Shown: positions 1-64,000, counted from the stretch's first letter. The stretch: 64,000 nt of DNA from Acidobacteriota bacterium (GCA_046757405.1 JBHHYE010000008.1:1944-65943), one strand, 5' to 3'. Numbers and translations are program-made. The notes: generated by a model from the letters alone, not told the origin.

Positions 1-1350
1 GGCCCACCTGTAATGACCCTGATACTTGGCCATCACCTGGTGTGATTTTCCCGACGGAGACACGAAGGTCCATGGCACCTCCTGCTCTTCAGGCGGCTTG
101 GTCCGCACCCATGTGTCCCGCAGGTCTGTGGTAAATTCTGAGCCAAGGATGATTGGATCGGTTGCCGCGAGCAGCCGAACTTCCAGCCGGTCCCAGTTTG
201 CTCGTATTGGTAAAGGGGTTTGCCGCCAGGATGACGTGTGGCCCGCATGATGACCACGCATCTCTATAGTAGGTGATTCGTAGCCGGTCTCAGGCACAAA
301 ACTGGCGGCGAAGAACGTAGCACCCTCCGTTATCAGGGACGGTAATACATAGGATCTGCCATATTCCAGAAACATTCTTTTTTGGAATTGTTGGGATTCC
401 CGCGGGCTTTCCCACTCTATGAAGAGGTGTGGCCTCCATTTGATGTTGCGATTGTCGCCGTGGTTGCCTGACTCCAAGCTGATCCCCGTTCCAAGGTGAT
501 CTTCATAATAGTCAGGCAGTTTCAACAGAAGAAGCAAAGGCTTGTGTTGCTGAACGCGTCTGGATATGTACTGCGCCAGATCGGAAGATGAAAATTCCAG
601 TGTTTCTTCACCTGGACGGTAACGAGCCTCCGCCAGGGGCATCGCCTTGGTATCAGCGTCCGGATCACTGTCGGAGGCAAACCCCAACCCAGGCAGCCCC
701 CAGGATCTTTCCTGGTACGCGACGTCATTCCACCACACTTCGCCCTGTTGGGGCGGGCTAGTATTGTCATGGTGGGTGCCGCCTTCTCCAGGCACCCAAT
801 CTTTATTCACCTCATAGAGAAGAACGGGCATTTCGGTCGACGGCCCGTGTTCAACGGTGATGCTCAGGCGCGCCTGCACGATGCGGGTTGAAGGGGGCAG
901 CTCGATGTGGTCCCAACGCTGTATGGATCGAAAGAGTTCGAGTTCCCCGTATCTTGGAGCTGTCATCCGGCGACCCGCGCGGAAATGCACCTGGCCCGGC
1001 TGGTTCCACCCATACTTGAAGACACCGTCAAGAAAGCCTCGCAGGTCGTTATCTTCCATGCCGGCATAGTGGCGCCCGTTGACGAAGACTGACAGGTGCC
1101 GAAGAGGCGCCTGCTGACTCACCTTGGCGTTGTCAGCGTAACAAGAAATCCGCAGTGTGCCGCGTACGGATTCTGGCGCCACGGTGATATGGGGAAGAAT
1201 CCCCAGGTTCTCCTGTCCATGCCGATGCATCCCCGCGAGACCGAGCAGGAGCATGATCATCCCCGCCAGGGATAACACTATGATTTTGCCCACCCCCAGT
1301 CTCTCGATCACCCGGCGATAGAGTGGATGACGTTGAAATGAGCGTTGCAT
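1..1350 (-). CDS. Hypothetical membrane-anchored protein, partial (3' end beyond window start); conspicuously low GC
   Basis: I checked forward frame 1 across 1-1350 for tta/cta/tca and found none, so the minus-strand frame is open for 450 codons from ATG (revcomp cat at 1348-1350) to the window edge. It is absent from the ORF track only because it has no in-window stop. The N-terminus MQRSFQRHPLYRRVIERLGVGKIIVLSLAGMIMLLLGLAGM is a single TM anchor followed by a soluble domain. Local GC is ~42-63%, well below the ~68% flanks. Confidence 0.6.
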   Translation of the reverse strand, partial: MQRSFQRHPLYRRVIERLGVGKIIVLSLAGMIMLLLGLAGMHRHGQENLGILPHITVAPESVRGTLRISCYADNAKVSQQAPLRHLSVFVNGRHYAGMEDNDLRGFLDGVFKYGWNQPGQVHFRAGRRMTAPRYGELELFRSIQRWDHIELPPSTRIVQARLSITVEHGPSTEMPVLLYEVNKDWVPGEGGTHHDNTSPPQQGEVWWNDVAYQERSWGLPGLGFASDSDPDADTKAMPLAEARYRPGEETLEFSSSDLAQYISRRVQQHKPLLLLLKLPDYYEDHLGTGISLESGNHGDNRNIKWRPHLFIEWESPRESQQFQKRMFLEYGRSYVLPSLITEGATFFAASFVPETGYESPTIEMRGHHAGHTSSWRQTPLPIRANWDRLEVRLLAATDPIILGSEFTTDLRDTWVRTKPPEEQEVPWTFVSPSGKSHQVMAKYQGHYRWA

Positions 1351-1925
1351 GAAGGGACCCTTTCTTTATGCCAGTGGAAAGTGTGCAGTTCTAGTTGGAT
1401 AATGAAGCGGCTCCAAACCCTGTGGTTCGATGACGGTACCAACCCGCATTCAGTCGCAAGAGCAAGGAGCCCAGAAGGAAAGTATCGTGTGATCTGTCCA
1501 GAAACGCAAGGAAGCCAGAGGAATGGACCTGGCCACGGCGGCCCTGCAGGGAGCACCGGCCGTGTGGCAGGATATCGATTTCTGGTTTGACAATCTTCAG
1601 CGTCTGAAGGTGGCGCCGAAGTCCGTGGGTGGCACGGTCAACGCGCCCGGTTTCGTGGCCTTGAGCTCGCTGGCTGCCGACCCTGATTCACAAGCCCTGG
1701 AGGTCTCCGTGCAAGCGGGGCTACCAGGTTGAGCCTGGCCAGATCCTCCGGCCTCACCCGTCCGCGCCGTCGCAGCAAGCCGAGAAGCGAGAGTGGGGTG
1801 AACCCGGGATCCTTGCCGCATGCGGCCCAGCACAGCGCGATCCGCCTCGAATGCCTCGGCGACGCGCTGCTCGGAGTCGTGAAAGTAGTCGAAGTCGTTG
1901 CTGTAACGCTCGGTGTTGGGCTCGA

Positions 1926-3221
1926 TCAAGATCGCGGCACCACCCGCGCCGGCCGATCCCCGAGCATCTCCGCCAGGGCCTCGGCCACCAGCCGGTTGGC
2001 CCGGGCCGTGGGATGCCCGTCGTCGCGCATGAAATCGGTCACCGGGATCCCTTCCCGGCGCGCCGCCTGGGTGAAGAGATCTCTGGTGTTGAGAACCGGG
2101 ACATGGCCCTGTTCCAGGACCCGGTCCAGGAGACGCTCCCGCCATCCGGCGGCCGGAGCGTCCAGCCGGGCCGCGAACGTCACGAACAGAAGCGGCAGGT
2201 CATGGTCGCGCGCCTCCTGGATGATGGCCTCCAGGAGCCGCCGGTTGAGGTCGATCTTCTCACGCCGGCGGTAGTCGAGCTCGTACATGTCGCCGCCGCC
2301 CGCCAGGATCCGCCAGCTCCGCAGCAGGTAAGCCAGCAGATAGCTCTTGAGGCGCGGCTGGTAGCGGGCCCGCCAGCGGGGAGAGTCTTCCTCCATGGGA
2401 GCCCCGTGCAGAACCAGCCGGCCGTCCTCGAGGACGAAGTACGGCTTGGGGCCGGTCCGGAAGGTCAGGACACTGCGGTCCAGGTCGGTGGCCATCACCC
2501 CGATGATGACGGTTGGTTTCTTGAATCGCGCGTGGGACAGCTTGAAACGCAGGTAGATCTGCCCCAGGCCGAACCCTCCCACGCCGTAGTTGAAGACCTG
2601 GAGGTCCGGCAGCAACCGGTCCAGGATCTGCGGGATGCGCGATTCCATCGGCACGGCGGATCCCGCCACGAACGAATCGCCGTAGAAGAGAACCGCTTGG
2701 GCGCCGGGATCGTACCGGTTCGGGACCGCGGCGGTGATCCCCAGGGGATTGTCCGCGGTTTCCGGTGGAGCCCAGCCCAGCATCGGATGGAAGCGCCCCA
2801 CCACGTTGTCTGATTGCTCCGGAAGCCATTTCTGGTGCAGGCGGAAATAGTCGCCGTCGGACAGGTAGTCGGCGTACAGGCCGGGCTGGCGGACCTTGGG
2901 CATCCCCAGGGCGATGCCGGCCCGGAGCCCCGCCTCGGCCAGGACCGGCGTGATGATGACGATGCTGGCCGCCATCAGGTTCAGGTTGGCCATGGCCTCG
3001 CGGCGGCGGAAGCGCAGGGTCACCAGTCCCCAGCCGGCCAGGAGCAAGCCGGCGCCCAGGAGGAGGCGCCGGCCCAGGGCGCCCCAGATCCGGTGCTCCG
3101 GAGCGATGAGTTGATGGATCAGGGGATCGCTGGCGGCCAGGAGCAGGCCAACCAGGAGATAAACGACGCCCAGCCCGGTCAGGACCTTGAGGCGGAGGGG
3201 CGGGGGAGACGGCGTCATCAT
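1926..3221 (-). CDS. SGNH/GDSL-family hydrolase, membrane-anchored (candidate polysaccharide O-acetyl esterase/transferase)
   Basis: 431-aa ORF with N-terminal hydrophobic segments. GDSL block I is FYGDSFVAG, block II-like is NYGVGG, and a C-terminal DDGHP supplies the catalytic Asp/His. It lies 10 nt downstream of the Wzx stop on the same strand. Confidence 0.7.
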   Translation of the reverse strand: MMTPSPPPLRLKVLTGLGVVYLLVGLLLAASDPLIHQLIAPEHRIWGALGRRLLLGAGLLLAGWGLVTLRFRRREAMANLNLMAASIVIITPVLAEAGLRAGIALGMPKVRQPGLYADYLSDGDYFRLHQKWLPEQSDNVVGRFHPMLGWAPPETADNPLGITAAVPNRYDPGAQAVLFYGDSFVAGSAVPMESRIPQILDRLLPDLQVFNYGVGGFGLGQIYLRFKLSHARFKKPTVIIGVMATDLDRSVLTFRTGPKPYFVLEDGRLVLHGAPMEEDSPRWRARYQPRLKSYLLAYLLRSWRILAGGGDMYELDYRRREKIDLNRRLLEAIIQEARDHDLPLLFVTFAARLDAPAAGWRERLLDRVLEQGHVPVLNTRDLFTQAARREGIPVTDFMRDDGHPTARANRLVAEALAEMLGDRPARVVPRS

Positions 3222-3231
3222 GGGAGGGTGC

Positions 3232-4707
3232 TCACGGCAGCCGCCGGAGAGCGCGGATCACCGGGAGCCGGGACAGGACAGTGCGGATCTTCTCTTTCTC
3301 CTCCTGCCGGAAGAAGCCGGAGAGCCACAATGCGGGAGGATACAGGAGCAGCAGGAGGAGCTTCGCGAGAAGACGCGCGGGCAGGGAAGGGAACGGAATC
3401 AGGAGCGAGCCCGCGCCGATGGCGGCCAGCAGAACGGCGGCCCGGGCGAGGCGGTTCCATTCCAGCCGCAGAGGGTAGAGCCGGCGGCTGACCAGGTAGA
3501 CGGCGGCGGGAACCAGGATGTAGGTGGCCAGGGTCGTGCCGGCCGCCGCCAGCATGCCGAACCTGGGGATGAGAAGCAGGTTCAGGGCGATGTTGGCACC
3601 GGCCCCTCCCAGGAACACCACCGAGAGAAGATGCATCCTGCCGGTGACATCGATCCCCAGCCCCAGAAGGGGGACCAGCCCGAAGAGAAAGTAAGCGAAC
3701 ACCGCCAGGGGAATCACACGATAGGCGGCGTGAAACTTGGGGTCGGCCACCAGAATGAGCTCCGGGGCGTAGATCGCCACCCCCGTGCAGAGATACCCGA
3801 TGCCGGCCGTGTAGTAGTTCACCAGCCGCTGGAAGAGAAGAGGCCCCTGGGGGGTCCGGGCCTCGGTGAAGAGAACCTTGGGGAAGGCAAACTTGAAGGC
3901 ATTGGTGAGGATGTAAACGCCCATGCCGAACTTGTACCCCAGGTTGTAGAGGCCGATCTCCGCACCGCTGCGGAAGATCCTGAGGATATAGATGTCGCTC
4001 AGGTTCATGGCCCACAGGGCCAGGGTGCTGGGAATGAGGGGAAGACCGTACCCCAGCAGGTCGCGGCAGATGCCGGCGGAGATTCCCCGGCGGAGCTGCC
4101 GCAAGCTCCAGGGAAGGAAGAGGGCGGCCATCACCGCCACGGAGGCCATGTTGGCGCTCATGGCGCCCCAGGCCCCCTGGCCCCGGCCCACCACCAGGTA
4201 AACGGCCAGGGCCAGGTTGAGGGCGAACGCCAGTAACGTGAAGATGGAGAAGCGGATCGACTGGTCCTGCATGCGGAAATGGGTGTTGCGGACCGCCTGG
4301 AAGATGTAGGCGAAGTTGAGCCAGGCGATGAGCACCACGAAGCCCACCTGCCGGTCCGATCCGAAGAGCCAGAAGGCCAGCGGCCGCCTGAGAACCAGGA
4401 GGAGCAGCAGAATGGCCGCGCCGGCGATCAAGAGGGCCGCTAGGCCGGTTCCCAGCACCTTGCGCTTCTCCTGGTCCGAGCGGGCCGTCAGGAGGTACGA
4501 GCGGAAGAGGGCGGTGGGGATCCCGGCCAGGCTGACGATTTTCAGGATCCCCACGGTGGCGGTGCACAGGGCCAGGACCCCGTAGTCGGCCGGGGTCAGG
4601 TACCGGGTGTAGACGGGAATGAGCAGGAATCCGAGCACCCGGGTGCCCAGGGAGCCGACGCCGTAGACCAGGGAATGCTTGCCCAGGCGGGCGATTTTTC
4701 GATACAC
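3232..4707 (-). CDS. wzx: Wzx-like oligosaccharide flippase / polysaccharide biosynthesis protein (MOP superfamily)
   Basis: Polytopic protein with 12 or more hydrophobic segments and the typical N-terminus YRKIARLGKHSLVYGVGSLGTRVLGFLLIPVYTRYLTPADYG. The track ORF extends to 4809. I place the start at GTG (forward 4705-4707), preceded by a GGGGGAAG RBS; an upstream ATG would overlap the divergent gene. Confidence 0.75.
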   Translation of the reverse strand: MYRKIARLGKHSLVYGVGSLGTRVLGFLLIPVYTRYLTPADYGVLALCTATVGILKIVSLAGIPTALFRSYLLTARSDQEKRKVLGTGLAALLIAGAAILLLLLVLRRPLAFWLFGSDRQVGFVVLIAWLNFAYIFQAVRNTHFRMQDQSIRFSIFTLLAFALNLALAVYLVVGRGQGAWGAMSANMASVAVMAALFLPWSLRQLRRGISAGICRDLLGYGLPLIPSTLALWAMNLSDIYILRIFRSGAEIGLYNLGYKFGMGVYILTNAFKFAFPKVLFTEARTPQGPLLFQRLVNYYTAGIGYLCTGVAIYAPELILVADPKFHAAYRVIPLAVFAYFLFGLVPLLGLGIDVTGRMHLLSVVFLGGAGANIALNLLLIPRFGMLAAAGTTLATYILVPAAVYLVSRRLYPLRLEWNRLARAAVLLAAIGAGSLLIPFPSLPARLLAKLLLLLLYPPALWLSGFFRQEEKEKIRTVLSRLPVIRALRRLP

Positions 4708-4868
4708 GGGCTTCCCCCGCCGGCCGCCCTCCTCCGGCCCATCCGGGGGGGGCGCGGGCGTGCTACTCCTGTGCCCGGCACAGTTTACAGGGTTTGACCC
4801 GGCGGACACCCTTGAAATGGTCCGGTTTGAGGGTATATATACGTGCGTCCATCCAGGGGGAATTCAAC

Positions 4869-5849
<981 letters not shown>

Positions 5850-5862
5850 CGGGAGGTTCCCT

Positions 5863-7677
5863 TTGCGAGCACTCGTCTCGTTCTTGGTGGCGCTGGGCGC
5901 TGCCTCCGCCCTGACGCCGCTGGTCATGGTGATGGCGCGCCGGAATGGGCTGGTCTCCCGTCCCCAGCCGGACCGCTGGCATTCCCGGGCGACGCCCCTC
6001 CTGGGAGGGGTGGCCATCTTTCTCTCCTTCATCTTCACGGCCGTCTTTCTGACTCCCTTCCATTCTCCTTCCCTTCGCCTGGGGTTCGCGGGAGTGCTCA
6101 TCGGCTCCACCGTCATGTTCTTCCTCGGGTTGCTGGACGATTTCATGCACCTGGGGGCGGCCACCAAGCTCATCGGCCAGGTGGTGGCGGCCTGTATCCT
6201 GGTTTATTGCGGCGTGTATTTCGATATTCTCGGCCGGCCCTTGCTGACCATTCCCTTGACCATCTTGTGGGTGGTGGGAATCACCAATGCCTTCAACCTC
6301 CTGGACAACATGGACGGCCTGGCATCGGGGATCGCAGCCATCTGCGCGCTCACCATCTTTGCCCTCAACCAGGTGCTGGGCATCGACCCCAGCCTCGGAC
6401 TGGTGGCGCTGAGCTTCGCGGGAGCCCTCCTGGGATTCCTGATCTTCAATTTTAACCCAGCCCGTATCTTCATGGGGGACAGCGGCTCGATGATGATCGG
6501 CTTCACGCTGGCCGGCCTCTCCATCGCCGGCACGTGGCATCAGGCTTCCAACGTTTTTCTCCTGCTCCTGGTCCCGGTCCTGATTCTCGGGGTGCCCATT
6601 TTCGATACGACCTTCGTCACGGTCACGCGGCACCTGCGCGGCCAGTCGATTGCCGTGGGGGGGCGGGACCACACATCCCACCGGCTCGTGGGGCTGGGGT
6701 TGAGCGAGAGACAGGCTGTCCTGATTCTCTACGGCATTTCCCTGGCGTTCGCGGTGATTGCGGTCCTGGCGTTGCGTTACAATGTCTTCATCGCCGGCAT
6801 CCTGGTGATCCTGCTGGCCACCGTCGCCCTGATCTTCGGGATGTTCCTGGGGCAATCCAGGCTCTCTCAAGAGGTGGCGCCTGCCGCGGCCGGGCCGGAG
6901 GGGAACGGGAAGGACGCCAGGCGCGGGTTCGTCCTGAACACCCTGGTGATGCACAAGCGCCGGATGGCGGAGGTCCTGATCGACCTGTGCCTGTTCGGGG
7001 TCGCCTTCGTGGCCGCCTATCTTCTGAGGTTTGAGGGCGCCATGCTTCCGCAAACAGAGCGCCTTCTTCTCTTTGCCCTGCCGATCGTCGTTCCGATCAA
7101 GCTGATCACCTTCTGGTCCTTCGGCCTCTACCGGCGGGTCTGGGATTTCATGGGGATCCACGACCTGGTGGTCATCACCAAGGCCGTCTTGACGTCCAGC
7201 CTGATCTGCATCATGGTCCTCTGGGGCCTGACCCGCCTGGAGACGTTCTCCCGCGCGGCCTTCCTGATGGACGGCATTCTTCTCCTCCTGCTCACCGCAG
7301 GGAGCCGCATCCTGTATCGTGTGTTCCAGGAGTCGTTTTTGGAGGAGTGTCCGGAAGGGAAACGGCTCCTCATCGTCGGGGCCGGGCAGGCGGGGGCGCT
7401 GGCCCTGCGCGAGATCCGCCGGAACCCGGCGCTGGGTTACCAGACGGTCGGTTTCCTGGATGATGATCCGGACAAGTGGGGCCGGAGGATCCAGGGTGCC
7501 CGCATCCTGGGAGGGCGCGACATGATCGCCAATCTCTCGTCCGAAGGGATCGACGAGATTCTGATCGCGATTCCCTCCCTTCCCCAGGACCAGCAGGCGG
7601 CCCTCGCTCAACTCTGTCGCGCCACCGGCAAGACCACGCGGATCATGCAGCGGGTCAGCAGCACCTTCCTTCATTGA
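5863..7677 (+). CDS. wecA: WecA/WbpL-family polyprenyl-phosphate HexNAc-1-phosphate transferase fused to a C-terminal TM + CoA_binding_3-like Rossmann domain
   Basis: MraY/WecA motifs NAFNLLDNMDGLASG and GDSGSMMIGF sit in the first ~350 aa. The extra ~240 aa carry TM helices then LLIVGAGQAGALALREIRRNPALGYQTVGFLDDDPDKWGRRIQGARILGG, which resembles the N-terminal NAD/CoA-binding-like domain of WbpM/CapD/WbaP-type proteins. Confidence 0.75.
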   Translation: MRALVSFLVALGAASALTPLVMVMARRNGLVSRPQPDRWHSRATPLLGGVAIFLSFIFTAVFLTPFHSPSLRLGFAGVLIGSTVMFFLGLLDDFMHLGAATKLIGQVVAACILVYCGVYFDILGRPLLTIPLTILWVVGITNAFNLLDNMDGLASGIAAICALTIFALNQVLGIDPSLGLVALSFAGALLGFLIFNFNPARIFMGDSGSMMIGFTLAGLSIAGTWHQASNVFLLLLVPVLILGVPIFDTTFVTVTRHLRGQSIAVGGRDHTSHRLVGLGLSERQAVLILYGISLAFAVIAVLALRYNVFIAGILVILLATVALIFGMFLGQSRLSQEVAPAAAGPEGNGKDARRGFVLNTLVMHKRRMAEVLIDLCLFGVAFVAAYLLRFEGAMLPQTERLLLFALPIVVPIKLITFWSFGLYRRVWDFMGIHDLVVITKAVLTSSLICIMVLWGLTRLETFSRAAFLMDGILLLLLTAGSRILYRVFQESFLEECPEGKRLLIVGAGQAGALALREIRRNPALGYQTVGFLDDDPDKWGRRIQGARILGGRDMIANLSSEGIDEILIAIPSLPQDQQAALAQLCRATGKTTRIMQRVSSTFLH

Positions 7678-9029
7678 TGGGCCGGACAGGCAAGTTGGCC
7701 CTCCTCCTGCTGGGCGGAGTTCTGGCAGCCGGCCAGGGGCTGATCTTCGCCCAGGGCGCGGACCAGGGGATCCCCCTGGGGAAGGGGATCTTCTACCCGG
7801 CCATCGCCATCGAGGGGGCCAGCGATGACAACCTGTTCCAGCAAGAGGATGACCGGATCTCGGTGAACTCCACGGCCATCGGCCCCGATCTGGAATGGCA
7901 TCTGCCGCTTTCCCGCAGCCTGCTCACCCTCATCTACAAGCCCCGCCTGCGTCGGTACGAGAATAACGTCATTCCCTCCACCACGTCGCACCGGTTCGAC
8001 GGCGAGTTTACCTTGGAGCTGCCCAGCGACACCCTCTTCACCGTCAAGGACAGTTTCGAGCGCGGAAACCTGGAGATCCGGGAGTTCACCGGGGGGGAGC
8101 CGACCTTCGGCGGCGACCGGTTCACGCGCAACGTCTACCAGGCCGGTTTCGAGATGCCGATCGGCCCGCGGCAGAAGGTGGAGATCGGGCTGTTCGGGGG
8201 GTCGACTCGGTTCGACGAGCTAGAGTCCGCCTCCTTCATCGACCTCTCGGACCAGGGTGTCCTGGCGAGCTGGTCCATCTCGCTGACCACGGAGCTGGAC
8301 TACCGGGTCGAGGCCCGGGGCTCCCGGGTGCGCGAGGATCGTCCCCCGGTGCGATTCCTCGATTTCCAGTCGCAGATGCCCATCCTGCTGCAAGATCTGG
8401 TGGCCGATCAGTTCGACCAGCGATCGATCCGGTCGGGTCTCGAGGGGCGCATCGGAAAGGTCCTGGAGACCCGCACCTTCCTGGGGTTCACCATCCAGGA
8501 TTTTGAGGATTCGGCGCAATCCGATTACCGGGGTCCGACCCTGGAGAGTGAGTGGAGACTGCGCCTGACATCCTCCCTGGGTGTTCGTGTGCTCGCCCGC
8601 CGCCAGCCGTTCGCTTCCGCCTTCAACGTCGCCAACTTCTTCGTCGCGGAGGACGCCAGCGCCTTCCTGGAGTGGCAGACGCCGCGCCGGCTGACAGTGA
8701 GCGTGGGGGGGAGCCGGCAGAAGAACAGCTACAAGGACCCCATCCAGACCAACCTGGACGGGAGCACCGCGACCGGGATCAACGCGGCGGGCGACGACAT
8801 TTTACCGGACCCTTCTACCGGTTTCGTAACCGGCGTCTTCCGCAAGGACCGCATCCGGCGGGTCGAGGGACGGGTGGAGTTCGCCTTCCGTCCGCACCGG
8901 CTCGCCGCCTTCGTGGAACTCATCGACGAGAGACGCGCCTCCAACATCACCTTCTCCCAGTTCAACCGCCGGGTGGTCCGTCTGGGGCTCCGTTTCGGGT
9001 GGTTCCGGTCGGGATCTGGTGGTATATAA
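7677..9029 (+). CDS. Outer-membrane beta-barrel protein (polysaccharide-export associated, uncharacterised)
   Basis: ATG 7677 overlaps the wecA stop (TGATG). Signal peptide MGRTGKLALLLLGGVLAAGQGLIFAQGA, alternating-hydrophobic beta-strand pattern, aromatic-rich C-terminal region (LGLRFGWF). It sits immediately upstream of wza. Confidence 0.55.
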   Translation: MGRTGKLALLLLGGVLAAGQGLIFAQGADQGIPLGKGIFYPAIAIEGASDDNLFQQEDDRISVNSTAIGPDLEWHLPLSRSLLTLIYKPRLRRYENNVIPSTTSHRFDGEFTLELPSDTLFTVKDSFERGNLEIREFTGGEPTFGGDRFTRNVYQAGFEMPIGPRQKVEIGLFGGSTRFDELESASFIDLSDQGVLASWSISLTTELDYRVEARGSRVREDRPPVRFLDFQSQMPILLQDLVADQFDQRSIRSGLEGRIGKVLETRTFLGFTIQDFEDSAQSDYRGPTLESEWRLRLTSSLGVRVLARRQPFASAFNVANFFVAEDASAFLEWQTPRRLTVSVGGSRQKNSYKDPIQTNLDGSTATGINAAGDDILPDPSTGFVTGVFRKDRIRRVEGRVEFAFRPHRLAAFVELIDERRASNITFSQFNRRVVRLGLRFGWFRSGSGGI

Positions 9030-9062
9030 TCATTCTCCAGATATCTGAATAGGTAGGTCGAG

Positions 9063-10214
9063 ATGACTCTTGGCAGGATGTGCCTGGTGGTGGCCACCGT
9101 TGCTGTCTGGGCGGGCGGGCCGGTCCCGGCCTGGGCGGGCCCGGGCGAAGACCAGGGCGCCGTGCCGGCCAGCCCGGTACTCCAGGTGTCGCACCATGCG
9201 GAGGGGGATCGGCAGGTGATCGAGATCCGCGGGCCCGGAGCCGGGCGGCACACGCTCGAGCGGCTCGGGAATGGCACGTTCGCCCTGCGCTTCGAGCGCG
9301 CGCGGTTGCCGGATCAGGCTCGGGCGGCCGTGGCTCCGTTGCGGTTCGGCACGGGGGATCCCCAGAGCCTGATCATTCCCGCCGGCCTGCGCCTGAGTAG
9401 CCTCCAGTCGGAGCCTTCCCTTCTGAGACTTGTGCTGGATCCCCTGACCGGCCCGGCCCCCGGGGAATACCGGCTCGGAGTGGGCGACAAGGTCCGCCTG
9501 AACATCTACGGAGATGACGAGTTCAAGAACAAGGAGATGCGCATCGTGGACGACGGCACCCTGTCCGTGCCTTATCTCGGCGCCGTCCAGATCGCGGGGC
9601 TCACTGTGACCGAGGCCGCCGCGGAGATTTCCCGGCGTCTCTCCGCCGGTTACCTGGTGGAGCCCAAGGTGGGCCTGGAGGTGGTGGAGTACCAGAGCCA
9701 GTGGGTCAACGTGTCAGGGCAGGTGGCGCGGCCCGGACGATACGTTCTCGAAGGCACGACCCGGCTCATGGACATCATCGCCCGCGCCGGAGGTCTGCGC
9801 AACGAAGCCGGCAACGAGATCCGGATCACTCGCCGGGAGACCGCGGGAGCCGGCCACCGGGTGATAGTCTTTGACCGAAACTCCCTGTACCAGGCGGACG
9901 GGCCGCATGAGAACCCGGTCCTGGAGAGCGGTGATACCATCACCGTTTCGCCGGAGGAATACTTCTTCATCAAGGGAGAGGTTCGTTCTCCCGGCCGTTA
10001 TCCTCTGGGAGCCCATACGACCATTCTCACGGCGATCTCCCTGGCCGGCGGGTTCGAGCAGTATGCCAACCAGAAGAAGATCGAGGTTCTGCGCAAGCAG
10101 GGAGACGAAACCATTCGCCTGGTGATCAACGTGGAGCGGATCGAGAACAGGAAAGACGATGATGTGCCGCTGTTGCCTGGAGACATCATCAATGTCAAGA
10201 CCCGCTTCCTCTGA
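9063..10214 (+). CDS. wza: Polysaccharide export protein Wza-like (Poly_export + SLBB domains) with N-terminal ~100-aa extension
   Basis: Signal peptide present. The core GDKVRLNIYGDDEF...LSVPYLGAVQIAGLTVTEAAAEISRRL...GQVARPGRYVL...LPGDIINV is typical of Wza/KpsD-like exporters. An unusual N-terminal region lies between the signal peptide and the Poly_export domain. Confidence 0.8.
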   Translation: MTLGRMCLVVATVAVWAGGPVPAWAGPGEDQGAVPASPVLQVSHHAEGDRQVIEIRGPGAGRHTLERLGNGTFALRFERARLPDQARAAVAPLRFGTGDPQSLIIPAGLRLSSLQSEPSLLRLVLDPLTGPAPGEYRLGVGDKVRLNIYGDDEFKNKEMRIVDDGTLSVPYLGAVQIAGLTVTEAAAEISRRLSAGYLVEPKVGLEVVEYQSQWVNVSGQVARPGRYVLEGTTRLMDIIARAGGLRNEAGNEIRITRRETAGAGHRVIVFDRNSLYQADGPHENPVLESGDTITVSPEEYFFIKGEVRSPGRYPLGAHTTILTAISLAGGFEQYANQKKIEVLRKQGDETIRLVINVERIENRKDDDVPLLPGDIINVKTRFL

Positions 10215-10232
10215 GGGAGCACGGAGTCCCGA

Positions 10233-12341
10233 ATGGAATTGACGAACGTGGCACAGAGTGATCGCCGGGAGGTGCACCTCCTCGAATACTGGCGGGTGAT
10301 CTGGTCGGGCAAGTGGACCATTGCCGCGGTCAGCGTGGTGGTCCTGGCGACGGTGGCCATCGCCACCTTTCTCCAGACTCCCGTCTACCGCGCCACGGTG
10401 CGGGTGGAGGTCTCCCCCCGCACCAAGAGTGTGGCTCCGGGGAGTGATTTCTCGCAGCTCGGGGCGGGCTGGGGCTGGCTCGCCGAGGAGCGGTACCTGA
10501 ACACCCAGCTCGAGATCCTCAAGAGCCGGGACCTGGCGGCGCGGGTGCTCCAGGATCTCGGGCTCGATCAGGTACCCGGCGCCCCCCGGGTCGGCGACCC
10601 GGTGGAAGCCCTGAGGAGCCGCATCGAGGTGGAGGCCATTCCGGACGCCAACATCCTGGAAATCAGCATGGAAGGAACCGATCCCGCGGAGATCCAGCGT
10701 CGTGTCAACACCCTGGCCCGAGTCTACGTGGACCGCAACGTGGAGATCGCGGTGGAGGCCACTTCCCGGACCCTGGACGAGCTTCTCCGCCAGATGCAGC
10801 CTCTGCGCGAAAAGATTCGCACCAGGGAGCACACCCTTCTCGCCATGGCCCGGGAGAAGAAGCTTTACATTCCCGAGAGCCAGACGACGACCATGGGCGA
10901 GCGGATCAGCCAGCTCCAGGCAGAGCTGACCAATGTCCAGATCGAACGCGGGAGGCTGGAGGCGGTCTTCCAGGAGATTTCCCGGCTGGAAAGCGAAGGG
11001 GGAGACTACCAGACCCTGCCCCAGGTGGCCGACGACGAGGCGGTCCAGGATCTCGATCGCCAGGCCAAGAGCCTGGAGAAGGACCTGGAGCGCATGTCGG
11101 TCTCCTATCTGGACAAGCATCCGAAGATGATCGAAGCGCGATCCCAGCTCGCGGAGATCCGGCGGAAGCTTGGACGGGAGATCGACCGGATCATTTCAAA
11201 GATCAAGGCCGAGCATTCCATCGCCCGGCAGAGGGAGCGCAACCTCGAGGAGCGTCTCACCCGGGCCAAGGAAGAATCTCTGGATCTGACCGTGGCCTCC
11301 ACCGACTACAAGATCCTCAAGTCGGAGATCCAGGAAGACAAGCGGATCTACGACCTGATTCTCTCCCGGATCAAGGAGATCGACCTGAATCAGGAAACCT
11401 TGAACAACAACATCAGGGTCCTCGATCAGGCGGTTCTGCCCACGGCCCCGGTGCGCCCCAGGAAGGCCCTCAATCTCCTGGCCGGCGGCCTCCTGGGGCT
11501 CCTCCTGGGCATGGGAACCGTGATCTTCATGGACTACCTGGACAACACCGTGAAATCGGCCGAGGATGTGGAACAGTACCTGGGGTTGCATATCCTGGCG
11601 GTGGTTCCCCGGAAGCGCAAGGACACCAGCAGCTCGGTGAAGGAGGCCTTCCAGACCCTGCGCACGTCGTTGCTGTTCTCCAGCAAGGCGCGCAGCCTGA
11701 ACACCTTGCTGGTCACCAGCGCCGGTCCCGGCGAGGGGAAAACCAGCACGGGGGTGGGCCTGGCCCGCAAGCTCGCCTCGGCCGGCGACCGGGTCATCCT
11801 CGTCGACGCGGATCTCCGCCGGCCCACGGTGCACACCCAGCTCGGCATCGAGAGGGGCGGCGGATTGACCAACTACCTGCTGTCCACCGAGGGAGGGCAG
11901 GCCTGGCTCCGGTACCTGAAGGAGATCCCGGCCGCACCCAACTTGAAGGCGATCACCTGCGGACCGATCCCCCCCAATCCGCCGGAGCTGTTCAGCACCG
12001 AGAAATTCATCGACCTGATGACCCAGTTGAAGAAAAACTTCGACTGGGTGGTCCTCGACTCTCCGCCGCTGGCGAGCCTCTCCGACTCGCTGGTTCTCGC
12101 ATCCCTGGTGGACATGGTCGCCCTGGTGATCAAGCACAACCAGAACGATCGGGATCTGATCAGACGATCCACGGTCAGCCTGAAAAAGATCAACGCCAAT
12201 ATCATCGGCGCGGTCCTCAACAATATCGACCTTTCCCGCAGCACCTACAAGGATTACTACTACGCCGGCTACTATTACTACGGCCGGGGCCGCGAGGAAG
12301 AAGACGTGGAAACGCCCGTGGAGGCGGGCGAGCGCGCGTGA
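10233..12341 (+). CDS. wzc: Polysaccharide co-polymerase / BY-tyrosine autokinase (Wzc-like)
   Basis: Wzz-type N-terminal region with two TM helices and a long coiled-coil periplasmic domain. The C-terminal P-loop kinase has Walker A SAGPGEGKTST, A' VILVDADLRRP and B VVLDSPP, ending in the Tyr cluster YKDYYYAGYYYYGRG. Confidence 0.85.
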   Translation: MELTNVAQSDRREVHLLEYWRVIWSGKWTIAAVSVVVLATVAIATFLQTPVYRATVRVEVSPRTKSVAPGSDFSQLGAGWGWLAEERYLNTQLEILKSRDLAARVLQDLGLDQVPGAPRVGDPVEALRSRIEVEAIPDANILEISMEGTDPAEIQRRVNTLARVYVDRNVEIAVEATSRTLDELLRQMQPLREKIRTREHTLLAMAREKKLYIPESQTTTMGERISQLQAELTNVQIERGRLEAVFQEISRLESEGGDYQTLPQVADDEAVQDLDRQAKSLEKDLERMSVSYLDKHPKMIEARSQLAEIRRKLGREIDRIISKIKAEHSIARQRERNLEERLTRAKEESLDLTVASTDYKILKSEIQEDKRIYDLILSRIKEIDLNQETLNNNIRVLDQAVLPTAPVRPRKALNLLAGGLLGLLLGMGTVIFMDYLDNTVKSAEDVEQYLGLHILAVVPRKRKDTSSSVKEAFQTLRTSLLFSSKARSLNTLLVTSAGPGEGKTSTGVGLARKLASAGDRVILVDADLRRPTVHTQLGIERGGGLTNYLLSTEGGQAWLRYLKEIPAAPNLKAITCGPIPPNPPELFSTEKFIDLMTQLKKNFDWVVLDSPPLASLSDSLVLASLVDMVALVIKHNQNDRDLIRRSTVSLKKINANIIGAVLNNIDLSRSTYKDYYYAGYYYYGRGREEEDVETPVEAGERA

Positions 12342-12769
12342 TCCCGGCGCCGGTGCGGTCGGTCCTGTGCCTGGCGGCCGCGGCCGCTCTTTCGTCCGGC
12401 TGTCAGAAGCCGGACCCCCTGGCCTGGAGTCTCGCCCAGCGCCGTCTGTACCAGGTGGCGGTGGTCACTTTCAGCCAGAGAGAGGGCGGGGATTACCTGG
12501 TGGAGCTGGAGGTCCGCACGCCGATGGGCGGGAAGCTGAAAACACTGACCGCCACGCTGCGCCAGCACGACGCGTCCCACGCCGTCCTGAGAGAAGACCG
12601 GGTGCCGCTGGATCTGACCCCCATGGATGCGACCGGGAGCTTGCGAGTCTATGCGCGGATTCCGGCCGCTAACGGGCCTGTGGATTCCCTGAGCGCCCTG
12701 GTCGAGCTCGATCCGCCGCGCTCCGACTACAATCAGTTTCCCGAGCTTGATGACCTGGTTGCTCATTAG
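12338..12769 (+). CDS. Hypothetical secreted protein / probable lipoprotein
   Basis: GTG start overlaps the wzc stop. Signal peptide with a Cys (LCLAAAAALSSGCQ). No recognisable domain. Confidence 0.5.
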   Translation: MIPAPVRSVLCLAAAAALSSGCQKPDPLAWSLAQRRLYQVAVVTFSQREGGDYLVELEVRTPMGGKLKTLTATLRQHDASHAVLREDRVPLDLTPMDATGSLRVYARIPAANGPVDSLSALVELDPPRSDYNQFPELDDLVAH

Positions 12770-12802
12770 CCCGGTGAAGTCGTAGGCGGGGCTCCCTTTT
12801 CC

Positions 12803-13468
12803 GTGGCTTCCGCTGCAGGACGCGCGTCAGGCCTTGGCGCACCGGTGATCTCCCTGGTCGCCGCCGGTTTCATCCGGCTGCTGAGATCCACCATGCGGCT
12901 GCGGCACCTGGGGCGCGAGGAGCTCGAGGAGCTGGAAGCGCAGGGCCGGGCCTGCATCCTCGCCTTCTGGCACGGGCGCTTTCTGATGATGCCGTATTGT
13001 TACCGGCGCGGGCGCATCACCATCTTGATCTCCCGGAACCGGGACGGGGAGCTGATTGCGCGCACCATGAGCTGGTTCGGTCATGACGCCACGCGGGGCT
13101 CGTCGTCCCGCGGCGGTGCGGCGGCGCTCAAGGAGGTGGTCAAGCGCCTCCGGGACGGCTGGGACGTGGCCTTCACACCGGACGGCCCCCGGGGACCCAG
13201 GTTCAGGGTTCAGCCGGGCGTCATCCAGGCGGCGCGGCTCAGCGGAGCCCCCATCATCCCCGTCGGCTTTTCGGCCCGGCCGGCCGTGAGCTTTCATTCG
13301 TGGGACCGGTTTCTCCTTCCCTTGCCGTTCTCGCGCGGGACCTTCTCCTACGGACGGTCGCTGGAGGTGCCACGCGATGCGGACGGGGCCCTCATGGAGC
13401 GGCTCCGGGTGGAGCTGGAGGCGCGCATGCGCGCTCTCAGCGGGCCCGCTGAAGGCTCCCCTGAATGA
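12803..13468 (+). CDS. DUF374-family lysophospholipid-acyltransferase-like protein
   Basis: ILAFWHGRFLMMPY...GELIARTMSWFGHDATRGSS.RGGAAALKE...DGPRGPRF.VQPG matches the DUF374/LPLAT-like family. Confidence 0.6.
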   Translation: MASAAGRASGLGAPVISLVAAGFIRLLRSTMRLRHLGREELEELEAQGRACILAFWHGRFLMMPYCYRRGRITILISRNRDGELIARTMSWFGHDATRGSSSRGGAAALKEVVKRLRDGWDVAFTPDGPRGPRFRVQPGVIQAARLSGAPIIPVGFSARPAVSFHSWDRFLLPLPFSRGTFSYGRSLEVPRDADGALMERLRVELEARMRALSGPAEGSPE

Positions 13469-13471
13469 GTC

Positions 13472-14845
13472 TCAGAACCGGCGGACCACGGCCCGGAACT
13501 TCCCGCGGCTCGTCCTGGCGATGGCGTCCACCGGGCGCACCAGGATCTCCACGGACGGCCCGAGGCGCTCGGCCAGTGCTCCGGCGAGAGCCGGCCCGGT
13601 GTCCGGTGCGAAGCCCGGTCCGGGCACGACCTTCATCACCACGCGGCCGGGCGTTTCCTGGATGATCTGAACCTCGTCGATTCCCCGCATTCCCTTGAAG
13701 ACCGGATCCAGCCGGCCCACCCGGCGGCCGTCGGGCAGGATGAGAAGATCGTCGGTCCGTCCGACCACCTTCTGGAGGACGGGATAAGGGCGGCCGCAGG
13801 CGCAGGTGCCGGAGCCGAGGGACACCGTGTCGCCGACCCGGAAGCGGATGAGCGGCATGGCCCGGTTCATGTAGCCCGTGGTGATCACTTCTCCGGTGGC
13901 CGCGCCGCCCCTGCCATCCGGGCCGAGGATCTCGGTGTAGGAGTATGCCGTATCCAGGTGGAGACAGCCCTGCCGGCAGTCCCCGGCAAAGATGCTCATC
14001 TCGGCATTTCCGTACTGGTTGAACACGGGGCAGTGGAAGGCGTCACGCAAGAGGCGCCGATCCTCCGGGACCAGGGTCTCGGCGCTCAGAAGGATGGCTC
14101 GGGGCCGGGGAAGGTCCTGTCCTGTCCGGAGGGCGAAGCGCGCCAGGGTGAGCAGCGCCGAGGGATAGGCCTGGATCTCCTCCGGCTGGAGCCGGAGCAG
14201 ATGGCGGATGTAGGCCGGCAGGGTGGCGGGGCTCATATGGTAAACGGAGAAGAGTGTGTTGTCCTGGGCCCAATCCCGGACCCAGAAGGGAGGGCGATGG
14301 CGGGCGGCCGGCCAGAGAACCCGCCCGTTGAAGGTGGCCCGCCGCCGCGCGCGGTGGGTTCCAGCCCAGATCCGGAACCGCTCGTAGTAAGCGTAGTGAA
14401 GCCGCAGCGACTCCAGATCGACCGGCACCGCCAGGGGAGAGCCGGTGGTGCCGGAGGTTTCCCGGACGGCCAGGGGGGGACGGACCGCGCGGCTGAGGAA
14501 CTGGCGGGGAGAGGAACGGACGGTGGCCTTGTCCAGGATTGGGATGTGCTCCAGGCCGGATGGGAGGGGCAGCGTCGCCGGGTCGATCCCTTCCTGGCGG
14601 AACAGGCGGCGGTAGAAAGGCACGTCCCGGCCGGCCCGCACCAGCGTCCGACGGAGCCGTTCCAGGGAGAGTTGCTCCAGGGCCTCCGGCGAGAGACGCT
14701 CCTCGGCCAGGACCGCCTGCAGGCGCCTGGCCACGCCGCCGCCGTACCGCCGGCGGTTGAGGCCCCATCCGTAGAGCGAGCACAGGATGTCCTTCAGGGG
14801 GCGGGGACTCTGGCGGAAGACCTGCTCGGAAAGGCGGGCACCCAC
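13472..14845 (-). CDS. Phenylacetate-CoA ligase-like adenylate-forming enzyme (CapK / F390-synthetase family)
   Basis: AMP-binding motif TSGTTGSP and PaaK-like architecture, as in capsule CapK proteins. Convergent with the DUF374 gene. Confidence 0.7.
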   Translation of the reverse strand: MGARLSEQVFRQSPRPLKDILCSLYGWGLNRRRYGGGVARRLQAVLAEERLSPEALEQLSLERLRRTLVRAGRDVPFYRRLFRQEGIDPATLPLPSGLEHIPILDKATVRSSPRQFLSRAVRPPLAVRETSGTTGSPLAVPVDLESLRLHYAYYERFRIWAGTHRARRRATFNGRVLWPAARHRPPFWVRDWAQDNTLFSVYHMSPATLPAYIRHLLRLQPEEIQAYPSALLTLARFALRTGQDLPRPRAILLSAETLVPEDRRLLRDAFHCPVFNQYGNAEMSIFAGDCRQGCLHLDTAYSYTEILGPDGRGGAATGEVITTGYMNRAMPLIRFRVGDTVSLGSGTCACGRPYPVLQKVVGRTDDLLILPDGRRVGRLDPVFKGMRGIDEVQIIQETPGRVVMKVVPGPGFAPDTGPALAGALAERLGPSVEILVRPVDAIARTSRGKFRAVVRRF

Positions 14846-14902
14846 CTGCGCAGTATAGGTCTTTCTTGACCTGGTGGTGGGGGGTCGCTACGATCATCTG
14901 TC

Positions 14903-15478
14903 ATGCCGATCCGCGAGATCCCATCCGATGCGCTCCGGTCGGAGCCCGGCGGTTCCGAGGCCGCCGGGTTCAAGCACCTGATGTTCACCACCCGTGTCCA
15001 GGATCTGGTCAACTGGTCGCGAAAAAACTCGCTCTGGCCCATGCCCCTGGGGCTCGCCTGCTGCGCCATCGAGATGATGGCCACGGTGGCGCCCCGGTAC
15101 GACCTGGCCCGCTTCGGCGCCGAGGCCATGCGTTTCACGCCGCGCCAGTGCGATCTGATGATCGTGGCCGGGACGCTGACCAAGAAGATGGCGGGACCGG
15201 CGCGCAAGGTTTATGACCAGATGCCGAGTCCCAAGTGGGTGATCGCCATGGGAGCGTGTGCGTCCACCGGAGGAATGTACGGCACCTATTCCACGGTCCA
15301 GGGGTGCGACTGCATCTTCCCGGTGGATGTCTACATCCCGGGCTGCCCTCCCCGGCCCGAGGCGCTGATCCATGGGGTCATGGCGATCCAGCGCCAGATC
15401 GGCGAGGGACGGCCCAGCGCCGCGGAACGCTCGGAGGCGGCGATGGAAGCCGCCATGGCCCGTCCTTCCTCCCGCTGA
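14903..15478 (+). CDS. nuoB: NADH-quinone oxidoreductase subunit B (NuoB / 20-kDa PSST), orphan copy
   Basis: Near-canonical NuoB core [17 protein letters not shown]...[42 protein letters not shown]...[17 protein letters not shown], with all four N2-cluster Cys. No other nuo genes are adjacent. The start may instead be the internal ATG at ~14981 ([12 protein letters not shown]). Confidence 0.85.
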
Positions 15479-15491
15479 CCGGGGGGCCGGG

Positions 15492-16685
15492 ATGGTTCAT
15501 CGGCCCGCTCCTCCCGATCATCCTGGAGAGCCCGGGCTGGTGGCGATCATCCTGCAGGAGATCCGAGAGAGCGGACCGCTGCCGTTTTCCCGGTTCCAGG
15601 ATCTGGCGCTCTACCACCCGGAGTTTGGTTACTACAGCCGCGGCGCCGGCCCCGGGCGCGGGGAAGGCGATTTTCTCACCGCGCCGGAGATATCGGCCGG
15701 CTTCGGCGAGCTGGTGGGCGTCCAGGTGGCCGAGATGGCCGGGAAGCTGGGCCATCCCCCCGATTTTCAGGTCGTGGAGTGCGGCGGCGGGCGGGGCTCG
15801 CTGGCGGCCTCCCTCCTGGACTCCTGGAAGCGTTCCCGGGCGCCGCTCTACCGCCCGGCCGTCTATCACCTGGTGGAACGGAGCGCCGCCCTCGAGGAGG
15901 AGCAGCGCAGGGCGCTGGCGGGCCATGGCGATGTTGTGGTGTGGGACGCCGCCCGGGAGGACGGCCCCGGCAGGAGCTCGAGCCGGCCGCCCGGAGTGAT
16001 CCTCATGAACGAGGTCCTTGACGCGCTTCCCGTGGACCGGATCGTGCGGGGCCGGGACGGCCTGGAGGAGATCTGCGTGGGGGTCCGGGATGGGCGGCTG
16101 GTGGAGGTCCGGCAACCGCTGCGGGAGGATCTCATGCGGGAGGTTTCCGCCTGCCTGCCCGCAGGGTGCGGCAGCCTGGCGCCCGGGCAGCAGGTGGAGA
16201 TCCGCCCTGGTCTGGCCCGGTTTCTGCGCCAGGCCGCGGCCCGCATCGGCAGAGGTTACCTGCTGGTGATCGATTACGGCCTGCCGGCGGCGGAGCTTTA
16301 CGGAGCCCGAAGAAAGCAGGGGACTCTGCTCGCCTACTTTCAGCATCAGGCCACGGAAGACCTCCTGTCCCGGGTGGGATGGCAGGATCTCACGGCCCAT
16401 GTGGATCTGACCCGCCTGACCCGGGCGGCGGCGGAGCTGCGGTTCCGGCGGGCGGGCGAGACGACCCAGATGCGTTTTCTCCTGGCCCTGGGCCTGGGGA
16501 CCCGGATCGAGACGCTGGCGGCCGGGGAGCAATCGCCGGCCCGGGTCCGGGAGCGGGTCGATCTGACCGCCCTCATCCGGCCGGGCGGAATGGGGGATCT
16601 GTTCCGTGTCTGGATCGGCGCGCGGCAGGCCTCGGCGGAGGTGGCGGGCCTGCGCGAGCCGGATCTGCCGTCTTCACAGCAGTGA
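15492..16685 (+). CDS. NDUFAF7/MidA-family (DUF185, Methyltransf_28) SAM-dependent methyltransferase
   Basis: GDFLTAPEISAGFGELVG...FQVVECGGGRGSL aligns with the GDFITSPEISQIFGELLG...FQLVELGPGRGTL region of NDUFAF7. The track ORF starts at 15372 inside nuoB; I place the start at ATG 15492. Confidence 0.7.
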   Translation: MVHRPAPPDHPGEPGLVAIILQEIRESGPLPFSRFQDLALYHPEFGYYSRGAGPGRGEGDFLTAPEISAGFGELVGVQVAEMAGKLGHPPDFQVVECGGGRGSLAASLLDSWKRSRAPLYRPAVYHLVERSAALEEEQRRALAGHGDVVVWDAAREDGPGRSSSRPPGVILMNEVLDALPVDRIVRGRDGLEEICVGVRDGRLVEVRQPLREDLMREVSACLPAGCGSLAPGQQVEIRPGLARFLRQAAARIGRGYLLVIDYGLPAAELYGARRKQGTLLAYFQHQATEDLLSRVGWQDLTAHVDLTRLTRAAAELRFRRAGETTQMRFLLALGLGTRIETLAAGEQSPARVRERVDLTALIRPGGMGDLFRVWIGARQASAEVAGLREPDLPSSQQ

Positions 16686-16775
16686 GGCCATGGCTTCCTC
16701 GGATCGGCTGAAGCTCCCGGTAGGCTCCCAGTCCGCGTGCCGGAGCTCGTAACGATAGGCGAAGTACTGTTCCAT

Positions 16776-17933
16776 TCAGCCAGGCCCGGGGTCCAGGAGG
16801 GTCTCGTAGACCGCCTGGACGCGGGACACGTGAAGCCTGGGAGCGAAGCGCCGGAGAGCCTGCCGGCGCGCCTGGGCCGACAGCTCCTGATACCGCCCGG
16901 GGTCGTCAAGACAGTCCATGGCGGCCCGGGCGATCTCCTCGATGTGGTCCGCCTGAACGATCCGCCCGGTGACCCCGTCCTCGACCACTTCGGGCACCCC
17001 GCCGGAGGCCACCGCGACCACCGGGATCCCGCGCGCCATGGCCTCCATGAGCACGCGGCCGAATGCCTCGTGCACGCCCGGGTGGACCAGCAGGTCGAGC
17101 TGCCGGTAGACCTCTTCCGGGTCGGGCACGAAGCCGGGCCAGTGAAAGCGGTGCTCCAGTCCCAGCGCCCGGACCCGCTCCTGGAGACGTTCCACCATCT
17201 GTTCCTCTCCGGAGGTGGGCCGCCCGGCGACGATAAAGCGCGCCCGGGGAAAACGGGCCGCCAGGAGACCGGCGACCTCGATGAAGACGCTGGTCCGTTT
17301 CTGAGGGCTGATGAACCCCAGACAGCCGATGACCGGTCCTGCGCCGGTGGCGGGCCGCCGGAGCGGCGGGCAAGACTCCAGCGCATTCGGGATCACCACG
17401 GCCTTCTGGCGGGCCGCGGGAGGGACCGAGACGCGCCGCACATATTCGCTGATGCAGATCATCCGGTCGGCCAGCCCGGCGATGATGCGGAGGCTCAGGC
17501 CGCGTCCGAACCGCAGGTCGTATCGGGCGTAATCCAGTCCCTCGCGCAGGTGCCAGACGTGGGGCACCGGGGCCAGGCGGGCGGCCAGCCCTCCGCCCAG
17601 AGGAAAGACCGTGTTGGTGTGAACCAGCCGCACGGACTCCCGCTCCATGAGCGATCCCAGGCGGACCAGGTTGAGCCCGTTGCGGGCGGCGGCCTTGGCC
17701 CGGGCCACGGCCGGTCCGGTCCGCCGGGTCAGGGTGGAGAGGGGGAGCAGGGTCCACGGGACCTCCAGGTCGCGCAGCCGGTCGAGGAACGGCCCCGGTC
17801 CCGGCGCCACGGCCAGGGGGCGAAAGCGGGCGCGATCCAGACCGGAGAGGAGCACGGCGAGGCTCCGGTTGGCCCCGCCGCTGGTGGTGCTGTTCAGGAT
17901 GTAGAGAATGGTCTGGCGCCGCGGATCGCTCAT
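16776..17933 (-). CDS. Glycosyltransferase family 4 (GT-B, RfaB/WcaL-like)
   Basis: GT4 C-terminal motifs LLVHPGVHEAFGRVLMEAMARGIPVVAVASGGVPEVVEDGVTG. I place the start at MSDPRRQTILYILNST (ATG 17933); the 5' part of the track ORF is Arg/Pro-rich and implausible. Confidence 0.75.
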   Translation of the reverse strand: MSDPRRQTILYILNSTTSGGANRSLAVLLSGLDRARFRPLAVAPGPGPFLDRLRDLEVPWTLLPLSTLTRRTGPAVARAKAAARNGLNLVRLGSLMERESVRLVHTNTVFPLGGGLAARLAPVPHVWHLREGLDYARYDLRFGRGLSLRIIAGLADRMICISEYVRRVSVPPAARQKAVVIPNALESCPPLRRPATGAGPVIGCLGFISPQKRTSVFIEVAGLLAARFPRARFIVAGRPTSGEEQMVERLQERVRALGLEHRFHWPGFVPDPEEVYRQLDLLVHPGVHEAFGRVLMEAMARGIPVVAVASGGVPEVVEDGVTGRIVQADHIEEIARAAMDCLDDPGRYQELSAQARRQALRRFAPRLHVSRVQAVYETLLDPGPG

Positions 17934-18033
17934 CTGGTCAGCCGGGGGAACGGGGGCCTGATGGAGGGGCGGGGGGAAGCCGGGGGAAAGGGCACCAGGG
18001 GAGGTCCGGGGCGATCTCCCGGCGCGGCGGCCT

Positions 18034-19188
18034 CTACGCCCGCTCGTCCAGGGGCTGGAACCTCCTGTCATGTGGGCCCACGTATTCGCACCGGGGACGG
18101 ATCAGGCGGTTGTCGGCGAGCTGCTCCATCACGTGGCTGGACCAGCCGGCGATCCGCGAGCAGGCGAAGACGGCCGGGAAAATGCGCGGCGGGATCCCCA
18201 GGGAGCGGTACGCGGACGCCGAATAGAAATCCACGTTGGGGTAGAGACCCTTCTCCTGCATCATCACCTCCCCCATGGCCGCCGACATGTCGAACCAGCG
18301 GCTGTCTCCGGCATTCCGGCCCAGGGCCTCGGCCATCTTCTTGAGGTGCACCGCCCGGGGATCCATGGTGCGGTAGACCCGGTGTCCGAAACCCATCACC
18401 CTCTCCTTGCGGCGGAGCTTTTCCTTGACCCAGGCCGGGACCCGTTCCACCGTGCCGATCTCCTCCAGGGCTTGCATCACGGCTCGGTTGGCGCCGCCGT
18501 GCAGAGGTCCCTTGAGAGTGGCAATGGCGGCCACCGTGGCGGAGTGCATGTCGGCAAGCGTCGAGGCGGCCACCCGCGCCGCGAACGTCGAAGCGTTGAA
18601 ACCGTGCTCCCCATGCAATACCAGCGCCAGATCTAAGGCTTCCACGGCCGTTCGAGACGGTTCCTCGCCCCCGAGCATGGCCAGGAAGCTGGCGGCCTGC
18701 CCGTGGCGCGGGTCCGGCGGCACGGGCTCCAGGCCCTGGGAAAGCCGTGTGTGCGCCGCGAGGATGGTGCCCATCTGCGCGGTCAGCCGGATGGCCTTGC
18801 GGTGATTCGCCTCCGGTGAGGATCGGGCGGTATCGGGGTCGAAGATCGAGGCGAGGGAGACGGCGCTTCGCAAGCTCTCCATGGCGCCGGCCGACTTCGG
18901 GAGAGAGCGCAGCATGGCCATGACGGGTGCGGCAAGCGGACGACCGGCCGCCAGGGCGTCCCGGAGCTGATCCAGCTCCTGGCGGTTGGGCAGCTCTCCC
19001 GTCCAGAGGAGGTGTGCGGTTTCCTCGAAGCTGGCCCGGCCGGCCAGCTCATGGATGTTGTAGCCGCGATAGGCCAGGATTCCCTCGGCTCCGTCGATGA
19101 AGCACCGGGAACTGGTGGTGATGACGACCCCGGCGAGACCGGCGGCGGTGTCGGGCGGGCCACTGGGAGGGGGCGGTGTCGTGCTCAT
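18034..19188 (-). CDS. Citrate synthase family (citrate / 2-methylcitrate synthase, ~380-aa type)
   Basis: Citrate-synthase signatures GFGHRVYRTMDPRA and GYNIHELA, with catalytic His/Asp context and the expected length. Confidence 0.8.
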   Translation of the reverse strand: MSTTPPPPSGPPDTAAGLAGVVITTSSRCFIDGAEGILAYRGYNIHELAGRASFEETAHLLWTGELPNRQELDQLRDALAAGRPLAAPVMAMLRSLPKSAGAMESLRSAVSLASIFDPDTARSSPEANHRKAIRLTAQMGTILAAHTRLSQGLEPVPPDPRHGQAASFLAMLGGEEPSRTAVEALDLALVLHGEHGFNASTFAARVAASTLADMHSATVAAIATLKGPLHGGANRAVMQALEEIGTVERVPAWVKEKLRRKERVMGFGHRVYRTMDPRAVHLKKMAEALGRNAGDSRWFDMSAAMGEVMMQEKGLYPNVDFYSASAYRSLGIPPRIFPAVFACSRIAGWSSHVMEQLADNRLIRPRCEYVGPHDRRFQPLDERA

Positions 19189-21908
19189 GATCCATCTTTT
19201 ACCACACGTGGCGCGAGACGGCGGCGCATCTGCTCCAGGAGCGAGAGAGCGTCCAGCGGCCTCAGAGCCTCCGGGTGGATGGAGCGCAGCTGCTCCAGGA
19301 TTTCGATTTCCGCGGGCGTCCGTTCCGGGTGCCGGGGTTCGCGCCCGCGCCGCGCCTCCGCCTGCTCCTGCACGAGAGCGGCGGCGCGCCCTCCCAGGTG
19401 CGGCGCCCGGGGACGCGGAGCAAACAGTCCCATCTGAAAGCGGTTCTTGGCGTGGCGCGCCAGCCGCGGGCGCCCATCCCGGCCGACGGCCTTGGCCTCC
19501 AGGCTGGCGAGGATCTCCCGGGCCCGGCCCACCACCTCGGGCGGGACGCCGGCCAGGGCGGCCACCTGGATGCCGTACGACTGATCGGCCGCTCCCGGCT
19601 CCAGCCGGTGCAGGAAGATGATCCGCCCGTCGTGTTCCCGGGCGGTGATGCGGTGATTGGTCACGCGCGGCAGAACCGTGGCCAGCTCGGTCAATTCGTG
19701 ATAGTGAGTGGCGAAGAGGGTTCGCGCCGCCACCGCCTCGCGCTCGTGAAGTTGTTCCACCACCGCCCAGGCGATGGAGAGGCCGTCAAAGGTTGCCGTG
19801 CCCCGGCCGATCTCGTCGAGGAGAACCAAGCTGCGGGGCGTGGCATGGTGCAGGATATTGGCCGTCTCTGTCATCTCCACCATGAAGGTGGACTGACCCT
19901 GGGCCAGGTCGTCGGACGCGCCCACCCGGCAGAAGATGCGGTCGGCGACGCCGATGCGCGCCGCCTTGGCCGGTACGAACGACCCCGCCTGCGCCAGGAG
20001 GACCATGAGGCCGGTTTGCCGGAGCAGGGTTGACTTGCCGCCCATGTTCGGTCCCGTGATGATCTGGATCTGGGAGTCGATCGCGTTCAGGTGAACATCG
20101 TTCGGCACGAACCGGTCCGATCCCACGGCAGCTTCCACCACCGGGTGGCGGCCCGCCGTGATCCGGATGGTGTCGCCGTCATCCACCTGGGGCCGGCACC
20201 ATCCGCTTCGAGACGCCACTTCCGCCAGGGTGGCGGCGACGTCCAGCTCGGCCAGCCGGGAAGCCGTCGTCCGGATCCGTCCGGCATGCTCCAGGACCTG
20301 CTGGCGCAGGGACTCGAAGAGTCTGGCCTCCAGGGCCAGACTCTGTTCCTGGGCCGAAAGGATCTTCTCCTCCATGGCCTTGAGCTCCGGCGTGGCGTAC
20401 CGCTCGGCGCTGGTCAGGGTCTGCTTGCGGATGTAGTCGCCGGGGATCTTGGCAGCATGGGTCTTGCTCGCCTCGATGAAGTAGCCGAACACCCGGTTAT
20501 AGCCCACCTTCAGCGAGCCAATGCCCGTTCGCCGCCGTTCCCGCTCCTCCAAGGCGGTCATGAACTCCTTTCCGCTGCGGGATATCTTGCGGAGCTCGTC
20601 CAGGCCGGGGTCAAAACCGCCCCGGATCAGGCCTCCTTCACGGATTCCGGCAGGGGGGGCCTCCACCAGGGCCCGTGATGTGAGGTCGCTGACCTCGGGC
20701 ACCGGGTCCAGGCTCTCCAGGAGCTCCCGCAGGGGCCGGGAGGATACCTCCCGGTGCACGAGGACCAGCGGTGGGGTGCAGGCCAGGGAAGCTCCCAGGC
20801 CCTGGAGATCGCGCGGACCCGCCGTGCCCAGGGTCAGCCGTCCCAGAAGCCGCTCCAGGTCGGCCACCGGCGACATCAGGCCCCTGATGCGGGCCCGGAG
20901 CTGGCCATGCTCCTCGAGGTCGGCCACGGCGGCCAGGCGCCGGCGGATACGCTCCGGATCCCGGAGCGGATGGAGGAGGCGTTCCTTCAGGAGCCGGCCG
21001 CCCATGCGGGTGACCGTGTGGTCTATCAATCCCAGCAAGGAACCGCGGCGGGTACCGTCGCGCTGGGTCCGCAGGATCTCCAGGTTCGCCAGCGTGGTGG
21101 AATCCAGGATGAGATGGGCGTCTTCCTGCAGGTGTGTGATCCGGTCGATGTGCTTGAGATCGGTTTTCTGGGTCTCCTGGAGGTAGGCGAGCAGGGCACC
21201 GGCGGCGCCGAGACCCAGGGTCAGTGTCTCGACACCGAACCCTGCGAGATGGGCGGTGCCAAACTGTTCCTGGAGAATCTCGCGGGCCGGGTCGGGCGCA
21301 AACCGCCAGTCCTCCAGGCGAGTGACAGAAACGCCGGCCAGCCCGCCGGAAAGCGCAACCTCGGTCTGTTCATCCAGAAGGATTTCGCGGCAGTTGAACC
21401 GGGACAGAAGATCGGTGCTTCGGGCAAGCGCGGCCTCTCCATGGAACTGGGCGAGACGGAAGTCGCCGGTGGAGAGATCCACCCAGGCCACTCCCGCCCC
21501 ATGGTCGCCGGGGTTGAGCGCACCCAGGGAACGGGCCTCGCCGGACTGGCTGTGCTCGCTCTCCGTGCAGGTTCCCGGGGTCACCACCCGGACCACGTCC
21601 CGGCGCACCAGACCCTTGGCGCATGAGGGGTCCTCCAGTTGCTCGCAGATGGCCACCTTGAACCCGGCATCCGTCAGCTTGGCGATGTAGCCGTCCACGG
21701 AGTGGTGGGGCACGCCGCACATGGGAGCTTCCGAGCGGGTCCCCTTGCCGCGCTTGGTCAAGGTGATCTCGAGCGTCTGCGCGGCGGACAGGGCGTCGTC
21801 GTAAAACATCTCGTAGAAATCGCCCATCCGGAACAAGAGAATGGCATCGTGGTAGCGCGACTTGATGTCGCGGTATTGCCTGAACATGGGCGTGACTTGG
21901 GACGACAT
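19185..21908 (-). CDS. mutS: DNA mismatch repair protein MutS
   Basis: 907 aa. N-terminal mismatch-binding MFRQYRDIKSRYHDAILLFRMGDFYEMF and C-terminal ABC ATPase GPNMGGKSTLLRQTGL...DEIGRGTATFDG. Confidence 0.95.
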   Translation of the reverse strand: MSSQVTPMFRQYRDIKSRYHDAILLFRMGDFYEMFYDDALSAAQTLEITLTKRGKGTRSEAPMCGVPHHSVDGYIAKLTDAGFKVAICEQLEDPSCAKGLVRRDVVRVVTPGTCTESEHSQSGEARSLGALNPGDHGAGVAWVDLSTGDFRLAQFHGEAALARSTDLLSRFNCREILLDEQTEVALSGGLAGVSVTRLEDWRFAPDPAREILQEQFGTAHLAGFGVETLTLGLGAAGALLAYLQETQKTDLKHIDRITHLQEDAHLILDSTTLANLEILRTQRDGTRRGSLLGLIDHTVTRMGGRLLKERLLHPLRDPERIRRRLAAVADLEEHGQLRARIRGLMSPVADLERLLGRLTLGTAGPRDLQGLGASLACTPPLVLVHREVSSRPLRELLESLDPVPEVSDLTSRALVEAPPAGIREGGLIRGGFDPGLDELRKISRSGKEFMTALEERERRRTGIGSLKVGYNRVFGYFIEASKTHAAKIPGDYIRKQTLTSAERYATPELKAMEEKILSAQEQSLALEARLFESLRQQVLEHAGRIRTTASRLAELDVAATLAEVASRSGWCRPQVDDGDTIRITAGRHPVVEAAVGSDRFVPNDVHLNAIDSQIQIITGPNMGGKSTLLRQTGLMVLLAQAGSFVPAKAARIGVADRIFCRVGASDDLAQGQSTFMVEMTETANILHHATPRSLVLLDEIGRGTATFDGLSIAWAVVEQLHEREAVAARTLFATHYHELTELATVLPRVTNHRITAREHDGRIIFLHRLEPGAADQSYGIQVAALAGVPPEVVGRAREILASLEAKAVGRDGRPRLARHAKNRFQMGLFAPRPRAPHLGGRAAALVQEQAEARRGREPRHPERTPAEIEILEQLRSIHPEALRPLDALSLLEQMRRRLAPRVVKDGS

Positions 21909-22021
21909 GAGAAACCGGGGATCGCGCCGGCACCGCCGTGCAGACGCCGACGCGTGAAAACCTCAGTCTACCACAGGCATCGCTTGACTTTTGCCCGCGG
22001 GCGCGGTATCAACCGCCGGTG

Positions 22022-22402
22022 ATGATCGAGGATGAACCGGACATCCCTTCCCCGGCCGGAACCGGCGAGCCACTCACGGATGAAGATCGAGTCCTCCTGG
22101 TTTTTTCGTATCTGGGACCGCTGGCCTTGGTCGCCTTTCTGGCGGCCAGGCGGGACTACGTCCGGTGGCACGCCCGGCAGGGGTTGGTGTTCTTCCTCGT
22201 GGCCTTCGGTGTGATTCTCGCAACGAGCACCCTGGAAGCGATCGCGGGCTCGATCCACTGGTTCCTGGGGCAGACCACCGCCATGTTCAATTCCATGATT
22301 TACCTCTGCCTGTTTGGAATCGCCTTGCTGTCCATGGTGAAGGCGCTCAAGGGTGAACGCTGGCGTCTTCCCTTCCTGCACGAACTGGCGGATCGGATCT
22401 AG
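22022..22402 (+). CDS. DUF4870-family small membrane protein
   Basis: LLVFSYLGPLALVAFLAARRDYVRWHARQGLVFFLV matches the DUF4870 pattern. Start chosen at ATG 22022 (track ORF starts at 21938). A TTGACT-N17-TATCAA sigma70-like element lies at 21984-22012. Confidence 0.55.
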   Translation: MIEDEPDIPSPAGTGEPLTDEDRVLLVFSYLGPLALVAFLAARRDYVRWHARQGLVFFLVAFGVILATSTLEAIAGSIHWFLGQTTAMFNSMIYLCLFGIALLSMVKALKGERWRLPFLHELADRI

Positions 22403-23730
22403 CGCTCGCCGTCTCCGGAGGTTTTCTGCCGGGCGGCTCGTCTCTCGCGCCGGGCTTTTTTCCGCGTCTGGATGACCCTCTTCCGTTCCCCATCCTCCGC
22501 GCTCCCAGCGGCAGTGGGGGAGGCGGCGGTCGATGCGTCGAGGAATCGCATCATGGGGAGTTTCCAGGTACGCAGGGCCGATTGCAAGCCGTTGGTGAAC
22601 GCGTAATCCCGGATGGGGTGGCCCTGGTCGATATACGCTCCGGCCACCCGGGCCAGGCGGAACTTGAGATCGCGCAACGTTTTCATCTGGATGCGTTTCG
22701 CGCTTGCTTGTTTCTTTTTTCTGGGAAGAAAGCCCCGGGCCGCCGCCTCGGGCGGCAATTCCTTGGCGATGGCGGTCATCTGAGCGGAAATCTCCCGGAG
22801 TTTCTTTTCCAGATCGGCGCGGGAGAGGGAGCTCACGTCCTCCAGCGGATGCGAGGGGTCCAGAAGCAGGTCCTTCTGCGTCAGCGTCCTCATGATGAAC
22901 TCGGCGTAGATGGCTTCCGTGGAGCGGGCCGGATCCTCCGTACGGAGGAGATGCCACTGGTTGGCTGCTTCTTTGTAATCGCCCTGGCGGTAAAGGATGC
23001 GTGCATAAAGGAGACGGGCGGCGGGCTGGGGCTGATCGGGCTGAAGGGACAGGACTTGCTCGAGGGCCTTGCGGCCCTCCGCGAGATGGTTCGCTTCCAG
23101 ATCGGCCCGGGCCACCTCCATCAGGGAACGAGCCAGGTAACGGGTATTGGGGTGTTCCTCGGCGCCCAGCCGCGCGGCGGCGTGTGAAAAGAATGAAATC
23201 TGAAGCGCGCGGTCGCCGGCGTCTGTCGCCATCCGGCCCAGCCGGAAGAGATCCTCGCTGGAGAAATTTTCTTCTTGGCCGAACTGGCCCCCTCGATACC
23301 GGTTGAGGGCTTCCTGGGCGGTGCGCCGGGCCGTGGCCGTATCGCCCACCGTGGTCGAGGCGGCCACCATGTAGTAGTAGTCCGCCAGCTCCGCTTTCGC
23401 GGGCTGAGCCTGCAGGCGCTGCCGCAGGGCTCCGATGGCCTCGTTCATGGTCTGGCGCACGAGGGCATCCGGTTTCCCCGTGGTCTGCTGGCAGAAAGCA
23501 GCTTGGTAGAGCACGCGGCCGTCCCGAACCCCGCCGGCCAGAGCCTTGTTGAATTCCACCAGGGCCTCCGCGTACTTCTCCTGGGCGTACAGTGACTGGG
23601 CCTTCCGGGCGGCGGCCTTGGCCGCGTCGGGCGGGGCGGCGACGGCCAGCTGCAGGGCCGCCACGGCCAGAACGATCGGCCCTAGGAGCGTGGCCCGCCG
23701 CGGGATGAAGGCTGGCCGCGCCTCATCCAC
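22399..23730 (-). CDS. TPR-repeat protein, secreted, with Lys/Arg-rich C-terminal tail
   Basis: Signal peptide, multiple TPR-like helical repeats, and a C-terminal KKARRERRAARQK basic tail. Confidence 0.6.
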   Translation of the reverse strand: MDEARPAFIPRRATLLGPIVLAVAALQLAVAAPPDAAKAAARKAQSLYAQEKYAEALVEFNKALAGGVRDGRVLYQAAFCQQTTGKPDALVRQTMNEAIGALRQRLQAQPAKAELADYYYMVAASTTVGDTATARRTAQEALNRYRGGQFGQEENFSSEDLFRLGRMATDAGDRALQISFFSHAAARLGAEEHPNTRYLARSLMEVARADLEANHLAEGRKALEQVLSLQPDQPQPAARLLYARILYRQGDYKEAANQWHLLRTEDPARSTEAIYAEFIMRTLTQKDLLLDPSHPLEDVSSLSRADLEKKLREISAQMTAIAKELPPEAAARGFLPRKKKQASAKRIQMKTLRDLKFRLARVAGAYIDQGHPIRDYAFTNGLQSALRTWKLPMMRFLDASTAASPTAAGSAEDGERKRVIQTRKKARRERRAARQKTSGDGER

Positions 23731-24946
23731 GGCTGGCGGCTTGCCGGATGGAGGAGAGGAAGTCCTTGTTGGAGGCGGTCTTGGACAGACGGTCGAGAAG
23801 CTTCTCCATGGCTGAGAGGGGATCCATCTTGGCGAAGGCTCGGCGCAGCAGGTGAATCGCCTGCATCTCGGTGGGATCGTACAGCTTCTCTTCCTTCCGG
23901 GTTCCCGAGCGGCTGATGTCGATGGCCGGGAATAGGCGGCGCTCGGCCAGCCGGCGGTCGAGGATGAGCTCCATGTTGCCGGTCCCCTTGAATTCCTCGA
24001 AGATCACGTCGTCCATGCGGCTTCCGGTGTCCACGAGAACCGTGCCCAGAATGGTCAGGCTTCCCCCTTCTTCGATGTTGCGGGCGGCGCCGAAAATGCG
24101 CTTGGGATGTTGGAGGGCGGTGGACTCCACGCCGCCCGAGAGGATCTTGCCGGAGCCTCGGACCTGATTGTTGTAGGCGCGGCCCAGGCGGGTGAGCGAA
24201 TCGAGAAGAACGACGACATCATGGCCGTATTCAGCCCAACGCTTGGCTTTTTCCAGCGCCATCTCGGCGACCTTGACATGCTCCGCCGTATGCCCGTCCG
24301 AAGAGGAAGCCACCACCTCACCCTGCACCGAGCGGCGCATGTCGGTGACTTCTTCCGGCCTTTCATCCACGAGCAGGATCATCTGTTGCACGTCGGGATA
24401 GTTGGTCGAGATGGCGAGGGAAATCGCCTTGAGGAGCATGGTCTTGCCGGCCTTGGGAGGCGAGACGATGAGGCCCCGTTGCCCGCGCCCCACGGGGGTG
24501 ATGAGATCCACCGCCCGGGTGGAGAGCTCCTCGGGGGTGGTTTCGAGGATGAACCGGCTCTCCGGATCCAGGCTGGTGAGCTGGCGGAACTCGGGGATCT
24601 CCAGATGTTTTTCCGGAGCATTTCCGTTGATCTGGTCGATCTCGTGGAGGCGTAAGGAGCCATTGGAACGCCCGCCTCCCGGCGCGGCCTTGCCTTCGAT
24701 CCAGGCGCCCTCGCGAACGTGCCACTTGCGCAACAGTTGCTGGCCGATGAACGGATCGTTCTTGGAAGCCAGGTAGCTGGACTGGCCGGATCGCAGGAAG
24801 CCGCTGCCGTCCTTCATGATCTCCACGGCGCCGGTGACCTGGACCAGTTCGTCCGGGTTGACGGGCCTCGGCGGACCGGACGGCCTCATTCTGCGCCGCG
24901 GATGGTCCCCACGGTTACGCCGGTGGTAATTTCTTCTTCGCCCCAT
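23723..24946 (-). CDS. rho: Transcription termination factor Rho
   Basis: OB-fold RNP motif [14 protein letters not shown], Walker [16 protein letters not shown], and Q/R loops. Start set at ATG 24946 ([13 protein letters not shown]...). The track ORF reaches 25075, which would overlap the divergent gene. Confidence 0.9.
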
Positions 24947-25052
24947 TTTTTCCAGGAAAGCTCCCGACGATCCCGTGGGACGACGTCCCACACCTTCATC
25001 AACAGTTTGACCAGCGCCGGAAGCATTCGTAATATAGCATCCTCGCCGGCAC

Positions 25053-28000
25053 GTGACAAACCATCCACAGAGCAAGGAGGCCCCGGCCGCCCGGAAGAGC
25101 CCGTTTCACGGGCCCAGGCGGTTGATTGTGGGCCTTTTCTTTCTGACCCTGGCGGCCACGGGGTGCCAGGGAGGCGCCTCCCATCCTCTAACAGATGGGC
25201 GCCAGGCGGCCCGGCGGCATGTGAGCCGCGGGGTGGCCTACCTGGCCCAGTTCTTGCCTGAAAAGGCGATTCTCGAGTTTCAGGCGGCCCTGGACCAGGA
25301 CCCGGAGAACCGGGCGGCGACGGTCGACCTGGGTATCGCCTACCGGGTGTCGTCGGATCTTCCGGCGGCGCGGGAATGGCTGGAGAAGGCCTTGTCCCGG
25401 GACCCGGACAGTCTCCCTGCACATTACAACCTGGCTCTGGTAGCGCGGCTGCAGGGCCAGCCCCGGGTCGCGCTGGAACACCTTGAGAAGGCCGTGGCGC
25501 TCGATCCCCGGGATCCGGATGTCCATTACAACCTGGCGCTGATCTATGCGCAACAGCGCGATGAGCAGCGGGCCCTGGAGGAATTCGACGCGGTCCTCGC
25601 CCGCAATCCTCTTTATGCGTCGGCTCTGTACGGGAAGGGGCGCGCGCTGCTGGCCATGGGACGCGAGGAAGAAGCCATGAAGGCCCTGGAGGCCAGCCAG
25701 GCGCTCTCGGGCGGACATCTCACCACCACCTCCGGCCAGCAGTATGGCGAACAGGGAGTGCACTCGCTGGCCATCGAGGACATGCCAGCGGATCCTGCGG
25801 CGGGCCCCCGGGTGCCGGCCGCCTTCACGGATGTGACCGCCTCCAGCGGCGTCGTGTTTCACCATGGCGGCGGACCGGTCGACCGGAACGGACGATCGAT
25901 CGGCAGTGGTGTGGCCGTGTTTGACTACGACGGCGACGGCGATCTGGATCTCTACTTCGTGAATGCGGGGGTCGGGGATTCCTCCGGCCAGGGGATGGTT
26001 CCGGCTCCGAACGGCTTGTTCCGGAACCGCGGCCATGGAAGATTCGAAGACGTGAGTCGAGAGAGCGGACTCGACGATCCGGGTGCCGGCGCGGGAGTCA
26101 CGGTGGGCGACTTCGACAACGACGGCAAGCCCGATCTCTACCTCGGGAACTGGGGAACCAACCGCCTGTTCCGAAACCGCGGAGACGGAACCTTCCAGGA
26201 CGTCACCGGCGCGGCCGGCGTGGGCCACCCGGGGCGCGCCATGTCCGTCGCGTTCGGAGATGCCGACCATGACGGGGATCTGGACCTGGTGGTGGCGAAC
26301 CGCGATGCCCGGGATTCCTTGGTTTACTACCGCAACAACGGCGACGGCACGTTCGCGGACCGGACCCGCGAGGATGGGTTCCACCATGAAGGCGGCGCCG
26401 CCCAGGTCCTGTTCCTGGATCTGGACGCCGACCGCGACATCGATCTTCTGGTGAGTGGTGCCCGCGGCGCCAGCGTGCAGCTCAACGATCGGGATGGAAG
26501 CTTTTCTGCCGGGGCAAACCGCCTGGGCCTGGCGGTCCTCCCGGAGCGGCTCGGGGTGGTGGCCCTGGATCTGCTCAAGGATGGGCGTCCCGACCTGGTC
26601 CTCACGGGACGTGATTCCTCCCGATCCATCGAGGTCTGGGCGAACGAGGGCGGCGCCTTCCGCCCGCGGGCCGACGCGCTCCCGGCGCCATCGGCGACGG
26701 TGGCTTATGGCCTTGTCGTCCTGGATTACGACCTGGACGGTTTCGCCGACCTGGGCGTGGTGGTCGGGGAAGGAGCCGCCGCACAGGTGCGGCTGTACCG
26801 CAATCTGGGGCGCGCCCGTTTTCAGGAGGTGACCGCGGCGGTCGGCCTGGACAGGGTGGCGGCCAGCGGAGCCCGGGGGCTCCAGGCCGCCGATCTGGAT
26901 GGAGACGGCGACCAGGATCTGGTGGTATCGCGCTCCGGGGAAAGCCCGCTGATTCTGCGGAACGACCTGGGTGGCGGGCATCACTGGCTGAAGGTCCGGC
27001 TGGAGGGACTGCATTCCAACCGATCCGGCGTCGGCACCCGGGTCGCGGTCCGCGCCGGGTCCCTCTGGCAGCAACGGAGCACCGCCGCGTCGGGGGGTTA
27101 TCTGGGCTCGGGGCCGGCCGAGCTCCTGCTGGGAATCGGAGAAGAAAAAGAAGCGGAGGCCGTCTCGGTCCTGTGGCCCGGCGGCGTCCTTCAGGATGAG
27201 TTGGATGTGCCGGCCGACACCAGCCGCCGCATCAAGGAACTGGACCGCAAGGGATCATCCTGTCCCACCCTGTTCGGCTGGAACGGGACACGTTTCGCCT
27301 ACGTGGCTGATTTCATCGGGGGCGGTGTCCTGGGTCTCTACCTGGCGCCGGGCGTCATCTACCAGCCGGATCCGGAGGAGCTGCACCTGATCCGGCCGGA
27401 GTTCGGCCTGCAACCGGATGCGCACGGACAGATTGCCTTCCGCCTCACCGACAATCTGGAGGAGGTGACCTACCTGGACCGGGTCTTCCTGCGGGCGGTG
27501 GACCACCCGGAGGGACGCCGGGTCCTGCCGCTTGAAGGGCTCCGTCCCCATCCTCCCTATCCTTCTCCCTCCCTCCACCTGATGCGCCATCTGCTGAACC
27601 CGGTGGAGGCTCGGGATGGAGGAGGAACGGACTGGCTCCCCGAGCTGTCCCGGATCGACCGGTCCTACCCCACCTTTCCTCTCGGCACCGCTCAGGGTTA
27701 TGCGAAACCCCACGAGCTCCGGGTCACCTTCCCGAACCCCCGCGCGGCGGGCAGGGTCTGGCTCTGGGGCCAGGGCACCCTGGAGTTTTCCAATTCCACG
27801 CCGCACTTCGGAGCGGCCCAGCACGGCGGGGGACTGATCTGGCCGTCGCTGGAGATCAGGGAAGCGGATGGCTCGTTCCGGGTCCTGGAAGAGACCATGC
27901 CGGTTCCCATGGGGGTGGACAAGCCGGTCCTGGTCGATCTGTCCGGGCGGCTGCCGGACATGGACCAGGTGACCTTGCGCATCCGCACCAGCATGGCGGT

Positions 28001-28565
28001 TTACTGGGACCGGCTCGCCCTGGCCATCGAGGATGAGACGCCGCATGCCATGCGGGTCACGGATCTGGCTCCGGCGGTGGCCCGGCTCCGCCCCCTGGGT
28101 TTTCCGCTCTGGGCCAGTGAGGATGGCCGTCGGCCGCGCACCTTCGTCTATGCGGACGCGCGGCCGGCCGACACCTGGAAGCGGATTCCGGGTCTGTATA
28201 CCCGGTTTGGCCCGGTGGGAGAGTTGCTGGGGGCCACCGACGATCGGCTGGTGGTGATGGCGCCAGGGGATGAGGTGATGCTGGCCTTCGATGCGGACTC
28301 CATACCTCCCCTTCCGAGTGGATTCATCCGCACCTGGTTCCTCTACGGTTTTGGCTGGGTGAAGGACATGGACCTCCATACTCCTGCCTCGGGCCAGGTG
28401 GATCCCCTCCCGTTCCGGGGCATGGGGCCGTTCCCACCCTCTCCCGGAGCCTACTTCTCGGATCCGGTCCGGGCGAAAACAGCGGCCCGCTACAACACAC
28501 GCCGCATCCTGGAACGCGATCCGATACGCCAGCCGCCGACAAGGTCTGCGGTAGCGGTCCCCTGA
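25053..28565 (+). CDS. TPR + FG-GAP/VCBS-repeat + ASPIC/UnbV (CRTAC1-family) lipoprotein-like protein with uncharacterised ~430-aa C-terminal region
   Basis: N-terminal signal with Cys (LAATGCQG) and a TPR block (~200 aa). Repeated FDYDGDGDLDLYFVNAG / GDFDNDGKPDLYLGNWG / GDADHDGDLDLVVAN FG-GAP-like Ca-binding repeats follow. The ASPIC/UnbV motif is GVGTRVAVRAG...GGYLGSGPAELLLGIG....VLWPGG. The C-terminal third is unannotated. Confidence 0.75.
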   Translation: MTNHPQSKEAPAARKSPFHGPRRLIVGLFFLTLAATGCQGGASHPLTDGRQAARRHVSRGVAYLAQFLPEKAILEFQAALDQDPENRAATVDLGIAYRVSSDLPAAREWLEKALSRDPDSLPAHYNLALVARLQGQPRVALEHLEKAVALDPRDPDVHYNLALIYAQQRDEQRALEEFDAVLARNPLYASALYGKGRALLAMGREEEAMKALEASQALSGGHLTTTSGQQYGEQGVHSLAIEDMPADPAAGPRVPAAFTDVTASSGVVFHHGGGPVDRNGRSIGSGVAVFDYDGDGDLDLYFVNAGVGDSSGQGMVPAPNGLFRNRGHGRFEDVSRESGLDDPGAGAGVTVGDFDNDGKPDLYLGNWGTNRLFRNRGDGTFQDVTGAAGVGHPGRAMSVAFGDADHDGDLDLVVANRDARDSLVYYRNNGDGTFADRTREDGFHHEGGAAQVLFLDLDADRDIDLLVSGARGASVQLNDRDGSFSAGANRLGLAVLPERLGVVALDLLKDGRPDLVLTGRDSSRSIEVWANEGGAFRPRADALPAPSATVAYGLVVLDYDLDGFADLGVVVGEGAAAQVRLYRNLGRARFQEVTAAVGLDRVAASGARGLQAADLDGDGDQDLVVSRSGESPLILRNDLGGGHHWLKVRLEGLHSNRSGVGTRVAVRAGSLWQQRSTAASGGYLGSGPAELLLGIGEEKEAEAVSVLWPGGVLQDELDVPADTSRRIKELDRKGSSCPTLFGWNGTRFAYVADFIGGGVLGLYLAPGVIYQPDPEELHLIRPEFGLQPDAHGQIAFRLTDNLEEVTYLDRVFLRAVDHPEGRRVLPLEGLRPHPPYPSPSLHLMRHLLNPVEARDGGGTDWLPELSRIDRSYPTFPLGTAQGYAKPHELRVTFPNPRAAGRVWLWGQGTLEFSNSTPHFGAAQHGGGLIWPSLEIREADGSFRVLEETMPVPMGVDKPVLVDLSGRLPDMDQVTLRIRTSMAVYWDRLALAIEDETPHAMRVTDLAPAVARLRPLGFPLWASEDGRRPRTFVYADARPADTWKRIPGLYTRFGPVGELLGATDDRLVVMAPGDEVMLAFDADSIPPLPSGFIRTWFLYGFGWVKDMDLHTPASGQVDPLPFRGMGPFPPSPGAYFSDPVRAKTAARYNTRRILERDPIRQPPTRSAVAVP

Positions 28566-28586
28566 GTGACCGGTTAATATCCGCGC

Positions 28587-29882
28587 GTGGCGAAACGATT
28601 CAGTGAATTCGACCTGGGCCCCGAGGTTCTGCGAGCGGTCCAGGAGGCCGGGTACACGGTGTGTACGCCCGTTCAGGAGAAGGCCATCGGACCCATCCTG
28701 GAAGGACATGACCTGACCGGCCTGGCGGAGACGGGTTCCGGAAAGACGGCGGCCTTTCTGCTGCCGATCCTGGATCGGATGAAACTGGGAGGAGAAGACC
28801 CGCGCGCCCTGGTGGTCGCTCCCACACGCGAGCTGGCCCTGCAGGTGGCGGGAGAAGCGGTCAAGCTCGGCGCGCACCGGCAAGCCCGGATTGCGGCCAT
28901 CTACGGAGGCACCGGGCTGGGCTCCCAGAAGAACCAGCTGCTGTCTGGCGTCGATCTGGTCGTGGGGACCCCCGGACGCCTCATCGATTTCATCCAGCAG
29001 ACCTATTTGCGGCTCTCGCGGGTCCGGTATCTGGTCCTGGACGAGGCCGACCGGATGCTGGACATGGGGTTCATCAAGGATGTGGAGTTCATCGTGTCCC
29101 GGGCTCCGTTGTCGCGCCAGACGCTTCTGTTCTCCGCGACGTTGCCTCCCGAAATCCTGGCGCTCGCCGATCGGTTCATGTTCGATCCGGTGCGGGTCGA
29201 GGTGGAGAGGCCGTTGCTCACGGCACAGAATATCGAACAAACCGTTTTCATGGTGGACGATGTCCGGGACAAGATGCGTGTGCTCCGGGGCATACTCAGA
29301 AACAAGGTGACCGAGCAGGCGCTGGTGTTTGTCTCCACCCGGGAGATGACCGTGGAGGTCGCCGAACAGCTGCGTCGCGACGGGGAGCAGGCGGCCTCGA
29401 TCTCGTCTCTTCTCTCACAGACCAACCGGGAGCGGGTGCTGAGCGGGTTCCGGGACCGGTCCTTCCGGGTCCTGGTGGCAACCGACGTGGCCGGGCGCGG
29501 GTTGGACATCGATTCCATCAGCCATGTGATCAATTTCGATGTTCCCGGCGTTCCTGACGACTATGTGCATCGGGTGGGCCGCACGGGCCGGGCCGGCCGG
29601 AAGGGGCGCGCTATCACGCTGGTGGGCCGCCGGGACCGGCCTTTGCTCGCCAATATCGAAGCGCATCTGGGCGTGCACCTGAGCCGTGAAACCTCGAAGG
29701 CCGCCGCTCCCTCGCCGGGCCGGGCGAAACGCGGCGGAGCGAGGGCAACGGAGGACAGGGGAAGAGGGCGAGGCGGATCGCGAGGCCCGGGCAGGCGGCG
29801 CGAAAGGGGCTCCGGAAGCGGGCGGCGGGGGCGACATGGTCGTGGACCCAAGAAGCCTGCCGGGGGGCGAACCACCCGGTAG
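28587..29882 (+). CDS. DEAD-box ATP-dependent RNA helicase with Arg/Gly-rich C-terminal tail
   Basis: Q-motif, Walker A AETGSGKT, DEAD box VLDEADRMLDMGF, SAT, HRVGRTGRAGRKG, and a C-terminal RGRGGSRGPGRRRERG tail. Confidence 0.9.
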   Translation: MAKRFSEFDLGPEVLRAVQEAGYTVCTPVQEKAIGPILEGHDLTGLAETGSGKTAAFLLPILDRMKLGGEDPRALVVAPTRELALQVAGEAVKLGAHRQARIAAIYGGTGLGSQKNQLLSGVDLVVGTPGRLIDFIQQTYLRLSRVRYLVLDEADRMLDMGFIKDVEFIVSRAPLSRQTLLFSATLPPEILALADRFMFDPVRVEVERPLLTAQNIEQTVFMVDDVRDKMRVLRGILRNKVTEQALVFVSTREMTVEVAEQLRRDGEQAASISSLLSQTNRERVLSGFRDRSFRVLVATDVAGRGLDIDSISHVINFDVPGVPDDYVHRVGRTGRAGRKGRAITLVGRRDRPLLANIEAHLGVHLSRETSKAAAPSPGRAKRGGARATEDRGRGRGGSRGPGRRRERGSGSGRRGRHGRGPKKPAGGRTTR

Positions 29883-29943
29883 GAGAGGCGAACGCGGGTT
29901 CGATTGATGGCTTGAAATGATTGCATGGAAAGGAGTTCGCGTC

Positions 29944-29972
29944 TTGACACCTCTTCTGGGCCGTGATATAAG
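29944..29972 (+). promoter_or_regulatory. Sigma70-type promoter for tRNA-Gln (TTGACA-N17-TATAAG)
   Basis: Perfect -35 hexamer TTGACA at 29944-29949, a 17-nt spacer, and -10 TATAAG at 29967-29972, ~47 nt upstream of the tRNA 5' end. Confidence 0.5.
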
Positions 29973-30018
29973 TCACCGCCCCGCGGAGCTCTTGAGAGGT
30001 CGAGGGAAGGGTTTCTCG

Positions 30019-30093
30019 TGGGGCGTCGACAAGTGGTAAGTCACCGGTCTTTGGAACCGGCCATCGGAGGTTCGAATCCTCCCGCCCCAGCCA
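30019..30093 (+). tRNA. tRNA-Gln (anticodon UUG), CCA encoded
   Basis: TGGGGCGTCGACAAGTGGTAAGTCACCGGTCTTTGGAACCGGCCATCGGAGGTTCGAATCCTCCCGCCCCAGCCA. Cloverleaf with 7-bp acceptor (TGGGGCG/CGCCCCA), anticodon stem CCGGT/ACCGG, loop CTTTGGA (anticodon TTG), T-arm GGAGG-TTCGAATC-CCTCC. Closely parallels E. coli tRNA-Gln. Confidence 0.9.
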
Positions 30094-30154
30094 GCCGCTT
30101 GTTTTTGGCCCATGAGCCGGGTTTCCGGCCGGCCGTATCGAGGATGACAAGGTC

Positions 30155-31105
30155 ATGTCACTGAGAGGCGCGCAGATCAAGATCTTCTCCGGCCAGGCTC
30201 ATCCGGATCTGGCCAGGGACATTCTCAACTACCTGGATTTGCCCATGGGCCGCGTGAACCTGGTCCGATTCCCGGACGGGGAGTCCTATTGCCAGTTTCA
30301 GGAGAATGTCCGGGGTGCCGATCTTTTCATCATCCAGCCGACCTGTTTTCCTGTCAACGAGAACCTGATGGAGCTGCTGCTGATGCTGGATGCAGCCAAG
30401 CGCGCTTCGGCGGAGCGGATCACGGCCGTGATGCCTTACTATGGGTATGCCCGCCAGGATCGCAAGGACAAGCCCAGGGTCCCCATCTCGTCCAAGCTGG
30501 TGGCCGATCTGCTCGCTGCGGCCGGCGCCAATCGCATCCTGGCCATGGACCTGCATGCTCCGGCCATCCAGGGGTTCTTCGATATCCCCGTGGATCACCT
30601 CTTCGCCTCCCCCGTTCTGGTGGAGGAGGTCCAGAAGATGAAGCTGAAGGACCTGTCTGTGGTGTCCCCTGATGCCGGCGGCGTGGAGCGGGCCCGCGCC
30701 TACGCCAAGCGTCTGGGTGCGGACCTTGTCATCGTGGATAAGCGCCGGGCGGGAGCCGCCACCAGCAAGGTGATGCACGTGATCGGCGAGGTCGAGGGCC
30801 GGACGTGCCTCATCGTGGACGATATCATTGCCACGGCGGGAACTCTGGTCGGAACCTCCCGGGCTCTCATCGAGAACGGCGCCGCCAGGGTCCTGGGATG
30901 CTTCTCGCACGCGGTCTTGGCCGGGCCGGCCATGGAACGTATCCGGGAGGCCAAACTGTCCGAGTTGATTGTGACCAACACCATTCCACTGGCCGAAGAA
31001 AAGGTGCAGGCGGCCCAGATCCATGTGGTGAACATCGCGTCATTGCTGGGTGAGGCGATCGTGCGGATCCACAACAATTCATCCGTTTCCAGCCTTTTCG
31101 TGTGA
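30155..31105 (+). CDS. prs: Ribose-phosphate pyrophosphokinase (PRPP synthetase)
   Basis: Full-length Prs: IKIFSGQAHPDLARDI...NLVRFPDGE, the PRPP-binding loop VDDIIATAGTL, and a 316-aa length. Confidence 0.95.
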   Translation: MSLRGAQIKIFSGQAHPDLARDILNYLDLPMGRVNLVRFPDGESYCQFQENVRGADLFIIQPTCFPVNENLMELLLMLDAAKRASAERITAVMPYYGYARQDRKDKPRVPISSKLVADLLAAAGANRILAMDLHAPAIQGFFDIPVDHLFASPVLVEEVQKMKLKDLSVVSPDAGGVERARAYAKRLGADLVIVDKRRAGAATSKVMHVIGEVEGRTCLIVDDIIATAGTLVGTSRALIENGAARVLGCFSHAVLAGPAMERIREAKLSELIVTNTIPLAEEKVQAAQIHVVNIASLLGEAIVRIHNNSSVSSLFV

Positions 31106-31136
31106 CCAGGGAAGAGACCCTTCCAGCGGAGGAGAG

Positions 31137-31838
31137 ATGGGCAGCGTTGTCATCGAGGTGGAGGAAAGAAGCGCGCGGGGGAAGAATGCATCGCGCCGCT
31201 TGCGCCGCAGTGGAAGAATTCCCGCGGTTCTCTATGGCTCCGGGAAACCGGTCCTCTCCGTGACCGTGGATCCGAAGGCCATCGAGGGTGTGCTGTACTC
31301 GGGAGCTGGCGAGAATGCCTTGATCGAGCTGCACCTCAAGGGCAAGAACCTGCAGCGTCAAGCCATGATCAAGGAGTATCAAACGGATCCCGTCTCGGGA
31401 GATGTCCTGCACGCTGATTTTGTCCGCATCGATCTGGACACGCGGGTGGAGGTCTCGGTGCCGGTGGCGGTCCGCGGCACGGCGCCCGGCGTGAAGGAGC
31501 AGGGGGGCCTGCTCGAGATGGTCCATCGGCAGCTGAAGATCCAGTGCCTCCCGGGCGATATTCCCGAGCATGTGGATGTCGATATCAGCACTCTTCGGAT
31601 CGGCGACCAGGTGCGAGTGCAGGACCTGAAGATGGGTGGAACCATCGTCCTGCAGGAAAAGCCCGACACGGTCGTGGTCACGGTGACGCCGCCCAGGCTG
31701 GCCGAGGAAGTGGAAACAGAGGCCGAGGCGGCTGAGGTGGCCGCTGAGCCGGAAGTCATCCTCAAGGGAAAGAAGGAGGACGCAGAGAAGGGCAAGGCAG
31801 AGGGGGAGGGCAAGGCAGAGGGAAAGGGCGCCAAGTAG
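31137..31838 (+). CDS. rplY: 50S ribosomal protein L25 / general stress protein Ctc (long form with acidic/lysine-rich C-terminal extension)
   Basis: ERSARGKNASRRLRRSGRIPAVLYG...; the conserved prs-ctc-pth order supports the call. Start at ATG 31137 (track ORF starts at 31050). Confidence 0.85.
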   Translation: MGSVVIEVEERSARGKNASRRLRRSGRIPAVLYGSGKPVLSVTVDPKAIEGVLYSGAGENALIELHLKGKNLQRQAMIKEYQTDPVSGDVLHADFVRIDLDTRVEVSVPVAVRGTAPGVKEQGGLLEMVHRQLKIQCLPGDIPEHVDVDISTLRIGDQVRVQDLKMGGTIVLQEKPDTVVVTVTPPRLAEEVETEAEAAEVAAEPEVILKGKKEDAEKGKAEGEGKAEGKGAK

Positions 31839-31877
31839 GTCCCCTTCCGGCGTTCTCCTGGTGATGCAGGGAGTTTC

Positions 31878-32468
31878 GTGTGGATCCTCCTGGGGCTCGG
31901 GAATCCCGGCTCGTCCTACGCAAACAACCGCCATAACATCGGTTTCTGGTGCGCCGATGAGCTCGCCCGGCGGGCCGGCGTCCGCTTGCGGCGGGCCGGA
32001 GAGCACGCGCGGGAGGCGGTCGGGCAGGTGGCCGGTGAACCCGTTGTGCTGGTCGAGCCGAGAACCTTCATGAACCGTTCCGGATTGGCCGCCCGCTGGG
32101 CGCTATCCTGGCATGGGATGTGTGTCCAGGACCTGATTGCCGTGCACGATGACGTGGATCTGCCGCTGGGAACCCTGCGCATCAAGCAAGGAGGTGGGCA
32201 TGGAGGGCATAACGGGCTGCGCTCCATCATCGATGAGCTGACAGCGGATTTCATCCGGGTCCGGCTGGGGATCGGTCGGCCTTCTTCCCGCCGGGAGGAT
32301 TTGGCGGAGTGGGTTCTGTCTGATTTCGACGCGGCTGAACATCAACACGGCCGCGAACTCGCCGTAAGAGGAGCCGACGCGGTGGAGACCATCTTGATCT
32401 CCGGCGTGACGGCCGCCATGAACCGATTCAACGCCTCCTCAGGACAGGAGCAAGTGAGGACCGACTAG
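31878..32468 (+). CDS. pth: Peptidyl-tRNA hydrolase
   Basis: GLGNPGSSYANNRHNIGFW...HGGHNGLRSI signature; GTG start. Confidence 0.9.
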   Translation: MWILLGLGNPGSSYANNRHNIGFWCADELARRAGVRLRRAGEHAREAVGQVAGEPVVLVEPRTFMNRSGLAARWALSWHGMCVQDLIAVHDDVDLPLGTLRIKQGGGHGGHNGLRSIIDELTADFIRVRLGIGRPSSRREDLAEWVLSDFDAAEHQHGRELAVRGADAVETILISGVTAAMNRFNASSGQEQVRTD

Positions 32469-34607
32469 ATGAGTACTCAAGAGCTGTTGATGAACCTGGT
32501 ACCCGTGCTTGGCGGAGTCGGCTTGGCCATCGCCGGCATCCTCTACATGGTGGTCCGGCGCGCCCCGGTGGGAACCGATCGCATGAGAGAGATCTCGGAC
32601 GCGATTCACCAGGGGGCCATGGTGTTCCTGCGCCGCGAATATACCATCCTCCTGGTCTTCATCTCGCTGGTGTTCGTGCTCCTGTCCGGAGCCGTGGGCA
32701 TGAAGACCGGCGTCGCCTTTCTCGCCGGAGCCATTTCTTCGATGCTGGCCGGCTTCATCGGCATGAAGGCGGCCACCCGCGCCAATGTCCGGACATCGGA
32801 AGCGGCTCGTTCCACAGGCCAGGCGATGGCTCTGGAAGTGGCGTTCACCGGCGGATCGGTCATGGGGCTTGCGGTGGCCAGCCTCGGCCTTCTCGGGGTC
32901 GGAGGGTTCTTTCTTCTCTACGGCCATCCGGACACCGCCAGCATCATCAACGGGTTTGCCATGGGGGCGTCCTCGATTGCTCTCTTCGCGCGGGTCGGGG
33001 GCGGCATCTACACCAAGGCGGCGGACGTGGGAGCCGATCTCGTCGGCAAGATCGAGGCCGGCATTCCCGAGGATGATCCGCGCAATCCCGGCGTCATTGC
33101 CGACAACGTGGGCGACAACGTGGGCGATGTGGCGGGTATGGGCGCGGATATCTTCGAGTCATATGTCGGTTCCATCGTCGCCACCATCGCCATCGGGGCG
33201 ACCCTTTTCGGCGGCGCACTCAAGCGTTTGCTGGACCCGGGCCGGGCCGACCTGGGGGATGCGGTGCTCAAGGAGGCGCTCATGGCCCTGCCCCTGCTTC
33301 TCGCCGCCATCGGGCTGCTGGCCTCCCTGGTGGGCATTGCCTCCATGCGCCTGCTCAAGAACATCAATCCGGCCGGGGCTCTGCGCTACGCAACGTTCAT
33401 CGCCGCGGGCCTGTTTCTGGCGGCATCGTGGGTGGTCATCGATCTTCAGCCCATATCCAATCGCATCTTCTGGGCCGTTTTCTGGGGAACCCTGGGCGGA
33501 GTGCTCATCGGCCTGTTCACCGAGTACTACACGTCCATGGCGCCCATCCGGCGCATTGCCCACGCTTCCCGCACCGGTCCCGCCACCAATATCATCAACG
33601 GGCTCGCGGTCGGTCTGGAGTCCACTGCCCTGCCCGTGCTCGCCATCTGTGCGGTCATCATGGTGGCGAACCATGTGGCCGGCCTTTACGGCATCGGCCT
33701 TGCCGCGGTCGGCATGCTGGCAACGGTGGGCATCACCATGAGTGTGGATGCCTACGGGCCTGTGGCCGACAACGCCGGTGGTATCGCGGAGATGGCCGGC
33801 CTGGGTCCCGATGTCCGCAGGATCACCGACGGTCTCGATGCGCTGGGCAACACCACCGCCGCCATGGGAAAGGGGTTCGCGATCGGGTCGGCTGCCTTGA
33901 CGGCGCTGGCCCTCTTCTCAGCCTATGCCCAGGCCGTGAACCTGGCCATTATCCACCGGCTGAAGACCCTGGGCGGCCAGGCTCCCGCCGGCCGCTACGT
34001 TGAGTACGCAGCCGCTGTCGCCCGCGGAGATGCGCCGCTTCAGGTGGTGATCACGAACCCACCGGTGGTCATTGGCCTCTTTCTCGGCGGCATCCTGCCG
34101 TTCTTGATCGCGGCGATGACCATGACGTCGGTGGGGCGCGCGGCAGGCCGCATGGTGGGGGAGATCCGGCGCCAGTTCCGGGAGATCCCCGGACTCCTGG
34201 CCGGTGAACCGGGAGTGTTCCCCGATTCAGCCCGGTGCGTGGAGATTTCCACGGCGGCGGCGCTGCGCGAAATGATTGTGCCCGGGCTGACAGCGGTCGC
34301 CTCGCCGGTGGCGGTCGGCTTTCTTCTGGGTCCCGAGGCGCTGGGGGGGATGCTGGCGGGCGCCACCCTGGCGGGCGTTCTTCTGGCGCTCATGATGGCC
34401 AATGCCGGTGGCGCCTGGGACAACGCCAAGAAAGCCATTGAAAAAGGCGAGATCAAGGGGGAGCAGAAGGGGAGCGAGGCCCATATGGCGGCCGTGGTGG
34501 GCGATACGGTGGGTGATCCCTTCAAGGACACTTCGGGCCCGTCCATGAATATTCTCATCAAGCTCATGTCCGTGGTCTCCCTGGTCATTGCTCCGCTCCT
34601 GGCCTAA
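32469..34607 (+). CDS. hppA: Membrane-bound H+(or Na+)-translocating pyrophosphatase, K+-dependent subtype
   Basis: 712 aa with ~16 TM segments. M-PPase motifs [26 protein letters not shown] and [15 protein letters not shown]; the Ala in GNTTAA marks the K+-dependent class. Confidence 0.9.
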
Positions 34608-34731
34608 GGGGGACACGGACCGCATGGACACCGCGCCGGGAGACCTGCTAAGATAAATGTTTCTCACACTCCTTGCTCCGTCCAAGGACGCCTTGCCCGA
34701 AGAGACGGGGTTTCAGCCAGAGGGAGATCGA

Positions 34732-35193
34732 ATGCGCCGTTACGAAACCATCTTCGTTGCTGATCCTGGCCTTCCCGACGAGGACGTCGAAGCTCTTCAT
34801 GGGGTCTTCGCGGATGCCATCACGGGCCGGAACGGAGCCGTGCTCAAGGTGGAGAACTGGGGCAAGAGGAAGCTGGCCTACGAGGTCCGCAAGCAAAGAG
34901 AGGGGCACTATTTGCTTCTCGAGTATTCCTGCCCTGATGCCTCACTCCCCCACGAGATTGAACGGCGCCTTCGCCTCCATGAGAAGGTGTTCAAGTTCCT
35001 CACGGTGCGCATCGACAACGACAAGAAGCGCCTGGCCTGGGAGGTCAAACAGGCGGAGAAAGAGAAGGAGCGCGCCGCGCGCCGCGAGGCGGAAAGGCAT
35101 CTCGAGGACAGGAAACCCTCCCCGGGCGCCGCACCCGCCGCCCCGGTGCCGGCCGCGCCGCCGTCCCATCCTGTGGAGGAGGTCGAGACATGA
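34732..35193 (+). CDS. rpsF: 30S ribosomal protein S6
   Basis: [14 protein letters not shown]...[11 protein letters not shown], plus a Pro/Ala-rich C-terminal tail. Confidence 0.9.
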
Positions 35194-35453
35194 AGAGATC
35201 TCCCGCGGCCAAGAAGCGCAAGTCCTCGCGGAGCAAGCTGCTATTCAAGCGCCGGAAGTTCTGCAAGTTCTGTGATGACAAGGTTTCCTGGATTGATTAC
35301 CGAGAGCCTCGCTTGCTGAATAACTACATTCCCGAGCGGGCCAAGATCCAGCCGCGGCGCACCTCGGGCACCTGTGCAACTCACCAGCGCCAGTTGCGTC
35401 AGGCCATCCAGCGGGCTCGGAATATCGCGCTCCTTCCGTTCACGATGGAATGA
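35190..35453 (+). CDS. rpsR: 30S ribosomal protein S18
   Basis: KRRKFCKFC...[42 protein letters not shown]. Its start overlaps the rpsF stop (ATGA). Confidence 0.9.
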
Positions 35454-35475
35454 CGGGGCAGCCGGGAGAGCGAGC

Positions 35476-35925
35476 ATGAGAATCCTGCTCAAGGAGACCG
35501 TGGACAACCTGGGGAAGGCAGGCGAGCTGGTCGAGGTGGCGAACGGCTACGCGCGCAATTTCTTGCTTCCCAAGGGGCTGGCATTGACGGCCACGCCGGG
35601 CAACCTGAAAAATTTCGAGGCCTGGCGCAAACGCCGTGAGGTGCTCAAGCTCAAGGAGAAAGAAGCTGCTGAGGCCCTGGCCCAGAAGATGACCCGGATA
35701 CCTTTGCAACTGGCCCACAGGGCCGGTGATACAGAGACTATCTATGGGGCGGTCACGTCCGCCGAGATTGCCTATGCTCTGGAGGAGAAGGGGATCGAGA
35801 TCGACCGCCGTTGCATCCGCCTGGAAAACCCCATCAAGTCTCTCGGGACCTATCACGTTGCCGTCAAGCTGCACCCGGAAGTGACGGCCCAGTTGACGGT
35901 CGACGTGATCAGGGAAGAAGTCTGA
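35476..35925 (+). CDS. rplI: 50S ribosomal protein L9
   Basis: MRILLKETVDNLGKAGELVEVANGYARNFLLPKGLA; 149 aa. No ssb gene lies between rpsF and rpsR. Confidence 0.9.
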   Translation: MRILLKETVDNLGKAGELVEVANGYARNFLLPKGLALTATPGNLKNFEAWRKRREVLKLKEKEAAEALAQKMTRIPLQLAHRAGDTETIYGAVTSAEIAYALEEKGIEIDRRCIRLENPIKSLGTYHVAVKLHPEVTAQLTVDVIREEV

Positions 35926-35929
35926 GGAC

Positions 35930-36478
35930 ATGGCGGCGCCTGCTTCCGCCCGGTCAGAGCCCGGCCATCGATTGAGCCCGGCCGAGACCAGGGCGCCCTT
36001 CATTCCCTGCTTCATCGCCTGGCTGGTGCCCGGGGCGGGCCATCTGATGCTGGGCCGCGTGACCCAGGCTCTTGTCTTTGCCGCGGTCGTCGGCTTGACC
36101 TTCTTCACCGGTCTGGCTCTTGAAGGGACGGTTTACGCGTTTGATCGAGAGCAGCCGCTGTCCTATCTGGCGACCCTGGCTGACCTGGGGGTGGGGCCTC
36201 TGGATCTTTGGGCCCGGGCGGATACCTACGGTTCCCTGCGCTTCCGGGTGCCGGATTCCCAGGTCGATCCCGTCACCCGGGCCAAGATTCTCCGCCGGCT
36301 CCGGCAGCGGGTCAGCGCTCAGACTCACACCTATGGACGGACCTTTCTCCTGACGGCGGGTCTCATGAACCTCCTCCTGGTCCTCGATGTCTACGATTAC
36401 TGCATCGGGCGGAAGGGCGCGCTTCTCCGCCCCGAAGCCGGTCCCCAGGATACCGCCCCGGCCCAGGGCGGAGGGTAG
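35930..36478 (+). CDS. Hypothetical integral membrane protein
   Basis: 182-aa ORF with about three TM helices (FIPCFIAWLVPGAGHLMLG...). It follows rplI on the same strand with a 4-nt gap. Confidence 0.5.
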   Translation: MAAPASARSEPGHRLSPAETRAPFIPCFIAWLVPGAGHLMLGRVTQALVFAAVVGLTFFTGLALEGTVYAFDREQPLSYLATLADLGVGPLDLWARADTYGSLRFRVPDSQVDPVTRAKILRRLRQRVSAQTHTYGRTFLLTAGLMNLLLVLDVYDYCIGRKGALLRPEAGPQDTAPAQGGG

Positions 36479-36482
36479 GGGC

Positions 36483-36665
36483 GTGAGTCACCTTCTCTTG
36501 ATGGGGCTGCATGCCCTGCTGGTGGGGGTCTTTTTTGCCTTTCTCACCCAGACCCGTCCGGCCAGGCGATGGAAGGTTTTTCTGTTCATCTTCTGTGGAA
36601 TGTTGCTGGGCGCCCTGGCCCTGGCCTGGTTCATGTATCCGTACCCGGTCCAGGGTGCGCCCTGA
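36483..36665 (+). CDS. Small hypothetical membrane protein (2 TM)
   Basis: GTG 36483 (or ATG 36501) gives ~54-60 aa: LLMGLHALLVGVFFAFL...VFLFIFCGMLLGALALAWFM. It is tightly packed between neighbouring genes. Confidence 0.35.
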   Translation: MSHLLLMGLHALLVGVFFAFLTQTRPARRWKVFLFIFCGMLLGALALAWFMYPYPVQGAP

Positions 36666-36667
36666 CC

Positions 36668-37312
36668 ATGCGCTGGATCAAGCTGTGGGCGCCGGTGGCC
36701 GGCATCGCTCTCTTCATGGTTCTGCTCTCCCACATGTCCCACCCCCCCAGACCATCGGGGGTGGCGGACTGGCTCCTGCACGGGCTGGAATACGCCGCCC
36801 TGGGATTCGCACTCCTCCGGGCCCTCGGTGGAGGGCTTCGGCTGCGGGTCCCGTGGAAGATCCTTCCCTGGGCACTGGCGCTGGGGATCCTGTTCGGAGC
36901 CCTGGATGAATTCCATCAGTCGTTTATCCCCTTCCGGCAGGCCGATCTCAAGGATCTGGCCGCCGACGCGGCAGGCACTTTGGCGGGGGCCGTGATTGCG
37001 GTTTTCGTTTCCGGCTCGCTCGCCGGCGCGCGAACCGAATCACGCGCGGCGGCGCCGGCCCTCTCCCTCACGCTGGTCACCGGGCCGGGATGCCCTCTCT
37101 GTGAAGAAGCCCGTGTGATCCTGGAACGGATCAGACAGCGCATCTCCCTGTGCCTGGAGGAACGTTCCATTGCTGACGAACCCGAGCTCATGTCGCTGTA
37201 TGGAGAACAAATCCCGGTCGTACTGGTGAATGGCCGCCGTGTCGCAAACGGACGGGTCGACGAAGGCAGGCTGGTGGCCAGTTTGAAGTCCCGTGTGGGA
37301 CGGCCGGCATGA
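36668..37312 (+). CDS. VanZ-like membrane domain fused to C-terminal glutaredoxin-like (CxxC thioredoxin-fold) domain
   Basis: VanZ-like TM helices with LDEFHQSFIPFRQADLKDLAADAAGTLAG, then GCPLCEEARVILE...EQIPVVLVNGRRV, a Grx/DUF836-like CPxC motif. Start at ATG 36668. Confidence 0.6.
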   Translation: MRWIKLWAPVAGIALFMVLLSHMSHPPRPSGVADWLLHGLEYAALGFALLRALGGGLRLRVPWKILPWALALGILFGALDEFHQSFIPFRQADLKDLAADAAGTLAGAVIAVFVSGSLAGARTESRAAAPALSLTLVTGPGCPLCEEARVILERIRQRISLCLEERSIADEPELMSLYGEQIPVVLVNGRRVANGRVDEGRLVASLKSRVGRPA

Positions 37313-38367
37313 CCCGGGCCTTGAGAATCGCCGTCGTGGCCGGTGACGGCATCGGTCCGGAGGTCACCCGTGTTGCGCTCAGGGTGTTGCAGCAGGTGTC
37401 CGCCTCCAGCGGCCGGGAGATTCAGTTCCAGGAATTTCCGTTCGGCGCAGATCATTATTTGCGCACCGGAGTGACTCTGCCCCCGGAGACGCTGGAGGAA
37501 TGGAAGGGGTTCGATGCGATCTTCATGGGGGCATTCGGCGACCCACGTGTTCCGGATATGCGGCACGCTGCCGATATTCTGCTCGGGACCCGCTTTCAGC
37601 TCGACCTGTACGCAAATGTCAGACCTGTGCGCTGCCTGGATGACCGCCTTTGCCCCCTGAAGGGGAAGACCTCCGGCGATGTGGATATGGTGGTGTTCCG
37701 GGAGAACACCGAAGGCCTCTATGTGGGCATGGGCGGGAACTTCAAGAAGGGGTCGGCCGATGAAATCGCCATCCAGGAGGACCTGAACACCCGCAAGGGT
37801 GTGGAGCGAATCATTCGGAAGGCCTTCGATCATGCCGTGGCTCACCAGAAGTCCAAGGTCGTCATGTCGGACAAGGCCAATGTTCTCACCTATGGCCACG
37901 ATCTCTGGCAGCGGGTTTTCAGGGACGTGGGCGCCCAGTATCCGGGAATCGAAGCCTCACACCTCTACGTGGATGTTCTGGCCATGCAGATGCTGCGCCG
38001 GCCCGAAGCTTTCCAGGTGATTGTCACCTGCAACATGTTCGGAGACATTGTCACGGACCTCGGCGCGGCGCTCCAGGGCGGCCTGGGCATGGCGGCCAGC
38101 GGCAACATTCATCCCGGACAGATATCCATGTTCGAGCCGGTTCACGGCTCGGCGCCCAAGTATGCGGGCGAGGATGTGGCGAATCCCATGGGAGCTGTCC
38201 TCACGGCGGCGCTGATGGTGGAACACCTGGGCGAGGAGACGATGGCGGCGCACATCGAGAGAGCCGTGAAGAAGTGCATTCAGTCGGGCCGCACCACCCG
38301 GGATCTGGGCGGCGTCCTGGGAACGCGCGCGGTGGGCGAGGCGATCTGTTCGGCCCTGGAGGATTAG
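37309..38367 (+). CDS. Isocitrate/isopropylmalate dehydrogenase family protein (tartrate-dehydrogenase-like / LeuB-like)
   Basis: GDGIGPEV, VVFRENTEGLY and SMFEPVHGSAPKYAGEDVANPMGA, the beta-decarboxylating dehydrogenase signature. 352 aa. Confidence 0.8.
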   Translation: MTRALRIAVVAGDGIGPEVTRVALRVLQQVSASSGREIQFQEFPFGADHYLRTGVTLPPETLEEWKGFDAIFMGAFGDPRVPDMRHAADILLGTRFQLDLYANVRPVRCLDDRLCPLKGKTSGDVDMVVFRENTEGLYVGMGGNFKKGSADEIAIQEDLNTRKGVERIIRKAFDHAVAHQKSKVVMSDKANVLTYGHDLWQRVFRDVGAQYPGIEASHLYVDVLAMQMLRRPEAFQVIVTCNMFGDIVTDLGAALQGGLGMAASGNIHPGQISMFEPVHGSAPKYAGEDVANPMGAVLTAALMVEHLGEETMAAHIERAVKKCIQSGRTTRDLGGVLGTRAVGEAICSALED

Positions 38368-38765
38368 CCTTTTTTCGGCGCCAGCGCGCGCACGGAAACG
38401 GCGACTCCGGTTTCCGAATTCACCGTGACCTTGACGGTCATGCCCGCCTTGAGGGAGGAGACCAGGTCCAGGCCGCCCTTCTGCTTTTTCACCCGGATCT
38501 TGGTTTTCGGGCTGAGGTTGACCTTGACCTTCTTCTCCGTCTTGGACTCGCTCAGGTAGAGGATCTTTTCTTCGGCGTCTGCACGGACGACCGTTCCGAT
38601 CACGGTCTTGAAGGCGGATGCATGCTCTGAAACCGTGCTGTGGGGGTTGGCCCTGTCCTTAGAATGGTCCGTTCCGTAGTCGCGCATCTGAGCCGGGGCC
38701 AGCGTGGCCACGGGGAGGAGGACGACACTCAGAAAGGCGAGGCGGCTCAGGAGGGGCGTTTTCAT
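38364..38765 (-). CDS. Hypothetical secreted Lys-rich protein
   Basis: Signal peptide MKTPLLSRLAFLSVVLLPVATLAPA followed by a lysine-rich ~105-aa domain. No known domain. Confidence 0.5.
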   Translation of the reverse strand: MKTPLLSRLAFLSVVLLPVATLAPAQMRDYGTDHSKDRANPHSTVSEHASAFKTVIGTVVRADAEEKILYLSESKTEKKVKVNLSPKTKIRVKKQKGGLDLVSSLKAGMTVKVTVNSETGVAVSVRALAPKKG

Positions 38766-38905
38766 GGAAGCTCCTTTCTCAGGGACACGATAAGCACTCC
38801 AGATGTTAGCATCTCCTATCCGGGCGGACTGGACGGAAGGGAATGTCCGGCCGGCCTGGAAGCGTTGAAGGGATCCATGGTGGACCTGATGTCGGGTGCC
38901 TGGTC

Positions 38906-39838
38906 ATGAGAGAGAAGAGATGGCTGGGTGTCGCCTTGGGTGCGGCGGTGTTGCTGGGCGCGCTGCTGGGCGCTGCGCCTCCCCGGCAGACGGAGCGCCA
39001 TCGCCACCCGCCCCTCGAGTGGCGGGTGGCGGAAGGCGTGGAGGGCCTCGAGCCGGCCGCGCCGGTGCGGGTGCTGGTGGCCGACAGCATTCCGATCAGT
39101 GCCGTGAACGAGAGGTACGGCTTGGTGCAATCGGTGGTGTACCTGTATCACCACCGGCAGCCCGGCGCCGACCGGATCGATGGGGTGGCGCAGCGCTCCG
39201 GCTTGACGTTGACGCGGGCCGGGCCGGAGACCCAGGATCCGGTTCTTTCCGGCGAGATGCGCGTGAGCCTGGAGATCCCGGGAATGGAAGACGACGACTA
39301 TGCGGTGGGCATCTTTCTGGGGCGTCCCGTGAAGGTCAACGGCGTGCCCGAGACCCGGGTGGACGGCGTGGAGTCCGACACCATCCAGCCCGGGGCTTTG
39401 CGGGTGGACCAGGATGATCTCGAAGATCGGAGGAGGTGGGCCCCCGACACGCTCATTCTTCCCGGTCAAGAACGGATCGTCTGGGAGGGCACCTTGCCTC
39501 TCCGCGTGGACCGCATTTACGCGGATTACCTGGCCATCCGGGCCGGGAGCCGGAACGGTTCGTCCGCGCCCGAGCGGAGGGGTGTCCGCCTGGACACACC
39601 GGAAGGCGGAATCCTGGACATCCCTCCCACCTTGACGCCGAAGAGCGGCCTCGAGAGACTGGTCAGCACGGGTGTCGCGGTGGTGCGCCCGGAGGGTGCC
39701 CGGCTCCGCTCCATCAAGCTTCTCCAGGGCCATCTCAATCTGATCCGGATCGAGGCGGCCTTGGATGCCACCGGCGGGTACGGGATCGAGGTGACTCTGG
39801 AAACCGAGCCCCTGCCGCCGCCGGGAGAAGGACTCTAG
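38906..39838 (+). CDS. Hypothetical secreted protein
   Basis: Signal peptide MREKRWLGVALGAAVLLGALLGAAPP; balanced composition rich in D/E/V/L. Preferred over the antisense Arg/His/Pro-rich 400-aa ORF at 38816-40018. Confidence 0.5.
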   Translation: MREKRWLGVALGAAVLLGALLGAAPPRQTERHRHPPLEWRVAEGVEGLEPAAPVRVLVADSIPISAVNERYGLVQSVVYLYHHRQPGADRIDGVAQRSGLTLTRAGPETQDPVLSGEMRVSLEIPGMEDDDYAVGIFLGRPVKVNGVPETRVDGVESDTIQPGALRVDQDDLEDRRRWAPDTLILPGQERIVWEGTLPLRVDRIYADYLAIRAGSRNGSSAPERRGVRLDTPEGGILDIPPTLTPKSGLERLVSTGVAVVRPEGARLRSIKLLQGHLNLIRIEAALDATGGYGIEVTLETEPLPPPGEGL

Positions 39839-41058
39839 TCGTAGTAACCCGAAGGAGCGTGCACGCGCAAGCCACGGCGGGCCATCCTGAAGTGCAGCCG
39901 ATGCCGCCGGGGCGGCCCTTCTTTCTCCGGTGCGAAGACGACTCGGTAGCGTCCCTTGAGGTGGCTGGCCAGTTTCTCGAATGTGGGCACAATGTCGCTG
40001 GGATCCCGGATGGTCCACTCCTCCCCCCCGGTGTCCCGGACCAGGGTTCGCATGCGCTTCAGCAGCCGTGTGGAATAGGACCAGTCTCCGGCCGGTCTGC
40101 GGCCGAAGCGGATCAGGTCGATGCGGATGTTGGCCCGCTGGATGACTTCGGCGACCTTCTTGTAGGAGAGCTCGCTGCCGGTGTCGAAAGTATCTGTGAA
40201 GACGGCGATGGAGCGCTGGCCCGGTTGCACATTGATGGATTCCACCGACCGCGCCAGGGCGTCGTAGAGATGGGAGCCGTATGGTCTCAGGTCCGGCAAG
40301 TCGTCCTGAAACCGGAACGTCAAGATGGTGGATCGATTCCCGATGTGGTCGGTGCCGAAGGGGGCGATCGTCTGGGTGGAACCGGCGAAAACGCTGACCT
40401 CCGTGCCGTCATCCGAGCTCATGAAAGAAATGAAACGGCTGGCAGCCCGGCGGATCTCGGGAAAATAGGGCACCGTGCTGCCGGACACATCCAGGAGAAG
40501 CTCGACCGCCAGGGGACGCTGGTCGAGAGCCACCTGAACCAGCGCTTCCTTGGCCCCATCGACTCTCATTTCGAAATCGCTGCGTTGAAGATCCCTGACG
40601 GGATTCTTGCGCCGATCGAGCACTCCAACCAGGAGGAGTTCCTTGGCGACGCGCCCCGTCCGCACATCCATTTCTTCGATGAAGCTCACGTACCGGGTGG
40701 TCGCGAAATCAGCGGCCAGGCGGCCCTGGTCATCCACGGCCTCCGCCCTCAAGGTATGCGACCTGAAAGACTGGCCGGCGTCGAAGGTGGTCTCGTAAGG
40801 CGGCGAGGCGAGGACCGCCACCTTCCGTCCGTTCACGAACAATCGCACCTGGACAATGCGCCGGCCGGTGGCGGCCTCCGCCTTGACGGCAAACCGGGTC
40901 GGGCCCGCGACGACCTGGTGTGGCGGCGGGGCGATGATCTGGACCCGGAGGGCGGAAGAGGACGGCTGCGTGGTTTCCTCTTGTGGGCGGGCGCTCCCAT
41001 CGGGCGCGGTTGCAAGAAGAACCAGGAGCAGGAGGCTGGATGCCATGGGGCGGCTCAT
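39835..41058 (-). CDS. von Willebrand factor A (VWA) domain protein with N-terminal Ig-like domain, secreted
   Basis: Signal peptide MSRPMASSLLLLVLLATAP, Ig-like stretch, and a VWA MIDAS motif LLLDVSGST. Start set at ATG 41058; the upstream part of the track ORF is Arg/Pro/Gly-rich. Confidence 0.65.
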   Translation of the reverse strand: MSRPMASSLLLLVLLATAPDGSARPQEETTQPSSSALRVQIIAPPPHQVVAGPTRFAVKAEAATGRRIVQVRLFVNGRKVAVLASPPYETTFDAGQSFRSHTLRAEAVDDQGRLAADFATTRYVSFIEEMDVRTGRVAKELLLVGVLDRRKNPVRDLQRSDFEMRVDGAKEALVQVALDQRPLAVELLLDVSGSTVPYFPEIRRAASRFISFMSSDDGTEVSVFAGSTQTIAPFGTDHIGNRSTILTFRFQDDLPDLRPYGSHLYDALARSVESINVQPGQRSIAVFTDTFDTGSELSYKKVAEVIQRANIRIDLIRFGRRPAGDWSYSTRLLKRMRTLVRDTGGEEWTIRDPSDIVPTFEKLASHLKGRYRVVFAPEKEGPPRRHRLHFRMARRGLRVHAPSGYYD

Positions 41059-41792
41059 CCTGGCGCGACCTCCTTGCGGCGCCCGATCGGCGGCCCGGCC
41101 GCCTCCAGCACGGGGTTCTGGCCCGGAAGGAGGCGGCCACCGGAGAGGGCCAGCAGGTTCTGGCGGACCGTTTCTGCAAACTCGCGGTCGGTCCGCCGTC
41201 CCTCTCCGGGCGGTAGATGAGATGGGCCCGGCGAGAAGAGGGTCTGGCCGAAGAGAACCTCCACGGGACGGGCTCTCGGCAGGGCGCACCCCGGAGGCCA
41301 GGCATCGAATGCGCCCAGCAAGGCGATGGGAAGCACCGGGGATCCGGTGACACGGGCCAGGTGGGCGAAGCCGCGCCTGAAGGGCAGGACGCGGCCGTCA
41401 GGGCTTCGCTGCCCCTCGGGGAAAAGTTCCAGAATGTCGCCGGCGCGGAGCAGGCGGAGAACGGTCTTCACCGTTCGCACCGGAAAATCGTCTCCAACGG
41501 GCATTCCGCCGAAGTACCGGATCCCCGGGCCCAGGAGAGGATGGTCCATGTACGGGCGATAGACCAGGTAGCGCGGCCGGAGACGCAAGGCGGCGCCGAT
41601 GAGAAAGGGGTCCAGGTATGACGGGTGGTTGGCAACCAGAAGGAGAGGGCCGCTCTCGGGGACGCGCTCCAGACCGCGGTACCGAACGCGAAAAACCATG
41701 CCCGACACGGCACGAACCAGCCCGCGCAGCAGAGGGTAGGCAAGGCGTGAGCGGGCAGCACGGGATCTGGAATACGGATGGCCCAAGGGCAT
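41055..41792 (-). CDS. plsC: 1-acyl-sn-glycerol-3-phosphate acyltransferase (PlsC/LPLAT family)
   Basis: Acyltransferase motifs I NHPSYLDP (HX4D), III FPEGQRS and IV VLPIALLG. Confidence 0.8.
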   Translation of the reverse strand: MPLGHPYSRSRAARSRLAYPLLRGLVRAVSGMVFRVRYRGLERVPESGPLLLVANHPSYLDPFLIGAALRLRPRYLVYRPYMDHPLLGPGIRYFGGMPVGDDFPVRTVKTVLRLLRAGDILELFPEGQRSPDGRVLPFRRGFAHLARVTGSPVLPIALLGAFDAWPPGCALPRARPVEVLFGQTLFSPGPSHLPPGEGRRTDREFAETVRQNLLALSGGRLLPGQNPVLEAAGPPIGRRKEVAPG

Positions 41793-41959
41793 GAGTCTCC
41801 AAACGCCTCCCCCCTCCGAAAGCAAGCGTAAGCGGGCCCCGGTTGCCTTGTCAACGGAACATGCCGGGGAACATGCCGGGCCTGCGAGATTGATTCGCCC
41901 CGAGAGGACGTGTTAGGCTTCGTCGCCCGCCGGTCACGCCGGGGCCGAAGGGCGGGTCT

Positions 41960-42460
<501 letters not shown>

Positions 42461-42495
42461 ACATCGACCCGGCGATCCATGCGGATGGGCTCGGC

Positions 42496-43893
42496 ATGTT
42501 CAAGAAGATCCTAATTGCCAATCGCGGAGAAATTGCCCTGCGGGTCATCTGGGCCTGCCGGGAACTGGGCATCAAGACCGTCGCCGTGCATTCGGAGGCC
42601 GACAATGATTCGCTGCATGTCAAGTTCGCCGATGATGACGTGTGCATTGGGCCGGCACGCGCGTCGGAGTCGTATCTGAACGTGAGCGCGCTCATCGCCG
42701 CGGCCGAGATCACGGGCGCCGACGCGATTCACCCTGGCTACGGCTTTCTGGCGGAATCCGCCCATTTCGCCGAGGTGTGCGACGCTTGCAATCTGACGTT
42801 CATCGGTCCCAGCCCGAAAGTGATGTGGTTGATGGGGGACAAGGCCCGGGCGCGGGAAACCATGGCTCGCGCCGGAGTCGTCTGTGTTCCCGGCTCCGGG
42901 ATCATCGAGCGCGAGGCCGAGGCCGAGGCAGCCGCCGAGCGGTTCGGGTTTCCGTTGCTGATCAAGGCGGCGGCGGGCGGCGGCGGGAAAGGGATGCGGG
43001 TGGTGGGCAGCCGCGAGGAGCTGCTCCACCGCCTTCCCCAGGTCAGGAACGAAGCCGGACAGGCCTTTGGCTCCGACGCGGTCTACCTGGAGAAGTATCT
43101 GGATCGCCCGCGCCACGTGGAGTTCCAGATCTTCGGCGACGGGACGGGGCGCGTGGTCCACCTGGGCGAGCGGGAATGTTCCATCCAGAGACGCCACCAG
43201 AAGCTCATCGAGGAGTCGCCGTCGCCGGCGCTGGACGACGTCCTCCGGCGGAAGATGGCAACCGCAGCCGTCAAGGCGGCGCGGACCGTTCACTATACCA
43301 ATGCGGGTACGGTGGAGTTTCTCTTGGATGAAAACCGAGATTTTTTCTTCATCGAGATGAATACGCGTATCCAGGTGGAGCATCCGGTGACGGAGGGGGT
43401 CACGGGGACCGACCTGGTGAAGGAGCAGATCCAGGTGGCCAGTGGCGAACCGCTGTCATTCCGGCAGGAGGATGTCAGCCTGCACGGACATGCCATGGAG
43501 TGCCGGATCAATGCCGAGGACCCGGAGACCTTCGTTCCCAGCCCCGGCAGGATCACGGCCTTTCACATTCCCGGGGGCCCCGGCCTGCGGGTGGACACGG
43601 CGGCCCACACCGACTGCGTGATCTCCCCTTATTACGATTCCATGATTGCCAAGGTCATCACCCGGGGCGGCAGCCGGGAGGAAGCGCTGTCGCGCATGCG
43701 GCGTGCCCTGGACTCCTTCATTGTCGAGGGCATCAAGACCAGCATGTCTCTGCAGCTCCGCATTCTTTCCGATCCCGACTTCATCGCCGGCCGGTTCGAT
43801 ATTCATTTCCTGGAGCGCTTCCTCGCCCGCTCAGGCGCCCGAGGTGGCCTTGAAGGAGGAGAGGGCGGGAAGACGTCCACCCCGGCAGTGTGA
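42496..43893 (+). CDS. accC: Acetyl-CoA carboxylase biotin carboxylase subunit
   Basis: [25 protein letters not shown]...; ATP-grasp fold throughout. Confidence 0.95.
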
Positions 43894-43917
43894 ACCGCCC
43901 ACGGGTGGGGAGGCGAG

Positions 43918-45369
43918 GTGGCAAGAAGACGTGAGGAGTTCAGCAGCCGGTGGGGCCTGATCCTCGCCTCCCTGGGAATGGCCGTGGGGACGGGAAATAT
44001 CTGGCGCTTCCCTCGGGTCGTGGCGGAGAACGGCGGTGGATCCTTTCTTCTTCCCTGGCTCCTGGCCCTTTTCTTCTGGTCGATTCCTCTCCTCATGGTG
44101 GAGTTCGCCATCGGGAAGACGACCCGGAAGGGAACCATCGGGGCGTTCGCCCGGCTGCTGGGGAAGCGGTTCGCGTGGATGGGAGGTTTCGTCGGCGTTT
44201 GTACCCTGGCCATTCTCTTTTACTACTCGGTGGTGACGGGCTGGTGCCTGCGTTACTTCTTGTCAGCGGCCCTGGGCCGCCTGAGTGGAGACACGGAGTC
44301 TTTCTGGACCTCCTTCGCCGACGCCGGGGGATGGGAGCCCGTGCTGTTCCATGGCCTGGCGCTGGGGCTGGGCCTGATCATCATCGACCGGGGAGTGGTC
44401 AGGGGCATCGAGAGGGCGAACCGGGTGCTGATCCCGGCTCTCTTCCTCTTGCTCGGCGTGGCAGCGTTCCGTGCCGTGACGCTGGAGGGCGCGGCCCGCG
44501 GGCTGGAGTTCTTGTTCCGCCCCGAGCTCCACCGCCTCGCCGACCACCGGATCTGGCTGGCGGCTCTCTCCCAGTCGGCATGGTCCACGGGAGCGGGGTG
44601 GGGGCTGATCCTGACCTATGCGTGCTACATGCGCCGGGACGAGGACATCCCGCTGAATTCCCTGGTGGCGGGGCTGGGAAACAATTCGGCCTCCCTCCTG
44701 GCGGCCATGGCCATCCTCCCCACGGTCTTTGCGTTTCTCTCCACCCAGGAGGCCCTCTCGGTCATGAAATCGGGCAACAACGGGCTGGCTTTCATCTGGA
44801 TTCCCCGCCTCTTCGCCCGGATCCCCGCCGGAGGCGTCTTCGTGACCGTGTTCTTTCTGGCCCTGAGCGTGGCGGCTCTCTCTTCCCTCATCGCCATGCT
44901 CGAGCTGGGCGTCCGACTGTTCATGGACGCGGGGTTGAGCCGCCGGCGGGGGATCGTCGTGGTGGGATCGACCGCGTTCCTGCTGGGAATTCCCTCGGCC
45001 CTGTGGATGTCCGTGTTCGAGAATCAGGACTGGGTTTGGAGCGTCGGCCTGATCGTGTCGGGCGCCTTCGTGGCGTTCGCGGCGTTGCGCTACGGCGTGG
45101 ATCGCTTCCGGCAAGAGTGTATCAACGGTTTGGGCTCCGACCTGCGGGTCGGCAAGTGGTTCAATATTCTGCTGGTCGCGGTGATTCCCCTGGAATTCGG
45201 AGCAATGCTAGCCTGGTGGTTCTTTCTTTCGGTGACCGACTTCGATCGAACAGGATGGTGGAACCCATTTCATGTCAGTTCTGTGGGAACCTGCCTCTTG
45301 CAGTGGGGAGTGGTTCTCTCCTTGCTGGGGCTGTTCAACGCCCGGCTGGCGCGCTGGAGCCATTCATGA
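43918..45369 (+). CDS. Sodium-dependent transporter, NSS (SNF) family, copy 1
   Basis: NSS signature WGLILASLGMAVGTGNIWRFP...GGGSFLLPW and 11-12 TM segments. Confidence 0.85.
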   Translation: MARRREEFSSRWGLILASLGMAVGTGNIWRFPRVVAENGGGSFLLPWLLALFFWSIPLLMVEFAIGKTTRKGTIGAFARLLGKRFAWMGGFVGVCTLAILFYYSVVTGWCLRYFLSAALGRLSGDTESFWTSFADAGGWEPVLFHGLALGLGLIIIDRGVVRGIERANRVLIPALFLLLGVAAFRAVTLEGAARGLEFLFRPELHRLADHRIWLAALSQSAWSTGAGWGLILTYACYMRRDEDIPLNSLVAGLGNNSASLLAAMAILPTVFAFLSTQEALSVMKSGNNGLAFIWIPRLFARIPAGGVFVTVFFLALSVAALSSLIAMLELGVRLFMDAGLSRRRGIVVVGSTAFLLGIPSALWMSVFENQDWVWSVGLIVSGAFVAFAALRYGVDRFRQECINGLGSDLRVGKWFNILLVAVIPLEFGAMLAWWFFLSVTDFDRTGWWNPFHVSSVGTCLLQWGVVLSLLGLFNARLARWSHS

Positions 45370-45530
45370 GTCGTTCCGCCTGGATCGCCATGGGGACCAT
45401 CCTGGTCCTGGTGTGGGGGGGGTTCGCGGCCGCCGTGGGGCTGGCGATTTCGTACGAACGGAGAAAACATGAAAACCGCGCCCCGCGGACCTGTCCTCCC
45501 GGGCCGCCCGTTCCAGGGAAAGGGAGCTGA
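45366..45530 (+). CDS. Small single-TM protein between the NSS transporters (candidate MetS-like small subunit)
   Basis: 54 aa: MSRSAWIAMGTILVLVWGGFAAAVGLAISYERRKHEN.... Its ATG overlaps the stop of NSS copy 1 (ATGA) and its TGA overlaps the ATG of copy 2 (TGATG). Confidence 0.45.
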   Translation: MSRSAWIAMGTILVLVWGGFAAAVGLAISYERRKHENRAPRTCPPGPPVPGKGS

Positions 45531-46939
45531 TGGTGGAACGAGACGGGTCGGCTGCGGGACGAGGCGAATGGCGTAACCGCGCGGGTTTTGTGCTCGCGGC
45601 CGCCGGTTCCGCGATTGGCCTGGGGAACATCTGGCGTTTTCCTTCCGAGACCGCGCGCAACGGCGGGGCGGCTTTTCTGGTGGTTTATCTGGCCTGCGTG
45701 GCCTTGGTTGGCGTGCCGGTGATGCTTGCCGAGCTATCCATCGGCCGCCGCACGCGGCGGAATCCCGTCGGAGCCTTCATGATGCTGCGGCCGCGCACGG
45801 CCTGGCCGCTCCTGGGAGGACTTGGAGTCTTGACCGGGATTGCCATCCTTTCGTTCTATTCGGTGGTGGCCGGGTGGACGATCGGCTATCTGCTCAAGGC
45901 GGTCCGCGGGGATTTTTCCACGGTGGAGAAGGCTTCCCATGCCGAGAGCTTCTTCCGCCAGGCCGTGGGCAACGGGCACTGGAACCTTCTGCTCCACGGT
46001 CTGTTTCTCGCCTTGACGGTTTTCATCGTGGTCGGGGGGATCAAGAAGGGGATCGAGCTTGCCTCCCGGATCATGATGCCTGTGTTGCTGGTCCTGCTTC
46101 TGGGCCTGGTGTTTTTTTCCATCAGCCTGGAGGGCTCCGGGTCGGGCCTGTCGTTCTACCTGAAGCCGCACTGGAGCGATATCACGCCACAGGTCGTCGT
46201 CGCGGCAATGGGGCAGGCCTTCTTTTCTCTTTCCCTGGGAATGGGAGCCATGATCACCTACGGCTCGTACCTGAACCGGAAGGAGAACCTGCTCTCCTCC
46301 GCTTGTCTCGTGGCGGGGATGGACACTCTCATCGCTTTCCTGGCCGGGCTGGCCATCTTCCCCGCCTTCGCGGCGGCGGGAGCCAACCTGGAAGGTCTCG
46401 AGGGGGGAGCGGGCCTGATTTTTGTCGTGCTGCCCACGATCTTCTCCTCCATTCCGTTCCAGCCAATCGGCGGCATTCTGTTCGGCGGCGCCTTTTTTCT
46501 CCTGCTTTCCCTGGCTGCCCTCACCTCCACCATCTCGCTCCTGGAGGTGGGAGTTTCCTGGGCGGTGGACGAGTTGCGCTGGACCCGGCTCAAGGCGTCG
46601 ATTCTCCTGGGCCTGGCCGCCTTCATGCTGGGGATCCCATCGGCCTTCGCCAATGGCGGAAGCCGGTTGTTCAGCGGAAAGCACTGGCTGGGCATGAATT
46701 TCATGGATGCCATGGCCATGATCTTTATCACGTACAGCCTCACGGTGGGCGCCTGGTTGATCTGCATCTTTGCCGGCTGGGTCTGGGGGACCAAGGCAGC
46801 CGCCGAGGAGGTGCGGGCCGGCTGCGAGAACGTGTCCCTGGTGCGTGCGTGGACCGTCCTGGTGCGCTATCTCTGTCCCCTTGCCATCGCCATCATCCTG
46901 GCGGTGATCTATTTCCGGCCCGGTGTCATCCCCACCTGA
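45530..46939 (+). CDS. Sodium-dependent transporter, NSS (SNF) family, copy 2
   Basis: NSS signature FVLAAAGSAIGLGNIWRFP...GGAAFLVVY; polytopic. Confidence 0.85.
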   Translation: MVERDGSAAGRGEWRNRAGFVLAAAGSAIGLGNIWRFPSETARNGGAAFLVVYLACVALVGVPVMLAELSIGRRTRRNPVGAFMMLRPRTAWPLLGGLGVLTGIAILSFYSVVAGWTIGYLLKAVRGDFSTVEKASHAESFFRQAVGNGHWNLLLHGLFLALTVFIVVGGIKKGIELASRIMMPVLLVLLLGLVFFSISLEGSGSGLSFYLKPHWSDITPQVVVAAMGQAFFSLSLGMGAMITYGSYLNRKENLLSSACLVAGMDTLIAFLAGLAIFPAFAAAGANLEGLEGGAGLIFVVLPTIFSSIPFQPIGGILFGGAFFLLLSLAALTSTISLLEVGVSWAVDELRWTRLKASILLGLAAFMLGIPSAFANGGSRLFSGKHWLGMNFMDAMAMIFITYSLTVGAWLICIFAGWVWGTKAAAEEVRAGCENVSLVRAWTVLVRYLCPLAIAIILAVIYFRPGVIPT

Positions 46940-47447
46940 TGGCCCCGTCTGGCTGATTGGCTTTCCGGGGGCCGGAAAGACCACCGTGGGCCGGCTGCTG
47001 GCTCGCTTGCTCGAGCGTCCCTTCGTCGACCTCGATACCCTCATCGAGGAGCAGGCGGGCTGTAGCATCGCACTCCTCTTTTCCCGGGAGGGCGAAGAGC
47101 AGTTCCGTCGGCACGAGATGCGGGCGGTGGCCGGCATCGTCCAGGGGAAAGGCCCGTCTCCGGTGGTGGCGTGCGGCGGCGGCCTGGTGAGCCGCAAGGC
47201 CAACCGGGAGCGGCTGGCGGCTTCCGGTCCCGTGTTCTGGCTGGATGTTCCGTGGGAAGAGGCGGCCCGGCGTTGCGCCCTCCAGGCCTCCCCCAGACCG
47301 TTGCTCGGCGACCCGGCCGCATTCCGCCGGCGTCTCCCGCGGCGCCTGTTCCACTACCGCGCCCTGGGGAGGCGGGTCGATGCGCGCCTGCCTCCCGGGG
47401 AGATTGCCGGACGGATCATGGAACTGCTCCAGCATCCTGGCGATTGA
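46923..47447 (+). CDS. aroK: Shikimate kinase
   Basis: P-loop LIGFPGAGKTTVGRLLA and the shikimate-binding region. GTG start overlaps the end of NSS copy 2. Confidence 0.8.
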   Translation: MSSPPDGPVWLIGFPGAGKTTVGRLLARLLERPFVDLDTLIEEQAGCSIALLFSREGEEQFRRHEMRAVAGIVQGKGPSPVVACGGGLVSRKANRERLAASGPVFWLDVPWEEAARRCALQASPRPLLGDPAAFRRRLPRRLFHYRALGRRVDARLPPGEIAGRIMELLQHPGD

Positions 47448-47555
47448 GACCGTCTCTGTCTCTTCATGGGACAGAGGGGCACCTGCACTGTCCTCTTCCG
47501 GGTCAGGGGAATCGACGCCCGCTCCGCCGCACGGGATACTGAGGAACGGACTCGC

Positions 47556-47571
47556 CTGGCATCCGGTTTGC
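47556..47571 (+). promoter_or_regulatory. Sigma54 (-24/-12) promoter candidate upstream of minor-pilin operon
   Basis: cTGGCATccggtTTGCt matches the TGGCAC-N5-TTGCW consensus with GG and GC correctly spaced. Confidence 0.5.
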
Positions 47572-47587
47572 TCACCCTCCGGCCGGC

Positions 47588-48109
47588 ATGCAAAGGATCT
47601 CGAAACCGCGGACGGGCCGCTGGAGTCCCCCCGGGAGGGTCTTCTCCGGCCGGTTCCCGGCAAGACGCCGCCTGGGCGGGCCCCGCGGTCCTGGCCGGGT
47701 GGCGCCCACGGGGCAGAGGGGCTTCACGCTTCTGGAGACCTTGGTGGCCATGGTTGTTCTCAGCCTGGCCCTCATGTCGGCAGCTCGGCTCACGGTCGAG
47801 GCCGCACAGATCGTGGAGCGTGCGGTTCGGGGCACCGAGGCGCTGGCCCTTGCGTCCTCGGTGAGCGAGGTGCTGCAGGCGGCCCCGGCAGACGCTCCCT
47901 GGGTCGCTCCGGGAGGGGCGCTCGACCGGCCGGTCTCCTCCTCGGATGGCAAGTGGTTCCTGGATGCCGGCCGGTTTCAGGTCCGCTGGCGCGTCGAGAG
48001 CGCCGGGCCCTCCCTGCGACGCATTCATCTCGCCGTGGTGGACCGGTCCGCCAGCCGGGCCGCCGCGTCCATGGTCATCGAGAGTGTGCTTCTCAGGTCT
48101 TCCCGGTGA
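47588..48109 (+). CDS. Prepilin-type N-terminal cleavage/methylation domain protein (minor pilin/pseudopilin 1)
   Basis: GQRG|FTLLETLVAMVVLSLAL carries the class III signal motif with E at +5. ATG 47588 gives an unusually long 45-aa leader; the in-frame GTG 47699 (VAPTGQRG|F...) would give a typical 8-aa leader. Confidence 0.65.
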   Translation: MQRISKPRTGRWSPPGRVFSGRFPARRRLGGPRGPGRVAPTGQRGFTLLETLVAMVVLSLALMSAARLTVEAAQIVERAVRGTEALALASSVSEVLQAAPADAPWVAPGGALDRPVSSSDGKWFLDAGRFQVRWRVESAGPSLRRIHLAVVDRSASRAAASMVIESVLLRSSR

Positions 48110-48960
48110 AGCCGGACAGAACGAGACAGGCCCAGTCCGGCTCGGTGCTCCTGGAGTCCCTGGTCTCCCTCGCCCTGGGGCTGATCGTGATCGCCGTGGC
48201 CTTGCCTTTGCTCCTCTGGTCGCGCTGTGCGGCAGCCGACACGGCGGATCGCGCCGCGCGGGCCGATGGCGCGCGGCTGTCCGTGCTGCGATTGATCCGC
48301 GAATCGCGACGGGCCGGGTTCGGACTGGCGGGCGAGATGGAGGCCTTCAGGGTCGCGGAGACCGGTGACCGGGTCTCCTTGGTTTTTCTCGAAGGGGGTT
48401 TCCGTGGCGGCCTTCCCGTGTTGGAGCCCGCCCCCTCCGGGGCCCGCTCGATCGTCCTGGGCGCCCTGGGGACGCTCCGCGCCGGGGACGAGGTGGCCCT
48501 GCGGGATCGGGAGGGGCGCTTCGCCTCCGGGAGGATCGAGAGATTGACCCGGGATCCGCTCACGGTGGTTCTGGCGGCGGGTCTTCCTTTTCCGGTGTCG
48601 CCCGAGAGTGGCGCGCGCCTTTATCGCGTGTGCCGGAGGGAATGGCTTCTGGCAGGCGGCGTCTTGCGAAGGGATGGACAGCCCATCCTGGATCCTCCCG
48701 TCGGTTTCTCCCTCACCGCCGGGGCCGGCGCCCCGGACGAGGCCTTATCCTGGGTGGTCGCCAGGGGGCTTGCCGGTTCGCCGGGAAGTGTGGCCGGGCC
48801 GCTCCTGATGGCACAGCTGACGGTGGGGAGCGGCCGCCCAGGCCAAGCGGCTCCAGGATCTCCGTGCGCCGGCCATGCGCTCCGGGAAGTCCGCCTTCCG
48901 GTGGTGGTCCAGCCCCAGCATGGCTGGCCGGAGAATCTCGCTGCGAGTCCGTTGCCATGA
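48106..48960 (+). CDS. Prepilin-type minor pilin 2 (PilW-like)
   Basis: GTG start overlaps the upstream stop (GTGA). QSG|SVLLESLVSLALGLIVIAVAL has E at +5. Confidence 0.6.
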   Translation: MKPDRTRQAQSGSVLLESLVSLALGLIVIAVALPLLLWSRCAAADTADRAARADGARLSVLRLIRESRRAGFGLAGEMEAFRVAETGDRVSLVFLEGGFRGGLPVLEPAPSGARSIVLGALGTLRAGDEVALRDREGRFASGRIERLTRDPLTVVLAAGLPFPVSPESGARLYRVCRREWLLAGGVLRRDGQPILDPPVGFSLTAGAGAPDEALSWVVARGLAGSPGSVAGPLLMAQLTVGSGRPGQAAPGSPCAGHALREVRLPVVVQPQHGWPENLAASPLP

Positions 48961-50369
48961 AACCGCCGGGTGCCGCGGGTGGAGCGCTTCCGGCGGCCCT
49001 GGTCCTGCTCCTGGTCTTGACCCTGGTGGCGACGCATCTGTCGTTGATGGCGCTGACCGCCCGGCTCGGCGTTGCCCGCGCCGCGGCCGGGGACCAGAGC
49101 TACCGGATCGCGGAGGGGCTGATCCTCCTGGCGGCCACCAAGAACGCGGGGGCGCTGGCCGCTTCCCTTGCGGATGGCACGCCTCTTGGCCTGGACATGG
49201 GGGTTCTGGGTCAACCGAGGTCCGCCGGGTCGGTCCGGGTCATGGATGACCTGGATGGTGACGGGGATCCGGCCGTGGACGCCAACGGAAGACTCTTCCT
49301 GACAGCGGAAGGCCGGTTTCCAGTGGGCGGGGTGATCCGCGCCAGCCGCCGGGTTCTGAGCCAGGAGGCCCTGGTGGGCGGGTTGACTCCCTTGCCGGCC
49401 GCCATCGTGGACTGCCAGGGCCTCGCGGCGATGTGCGGGGGGACGGCCGGGTGCCCGGTCCCGGCTTCCCGCGTGGACGGCGGCTCACGGCCCGCCCTGG
49501 CGGCGACCGCCACCGGGCAAGACCGCCTCCGGCAGCGCCTGTTCCTCCTCTATCGGGAGATCCTCCGCGCCGCCGATCTCAGGTGCGGCACCGGGTCGTC
49601 AGCCTGCACCCCAGACGATGAGGACCTGAGGCGGGCCGCCAGCACCGACGTGCTCCGGGCGATGGAGGATCCGTCCGCAGATGCGCTGGGCCTTGACTCC
49701 CTGGAAATGAGCCGGCTCATTTCCAACCTCTTGATGCTGTCCGGGGATGAATCGGGAGCCGGCACCGCCGTCTGGTTCGACGGATCGGCGCGGCCGGTCA
49801 CCGATCGAGCTTTGCTGGTGGCTGCCACGGAGAATCTCGGCCGGCCGGCGGGGCATGTCCCCGATCTGGCCGGGCATCCCGTGACCCTCCTTCTGGAGGC
49901 GGGCAAACCGCTGGGTTCCGATGGCGGGCTCTGCCGCCGTCTCGCGGCCCTGTTGCCGGCCGCCATGGTCCGCGCCATGGAGATCCCGGCCGCGGCCATC
50001 GGCCCGGCTCCGGGGCCGCCTCCCGCGAGAGGCACCTTCGTTCTGAGCCGCGACCTCCGCCTGGAGCCGGGCCAGGCCCTGGCTGGAGAAGGGCTCCTGG
50101 TGGTGGAGGCCACCCTGCGGATCGATACGGGCGCGGAAATCCACTGGTCGGGCGCTCTCGTGCTCGCCGGCGGGCGCATCCAGGGCCCCGGAATCGTGCA
50201 GGTGGAAGGCGGTGTCCTGGACAGCGGCCGGCGGGCGGATGGCTCCCCGGGGCTCGACCTGTCGGCAAGCCAGTGGCAGGTGCAGGCCGACCCGGCGCGA
50301 AACGCGGCCGCCTGGGCTCCGGCCGGAACGGTTCTCCTGTCGTCGTGGGAGGAGGTGCCGGGAGAATGA
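48957..50369 (+). CDS. PilX-like minor pilin with large C-terminal domain
   Basis: ATG overlaps the upstream stop (ATGA). N-terminal hydrophobic helix MKPPGAAGGALPAALVLLLVLTLVATHLSLMAL; a ~420-aa soluble domain follows. Confidence 0.55.
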   Translation: MKPPGAAGGALPAALVLLLVLTLVATHLSLMALTARLGVARAAAGDQSYRIAEGLILLAATKNAGALAASLADGTPLGLDMGVLGQPRSAGSVRVMDDLDGDGDPAVDANGRLFLTAEGRFPVGGVIRASRRVLSQEALVGGLTPLPAAIVDCQGLAAMCGGTAGCPVPASRVDGGSRPALAATATGQDRLRQRLFLLYREILRAADLRCGTGSSACTPDDEDLRRAASTDVLRAMEDPSADALGLDSLEMSRLISNLLMLSGDESGAGTAVWFDGSARPVTDRALLVAATENLGRPAGHVPDLAGHPVTLLLEAGKPLGSDGGLCRRLAALLPAAMVRAMEIPAAAIGPAPGPPPARGTFVLSRDLRLEPGQALAGEGLLVVEATLRIDTGAEIHWSGALVLAGGRIQGPGIVQVEGGVLDSGRRADGSPGLDLSASQWQVQADPARNAAAWAPAGTVLLSSWEEVPGE

Positions 50370-50538
50370 GGGGGTCCAGTTCCCGCGCCGGCAGTCGGCG
50401 GAGCGGGCGTTCAGAAACTTGATTCCCTGGATCGCGAAACCCATATTGATCCCGGTCTCCGGCCGGGCAAAAACCCGCGGGTTGACCGGAAACCGGCGCC
50501 ACGGACTCGCCTGTCGGGCCGTCAGAAGGGGAAACTCC

Positions 50539-52254
50539 ATGGCTATAAAGCTGGGCTGGATGCTAGTGAATGCCAATATCATCACCGATGCCCAGCTGCA
50601 GGAGACCCTGGAATACCAGAAGAAGAACGGCGGAAAGCTCGGCTTCAACCTGGTCAAGCTGGGTTTTTGTACGGAAGAGGAGATCACCGAGTTCCTCTCC
50701 CAGCAGTACGGCGTTCCCAGCGTCAACCTGCGCCACTTCGAGACCGATGAGGAAGTTTACAAGCTGATCCCGGCGGAAGTGGCGCAGAAATATCTCATCA
50801 TGCCCCTGTCCCGGACGGGGGCCACCCTCACCATCGCCATGGTGGATCCCACCAATGTCTTCGCCATGGATGACATCAAGTTCATGACCGGTTACAACGT
50901 GGAACCGGTGGTTGCCTCCGAGATGGCGATCAAGGAAGCCATCGAGAAGTACTACGGATCCAGCCATTCTCTCGAGCTCAAGAAGGTCATGGATGAAATG
51001 GCCGCCAGCACCACCGAGGAGCTCGAGGTTCTGGACGAGGACGAGGAGCTCGATCTCAGAAGCCTCGAACAGGCTTCCGAAGAAGCCCCCGTCGTCAAGC
51101 TGGTGAATATCATCCTGACCGATTCCATCAAACGCGGCGCCTCGGACATCCACATCGAGCCGTACGAGAAGGATTTCCGCGTCCGGTTTCGTATTGACGG
51201 CGTCTTGTACGAGATCATGCACCCACCGCTGAAACTACGGGATGCCATTCTTTCGCGGCTCAAGATCATGTCCAAGCTCGACATCTCTGAGAAGCGATTG
51301 CCGCAGGATGGGCGCATCAAGATCAAGATGAAGGTGGCGGGACGGAACAAGGAGATGGACTTCCGTGTCTCGGTGCTGCCGACTCTTTATGGTGAAAAGA
51401 TCGTCCTGCGTCTCCTCGACAAGGATAACCTGGTCCTGGACATGCGCCGCCTGGGCTTCGACGACGAATCCCTGGAAAAGTTCGAGCGCGCCATCTTTCG
51501 TCCGTATGGAATGGTCCTGGTCACGGGGCCGACGGGATCGGGGAAAACGAACACGCTGTACTCGGCCATTCATACGGTGAACACTCCCGAGACCAACATC
51601 ATGACGGCCGAGGATCCGGTGGAGTTCAACCTGCACGGGGTCAACCAGGTGCAGGTCAGAGAGGCCATCGGGCTGACCTTCGCGGCCTCTCTGCGGTCTT
51701 TCTTGCGCCAGGACCCCAACATCGTTCTGGTCGGAGAGATCCGCGACTTCGAGACCGCGGAAATCGCGGTGAAGGCGGCCTTGACCGGGCACCTGGTTCT
51801 CTCCACCTTGCACACCAATGATGCTCCCTCCACCATCAACCGCCTGATGAACATGGGGATCGAGCCGTTCATGGTTTCCACCTCGGTCCATCTGATCTGC
51901 GCACAGAGGCTCGTGCGGCGGATCTGCAAGGAGTGCAAGGAGCCGTTCCGCCTGGCCCCGCAGGCGTTGATCGATATCGGCCTGGACGAGACAGAGGCGG
52001 CGAAGCTCAAGCTCTTCAAAGGGGCAGGCTGTCAGACATGCAACAACACGGGATACAAGGGCCGTGTTGGACTGTATGAAGTCATGGAAATCGGCGAGGG
52101 TCTCAGGGAGATGATTCTTTGCGGCGCGTCGTCGGTCGAGCTCAAGAAAAAGGCCATCGAGGACGGGATGATGACCTTGCGTGCCAGCGGACTTCAAAAG
52201 ATCAAGATGGGAATCACGACGGTGGAAGAGGTCATTCGGGAGACCGTCCAGTAA
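50539..52254 (+). CDS. pilB: Type IV pilus assembly ATPase PilB (GspE family)
   Basis: N-terminal GSPII domain, Walker A VTGPTGSGKTNTLYSAI, Asp/His boxes, and the tetracysteine CKECKE...CQTCNNTGYKGR. Confidence 0.9.
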   Translation: MAIKLGWMLVNANIITDAQLQETLEYQKKNGGKLGFNLVKLGFCTEEEITEFLSQQYGVPSVNLRHFETDEEVYKLIPAEVAQKYLIMPLSRTGATLTIAMVDPTNVFAMDDIKFMTGYNVEPVVASEMAIKEAIEKYYGSSHSLELKKVMDEMAASTTEELEVLDEDEELDLRSLEQASEEAPVVKLVNIILTDSIKRGASDIHIEPYEKDFRVRFRIDGVLYEIMHPPLKLRDAILSRLKIMSKLDISEKRLPQDGRIKIKMKVAGRNKEMDFRVSVLPTLYGEKIVLRLLDKDNLVLDMRRLGFDDESLEKFERAIFRPYGMVLVTGPTGSGKTNTLYSAIHTVNTPETNIMTAEDPVEFNLHGVNQVQVREAIGLTFAASLRSFLRQDPNIVLVGEIRDFETAEIAVKAALTGHLVLSTLHTNDAPSTINRLMNMGIEPFMVSTSVHLICAQRLVRRICKECKEPFRLAPQALIDIGLDETEAAKLKLFKGAGCQTCNNTGYKGRVGLYEVMEIGEGLREMILCGASSVELKKKAIEDGMMTLRASGLQKIKMGITTVEEVIRETVQ

Positions 52255-52280
52255 CCGCGCTGCCAGGAGGAAGAGCGCAG

Positions 52281-53402
52281 ATGGCAATCACATTGCACCA
52301 GCTCCTGAAGACTCTCGTGGAACAGGGTGGCACTGATTTGCATGTCACCACCAATTCCCCGCCCCAGATCCGTATCAATGGCCGTCTGGTCCCCTTGCAA
52401 CTGCCGCCCATGACGGCTTCCGAGACGAAGCAGCTCATCTATTCGGTGCTCACGGATAACCAGAAGCACCGGTTCGAGGAGAACCTGGAGCTCGACCTGT
52501 CGTTCGGGGTGAAGGGGCTCGCCCGGTTCCGTGCCAACGTTTTCCTGCAACGGGGAGCCGTGTGCGCCGCCTTCCGGACCATCCCCTGGGAAATCAAGGG
52601 GTTCAAGGAGCTCGGCCTTCCCGACATCGTCGAGAAGCTCAGCGACAGGCCGCGCGGACTGGTCCTGGTGACGGGCCCGACGGGATCGGGGAAATCCACC
52701 ACGCTGGCCGCCATGCTCGACAGGATCAACACGGAGCGCAACAGCCACATCGTCACCATCGAGGATCCAGTCGAGTTTCTTCACTCCCACAAGAAATGCA
52801 TTGTCAATCAGCGCGAGCTCAATGCCGATACGTTGTCATTCAGCAACGCCCTGCGCTCTGTTCTGCGCCAGGATCCCGATGTTGTTCTCATCGGCGAGAT
52901 GCGTGATCTTGAAACCATCGAGGCGGCGCTGAGAATTGCAGAGACCGGGCACCTGACATTCGCGACTCTGCACACCAATTCCACGGTTCAGACCATCAAC
53001 CGGATCATCGACGTCTTTCCGGCGTACCAGCAAAGCCAGGTGCGGGCCCAGCTCTCCTTTGTGCTCGAGGGGATTCTCTGCCAGACGTTGCTGCCCATGT
53101 CCACCAATGCGGGGCGGGTCATGAGCATGGAAATCATGGTTCCCAACGCCGCCATCCGGAACCTCATCCGGGAAGACAAGATCCATCAGATCTACTCCAT
53201 CATGCAGACGGGGCAGGCCAAATTCGGTATGCAAACTTTCAACCAGTCGCTGGCCTCCTTGTTCCTCAAGAAGAAGATCACTCTGGAGGTCGCGCGCAGC
53301 GCGTCGTCCAAGCCCGAAGAACTCGACGACATGATCAGCCGGGGCTCCGGGCTTATCTATGAGACCCGGCCCAATGCCGCGGCCCGCAGGGCCCGGCGGT
53401 AG
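52281..53402 (+). CDS. pilT: Twitching-motility retraction ATPase PilT
   Basis: Walker A VTGPTGSGKSTT, the PilT-specific AIRNLIRE motif, ~370 aa. It lacks the long N-terminal extension of PilB. Confidence 0.9.
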   Translation: MAITLHQLLKTLVEQGGTDLHVTTNSPPQIRINGRLVPLQLPPMTASETKQLIYSVLTDNQKHRFEENLELDLSFGVKGLARFRANVFLQRGAVCAAFRTIPWEIKGFKELGLPDIVEKLSDRPRGLVLVTGPTGSGKSTTLAAMLDRINTERNSHIVTIEDPVEFLHSHKKCIVNQRELNADTLSFSNALRSVLRQDPDVVLIGEMRDLETIEAALRIAETGHLTFATLHTNSTVQTINRIIDVFPAYQQSQVRAQLSFVLEGILCQTLLPMSTNAGRVMSMEIMVPNAAIRNLIREDKIHQIYSIMQTGQAKFGMQTFNQSLASLFLKKKITLEVARSASSKPEELDDMISRGSGLIYETRPNAAARRARR

Positions 53403-53435
53403 GCCAGCCCGGAACCGGCCCGAAGGAGGTACCTG

Positions 53436-54638
53436 ATGCCGACCTATTCATGGAAAGGGCGCAACCCCGCAGGTGTCATGCAGGAAGGCGTCCTGTCCGC
53501 GGACAGCAAGGAAGCGCTGGTGGGCATGCTGCGCAAGCAGCAAATCCTGGTCACGGCCGTGACCGAGAAGGGGAAGGAATTCGCCCTGCCCAAGTTCGGG
53601 GGCGGAGTCAAGCAAAAAGAGATCGCCATCTTCACCCGGCAGTTCAGTGTCATGATCGATGCAGGTTTGCCACTGGTCCAGTGCTTGGAAATCCTGGCTG
53701 GACAGCAGGTCAACCGGGTCTTCAAGAAGGTTCTGGTCAATGTCCGGCAGGATGTGGAAGCCGGGGCTACCTTGGCCGATTCCCTACGGAAACATCCGAA
53801 AGTCTTCAACGCTCTGTACTCCAACATGGTGGCCGCCGGCGAGACCGGCGGTATTCTTGACACGATCCTGCAGCGCCTTTCCACCTACATTGAGAAGATT
53901 GTCAAGCTGCGCGGCGCGGTGCGCTCAGCCTCCGTCTATCCGGTCGCCGTGATTACCATCGCCGTGGGGGTGGTGACGATCATTCTGTGGAGAGTCATCC
54001 CGACTTTCGCGACTCTCTTCGAGGGGCTAGGCGCCCAGCTGCCGCTGCCGACGCGGATCACCATCGCCATTTCCGAGTTCCTGGGACGATGGATGCCGGT
54101 GCTGGTTCTCATGGTCGGCCTGCTCATTTTCGCGATCTTCCGTTACCACAAGACCCATTCGGGCAGGCGGTGGATCGACCGCTTGGTCCTCAAGATACCC
54201 GTGCTCGGCTCCCTGTTGCGAAAGATCGCCGTGGCGCGATTTTGCCGGACTCTCGGGACGTTGATCTCATCGGGTGTTCCGATCCTCGAGGGGCTGGAAG
54301 TCACGGCCAAGACGGCCGGCAACTCGATCGTCGAGGATGCCATCATGGCGACCCGGAAGAGCGTGGAGGAGGGGAAGAATCTGGCGGTGCCCCTGGGAGA
54401 CACCAAGGTCTTCCCTTCCATGGTCGTGCAGATGATCGCCGTGGGCGAACAGACGGGCGCCATGGACGCCATGCTGGCCAAGATCGCGGACTTTTACGAG
54501 GACGAAGTGGACGAGGCAGTGGCCAATCTTCTTGCCCTGATGGAACCGGTGATGATAGTCTTCCTGGGGACGATCATCGGCGGCATCGTGATTTCCATGT
54601 ATATGCCGCTGTTCTCGCTGATCAACAAGATCGGGTGA
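53436..54638 (+). CDS. pilC: Type IV pilus inner-membrane platform protein PilC (GspF family)
   Basis: Two GspF repeats (FTRQFSVMIDAGLPLVQCLEIL... and ...FCRTLGTLISSGVPILEGLEV), ~400 aa. Confidence 0.9.
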   Translation: MPTYSWKGRNPAGVMQEGVLSADSKEALVGMLRKQQILVTAVTEKGKEFALPKFGGGVKQKEIAIFTRQFSVMIDAGLPLVQCLEILAGQQVNRVFKKVLVNVRQDVEAGATLADSLRKHPKVFNALYSNMVAAGETGGILDTILQRLSTYIEKIVKLRGAVRSASVYPVAVITIAVGVVTIILWRVIPTFATLFEGLGAQLPLPTRITIAISEFLGRWMPVLVLMVGLLIFAIFRYHKTHSGRRWIDRLVLKIPVLGSLLRKIAVARFCRTLGTLISSGVPILEGLEVTAKTAGNSIVEDAIMATRKSVEEGKNLAVPLGDTKVFPSMVVQMIAVGEQTGAMDAMLAKIADFYEDEVDEAVANLLALMEPVMIVFLGTIIGGIVISMYMPLFSLINKIG

Positions 54639-54751
54639 GAGAGACGAATCGTCTCCGGCTCGGATGGGGAGCTTGAACCAGTCAGGCGGTGCGCCTCGAC
54701 GGCTGAGAGCGCATTGATGCCATTGGGCGCGCGACTCCGCATACCGGCTCT

Positions 54752-56446
54752 ATGACAGACACCCTCTACAAAATCCGGCTCTTGATGGTGGTCCGGGTGG
54801 TGGCGGTGACGGCCCTGCTCGTGGTGGCCTTCCTGGTAGAGTTATGGTTCCAGCCGGCACGCTCGCTTCGCCCTCTTTATATTCTCACCGCGGCCACTTA
54901 CTCCCTCACCATCATCTATGGATTGCTCTATGCGACTCTCCGCGAGCAGCAGGTCTTCATCCATTTACAGCTGATCGGCGACATCCTGGCCAGTTCGGCT
55001 TTTGTCTACATAACGGGCGGGACGACCAGCCCTTTTTCATTTCTCTATGTTCCGGTCATTCTCGCCGCGGGCATGCTGCTCTACCAGCGGGGCGCGTACA
55101 CCTTCGCCTGTCTCTCCTCCCTGGCCTACGGAACCCTGGTTGTGGCCATCTTGACGGGAGTGCTCCCGGTGTATCCCCCCGGGTCGATGCAGATCTCCGC
55201 AGCGGAGTTCAAGCGCGCCAGTTTTGCACTTATGGTCCACTTCCTGGGGTTCGGACTGGTGGCCATCCTGGCCTCGGCCCTGTCGGAAAGTCTCCGTCGG
55301 ACCGGCGAGGAGCTGGGAACCACCCGCGAGAATCTGGAAGACCTGCAGGTGTTCAATGCCCTGATCATTGATTCGGTGAATTCGGGCCTGATCACCGCCG
55401 ATCCGGCCGGCCGGATTACCTTCCTGAACCGCGCCGCCCGGGAAATAACGGGGCTCATGGAATCATTCGCCCGGGAGCGATCCATTCAGGATCTTTTTGA
55501 TTTGCCGGATGATTTCATCGAACGCCTCAACCGATGCCTGGCGCGGGCCCGCCGTTTTCGATTCGAGGTGCGCTACCAGGTAGCGGCGGGCGTCAACCGG
55601 ATCCTTGGATTCACCGCGGGACTGCTTCGCGACAAGGAGCGCATGCCACTGGGCTATATCTTCACCTTCCAGGATCTCACGGAGATCAAGGCTCTGGAAA
55701 AAGAAGTGCTGGTACGTGAGAGAATGGCAGCCGTGGGAGAGATGGCGGCCGGGATGGCCCATGAGCTGCGGAATCCACTGGCATCCATGAGTGGTTCGGT
55801 ACAAGTTCTCGGAACCGGTATTCCCACGGAGCGGCGCGACCAGATGGAGCTCCTGGAAATCATCCAGAGGGAGTCCCTGCGCCTTGACCAGGTGTTGAAA
55901 GATTTTCTTTCCTTCGCCCGGCCGCGGCCTTTCAATCCAGAATTGACCGATCTGGTCGGTCTCCTGACCGATCTTGTCCGCTTGCTCAAGAATTCTCCAG
56001 GATTGCTTCCCGCCCACCAGGTCGTGACCACCTTTGCATGCCAGTCGCTTCCCTGTCACGTGGATGTCGATCGCATCAAACAGGTTTTCTGGAACCTTGC
56101 CAGTAATGCTCTGCGGGCCATGCCCGCGGGCGGACGCCTGGAGATCTCCGCCGGCCCCGCCCGGGATGGCATGGTGGCCTTCTCGTTCACGGACACGGGC
56201 CACGGGATGACCGCCGAAGAGATGAGGAATTTTTTCAGGCCGTTCCGCTCCCGGTTTGACGGGGGGACCGGGCTCGGAACCGCCATCGTCTACCGTATTG
56301 TGCAGGAGCACAACGGACGCACGACCGTTGACTCGGAACCGGGGCGCGGCACCAAGGTCGTGGTGTCGATCCCGGCGCAGCCCGTAGGGACGACCGATTA
56401 TCGTGAGGAGAATCGATGGGAGCAATTGGTCGAGCACGTGTCCTGA
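54752..56446 (+). CDS. pilS: Sensor histidine kinase PilS-like (polytopic N-terminus, PAS, HisKA, HATPase_c)
   Basis: Six N-terminal TM helices, then the H-box MAAGMAHELRNPL and N/G boxes (GGRLEISAG..., GTGLGTAIV). It is adjacent and co-oriented with pilR. Confidence 0.8.
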   Translation: MTDTLYKIRLLMVVRVVAVTALLVVAFLVELWFQPARSLRPLYILTAATYSLTIIYGLLYATLREQQVFIHLQLIGDILASSAFVYITGGTTSPFSFLYVPVILAAGMLLYQRGAYTFACLSSLAYGTLVVAILTGVLPVYPPGSMQISAAEFKRASFALMVHFLGFGLVAILASALSESLRRTGEELGTTRENLEDLQVFNALIIDSVNSGLITADPAGRITFLNRAAREITGLMESFARERSIQDLFDLPDDFIERLNRCLARARRFRFEVRYQVAAGVNRILGFTAGLLRDKERMPLGYIFTFQDLTEIKALEKEVLVRERMAAVGEMAAGMAHELRNPLASMSGSVQVLGTGIPTERRDQMELLEIIQRESLRLDQVLKDFLSFARPRPFNPELTDLVGLLTDLVRLLKNSPGLLPAHQVVTTFACQSLPCHVDVDRIKQVFWNLASNALRAMPAGGRLEISAGPARDGMVAFSFTDTGHGMTAEEMRNFFRPFRSRFDGGTGLGTAIVYRIVQEHNGRTTVDSEPGRGTKVVVSIPAQPVGTTDYREENRWEQLVEHVS

Positions 56447-57876
56447 TCGTCGACGACGAGAAGTCGATGCGGGAATTGCTGGCGATTGCCCTGGAGCCTG
56501 ACCAGCTCGAGGTGAAGGCGGTTGCCTCGGTGGCCGATGCCCGGAGGGCGATGCAGGAAAGTCCTTTTGACCTGGTGGTGTCTGACATCGCCATGCCCGG
56601 AGAAAGCGGCATGGAGCTCCTGGCCGAGCTCCGCCGGTCCAGCCCCCAGCTCCCTGTCATTCTCATCACCGCCTACGCATCCATGGAGTCGGCGAAACGC
56701 GCTTTTTCATTGGGTGTTTATGATTGCGTCGACAAGGGCGCGAGCTTCAACATCGAGGAATTCCGCGCGACGGTGCGCAACGCCATCCAGTCGCGCCAGG
56801 TGCTTCAAGAGAACCAGATCCTCAAGAAGCAGCTCAAGAACCGGCATGGACCCGGGACCCTGGTGGCCCGCTCCCGGAAAATGCAAGCCGTCTGCGATCT
56901 CATTGATCGGGTGGCGCCGACGCGCTCCACGCTGTTGATCACCGGCGAGAGCGGCACAGGCAAGGAAGTGGTGGCCCGGACCATTCATTATTCCGGCCCA
57001 GGGGCCGAGGCCCCCTTTGTCTCCATTAACTGCGGCGCCATGCCCTCGGAATTGCTGGAGAGCGAGCTGTTCGGCCACATGAAGGGTGCGTTCACCGGCG
57101 CCCTGGCGGCCAAGCAAGGATTGTTTCAAGCGGCCCGCGAGGGTACGGTCTTTCTGGATGAGATCGGAGAGATGCCGCCGTCAGCGCAGGTGAGACTCCT
57201 CCGGGTCTTGCAGGAACGGACCATCCGGATGGTGGGTGGGACCGAGGAGATCGAAGTCGAGGCGCGGGTGGTGGCGGCCACCAACGCAGACCTGGCCGCC
57301 AAGGTCGAGCAGGGTGCCTTCCGGGCGGACCTTTACTACCGGATCAATGTCATTCCCATTCATCTACCGCCTCTCCGTGAGCGCCTGGAAGACATCTCGG
57401 CTCTTGCCCAGCTCTTCGTCCGGAGATTCGCCCGCGAGCTCGGCCGTGAGGCGCCTGAGTTTTCGCCGGAGTCCCTGCGCGCGCTGGAAGAGTACGCCTG
57501 GCCCGGGAACGTGCGCGAGCTGGAGAATGCGATCCAGCGGGCCGTGACCCTGGCCGGTGAGGGGGCCATCACGCCGGATGTGCTGCCGGCGGCGATCACG
57601 GAAAAAGACGCCGTGGGCGCTCCACCAGGAGAAGGGCGCCTGGAGACCGTCTCGCCCACGCTGATCCCGGAAGGACAGAACCTGGACCAGTACCTGGGAA
57701 CCATCAAGGCCTCGCTCATGGAGCGGGCCCTGGAGGAGTCCAACCATGTCCAGGTGGAGGCGGCGCGGCGCCTGGGCATGTCGTTCCGGTCGTTCCGGTA
57801 CTTCGCCAAGCAGCTGGGAGTTCACGTTCATCCGGAGAGCCGTGAGCGAGAGGGCGGACGAGGGTCCAAAGGGTGA
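56416..57876 (+). CDS. pilR: Sigma54-dependent response regulator PilR (NtrC family)
   Basis: REC domain (VLIVDDE...D at the phospho-site), AAA+ sigma54-activator core (GESGTGKE, GAFRADLYYRINVIPIHLPPLRER), and a C-terminal Fis-type HTH. Confidence 0.9.
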   Translation: MGAIGRARVLIVDDEKSMRELLAIALEPDQLEVKAVASVADARRAMQESPFDLVVSDIAMPGESGMELLAELRRSSPQLPVILITAYASMESAKRAFSLGVYDCVDKGASFNIEEFRATVRNAIQSRQVLQENQILKKQLKNRHGPGTLVARSRKMQAVCDLIDRVAPTRSTLLITGESGTGKEVVARTIHYSGPGAEAPFVSINCGAMPSELLESELFGHMKGAFTGALAAKQGLFQAAREGTVFLDEIGEMPPSAQVRLLRVLQERTIRMVGGTEEIEVEARVVAATNADLAAKVEQGAFRADLYYRINVIPIHLPPLRERLEDISALAQLFVRRFARELGREAPEFSPESLRALEEYAWPGNVRELENAIQRAVTLAGEGAITPDVLPAAITEKDAVGAPPGEGRLETVSPTLIPEGQNLDQYLGTIKASLMERALEESNHVQVEAARRLGMSFRSFRYFAKQLGVHVHPESREREGGRGSKG

Positions 57877-60347
57877 CGGTCACTTCCGGCAGGGGCCGGT
57901 TCATGGCCCCGCCGATCCTGGGCGTTACCCTGGCGGCCTTCGCCGGAGCCCTGAGCGGCGGCACCCTCTATTTTCGAGACCTGATTCTTCTTCACCGTCC
58001 TGTCCGCGTGGCCATCCGCCGCCTGTGGAGAGCGGGAATCGTGCCTCTCTGGGATCCCTGGCAGGATGGTGGGCGCGTTCTCCTCGCCAACCCGAACCAC
58101 CAGGTTCTCCATCCGACGGCTCTCCTGGACCTCTTCTTCTCGGTGGACACCGCCCTTGCCGCCGCCATGGTCGTGCAGGTTTTCCTGGCCGGCTGGGGAC
58201 TGGCCCTGTTCCTCAAGGACCGGGGCGCGACCCCCGCCGCGGCCCGGATGGGAGGGATGACCTACGCGCTTTCCGGCCCCGTGCTGTCGCTGGGCAATCT
58301 TCCCAACCTGATGGGGTCGATTGCCTGGGTGCCCCTGGTGCTCTGGGCCGGCTGCCGGGCGTTCCGATCGCCGGGGCTCTGGGTCCCGCTCGCCGCGTTC
58401 CTGGCCGCGATTCCGGCCTTGAGCGGCGGCGTCGAATCTCTCGGAGTGGCCGCGCTGATCCTCGGGGCTTTGGCCCTCTGGCACCCGGACCGGTTGCGGC
58501 GGCTCGGTATCACCGCGAGCATCACCGTGGGGGGACTCATGCTGGCGGCGGTGCAGCTTCTTCCCGCCTGGGAGACCTTGCGCGACTCCGAGCGCGGGCT
58601 GGGATTCCAGCCGGACCAGATCTTTTACTGGTCCTTTTCTCCCATTCGTTTCCTGGAAGCCGCCATCCCCCGGCTCTGGGGCCTGCCCACCGACCGGGCC
58701 GCCTGGTGGGGCGAGGCGGTGTTCGACGGGGGATGGCCTCTCATCCTCTCGACGTACCTGGGGGCCGGTGTGCTGGTCCTGGCCGGGGTTGGCGGCAGCG
58801 TGGCCATCGGACGTTTCGTCGGGCGCGCCGGACGCTTCCGGCGAATGGCCGCGGCGCGGTTGCCGGACGAGATGTGGCAGTCCACGCTGGTCGCAGGATG
58901 GACCGGGACCGGTCTCATGCTGCTGGCTCTGGGACGTCACAATCCGCTCCTGACGCTCTGGGGCGGCCTGCCCAGGGCAGGGGGGGCCATTCTTCGTTAT
59001 CCGGAGCGACTGGTCCCGCTGGCTGTGCTGGCCGTTGCGGTGGCTGCCGCAGCCGGCTGGCAGGTGCTGGCGGCGGCGAGACAGGAAAAGGAGGCTCTGC
59101 CACGGAGCTGGTGGATGGCGGCCGCCACCATGGTCCTCCTGCTCGGTCTGGCCGGAGCCATGGCGCGGTGGGCCGGCCTCCATCCCGTCGGACTGTACCA
59201 GCCGGCGCTTTCGGCGCGGGCTGCGGCTGCCCTGGTCCTCCCCGTGGTCAAGGCCGTGGCAGGGCTCTGGGTGGTGGCCGTGTGTGTCTGGATGGCCGGC
59301 CGGCCGCGGCGCGAATCTCTTGCCGCGGGCCTTCTGTTCCTTGCCCTGTCGGCGGATCTCCTGGCTGCGAACGGAGCACTGAATCCCACCATGGATCCAG
59401 GGCTGATGGCGTCCGAGCCCGCGGCGGCCAGGTTCCTTGCCTCGCTGGAGAGCAGCGATCGTCCGGAGGAGAGGCCCTGTGTCGTGCGTGGTGTCGAGCC
59501 CCGTGGGCCGTGGGCCGCGGCTCCGTCCGGCGAGGCGGCCGTCTGGTCCCGCCACAGCCTGGCTCTCAGGATCCCGGAGGAGTTCGGGTTGGCGACCTCC
59601 TTGACCCGGGACGTGGACCGCTCCACCCCCCTGGGCAACGCGTATCTGCGTGTCGCCCACCGGCAAGCCACGGGTGCATCCCGGGAGCGGCTGGCGGATC
59701 GTGCCGGAGCCTCCTGGGAGCTGGGATTCGATCCCGGGCCGTCCCCGATTCCCGCGGGCGCTCCCTTCCACCAGAAGGTCCTGCCCGGGGCTCCGGCCGT
59801 GGTCCTCTGGCCGCGGCCCGACGCGGCGCCGCGGATCAGCATCGTGCCCCGCGGGATCGCCCTGGGAAGGCTTGCCGCGCCGGGAGGGCTTCAACGGCTC
59901 CTGGCCCGGCTCGGCGACCCCGGCTCCGACCCGCGGCGCGAGGTTTTTCTCTCAGGGCGCCAGTCCCGCCCCGTGGAGGGACACTGGGAGCCCGCGGCGG
60001 GACGCGCCGACCTGGTCGTGGAGACGCCGCTCCACCTCGAGATCGCCACGCAGGCGCCCGGCCCCGGGGTTCTGGTGGTCCGCGATTCACTGGCGCGCGG
60101 CTGGCAGGCGCGTCTGGACGGGCGCCGGGTCGAGGTTGTGCGCGCTGACCTGGCCTGGCGGGGAGTCGTCCTGCCGGCCGGCCTCCACCGGGTAAGCTTC
60201 GTGTACCGCCAGCCGGGCCTGGTTGCCGGGACCGCGTGCAGCGCGATGGCCCTGGCGGTTCTCCTGGGCGTGGCCGGCCGATCGGTACGCCGTCACGGGC
60301 GGTGGCAGGCAGCCCGCCAGGCCGAGAACGGCCGGAGGGCCGCTTGA
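57873..60347 (+). CDS. YfhO-family-like polytopic membrane protein (GT-C-fold glycosyltransferase candidate)
   Basis: About 13 N-terminal TM helices and a ~300-aa extracytoplasmic C-terminal domain. It ends GWQARLDGRRVEVVRADLAWRGVVLPAGLHRVSFVYRQPG plus a terminal TM helix, closely resembling the conserved YfhO C-terminus (..W.A.VDGK.V...AN.AFRGV.LPAG.H.V.F.Y.P). Confidence 0.6.
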   Translation: MTVTSGRGRFMAPPILGVTLAAFAGALSGGTLYFRDLILLHRPVRVAIRRLWRAGIVPLWDPWQDGGRVLLANPNHQVLHPTALLDLFFSVDTALAAAMVVQVFLAGWGLALFLKDRGATPAAARMGGMTYALSGPVLSLGNLPNLMGSIAWVPLVLWAGCRAFRSPGLWVPLAAFLAAIPALSGGVESLGVAALILGALALWHPDRLRRLGITASITVGGLMLAAVQLLPAWETLRDSERGLGFQPDQIFYWSFSPIRFLEAAIPRLWGLPTDRAAWWGEAVFDGGWPLILSTYLGAGVLVLAGVGGSVAIGRFVGRAGRFRRMAAARLPDEMWQSTLVAGWTGTGLMLLALGRHNPLLTLWGGLPRAGGAILRYPERLVPLAVLAVAVAAAAGWQVLAAARQEKEALPRSWWMAAATMVLLLGLAGAMARWAGLHPVGLYQPALSARAAAALVLPVVKAVAGLWVVAVCVWMAGRPRRESLAAGLLFLALSADLLAANGALNPTMDPGLMASEPAAARFLASLESSDRPEERPCVVRGVEPRGPWAAAPSGEAAVWSRHSLALRIPEEFGLATSLTRDVDRSTPLGNAYLRVAHRQATGASRERLADRAGASWELGFDPGPSPIPAGAPFHQKVLPGAPAVVLWPRPDAAPRISIVPRGIALGRLAAPGGLQRLLARLGDPGSDPRREVFLSGRQSRPVEGHWEPAAGRADLVVETPLHLEIATQAPGPGVLVVRDSLARGWQARLDGRRVEVVRADLAWRGVVLPAGLHRVSFVYRQPGLVAGTACSAMALAVLLGVAGRSVRRHGRWQAARQAENGRRAA

Positions 60348-62098
60348 GAAGGTGGGCCACGATTCTGGTTCTTGCCGCGTTAGGATGCGCCGCTCTCTCT
60401 GCGGGAAGCGGCGCCATACGCTCGTTTGACTTCGGCTGGCACCTGCGCGCCGGAGAGTCGATTCTCGAGCATCATGGGCGGCCTCCTCGGGCCGACCCCA
60501 TTGCTTATACCAGCGGATCCGCCGAGTGGATCGACCACGAGTGGCTTTTCCAGCTGATCCTGGCTCTCCTGGTCCAGGCGGGAGGTCTGAAGGGGGCGTG
60601 GCTGCTGAAACAGACTCTCATCCTGGTCGGGGTGCTGGTTCCGGCCGCCTGGCTGTTGCGGATGAATCACTCTCCCTTGGCGGTGGCCTCCTTGGGGGTT
60701 CTGGCTCTGGCGGGCGGCCGGTTCCGTTTTTCTGCGCGGCCGGAGATGGTCGCCGTCGCCTTCTTGCCCGCTCTCCTGATCGTCCTGGTGGTCGCCCACC
60801 GACGCGCACGGCGGGGAGCGCGGATGGTCCCACTCCTGGCGCTGGTCCCGATCCTGGTGCTGGGCTGGGTGAACCTGCATCTTTCCGCCTTGCTGGCAGC
60901 TCTCCTGGTTGTCGTCTTCGCCCTGGCCGTGCTCATCGAGCAACGGGGAACCGATCGGATCAGCCGGCCGTTCCTGGTGACGGCTGTTCTGGCGGGGGCC
61001 GCTCTCCTGGCCAACCCGTACGGGACCCGTCTCCTGGCGGTTCCTTTTTCCATTCATACAGCCCTCACCAGCGGGGGATTGACCAACCCCGAGTGGGGAA
61101 GTGCACTGCACAGCCGTTTCGGGCTTTTCTGGACGGTCTTGCTCGCCGCCGGCACCGGCCTCCTCCTGGCCCGCCGGGCAGGCAGGAGAATGGTCCTGCC
61201 GGTGGCGGCCTGTGCGGCGGTTCTGGCTGTCGCCGGGGGTGCTGCCGCTCGCACCCTGAGTTGCTTCTACATGGCCTTGCCGGTCTGCGCCCTCGCCGTC
61301 ACCACCGGCAAGCAGTCCGGTGCGGCACAGGAAGTGCGGGCGGGATGGCGTGGCCGGGTTTCGGCCGGGGCGGCCGTCGGTCTTCCGCTCCTGGCAGCGG
61401 GTCTCTTCATGCTCTTTCCCGGGGGAGCTCCAGGGGGAGTCGGACTGGCCCCGGGACGCTTTCCCGAGGCGATGGCGTCCACCTACCAGGAGATGGGACT
61501 GCGCGGCCCGATCTACAATCCGGTCCGTTTCGGTGGATATCTTTCCTGGGCCCTGGCGCCCCAGAAGGTGTTCATCGATGGACGCAACGAGGTCCACGGA
61601 GAGCTCCTCTCCCGCCTGGCGGCCTGCCGGATGGCGACCCGACTGGAGTGCTGGGATCGGCTCGTGGAGCGATGGGATACTCAGGCGGCGTTCGTGGAAT
61701 ATGATCCACGCCGCATTCCGGTCCGCCTGCCTGATGGACGCTTCATCTCACGCAGCGTGTCATCGGTCTACTTCAGGCGGGATTCCTGGGCGCTGGTGGA
61801 CTGGGATGACGTCGCCATGCTTCTGGTCCGGCGAGGCGGCCGGAACGCCGAGCGGATCGACGGCCAGGAGGACCGGGTACTGATGCCCGAGGATCCAGAA
61901 TATTTTTACCGGGAGCTCAGAGCGGGGCGGATCGACTGGCGGGAAGCCCAGCGAGAGGTGAGCCGGCGGCTGGCCCGGCATCCAGATTCCCGGAAGGCCC
62001 GCCTGCTCCAGGAGATCGTGCGCCGGCTGGAGGTTGAGGTGAATGAGGGGAAAAATCGTCCACCGGTGGTCCGGGTGACGGGCAGTGGCGGGGACTGA
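60344..62098 (+). CDS. Polytopic membrane protein with acidic first-loop motif (GT-C-like glycosyltransferase candidate) and ~190-aa C-terminal soluble domain
   Basis: TTG 60344 overlaps the upstream stop. TM1 is followed by a periplasmic-loop motif SAEWIDHEWLFQ (GT-C-like DxD/ExD position), then 10 or more TM helices and an Arg/Glu-rich soluble C-terminus. Confidence 0.55.
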   Translation: MRRWATILVLAALGCAALSAGSGAIRSFDFGWHLRAGESILEHHGRPPRADPIAYTSGSAEWIDHEWLFQLILALLVQAGGLKGAWLLKQTLILVGVLVPAAWLLRMNHSPLAVASLGVLALAGGRFRFSARPEMVAVAFLPALLIVLVVAHRRARRGARMVPLLALVPILVLGWVNLHLSALLAALLVVVFALAVLIEQRGTDRISRPFLVTAVLAGAALLANPYGTRLLAVPFSIHTALTSGGLTNPEWGSALHSRFGLFWTVLLAAGTGLLLARRAGRRMVLPVAACAAVLAVAGGAAARTLSCFYMALPVCALAVTTGKQSGAAQEVRAGWRGRVSAGAAVGLPLLAAGLFMLFPGGAPGGVGLAPGRFPEAMASTYQEMGLRGPIYNPVRFGGYLSWALAPQKVFIDGRNEVHGELLSRLAACRMATRLECWDRLVERWDTQAAFVEYDPRRIPVRLPDGRFISRSVSSVYFRRDSWALVDWDDVAMLLVRRGGRNAERIDGQEDRVLMPEDPEYFYRELRAGRIDWREAQREVSRRLARHPDSRKARLLQEIVRRLEVEVNEGKNRPPVVRVTGSGGD

Positions 62099-62259
62099 CA
62101 TCGAGTGTCCACAAAGCTGACAATATCTGGCAGGTCCGGGAGCCCTCGGGAGTCTCGCCTGGGAATGGGCCCAGGCAGACAAGCACTCGTAAAATGTAAG
62201 TTACTGAATACAATGTACTTATAATTCTAACCTGCTCTCCCCGGCCCGCTCGGGTCGGC

Positions 62260-62275
62260 TGGCATTCCCTTTGCG
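62260..62275 (+). promoter_or_regulatory. Sigma54 (-24/-12) promoter candidate for pilA
   Basis: cTGGCATtccctTTGCg matches TGGCAC-N5-TTGCW, ~37 nt upstream of the pilA start, with an AAGGAGG RBS at 62297-62303. An AT-rich stretch at 62190-62235 is a possible UAS/IHF region. Confidence 0.55.
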
Positions 62276-62311
62276 ACAGGGTCAAGCCAAACTCTAAAGG
62301 AGGTGACTGTG

Positions 62312-62785
62312 GTGAACAGAAAGCAAGAAGGATTCACACTGATCGAGCTGCTGATTGTCGTGGCGATTATCGGTATCATCGCCGCCATCGCCATCCCGAA
62401 CCTGCTCAATGCCATCGATCGCGGCAAGCAGAAGCGGAGCATGGCTGATCTTCGGTCCGTCGGAACAGCCGTGGAAGAGTATGCCATTGACAACTCTTTC
62501 TATCCCAACGTGGCTGCCGAGGCCAACATCGCCGGTTCCGCCGTGGAGACCTCGATCGAGCCGGTCTATATCCGCAATGCTCCGACCGAGGATGGGTGGG
62601 GCTTCAACATGCGGTATATCAGCGACACGACCGTCTACACGGTTGGTTCCCTGGCCAAGGATGGTGCGGCGGGCGGCAATCTCACCATCAACAGCACCAA
62701 CGGTCGGACCACCGACTTTGACTGCGACATCATTTTCTCCAACGGCTCCTTTGTCCAGTGGCCGGAAGGAACGCAGGCTGACTGA
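62312..62785 (+). CDS. pilA: Type IV major pilin PilA (T4a, GspG-like fold)
   Basis: A short leader precedes G|FTLIELLIVVAIIGIIAAIAIPN (E+5). GTG starts are possible at 62303, 62309 or 62312, downstream of a strong RBS. C-terminal disulfide-pair Cys (DFDCD). Confidence 0.85.
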   Translation: MNRKQEGFTLIELLIVVAIIGIIAAIAIPNLLNAIDRGKQKRSMADLRSVGTAVEEYAIDNSFYPNVAAEANIAGSAVETSIEPVYIRNAPTEDGWGFNMRYISDTTVYTVGSLAKDGAAGGNLTINSTNGRTTDFDCDIIFSNGSFVQWPEGTQAD

Positions 62786-62806
62786 GCCTGATAGGCCGTG
62801 AGGAAT

Positions 62807-62850
62807 AGCGGCGGTGGCCTCGAGGGAGTCCACCGCCGCTTTCCCTTTCT
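62807..62850 (+). terminator. Intrinsic terminator-like hairpin after pilA
   Basis: 11-bp GC-rich stem AGCGGCGGTGG/CCACCGCCGCT with a 12-nt loop, followed by TTCCCTTTCT. Confidence 0.5.
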
Positions 62851-62879
62851 CGCGCCAGGGATCCAGGAGGGCCGCCAGG

Positions 62880-63335
62880 ATGTTCGAGACCCGGGGGAAC
62901 AATCATCGTGCGGAGGGGTTCACCCTCATCGAGCTTCTGGTCGCGGTCACCATCATCGGGATCGTTGCCACCATCGCGGTGCCGGCGCTGAACACGGCCA
63001 TGGAGAAATCCCGCCAGCGCGCGACCGTCGCCAACATGCGCGCCGTGGGGAACGCGCTCCAGATCTACCAGAACGATCTGACGTCGTTCCCCCCGGGCAC
63101 GCTGGATATCAACCAGCTGGCGGTCGCCCTCCTGGGAGTCACCAAACGGCCGATCCCGGTACACGATTCATGGGGCCGGGATTTCGACTATCGTTCGGAC
63201 GGGCTGGTGGAGTATTCAGTGGAGAGCTTTGGCCGCGACGGGGTGCCTGGAGCCGACATTTCTCCCGCGCAAGCCAATAACTTTGACCTGGATATCGTCC
63301 TGAGCGACGGTATCTTCGTCGCCTCGGTCAACTGA
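62880..63335 (+). CDS. Second type IV pilin (PilA paralogue, GspG-like)
   Basis: MFETRGNNHRAEG|FTLIELLVAVTIIGIVATIAVP (E+5). It is paralogous to pilA (SMADLRSVGTAVEEY vs TVANMRAVGNALQIY). Start at ATG 62880. Confidence 0.8.
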   Translation: MFETRGNNHRAEGFTLIELLVAVTIIGIVATIAVPALNTAMEKSRQRATVANMRAVGNALQIYQNDLTSFPPGTLDINQLAVALLGVTKRPIPVHDSWGRDFDYRSDGLVEYSVESFGRDGVPGADISPAQANNFDLDIVLSDGIFVASVN

Positions 63336-63393
63336 CCGGAGTCCGGGCGGCTCCGCCGGCCGCCGGTCGTGACCGAAACCGGGGAACCGGGCG

Positions 63394-64000
63394 CATGGTC
63401 GCCGACGCCGGAGAGAAACCTTCTCTCCTCTTTTTTCTTCTTTGCGGTTTACTGGGCACGCTCTGGGTCGCTCCGCCGGAGATTTACCCCGGGGCCGCGT
63501 TTCTCGCCGCCTTGCTGCTTCCCGCCCTGGGGGGAACGCTCCTCTGGACCGGCTGGTTGCCGGACCGCGGCCAGAGATGGTTCCTGGCGGCGCTCGTCTT
63601 GCCGCTGGCGATCTCCCACCATTTCGCCCTGGACAACGGTGGATCTCTGCACAGCATGATCCGGTTGGCCGGGGCTCTGATCCTGTTTGCGGCCGCACGG
63701 CGGGTCTCCCCGGCGGAGGCGCGTGGCTTGCTGATGCTCCTGGCGGGAGGGATGGCGGTTCTTTCCCTCCATGGTCTCTGGCAGTACCTGGTGGGCTTCG
63801 ATCGCCTTCTGGCGGACCGGGGCCTGCCGGCCGGCGTGGTGGAACGGCTGCAGACCTACCGGGTCTTCGGCCGCTCGGTTCTGCCATCGGTGTTCGCGTC
63901 CCTGCTTTTCCTGGCTCTTCCGGTCTCTGTGGGCCTTGCTTCCGCCGCCCGTGGTCTGGCCCGGCTCGCCTGGGGAATGGCCGCCCTTCTCTCCGGCGTG
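63394..64000 (+). CDS. O-antigen ligase (Wzy_C) family-like membrane protein, partial (candidate pilin O-oligosaccharyltransferase, PglL/TfpO-like)
   Basis: ATG 63394 opens a frame without stops to the window end (not in the track because it has no stop). Multiple TM helices, and RVFGRSVLPSVFASLLFLALPV resembles the Wzy_C motif R..G...NPN..A..L....P. Confidence 0.5.

Follow-up and report, generated by a model that had tools for sequence, protein, structure and literature searches.

The window analyzed here, a 64,000-nucleotide stretch of DNA from an Acidobacteriota bacterium (GCA_046757405.1, JBHHYE010000008.1:1944-65943), ends inside a gene, here termed wzyC1, that lies directly behind the second of two pilin genes and downstream of genes encoding PilB-, PilT-, PilC-, PilS-, and PilR-like proteins (Table 1). 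A preliminary description of this DNA had reported an unlisted, hydrophobic open frame running off the window end immediately after the pilins, with its ATG at 63394. The frame is indeed there, and its absence from the ORF track is explained by the fact that the track omits ORFs running off an end; the ATG, however, lies one base later, at 63395-63397 (the DNA from 63380 to 63399 reads cggggaaccg ggcgcatggt), and translation from 63394 follows a wrong frame rich in Arg, Gly, and Pro. Read from 63395, 202 codons without a stop encode a hydrophobic protein that begins MVADAGEKPSLLFFLLCGLLGTLWV. No in-frame ATG, GTG, or TTG is found upstream of this position, and the stop codon of pilin 2 and the wzyC1 ATG are separated by 59 nt on the same strand. 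A second plus-strand frame is also open to the window end, as is a minus-strand frame (63449-64000), and at a window GC content of 65% the openness of the wzyC1 frame alone is no better than chance; it is homology, not openness, that identifies the frame as a real gene, since it encodes the start of a 569-residue protein with a family of 962 representatives.

Table 1. Features of the pilus gene region and the adjoining wzyC1 frame at the end of the window
Feature	Coordinates	Strand	Description
PilB-like ATPase	50212-52254	+	Pfam T2SSE with MshEN
PilT-like ATPase	52119-53402	+	Pfam T2SSE
PilC-like platform protein	53436-54638	+	Pfam T2SSF
PilS-type sensor kinase	54752-56446	+	Pfam 6TM_PilS, PAS, HisKA, HATPase_c
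PilR-type sigma-54-dependent response regulator	56416-57876	+	Pfam Response_reg, Sigma54_activat, HTH_8
YfhO-like polytopic membrane protein, 824 aa	57873-60347	+	between pilR and pilins
Mem620, polytopic membrane protein, ~600 aa	60302-62098	+	"hypothetical", MFQ5669625.1
Sigma-54-type promoter-like site, TGGCATTCCCTTTGCG	62260-62275	+	pattern match, 1 mismatch
Pilin 1	62303-62785	+	GenBank call of 157 aa, MFQ5669626.1; Pfam N_methyl and T2SSG
GC-rich hairpin and U-rich tail	62807-62850	+	directly 3′ of pilin 1
Pilin 2, accessory pilin-like protein	62880-63335	+	MFQ5669627.1; Pfam N_methyl and T2SSG
wzyC1, 5′ part	63395-64000	+	first 202 codons of a 569-aa Wzy_C / WaaL-fold membrane enzyme
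WzyC1 family signature, R156-x7-P164...P176	63860-63922	+	TM5-TM6 loop and TM6; outside the Pfam Wzy_C model

Two polytopic membrane proteins are encoded between pilR and the pilin genes. The YfhO-like protein matches Pfam YfhO, which we take to be a GT-C type glycosyltransferase family, at its C-terminal end only (30.0 bits versus a cut-off of 28.5) and weakly matches the NCBIfam models PgfM1 and PgfM2; its gene is kept in the related loci L003, L004, L017, L020, and L027, among others. Mem620 is predicted to adopt the fold of a GT-C glycosyltransferase, closest to protein-glycosylating enzymes. The sigma-54-type site, which lies between pilS/pilR and pilin 1 and close to the latter, is suggestive by position only, since the six occurrences of the pattern across the window, versus 2.8 expected, are not significant. 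Pilin 1, which is likely the major type IV pilin, also gives partial NCBIfam matches to GspG and PilA_Myxo. The RNA that follows it (62786-62850) folds with −37.7 kcal/mol (z = −4.5; none of 200 shuffles as good) and looks like a terminator or attenuator, in which case the downstream genes would be expressed by read-through; an intrinsic-terminator scan around wzyC1 is not above chance (six found versus 3.3 expected).

Only residues 196-202 of the Pfam Wzy_C domain fall inside the window, and the 202-residue fragment is for this reason silent in searches, with no Pfam or NCBIfam match and no homolog in a word-indexed protein search. An exact 51-base search for the window end in genome and metagenome contigs gave no match, and the gene was extended through an exact-protein look-up of pilin 2 (62880-63335), which led to a 27-kb Logan contig whose first 3933 bases equal window positions 60068-64000 with no mismatch. 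On this public contig wzyC1 is completed to 569 codons, the other 367 of which lie outside the window (L005 3934-5037). GenBank has the same protein (100% identity), encoded on an 89-kb contig, as MFQ5669628.1 under the title [quoted passage not shown]; the annotation is already public and the gene was unlisted only through the window boundary.

Full-length WzyC1 harbors Pfam Wzy_C (PF04932) in residues 196-329 (57.7 bits versus a gathering cut-off of 31.7 bits; E = 1.6e-15), the domain that the preliminary description had anticipated for the extended frame, and all 14 aligned members of the WzyC1 family match this model. A confident structural model has a WaaL-type polytopic membrane fold, at 15% identity to WaaL (7tpg/7tpj), and it is established that wzyC1, immediately behind the pilin genes, encodes a true Wzy_C / WaaL-fold enzyme. 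The DSSP helices of the model point to 13 TM helices with the N-terminus inside, of which the window would encode TM1 to TM7, followed by a C-terminal TPR domain of three repeats (residues 454-568). Arg clusters are found at the ends of those loops predicted to be cytoplasmic; this distribution, together with the 13 TM helices, would place the TPR domain in the periplasm, which the loops carrying R151/R156 and R270/H313 are also predicted to face.

To describe conservation we used 132 full-length representatives of the family (962 representatives at E < 1e-30), one per 50%-identity cluster. R156, R270, G288, G290, H313, and G324 are invariant in 132 of 132; P164, S209, and R253 are each conserved in 131, D370 in 130, P176 in 116, and H366 in 107. 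The conserved His and Arg expected of the large periplasmic loop are thus present as H313 and R270. The motif from which the preliminary description had proposed a Wzy_C protein is likewise present, reading R156-VF-G159-RSV-L163-P164-SVF-A168-S-L170-LFLAL-P176, with five residues, rather than four, before the last Pro. It is not the Wzy_C motif itself, since it lies N-terminal to the Pfam model, but it is a real signature of the WzyC1 family, anchored by R156 and P164 in a TM5-TM6 loop that, on the modeled topology, would be periplasmic.

Beyond the window, directly 3′ of wzyC1 and overlapping it by four bases, lies wzyC2, which encodes a second Wzy_C protein (655 residues; E = 2.3e-20) with weak TPR matches, whose best PDB match is WaaL (E = 0.0017) and which is also annotated in GenBank as an O-antigen ligase family protein. 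WzyC1 and WzyC2 have no detectable similarity by BLASTP (E = 0.28), and we rejected a recent tandem duplication on this basis. Among the top 150 representatives, at least nine are proteins of ~1240 residues in which a WzyC1 half is joined to a second matched stretch; in P0102, the sole fusion compared, that stretch shares 31% identity with WzyC2 (E = 1e-18). In fusions P0102, P0105, and P0119 the first TPR domain is followed by an additional hydrophobic linker, which may be a TM helix returning the chain across the membrane, as would fit an evolved fusion and not an assembly error. Downstream of wzyC2 are genes for a GT2+GT9 fusion, a CapK/PaaK-like ligase, a DUF362 protein, two GT4 enzymes, and a MurJ/MatE-like flippase, and several of the genes that follow wzyC1 have overlapping stop and start codons. 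PADLOC gives no match for WzyC1 or WzyC2 and thus no pointer to a defense system.

The order pilin-pilin-WzyC1-WzyC2 is kept in four orthologous loci (33-49% identity). Orthologs at 36-49% identity retain the longer series PilS, PilR, YfhO-like, GT-C, pilin, pilin, WzyC1, and WzyC2, and L006/L007 (33% identity) keep the four-gene order with a Wzm/Wzt exporter upstream and no PilS/PilR within 8 kb upstream. An independent genome search, for which a WzyC1 peptide pattern was the sole query, yielded 24 further loci, in which gene order was scored with HMMs built from the first loci. These are nearly all from Acidobacteriota MAGs (Polarisedimenticolia, Terriglobia, and gp22), with no cultured carrier identified among them. 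WzyC2 directly follows WzyC1 in 24 of 24, and a pilin gene lies directly upstream of WzyC1 in all 18 loci having upstream DNA (32-49% identity), everywhere on the same strand and with ≤157 nt between the pilin stop and the first possible WzyC1 start. Nine of the 24 have PilR farther upstream, and each of these nine belongs to the loci with the longest flanks on that side; both GT-C genes are missing from four loci of this set, and pilin 2 is missing from eight (L015, L017, L019-L023, and L027), or about half of the related loci. An arrangement of one transferase per pilin was rejected on the last of these counts, set against the presence of WzyC2 in every locus. Only the closest relatives retain the GT2/GT9, CapK-like, and DUF362 genes; other loci carry different ones, such as AsnB-like, heparinase II/III-like, GT2, GT4, and methyltransferase genes, part of which lie on the opposite strand, and glycan-synthesis genes lie near every related locus examined. 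The constant unit is pilin-WzyC1-WzyC2, beside a variable glycan island. That the downstream glycosyltransferase genes differ between loci argues against WzyC1 as a repeat-unit-specific polymerase; such Wzy polymerases are diverse, and the orthology of WzyC1 across different glycan gene sets is unlike them. Full-text literature searches turned up no work on glycosylated pilins or on O-antigen ligases linked to pilins in Acidobacteria, nor any account of this gene arrangement there.

Neither sequence nor fold can tell protein O-oligosaccharyltransferases apart from WaaL ligases or Wzy polymerases, and the former are described as not reliably separable from WaaL by sequence (PMC12645811). The PglL_A and Wzy_C_2 domains mark PglL and PglS, and TfpO and TfpM are without them (PMC12645811); in 14 of 14 WzyC1 family members, neither PglL_A (PF15864) nor Wzy_C_2 (PF11846) is detected even at E ≤ 10. 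A phmmer search of PDB sequences with the single full-length WzyC1 gives no match. With the family profile, the best match is 9rmk_A ("Oligosaccharyltransferase," 610 residues; E = 1.8e-6), which spans WzyC1 residues 185-552 and includes the C-terminal helical domain, whereas the match to WaaL (7tpg) is weaker (E = 7e-4) and confined to the membrane core. 9rmk is probably Neisseria PglL, because its residues R298, P313, G316, G318, H349, H400, E404, and P406 are the same, in numbering and residue type, as the ones reported for N. meningitidis PglL (PMC3643930). WzyC1 R270, P285, G288, G290, H313, H366, and D370 align to PglL R298, P313, G316, G318, H349, H400, and E404, respectively; P406 has no equivalent in WzyC1. 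Residues Q178, N180, G316, G318, H400, E404, and P406 are said to be PglL-specific; the first two fall outside the aligned region, and the G-x-G pair (G288/G290 in WzyC1) does not discriminate, since WaaL 7tpg has G-x-G too. Residues R288, H338, and R215 of E. coli WaaL correspond to R298, H349, and R224 of PglL (PMC3643930). The HMMER alignment pairs PglL S223-R224 with WzyC1 S209-H210, and across the family column 210 is Ala, Leu, His, or Val, with R208 present in only 59 of 132; the column aligned to PglL R224 and WaaL R215 is thus not Arg in this family. The essentially invariant R156 and R253 might take over its role.

The pilins themselves offer candidate acceptor sites. Pilin 1 ends in QWPEGTQAD and pilin 2 in GIFVASVN, the terminal residues being Asp and Asn, not Ser or Thr. 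Pilins that pair with TfpO have Ser or Thr as their last residue, which is where they are glycosylated, and all but one of the TfpM pilins end in Thr after a conserved motif, the observation that led to the discovery of C-terminal glycosylation; this rule of a C-terminal Ser/Thr is not followed by the window pilins. An alignment of the major pilins from 16 loci reveals a conserved tail, QWP(E/Q)GTQ, which is followed by a terminal Thr (GTQT) in nine of the 16 and by AD or SD in the clade of the window. Pilin 1 also contains a Gly/Ser/Thr-rich variable loop, GAAGGNLTINSTNGRTTD, and an Ala/Ser-rich stretch after the N-terminal helix, either of which could be an internal glycosylation site.

We favor, with a probability of roughly 0.55, the reading that WzyC1 is a pilin O-oligosaccharyltransferase. 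By analogy with PglL, PglS, TfpO, and TfpM, the glycosyltransferases encoded downstream would build a glycan on undecaprenyl pyrophosphate, the MurJ/MatE-like flippase would carry the lipid-linked glycan across the membrane, and WzyC1 would move it en bloc to Ser/Thr of the membrane-anchored major pilin before pilus assembly, with its TPR domain helping to hold the protein acceptor or the partner enzyme. Within the pilin, the glycan would most likely go to the region of the conserved tail, QWP(E/Q)GTQ-(T/AD/SD). WzyC1 would act together with WzyC2, which may be a polymerase, a second transferase, or a ligase. This reading draws on a strictly conserved adjacency that survives rearrangement around the block, on the PglL-like C-terminal domain and the better score against PglL than against WaaL, on the precedent of the known Wzy_C proteins encoded next to pilins, most of which are pilin oligosaccharyltransferases, on the conserved pilin tail, and on the two additional GT-C enzymes resembling protein glycosyltransferases that are encoded upstream of the pilin gene. 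Against it stand the undetected PglL_A and Wzy_C_2 domains, the missing Arg in the R224 column, and window pilins without terminal Ser/Thr. The stop/start overlap further couples wzyC1 translationally to a run of polysaccharide-synthesis genes, as for an O-antigen or EPS gene, and for Schulz et al. a location outside LPS loci spoke in favor of a gene being PglL (PMC3643930). The upstream GT-C enzymes could themselves be the real pilin glycosyltransferases, which would count against this role for WzyC1.

The main alternative, conceivable if on balance doubtful, is that WzyC1 and WzyC2 are instead a WaaL-like ligase and a Wzy-like polymerase, either way round, for LPS O-antigen or exopolysaccharide; the acceptor would then be lipid A-core or the growing glycan, and adjacency to pilA would reflect a conserved region of "surface structures" in Acidobacteriota genomes and not the pairing of an enzyme with its substrate. 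The GenBank annotation of both proteins, the shared fold of WzyC1 and WaaL, the best PDB match of WzyC2, and the absence of detectable PglL_A and Wzy_C_2 all agree with such a pair. So does the genomic setting, with gene overlap leading into the GT2/GT9, CapK-like, and DUF362 genes and on to two GT4 genes and a MurJ-like flippase, and with glycan-synthesis genes near each related locus; a polymerase-ligase fusion would make sense too. What weighs in the other direction is that WzyC1 carries an extra predicted TM helix and a TPR domain, the latter aligning to the C-terminal part of 9rmk, and that same-strand adjacency to a pilin gene is retained within 157 nt in 18 of 18 loci at 32-49% identity. 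Pilin-WzyC1-WzyC2 stays intact while the genes upstream (L006/L007) and the glycosyltransferase genes downstream change, and WzyC1 orthology is kept across these different glycan gene sets, unlike that of a repeat-unit-specific Wzy.

A bolder proposal, which we consider unlikely, is that WzyC1 and WzyC2 form an undescribed fifth class of O-oligosaccharyltransferase, a machine that would place a polymerized, strain-variable glycan on the acidobacterial pilin tail QWP(E/Q)GTQ(T). Each enzyme would carry a periplasmic TPR domain, the two would sometimes be one polypeptide of ~1240 residues, and the two GT-C enzymes resembling protein glycosyltransferases that are encoded between pilR and pilA would supplement the machine in many lineages.

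We judge it highly improbable that the pilin-like proteins and the two Wzy_C proteins make up a pseudopilus-assisted module for polysaccharide export or assembly, with common machinery, and not glycosylation of the pilin, as their link, after the model of the cyanobacterial Hps pseudopilins encoded with glycosyltransferases. The pilins of L006/L007 do lie inside a glycan locus (Wzm/Wzt ABC exporter, GT4, and GT2) with no PilS/PilR within the 8 kb upstream, and the pilins have GspG-type (T2SSG) domains along with weak matches to HpsB and HpsC. Those matches, however, are far below the cut-offs (E = 0.07 and 0.009), and in the window and most relatives the pilin genes follow pilB-pilT-pilC-pilS-pilR, like that of a major type IV pilin. 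We know of no pseudopilus-export role for Wzy_C proteins. Finally, that wzyC1 is a chance open frame of a GC-rich genome, as the other frames open to the window end and the silence of the 202-residue fragment in family and word-indexed searches might suggest, is already refuted by the significant Pfam domain and confident fold of the full-length protein, by the match of 962 representatives at E < 1e-30 over the whole length including the N-terminus, and by the family-wide invariance of residues within the window-encoded part.

Taken by itself, the finding amounts to an annotation guessed correctly; the protein at this position already bears the GenBank name O-antigen ligase family protein. Its interest lies in the setting. 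Pilin-adjacent Wzy_C enzymes (TfpO, TfpM, PglS, and many PglL) are the known route to O-glycosylated type IV pili and also the enzymes put to work in the production of bioconjugate vaccines, and the characterized examples in the cited literature are all from Proteobacteria (Neisseria, Pseudomonas, Acinetobacter and other Moraxellaceae, Vibrio, and Burkholderia). If the pilin-transferase reading is true, pilin O-glycosylation reaches the Acidobacteriota, a dominant but little-studied soil phylum, through enzymes of a different architecture, which combine a TPR domain with a second Wzy_C partner that is obligate or fused, and which perhaps follow other acceptor rules. Acidobacterial pili would then carry strain-variable glycans, with consequences for phage resistance, adhesion, and soil aggregation.

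Among the known systems, WaaL shares with WzyC1 the Wzy_C domain and the equivalents of R288 and H338. Canonical WaaL has ~400 residues and 12 TM helices and is without a periplasmic TPR domain; relative to the enzyme of Cupriavidus metallidurans (7tpg/7tpj; 403 residues in 7tpj), WzyC1 adds a predicted TM helix and the TPR domain. WaaL goes with the LPS core locus, whereas the genomic partner of wzyC1 is a pilin gene, and wzyC1 also abuts the variable glycan-synthesis cluster. PglL/PglO, the general O-oligosaccharyltransferase of Neisseria (550-600 residues), has in common with WzyC1 both the Wzy_C domain and a similar size, and the 569 residues of WzyC1 fit the PglL/PglS size class of 520-600 residues with a C-terminal periplasmic domain. 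Of 31 PglL homologs, 21 are pilin-adjacent, beside one or two pilin genes, and Neisseria pglL does not adjoin pilE (PMC3643930), whereas wzyC1 adjoins a pilin gene. PglL is found in Proteobacteria; WzyC1 is acidobacterial and always paired with, and sometimes fused to, a second protein with Wzy_C and TPR domains.

TfpO, TfpM, and PglS are encoded beside their pilin substrates (PMC9829042, PMC12645811), and the genes of TfpO and TfpM, like wzyC1, lie directly 3′ of the pilin gene on the same strand and encode a Wzy_C domain with an essential conserved His. TfpO (Pseudomonas aeruginosa 1244 and Acinetobacter; 440-470 residues) and TfpM (Moraxellaceae; 420-440 residues; size classes in table 2 of PMC9829042) are smaller than WzyC1 with its 569 residues and 13 predicted TM helices, and they are not described as having a C-terminal TPR domain or an obligate second Wzy_C partner, both of which are features of WzyC1. 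The position of wzyC1 had been said to mirror that of tfpO/pilO; this stands as far as adjacency goes (59 nt here, and 18 of 18 loci) and fails on size, the TPR domain, and the pilin C-termini, with alignment scores nearer to PglL. WzyC1 as a TfpO ortholog was rejected on its size, its domain content, and the tails of the window pilins.

A parallel in gene order is seen in Acinetobacter, where Harding et al. in 2015 reportedly described pilA-tfpO-pglL, with two oligosaccharyltransferase genes after pilA. There, as here, two tandem Wzy_C genes directly follow the major pilin gene. WzyC1 and WzyC2 differ from that pair in that they are dissimilar to each other, both have TPR domains, co-occur in 24 of 24 loci, and are fused in some genomes, which suggests one machine and not two independent enzymes. 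If the function holds, it is this TPR domain and the obligate, sometimes fused, second Wzy_C partner that would be new relative to the known pilin-linked Wzy_C transferases.

Taken together, the sigma-54-type promoter-like element and the downstream hairpin (−37.7 kcal/mol, z −4.5) that flank pilin 1, the first of the two pilin genes, suggest that this gene encodes the major pilin and is strongly expressed, with the genes 3′ of it reached by read-through. Comparison of 16 loci reveals that residues 1 to 58 of the mature major pilin are nearly identical in most of them and that its C-terminal QWP(E/Q)GTQ tail is strongly conserved; a terminal Thr is found in nine of these loci, and AD or SD in the clade to which the window belongs. 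A further hairpin lies 75 nt past the stop codon of pilin 2, inside the start of the gene for the Wzy_C enzyme WzyC1, and was retrieved in a scan whose overall yield was not above chance. This hairpin could attenuate transcription into wzyC1 or could be a by-product of Leu/Phe codons.

Features of the pilin–Wzy_C region and other genes in the window (window coordinates unless a locus is named)
Feature	Position	Strand	Remarks
SNF-family (sodium:neurotransmitter symporter) genes, two in tandem	43918–45369, 45530–46939	+	
YfhO-like polytopic membrane protein, 824 aa	57873–60347	+	Pfam YfhO match
Sigma-54-type −24/−12 element, TGGCATTCCCTTTGCG	62260–62275	+	just 5′ of pilin 1, 3′ of pilS/pilR
C-terminal tail of major pilin, QWP(E/Q)GTQ	62758–62785		also in pilin genes of related loci L002–L027
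Very stable hairpin + U-rich tail	62807–62850	+	3′ of pilin 1
Perfect 8-bp hairpin, GGAGAGAAACCTTCTCTCC, then TCTTTTTTCT	63410–63438	+	codons 6–15 of wzyC1
WzyC2, Wzy_C+TPR	5034–7001 of L005 (public contig)		just past window end

The start of the YfhO-like gene overlaps the stop codon of pilR, and the two genes are translationally coupled. The match to the Pfam YfhO model is limited to the C-terminal 50 residues of the protein. Most relatives keep this gene between pilR and the pilin; among the related loci compared, it is absent from L016, L018, L025, and L030. The tandem SNF-family genes, which are preceded by a biotin carboxylase gene (42496–43893), appear unrelated to the pilus locus.

In one distant relative (L006/L007; GCA_041494245.1, 1–17566), the pilin–pilin–WzyC1–WzyC2 block is embedded in a glycan locus that encodes ManC, a Wzm/Wzt ABC exporter, two YfhO-like proteins, a membrane protein resembling spermine synthase, a GT4, and a GT2; pilS/pilR were not found within 8 kb upstream of this block.

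WzyC2 follows WzyC1 in all 24 of 24 loci, and the two sequences are highly divergent. Natural WzyC1–WzyC2 fusions of ≈1240 aa exist among representatives of the WzyC1 family; P0102, P0105, and P0119 are examples and contain an additional hydrophobic linker segment, which reads as a transmembrane helix. This invariable succession and the existence of natural fusions point to a two-enzyme complex of WzyC1 and WzyC2.
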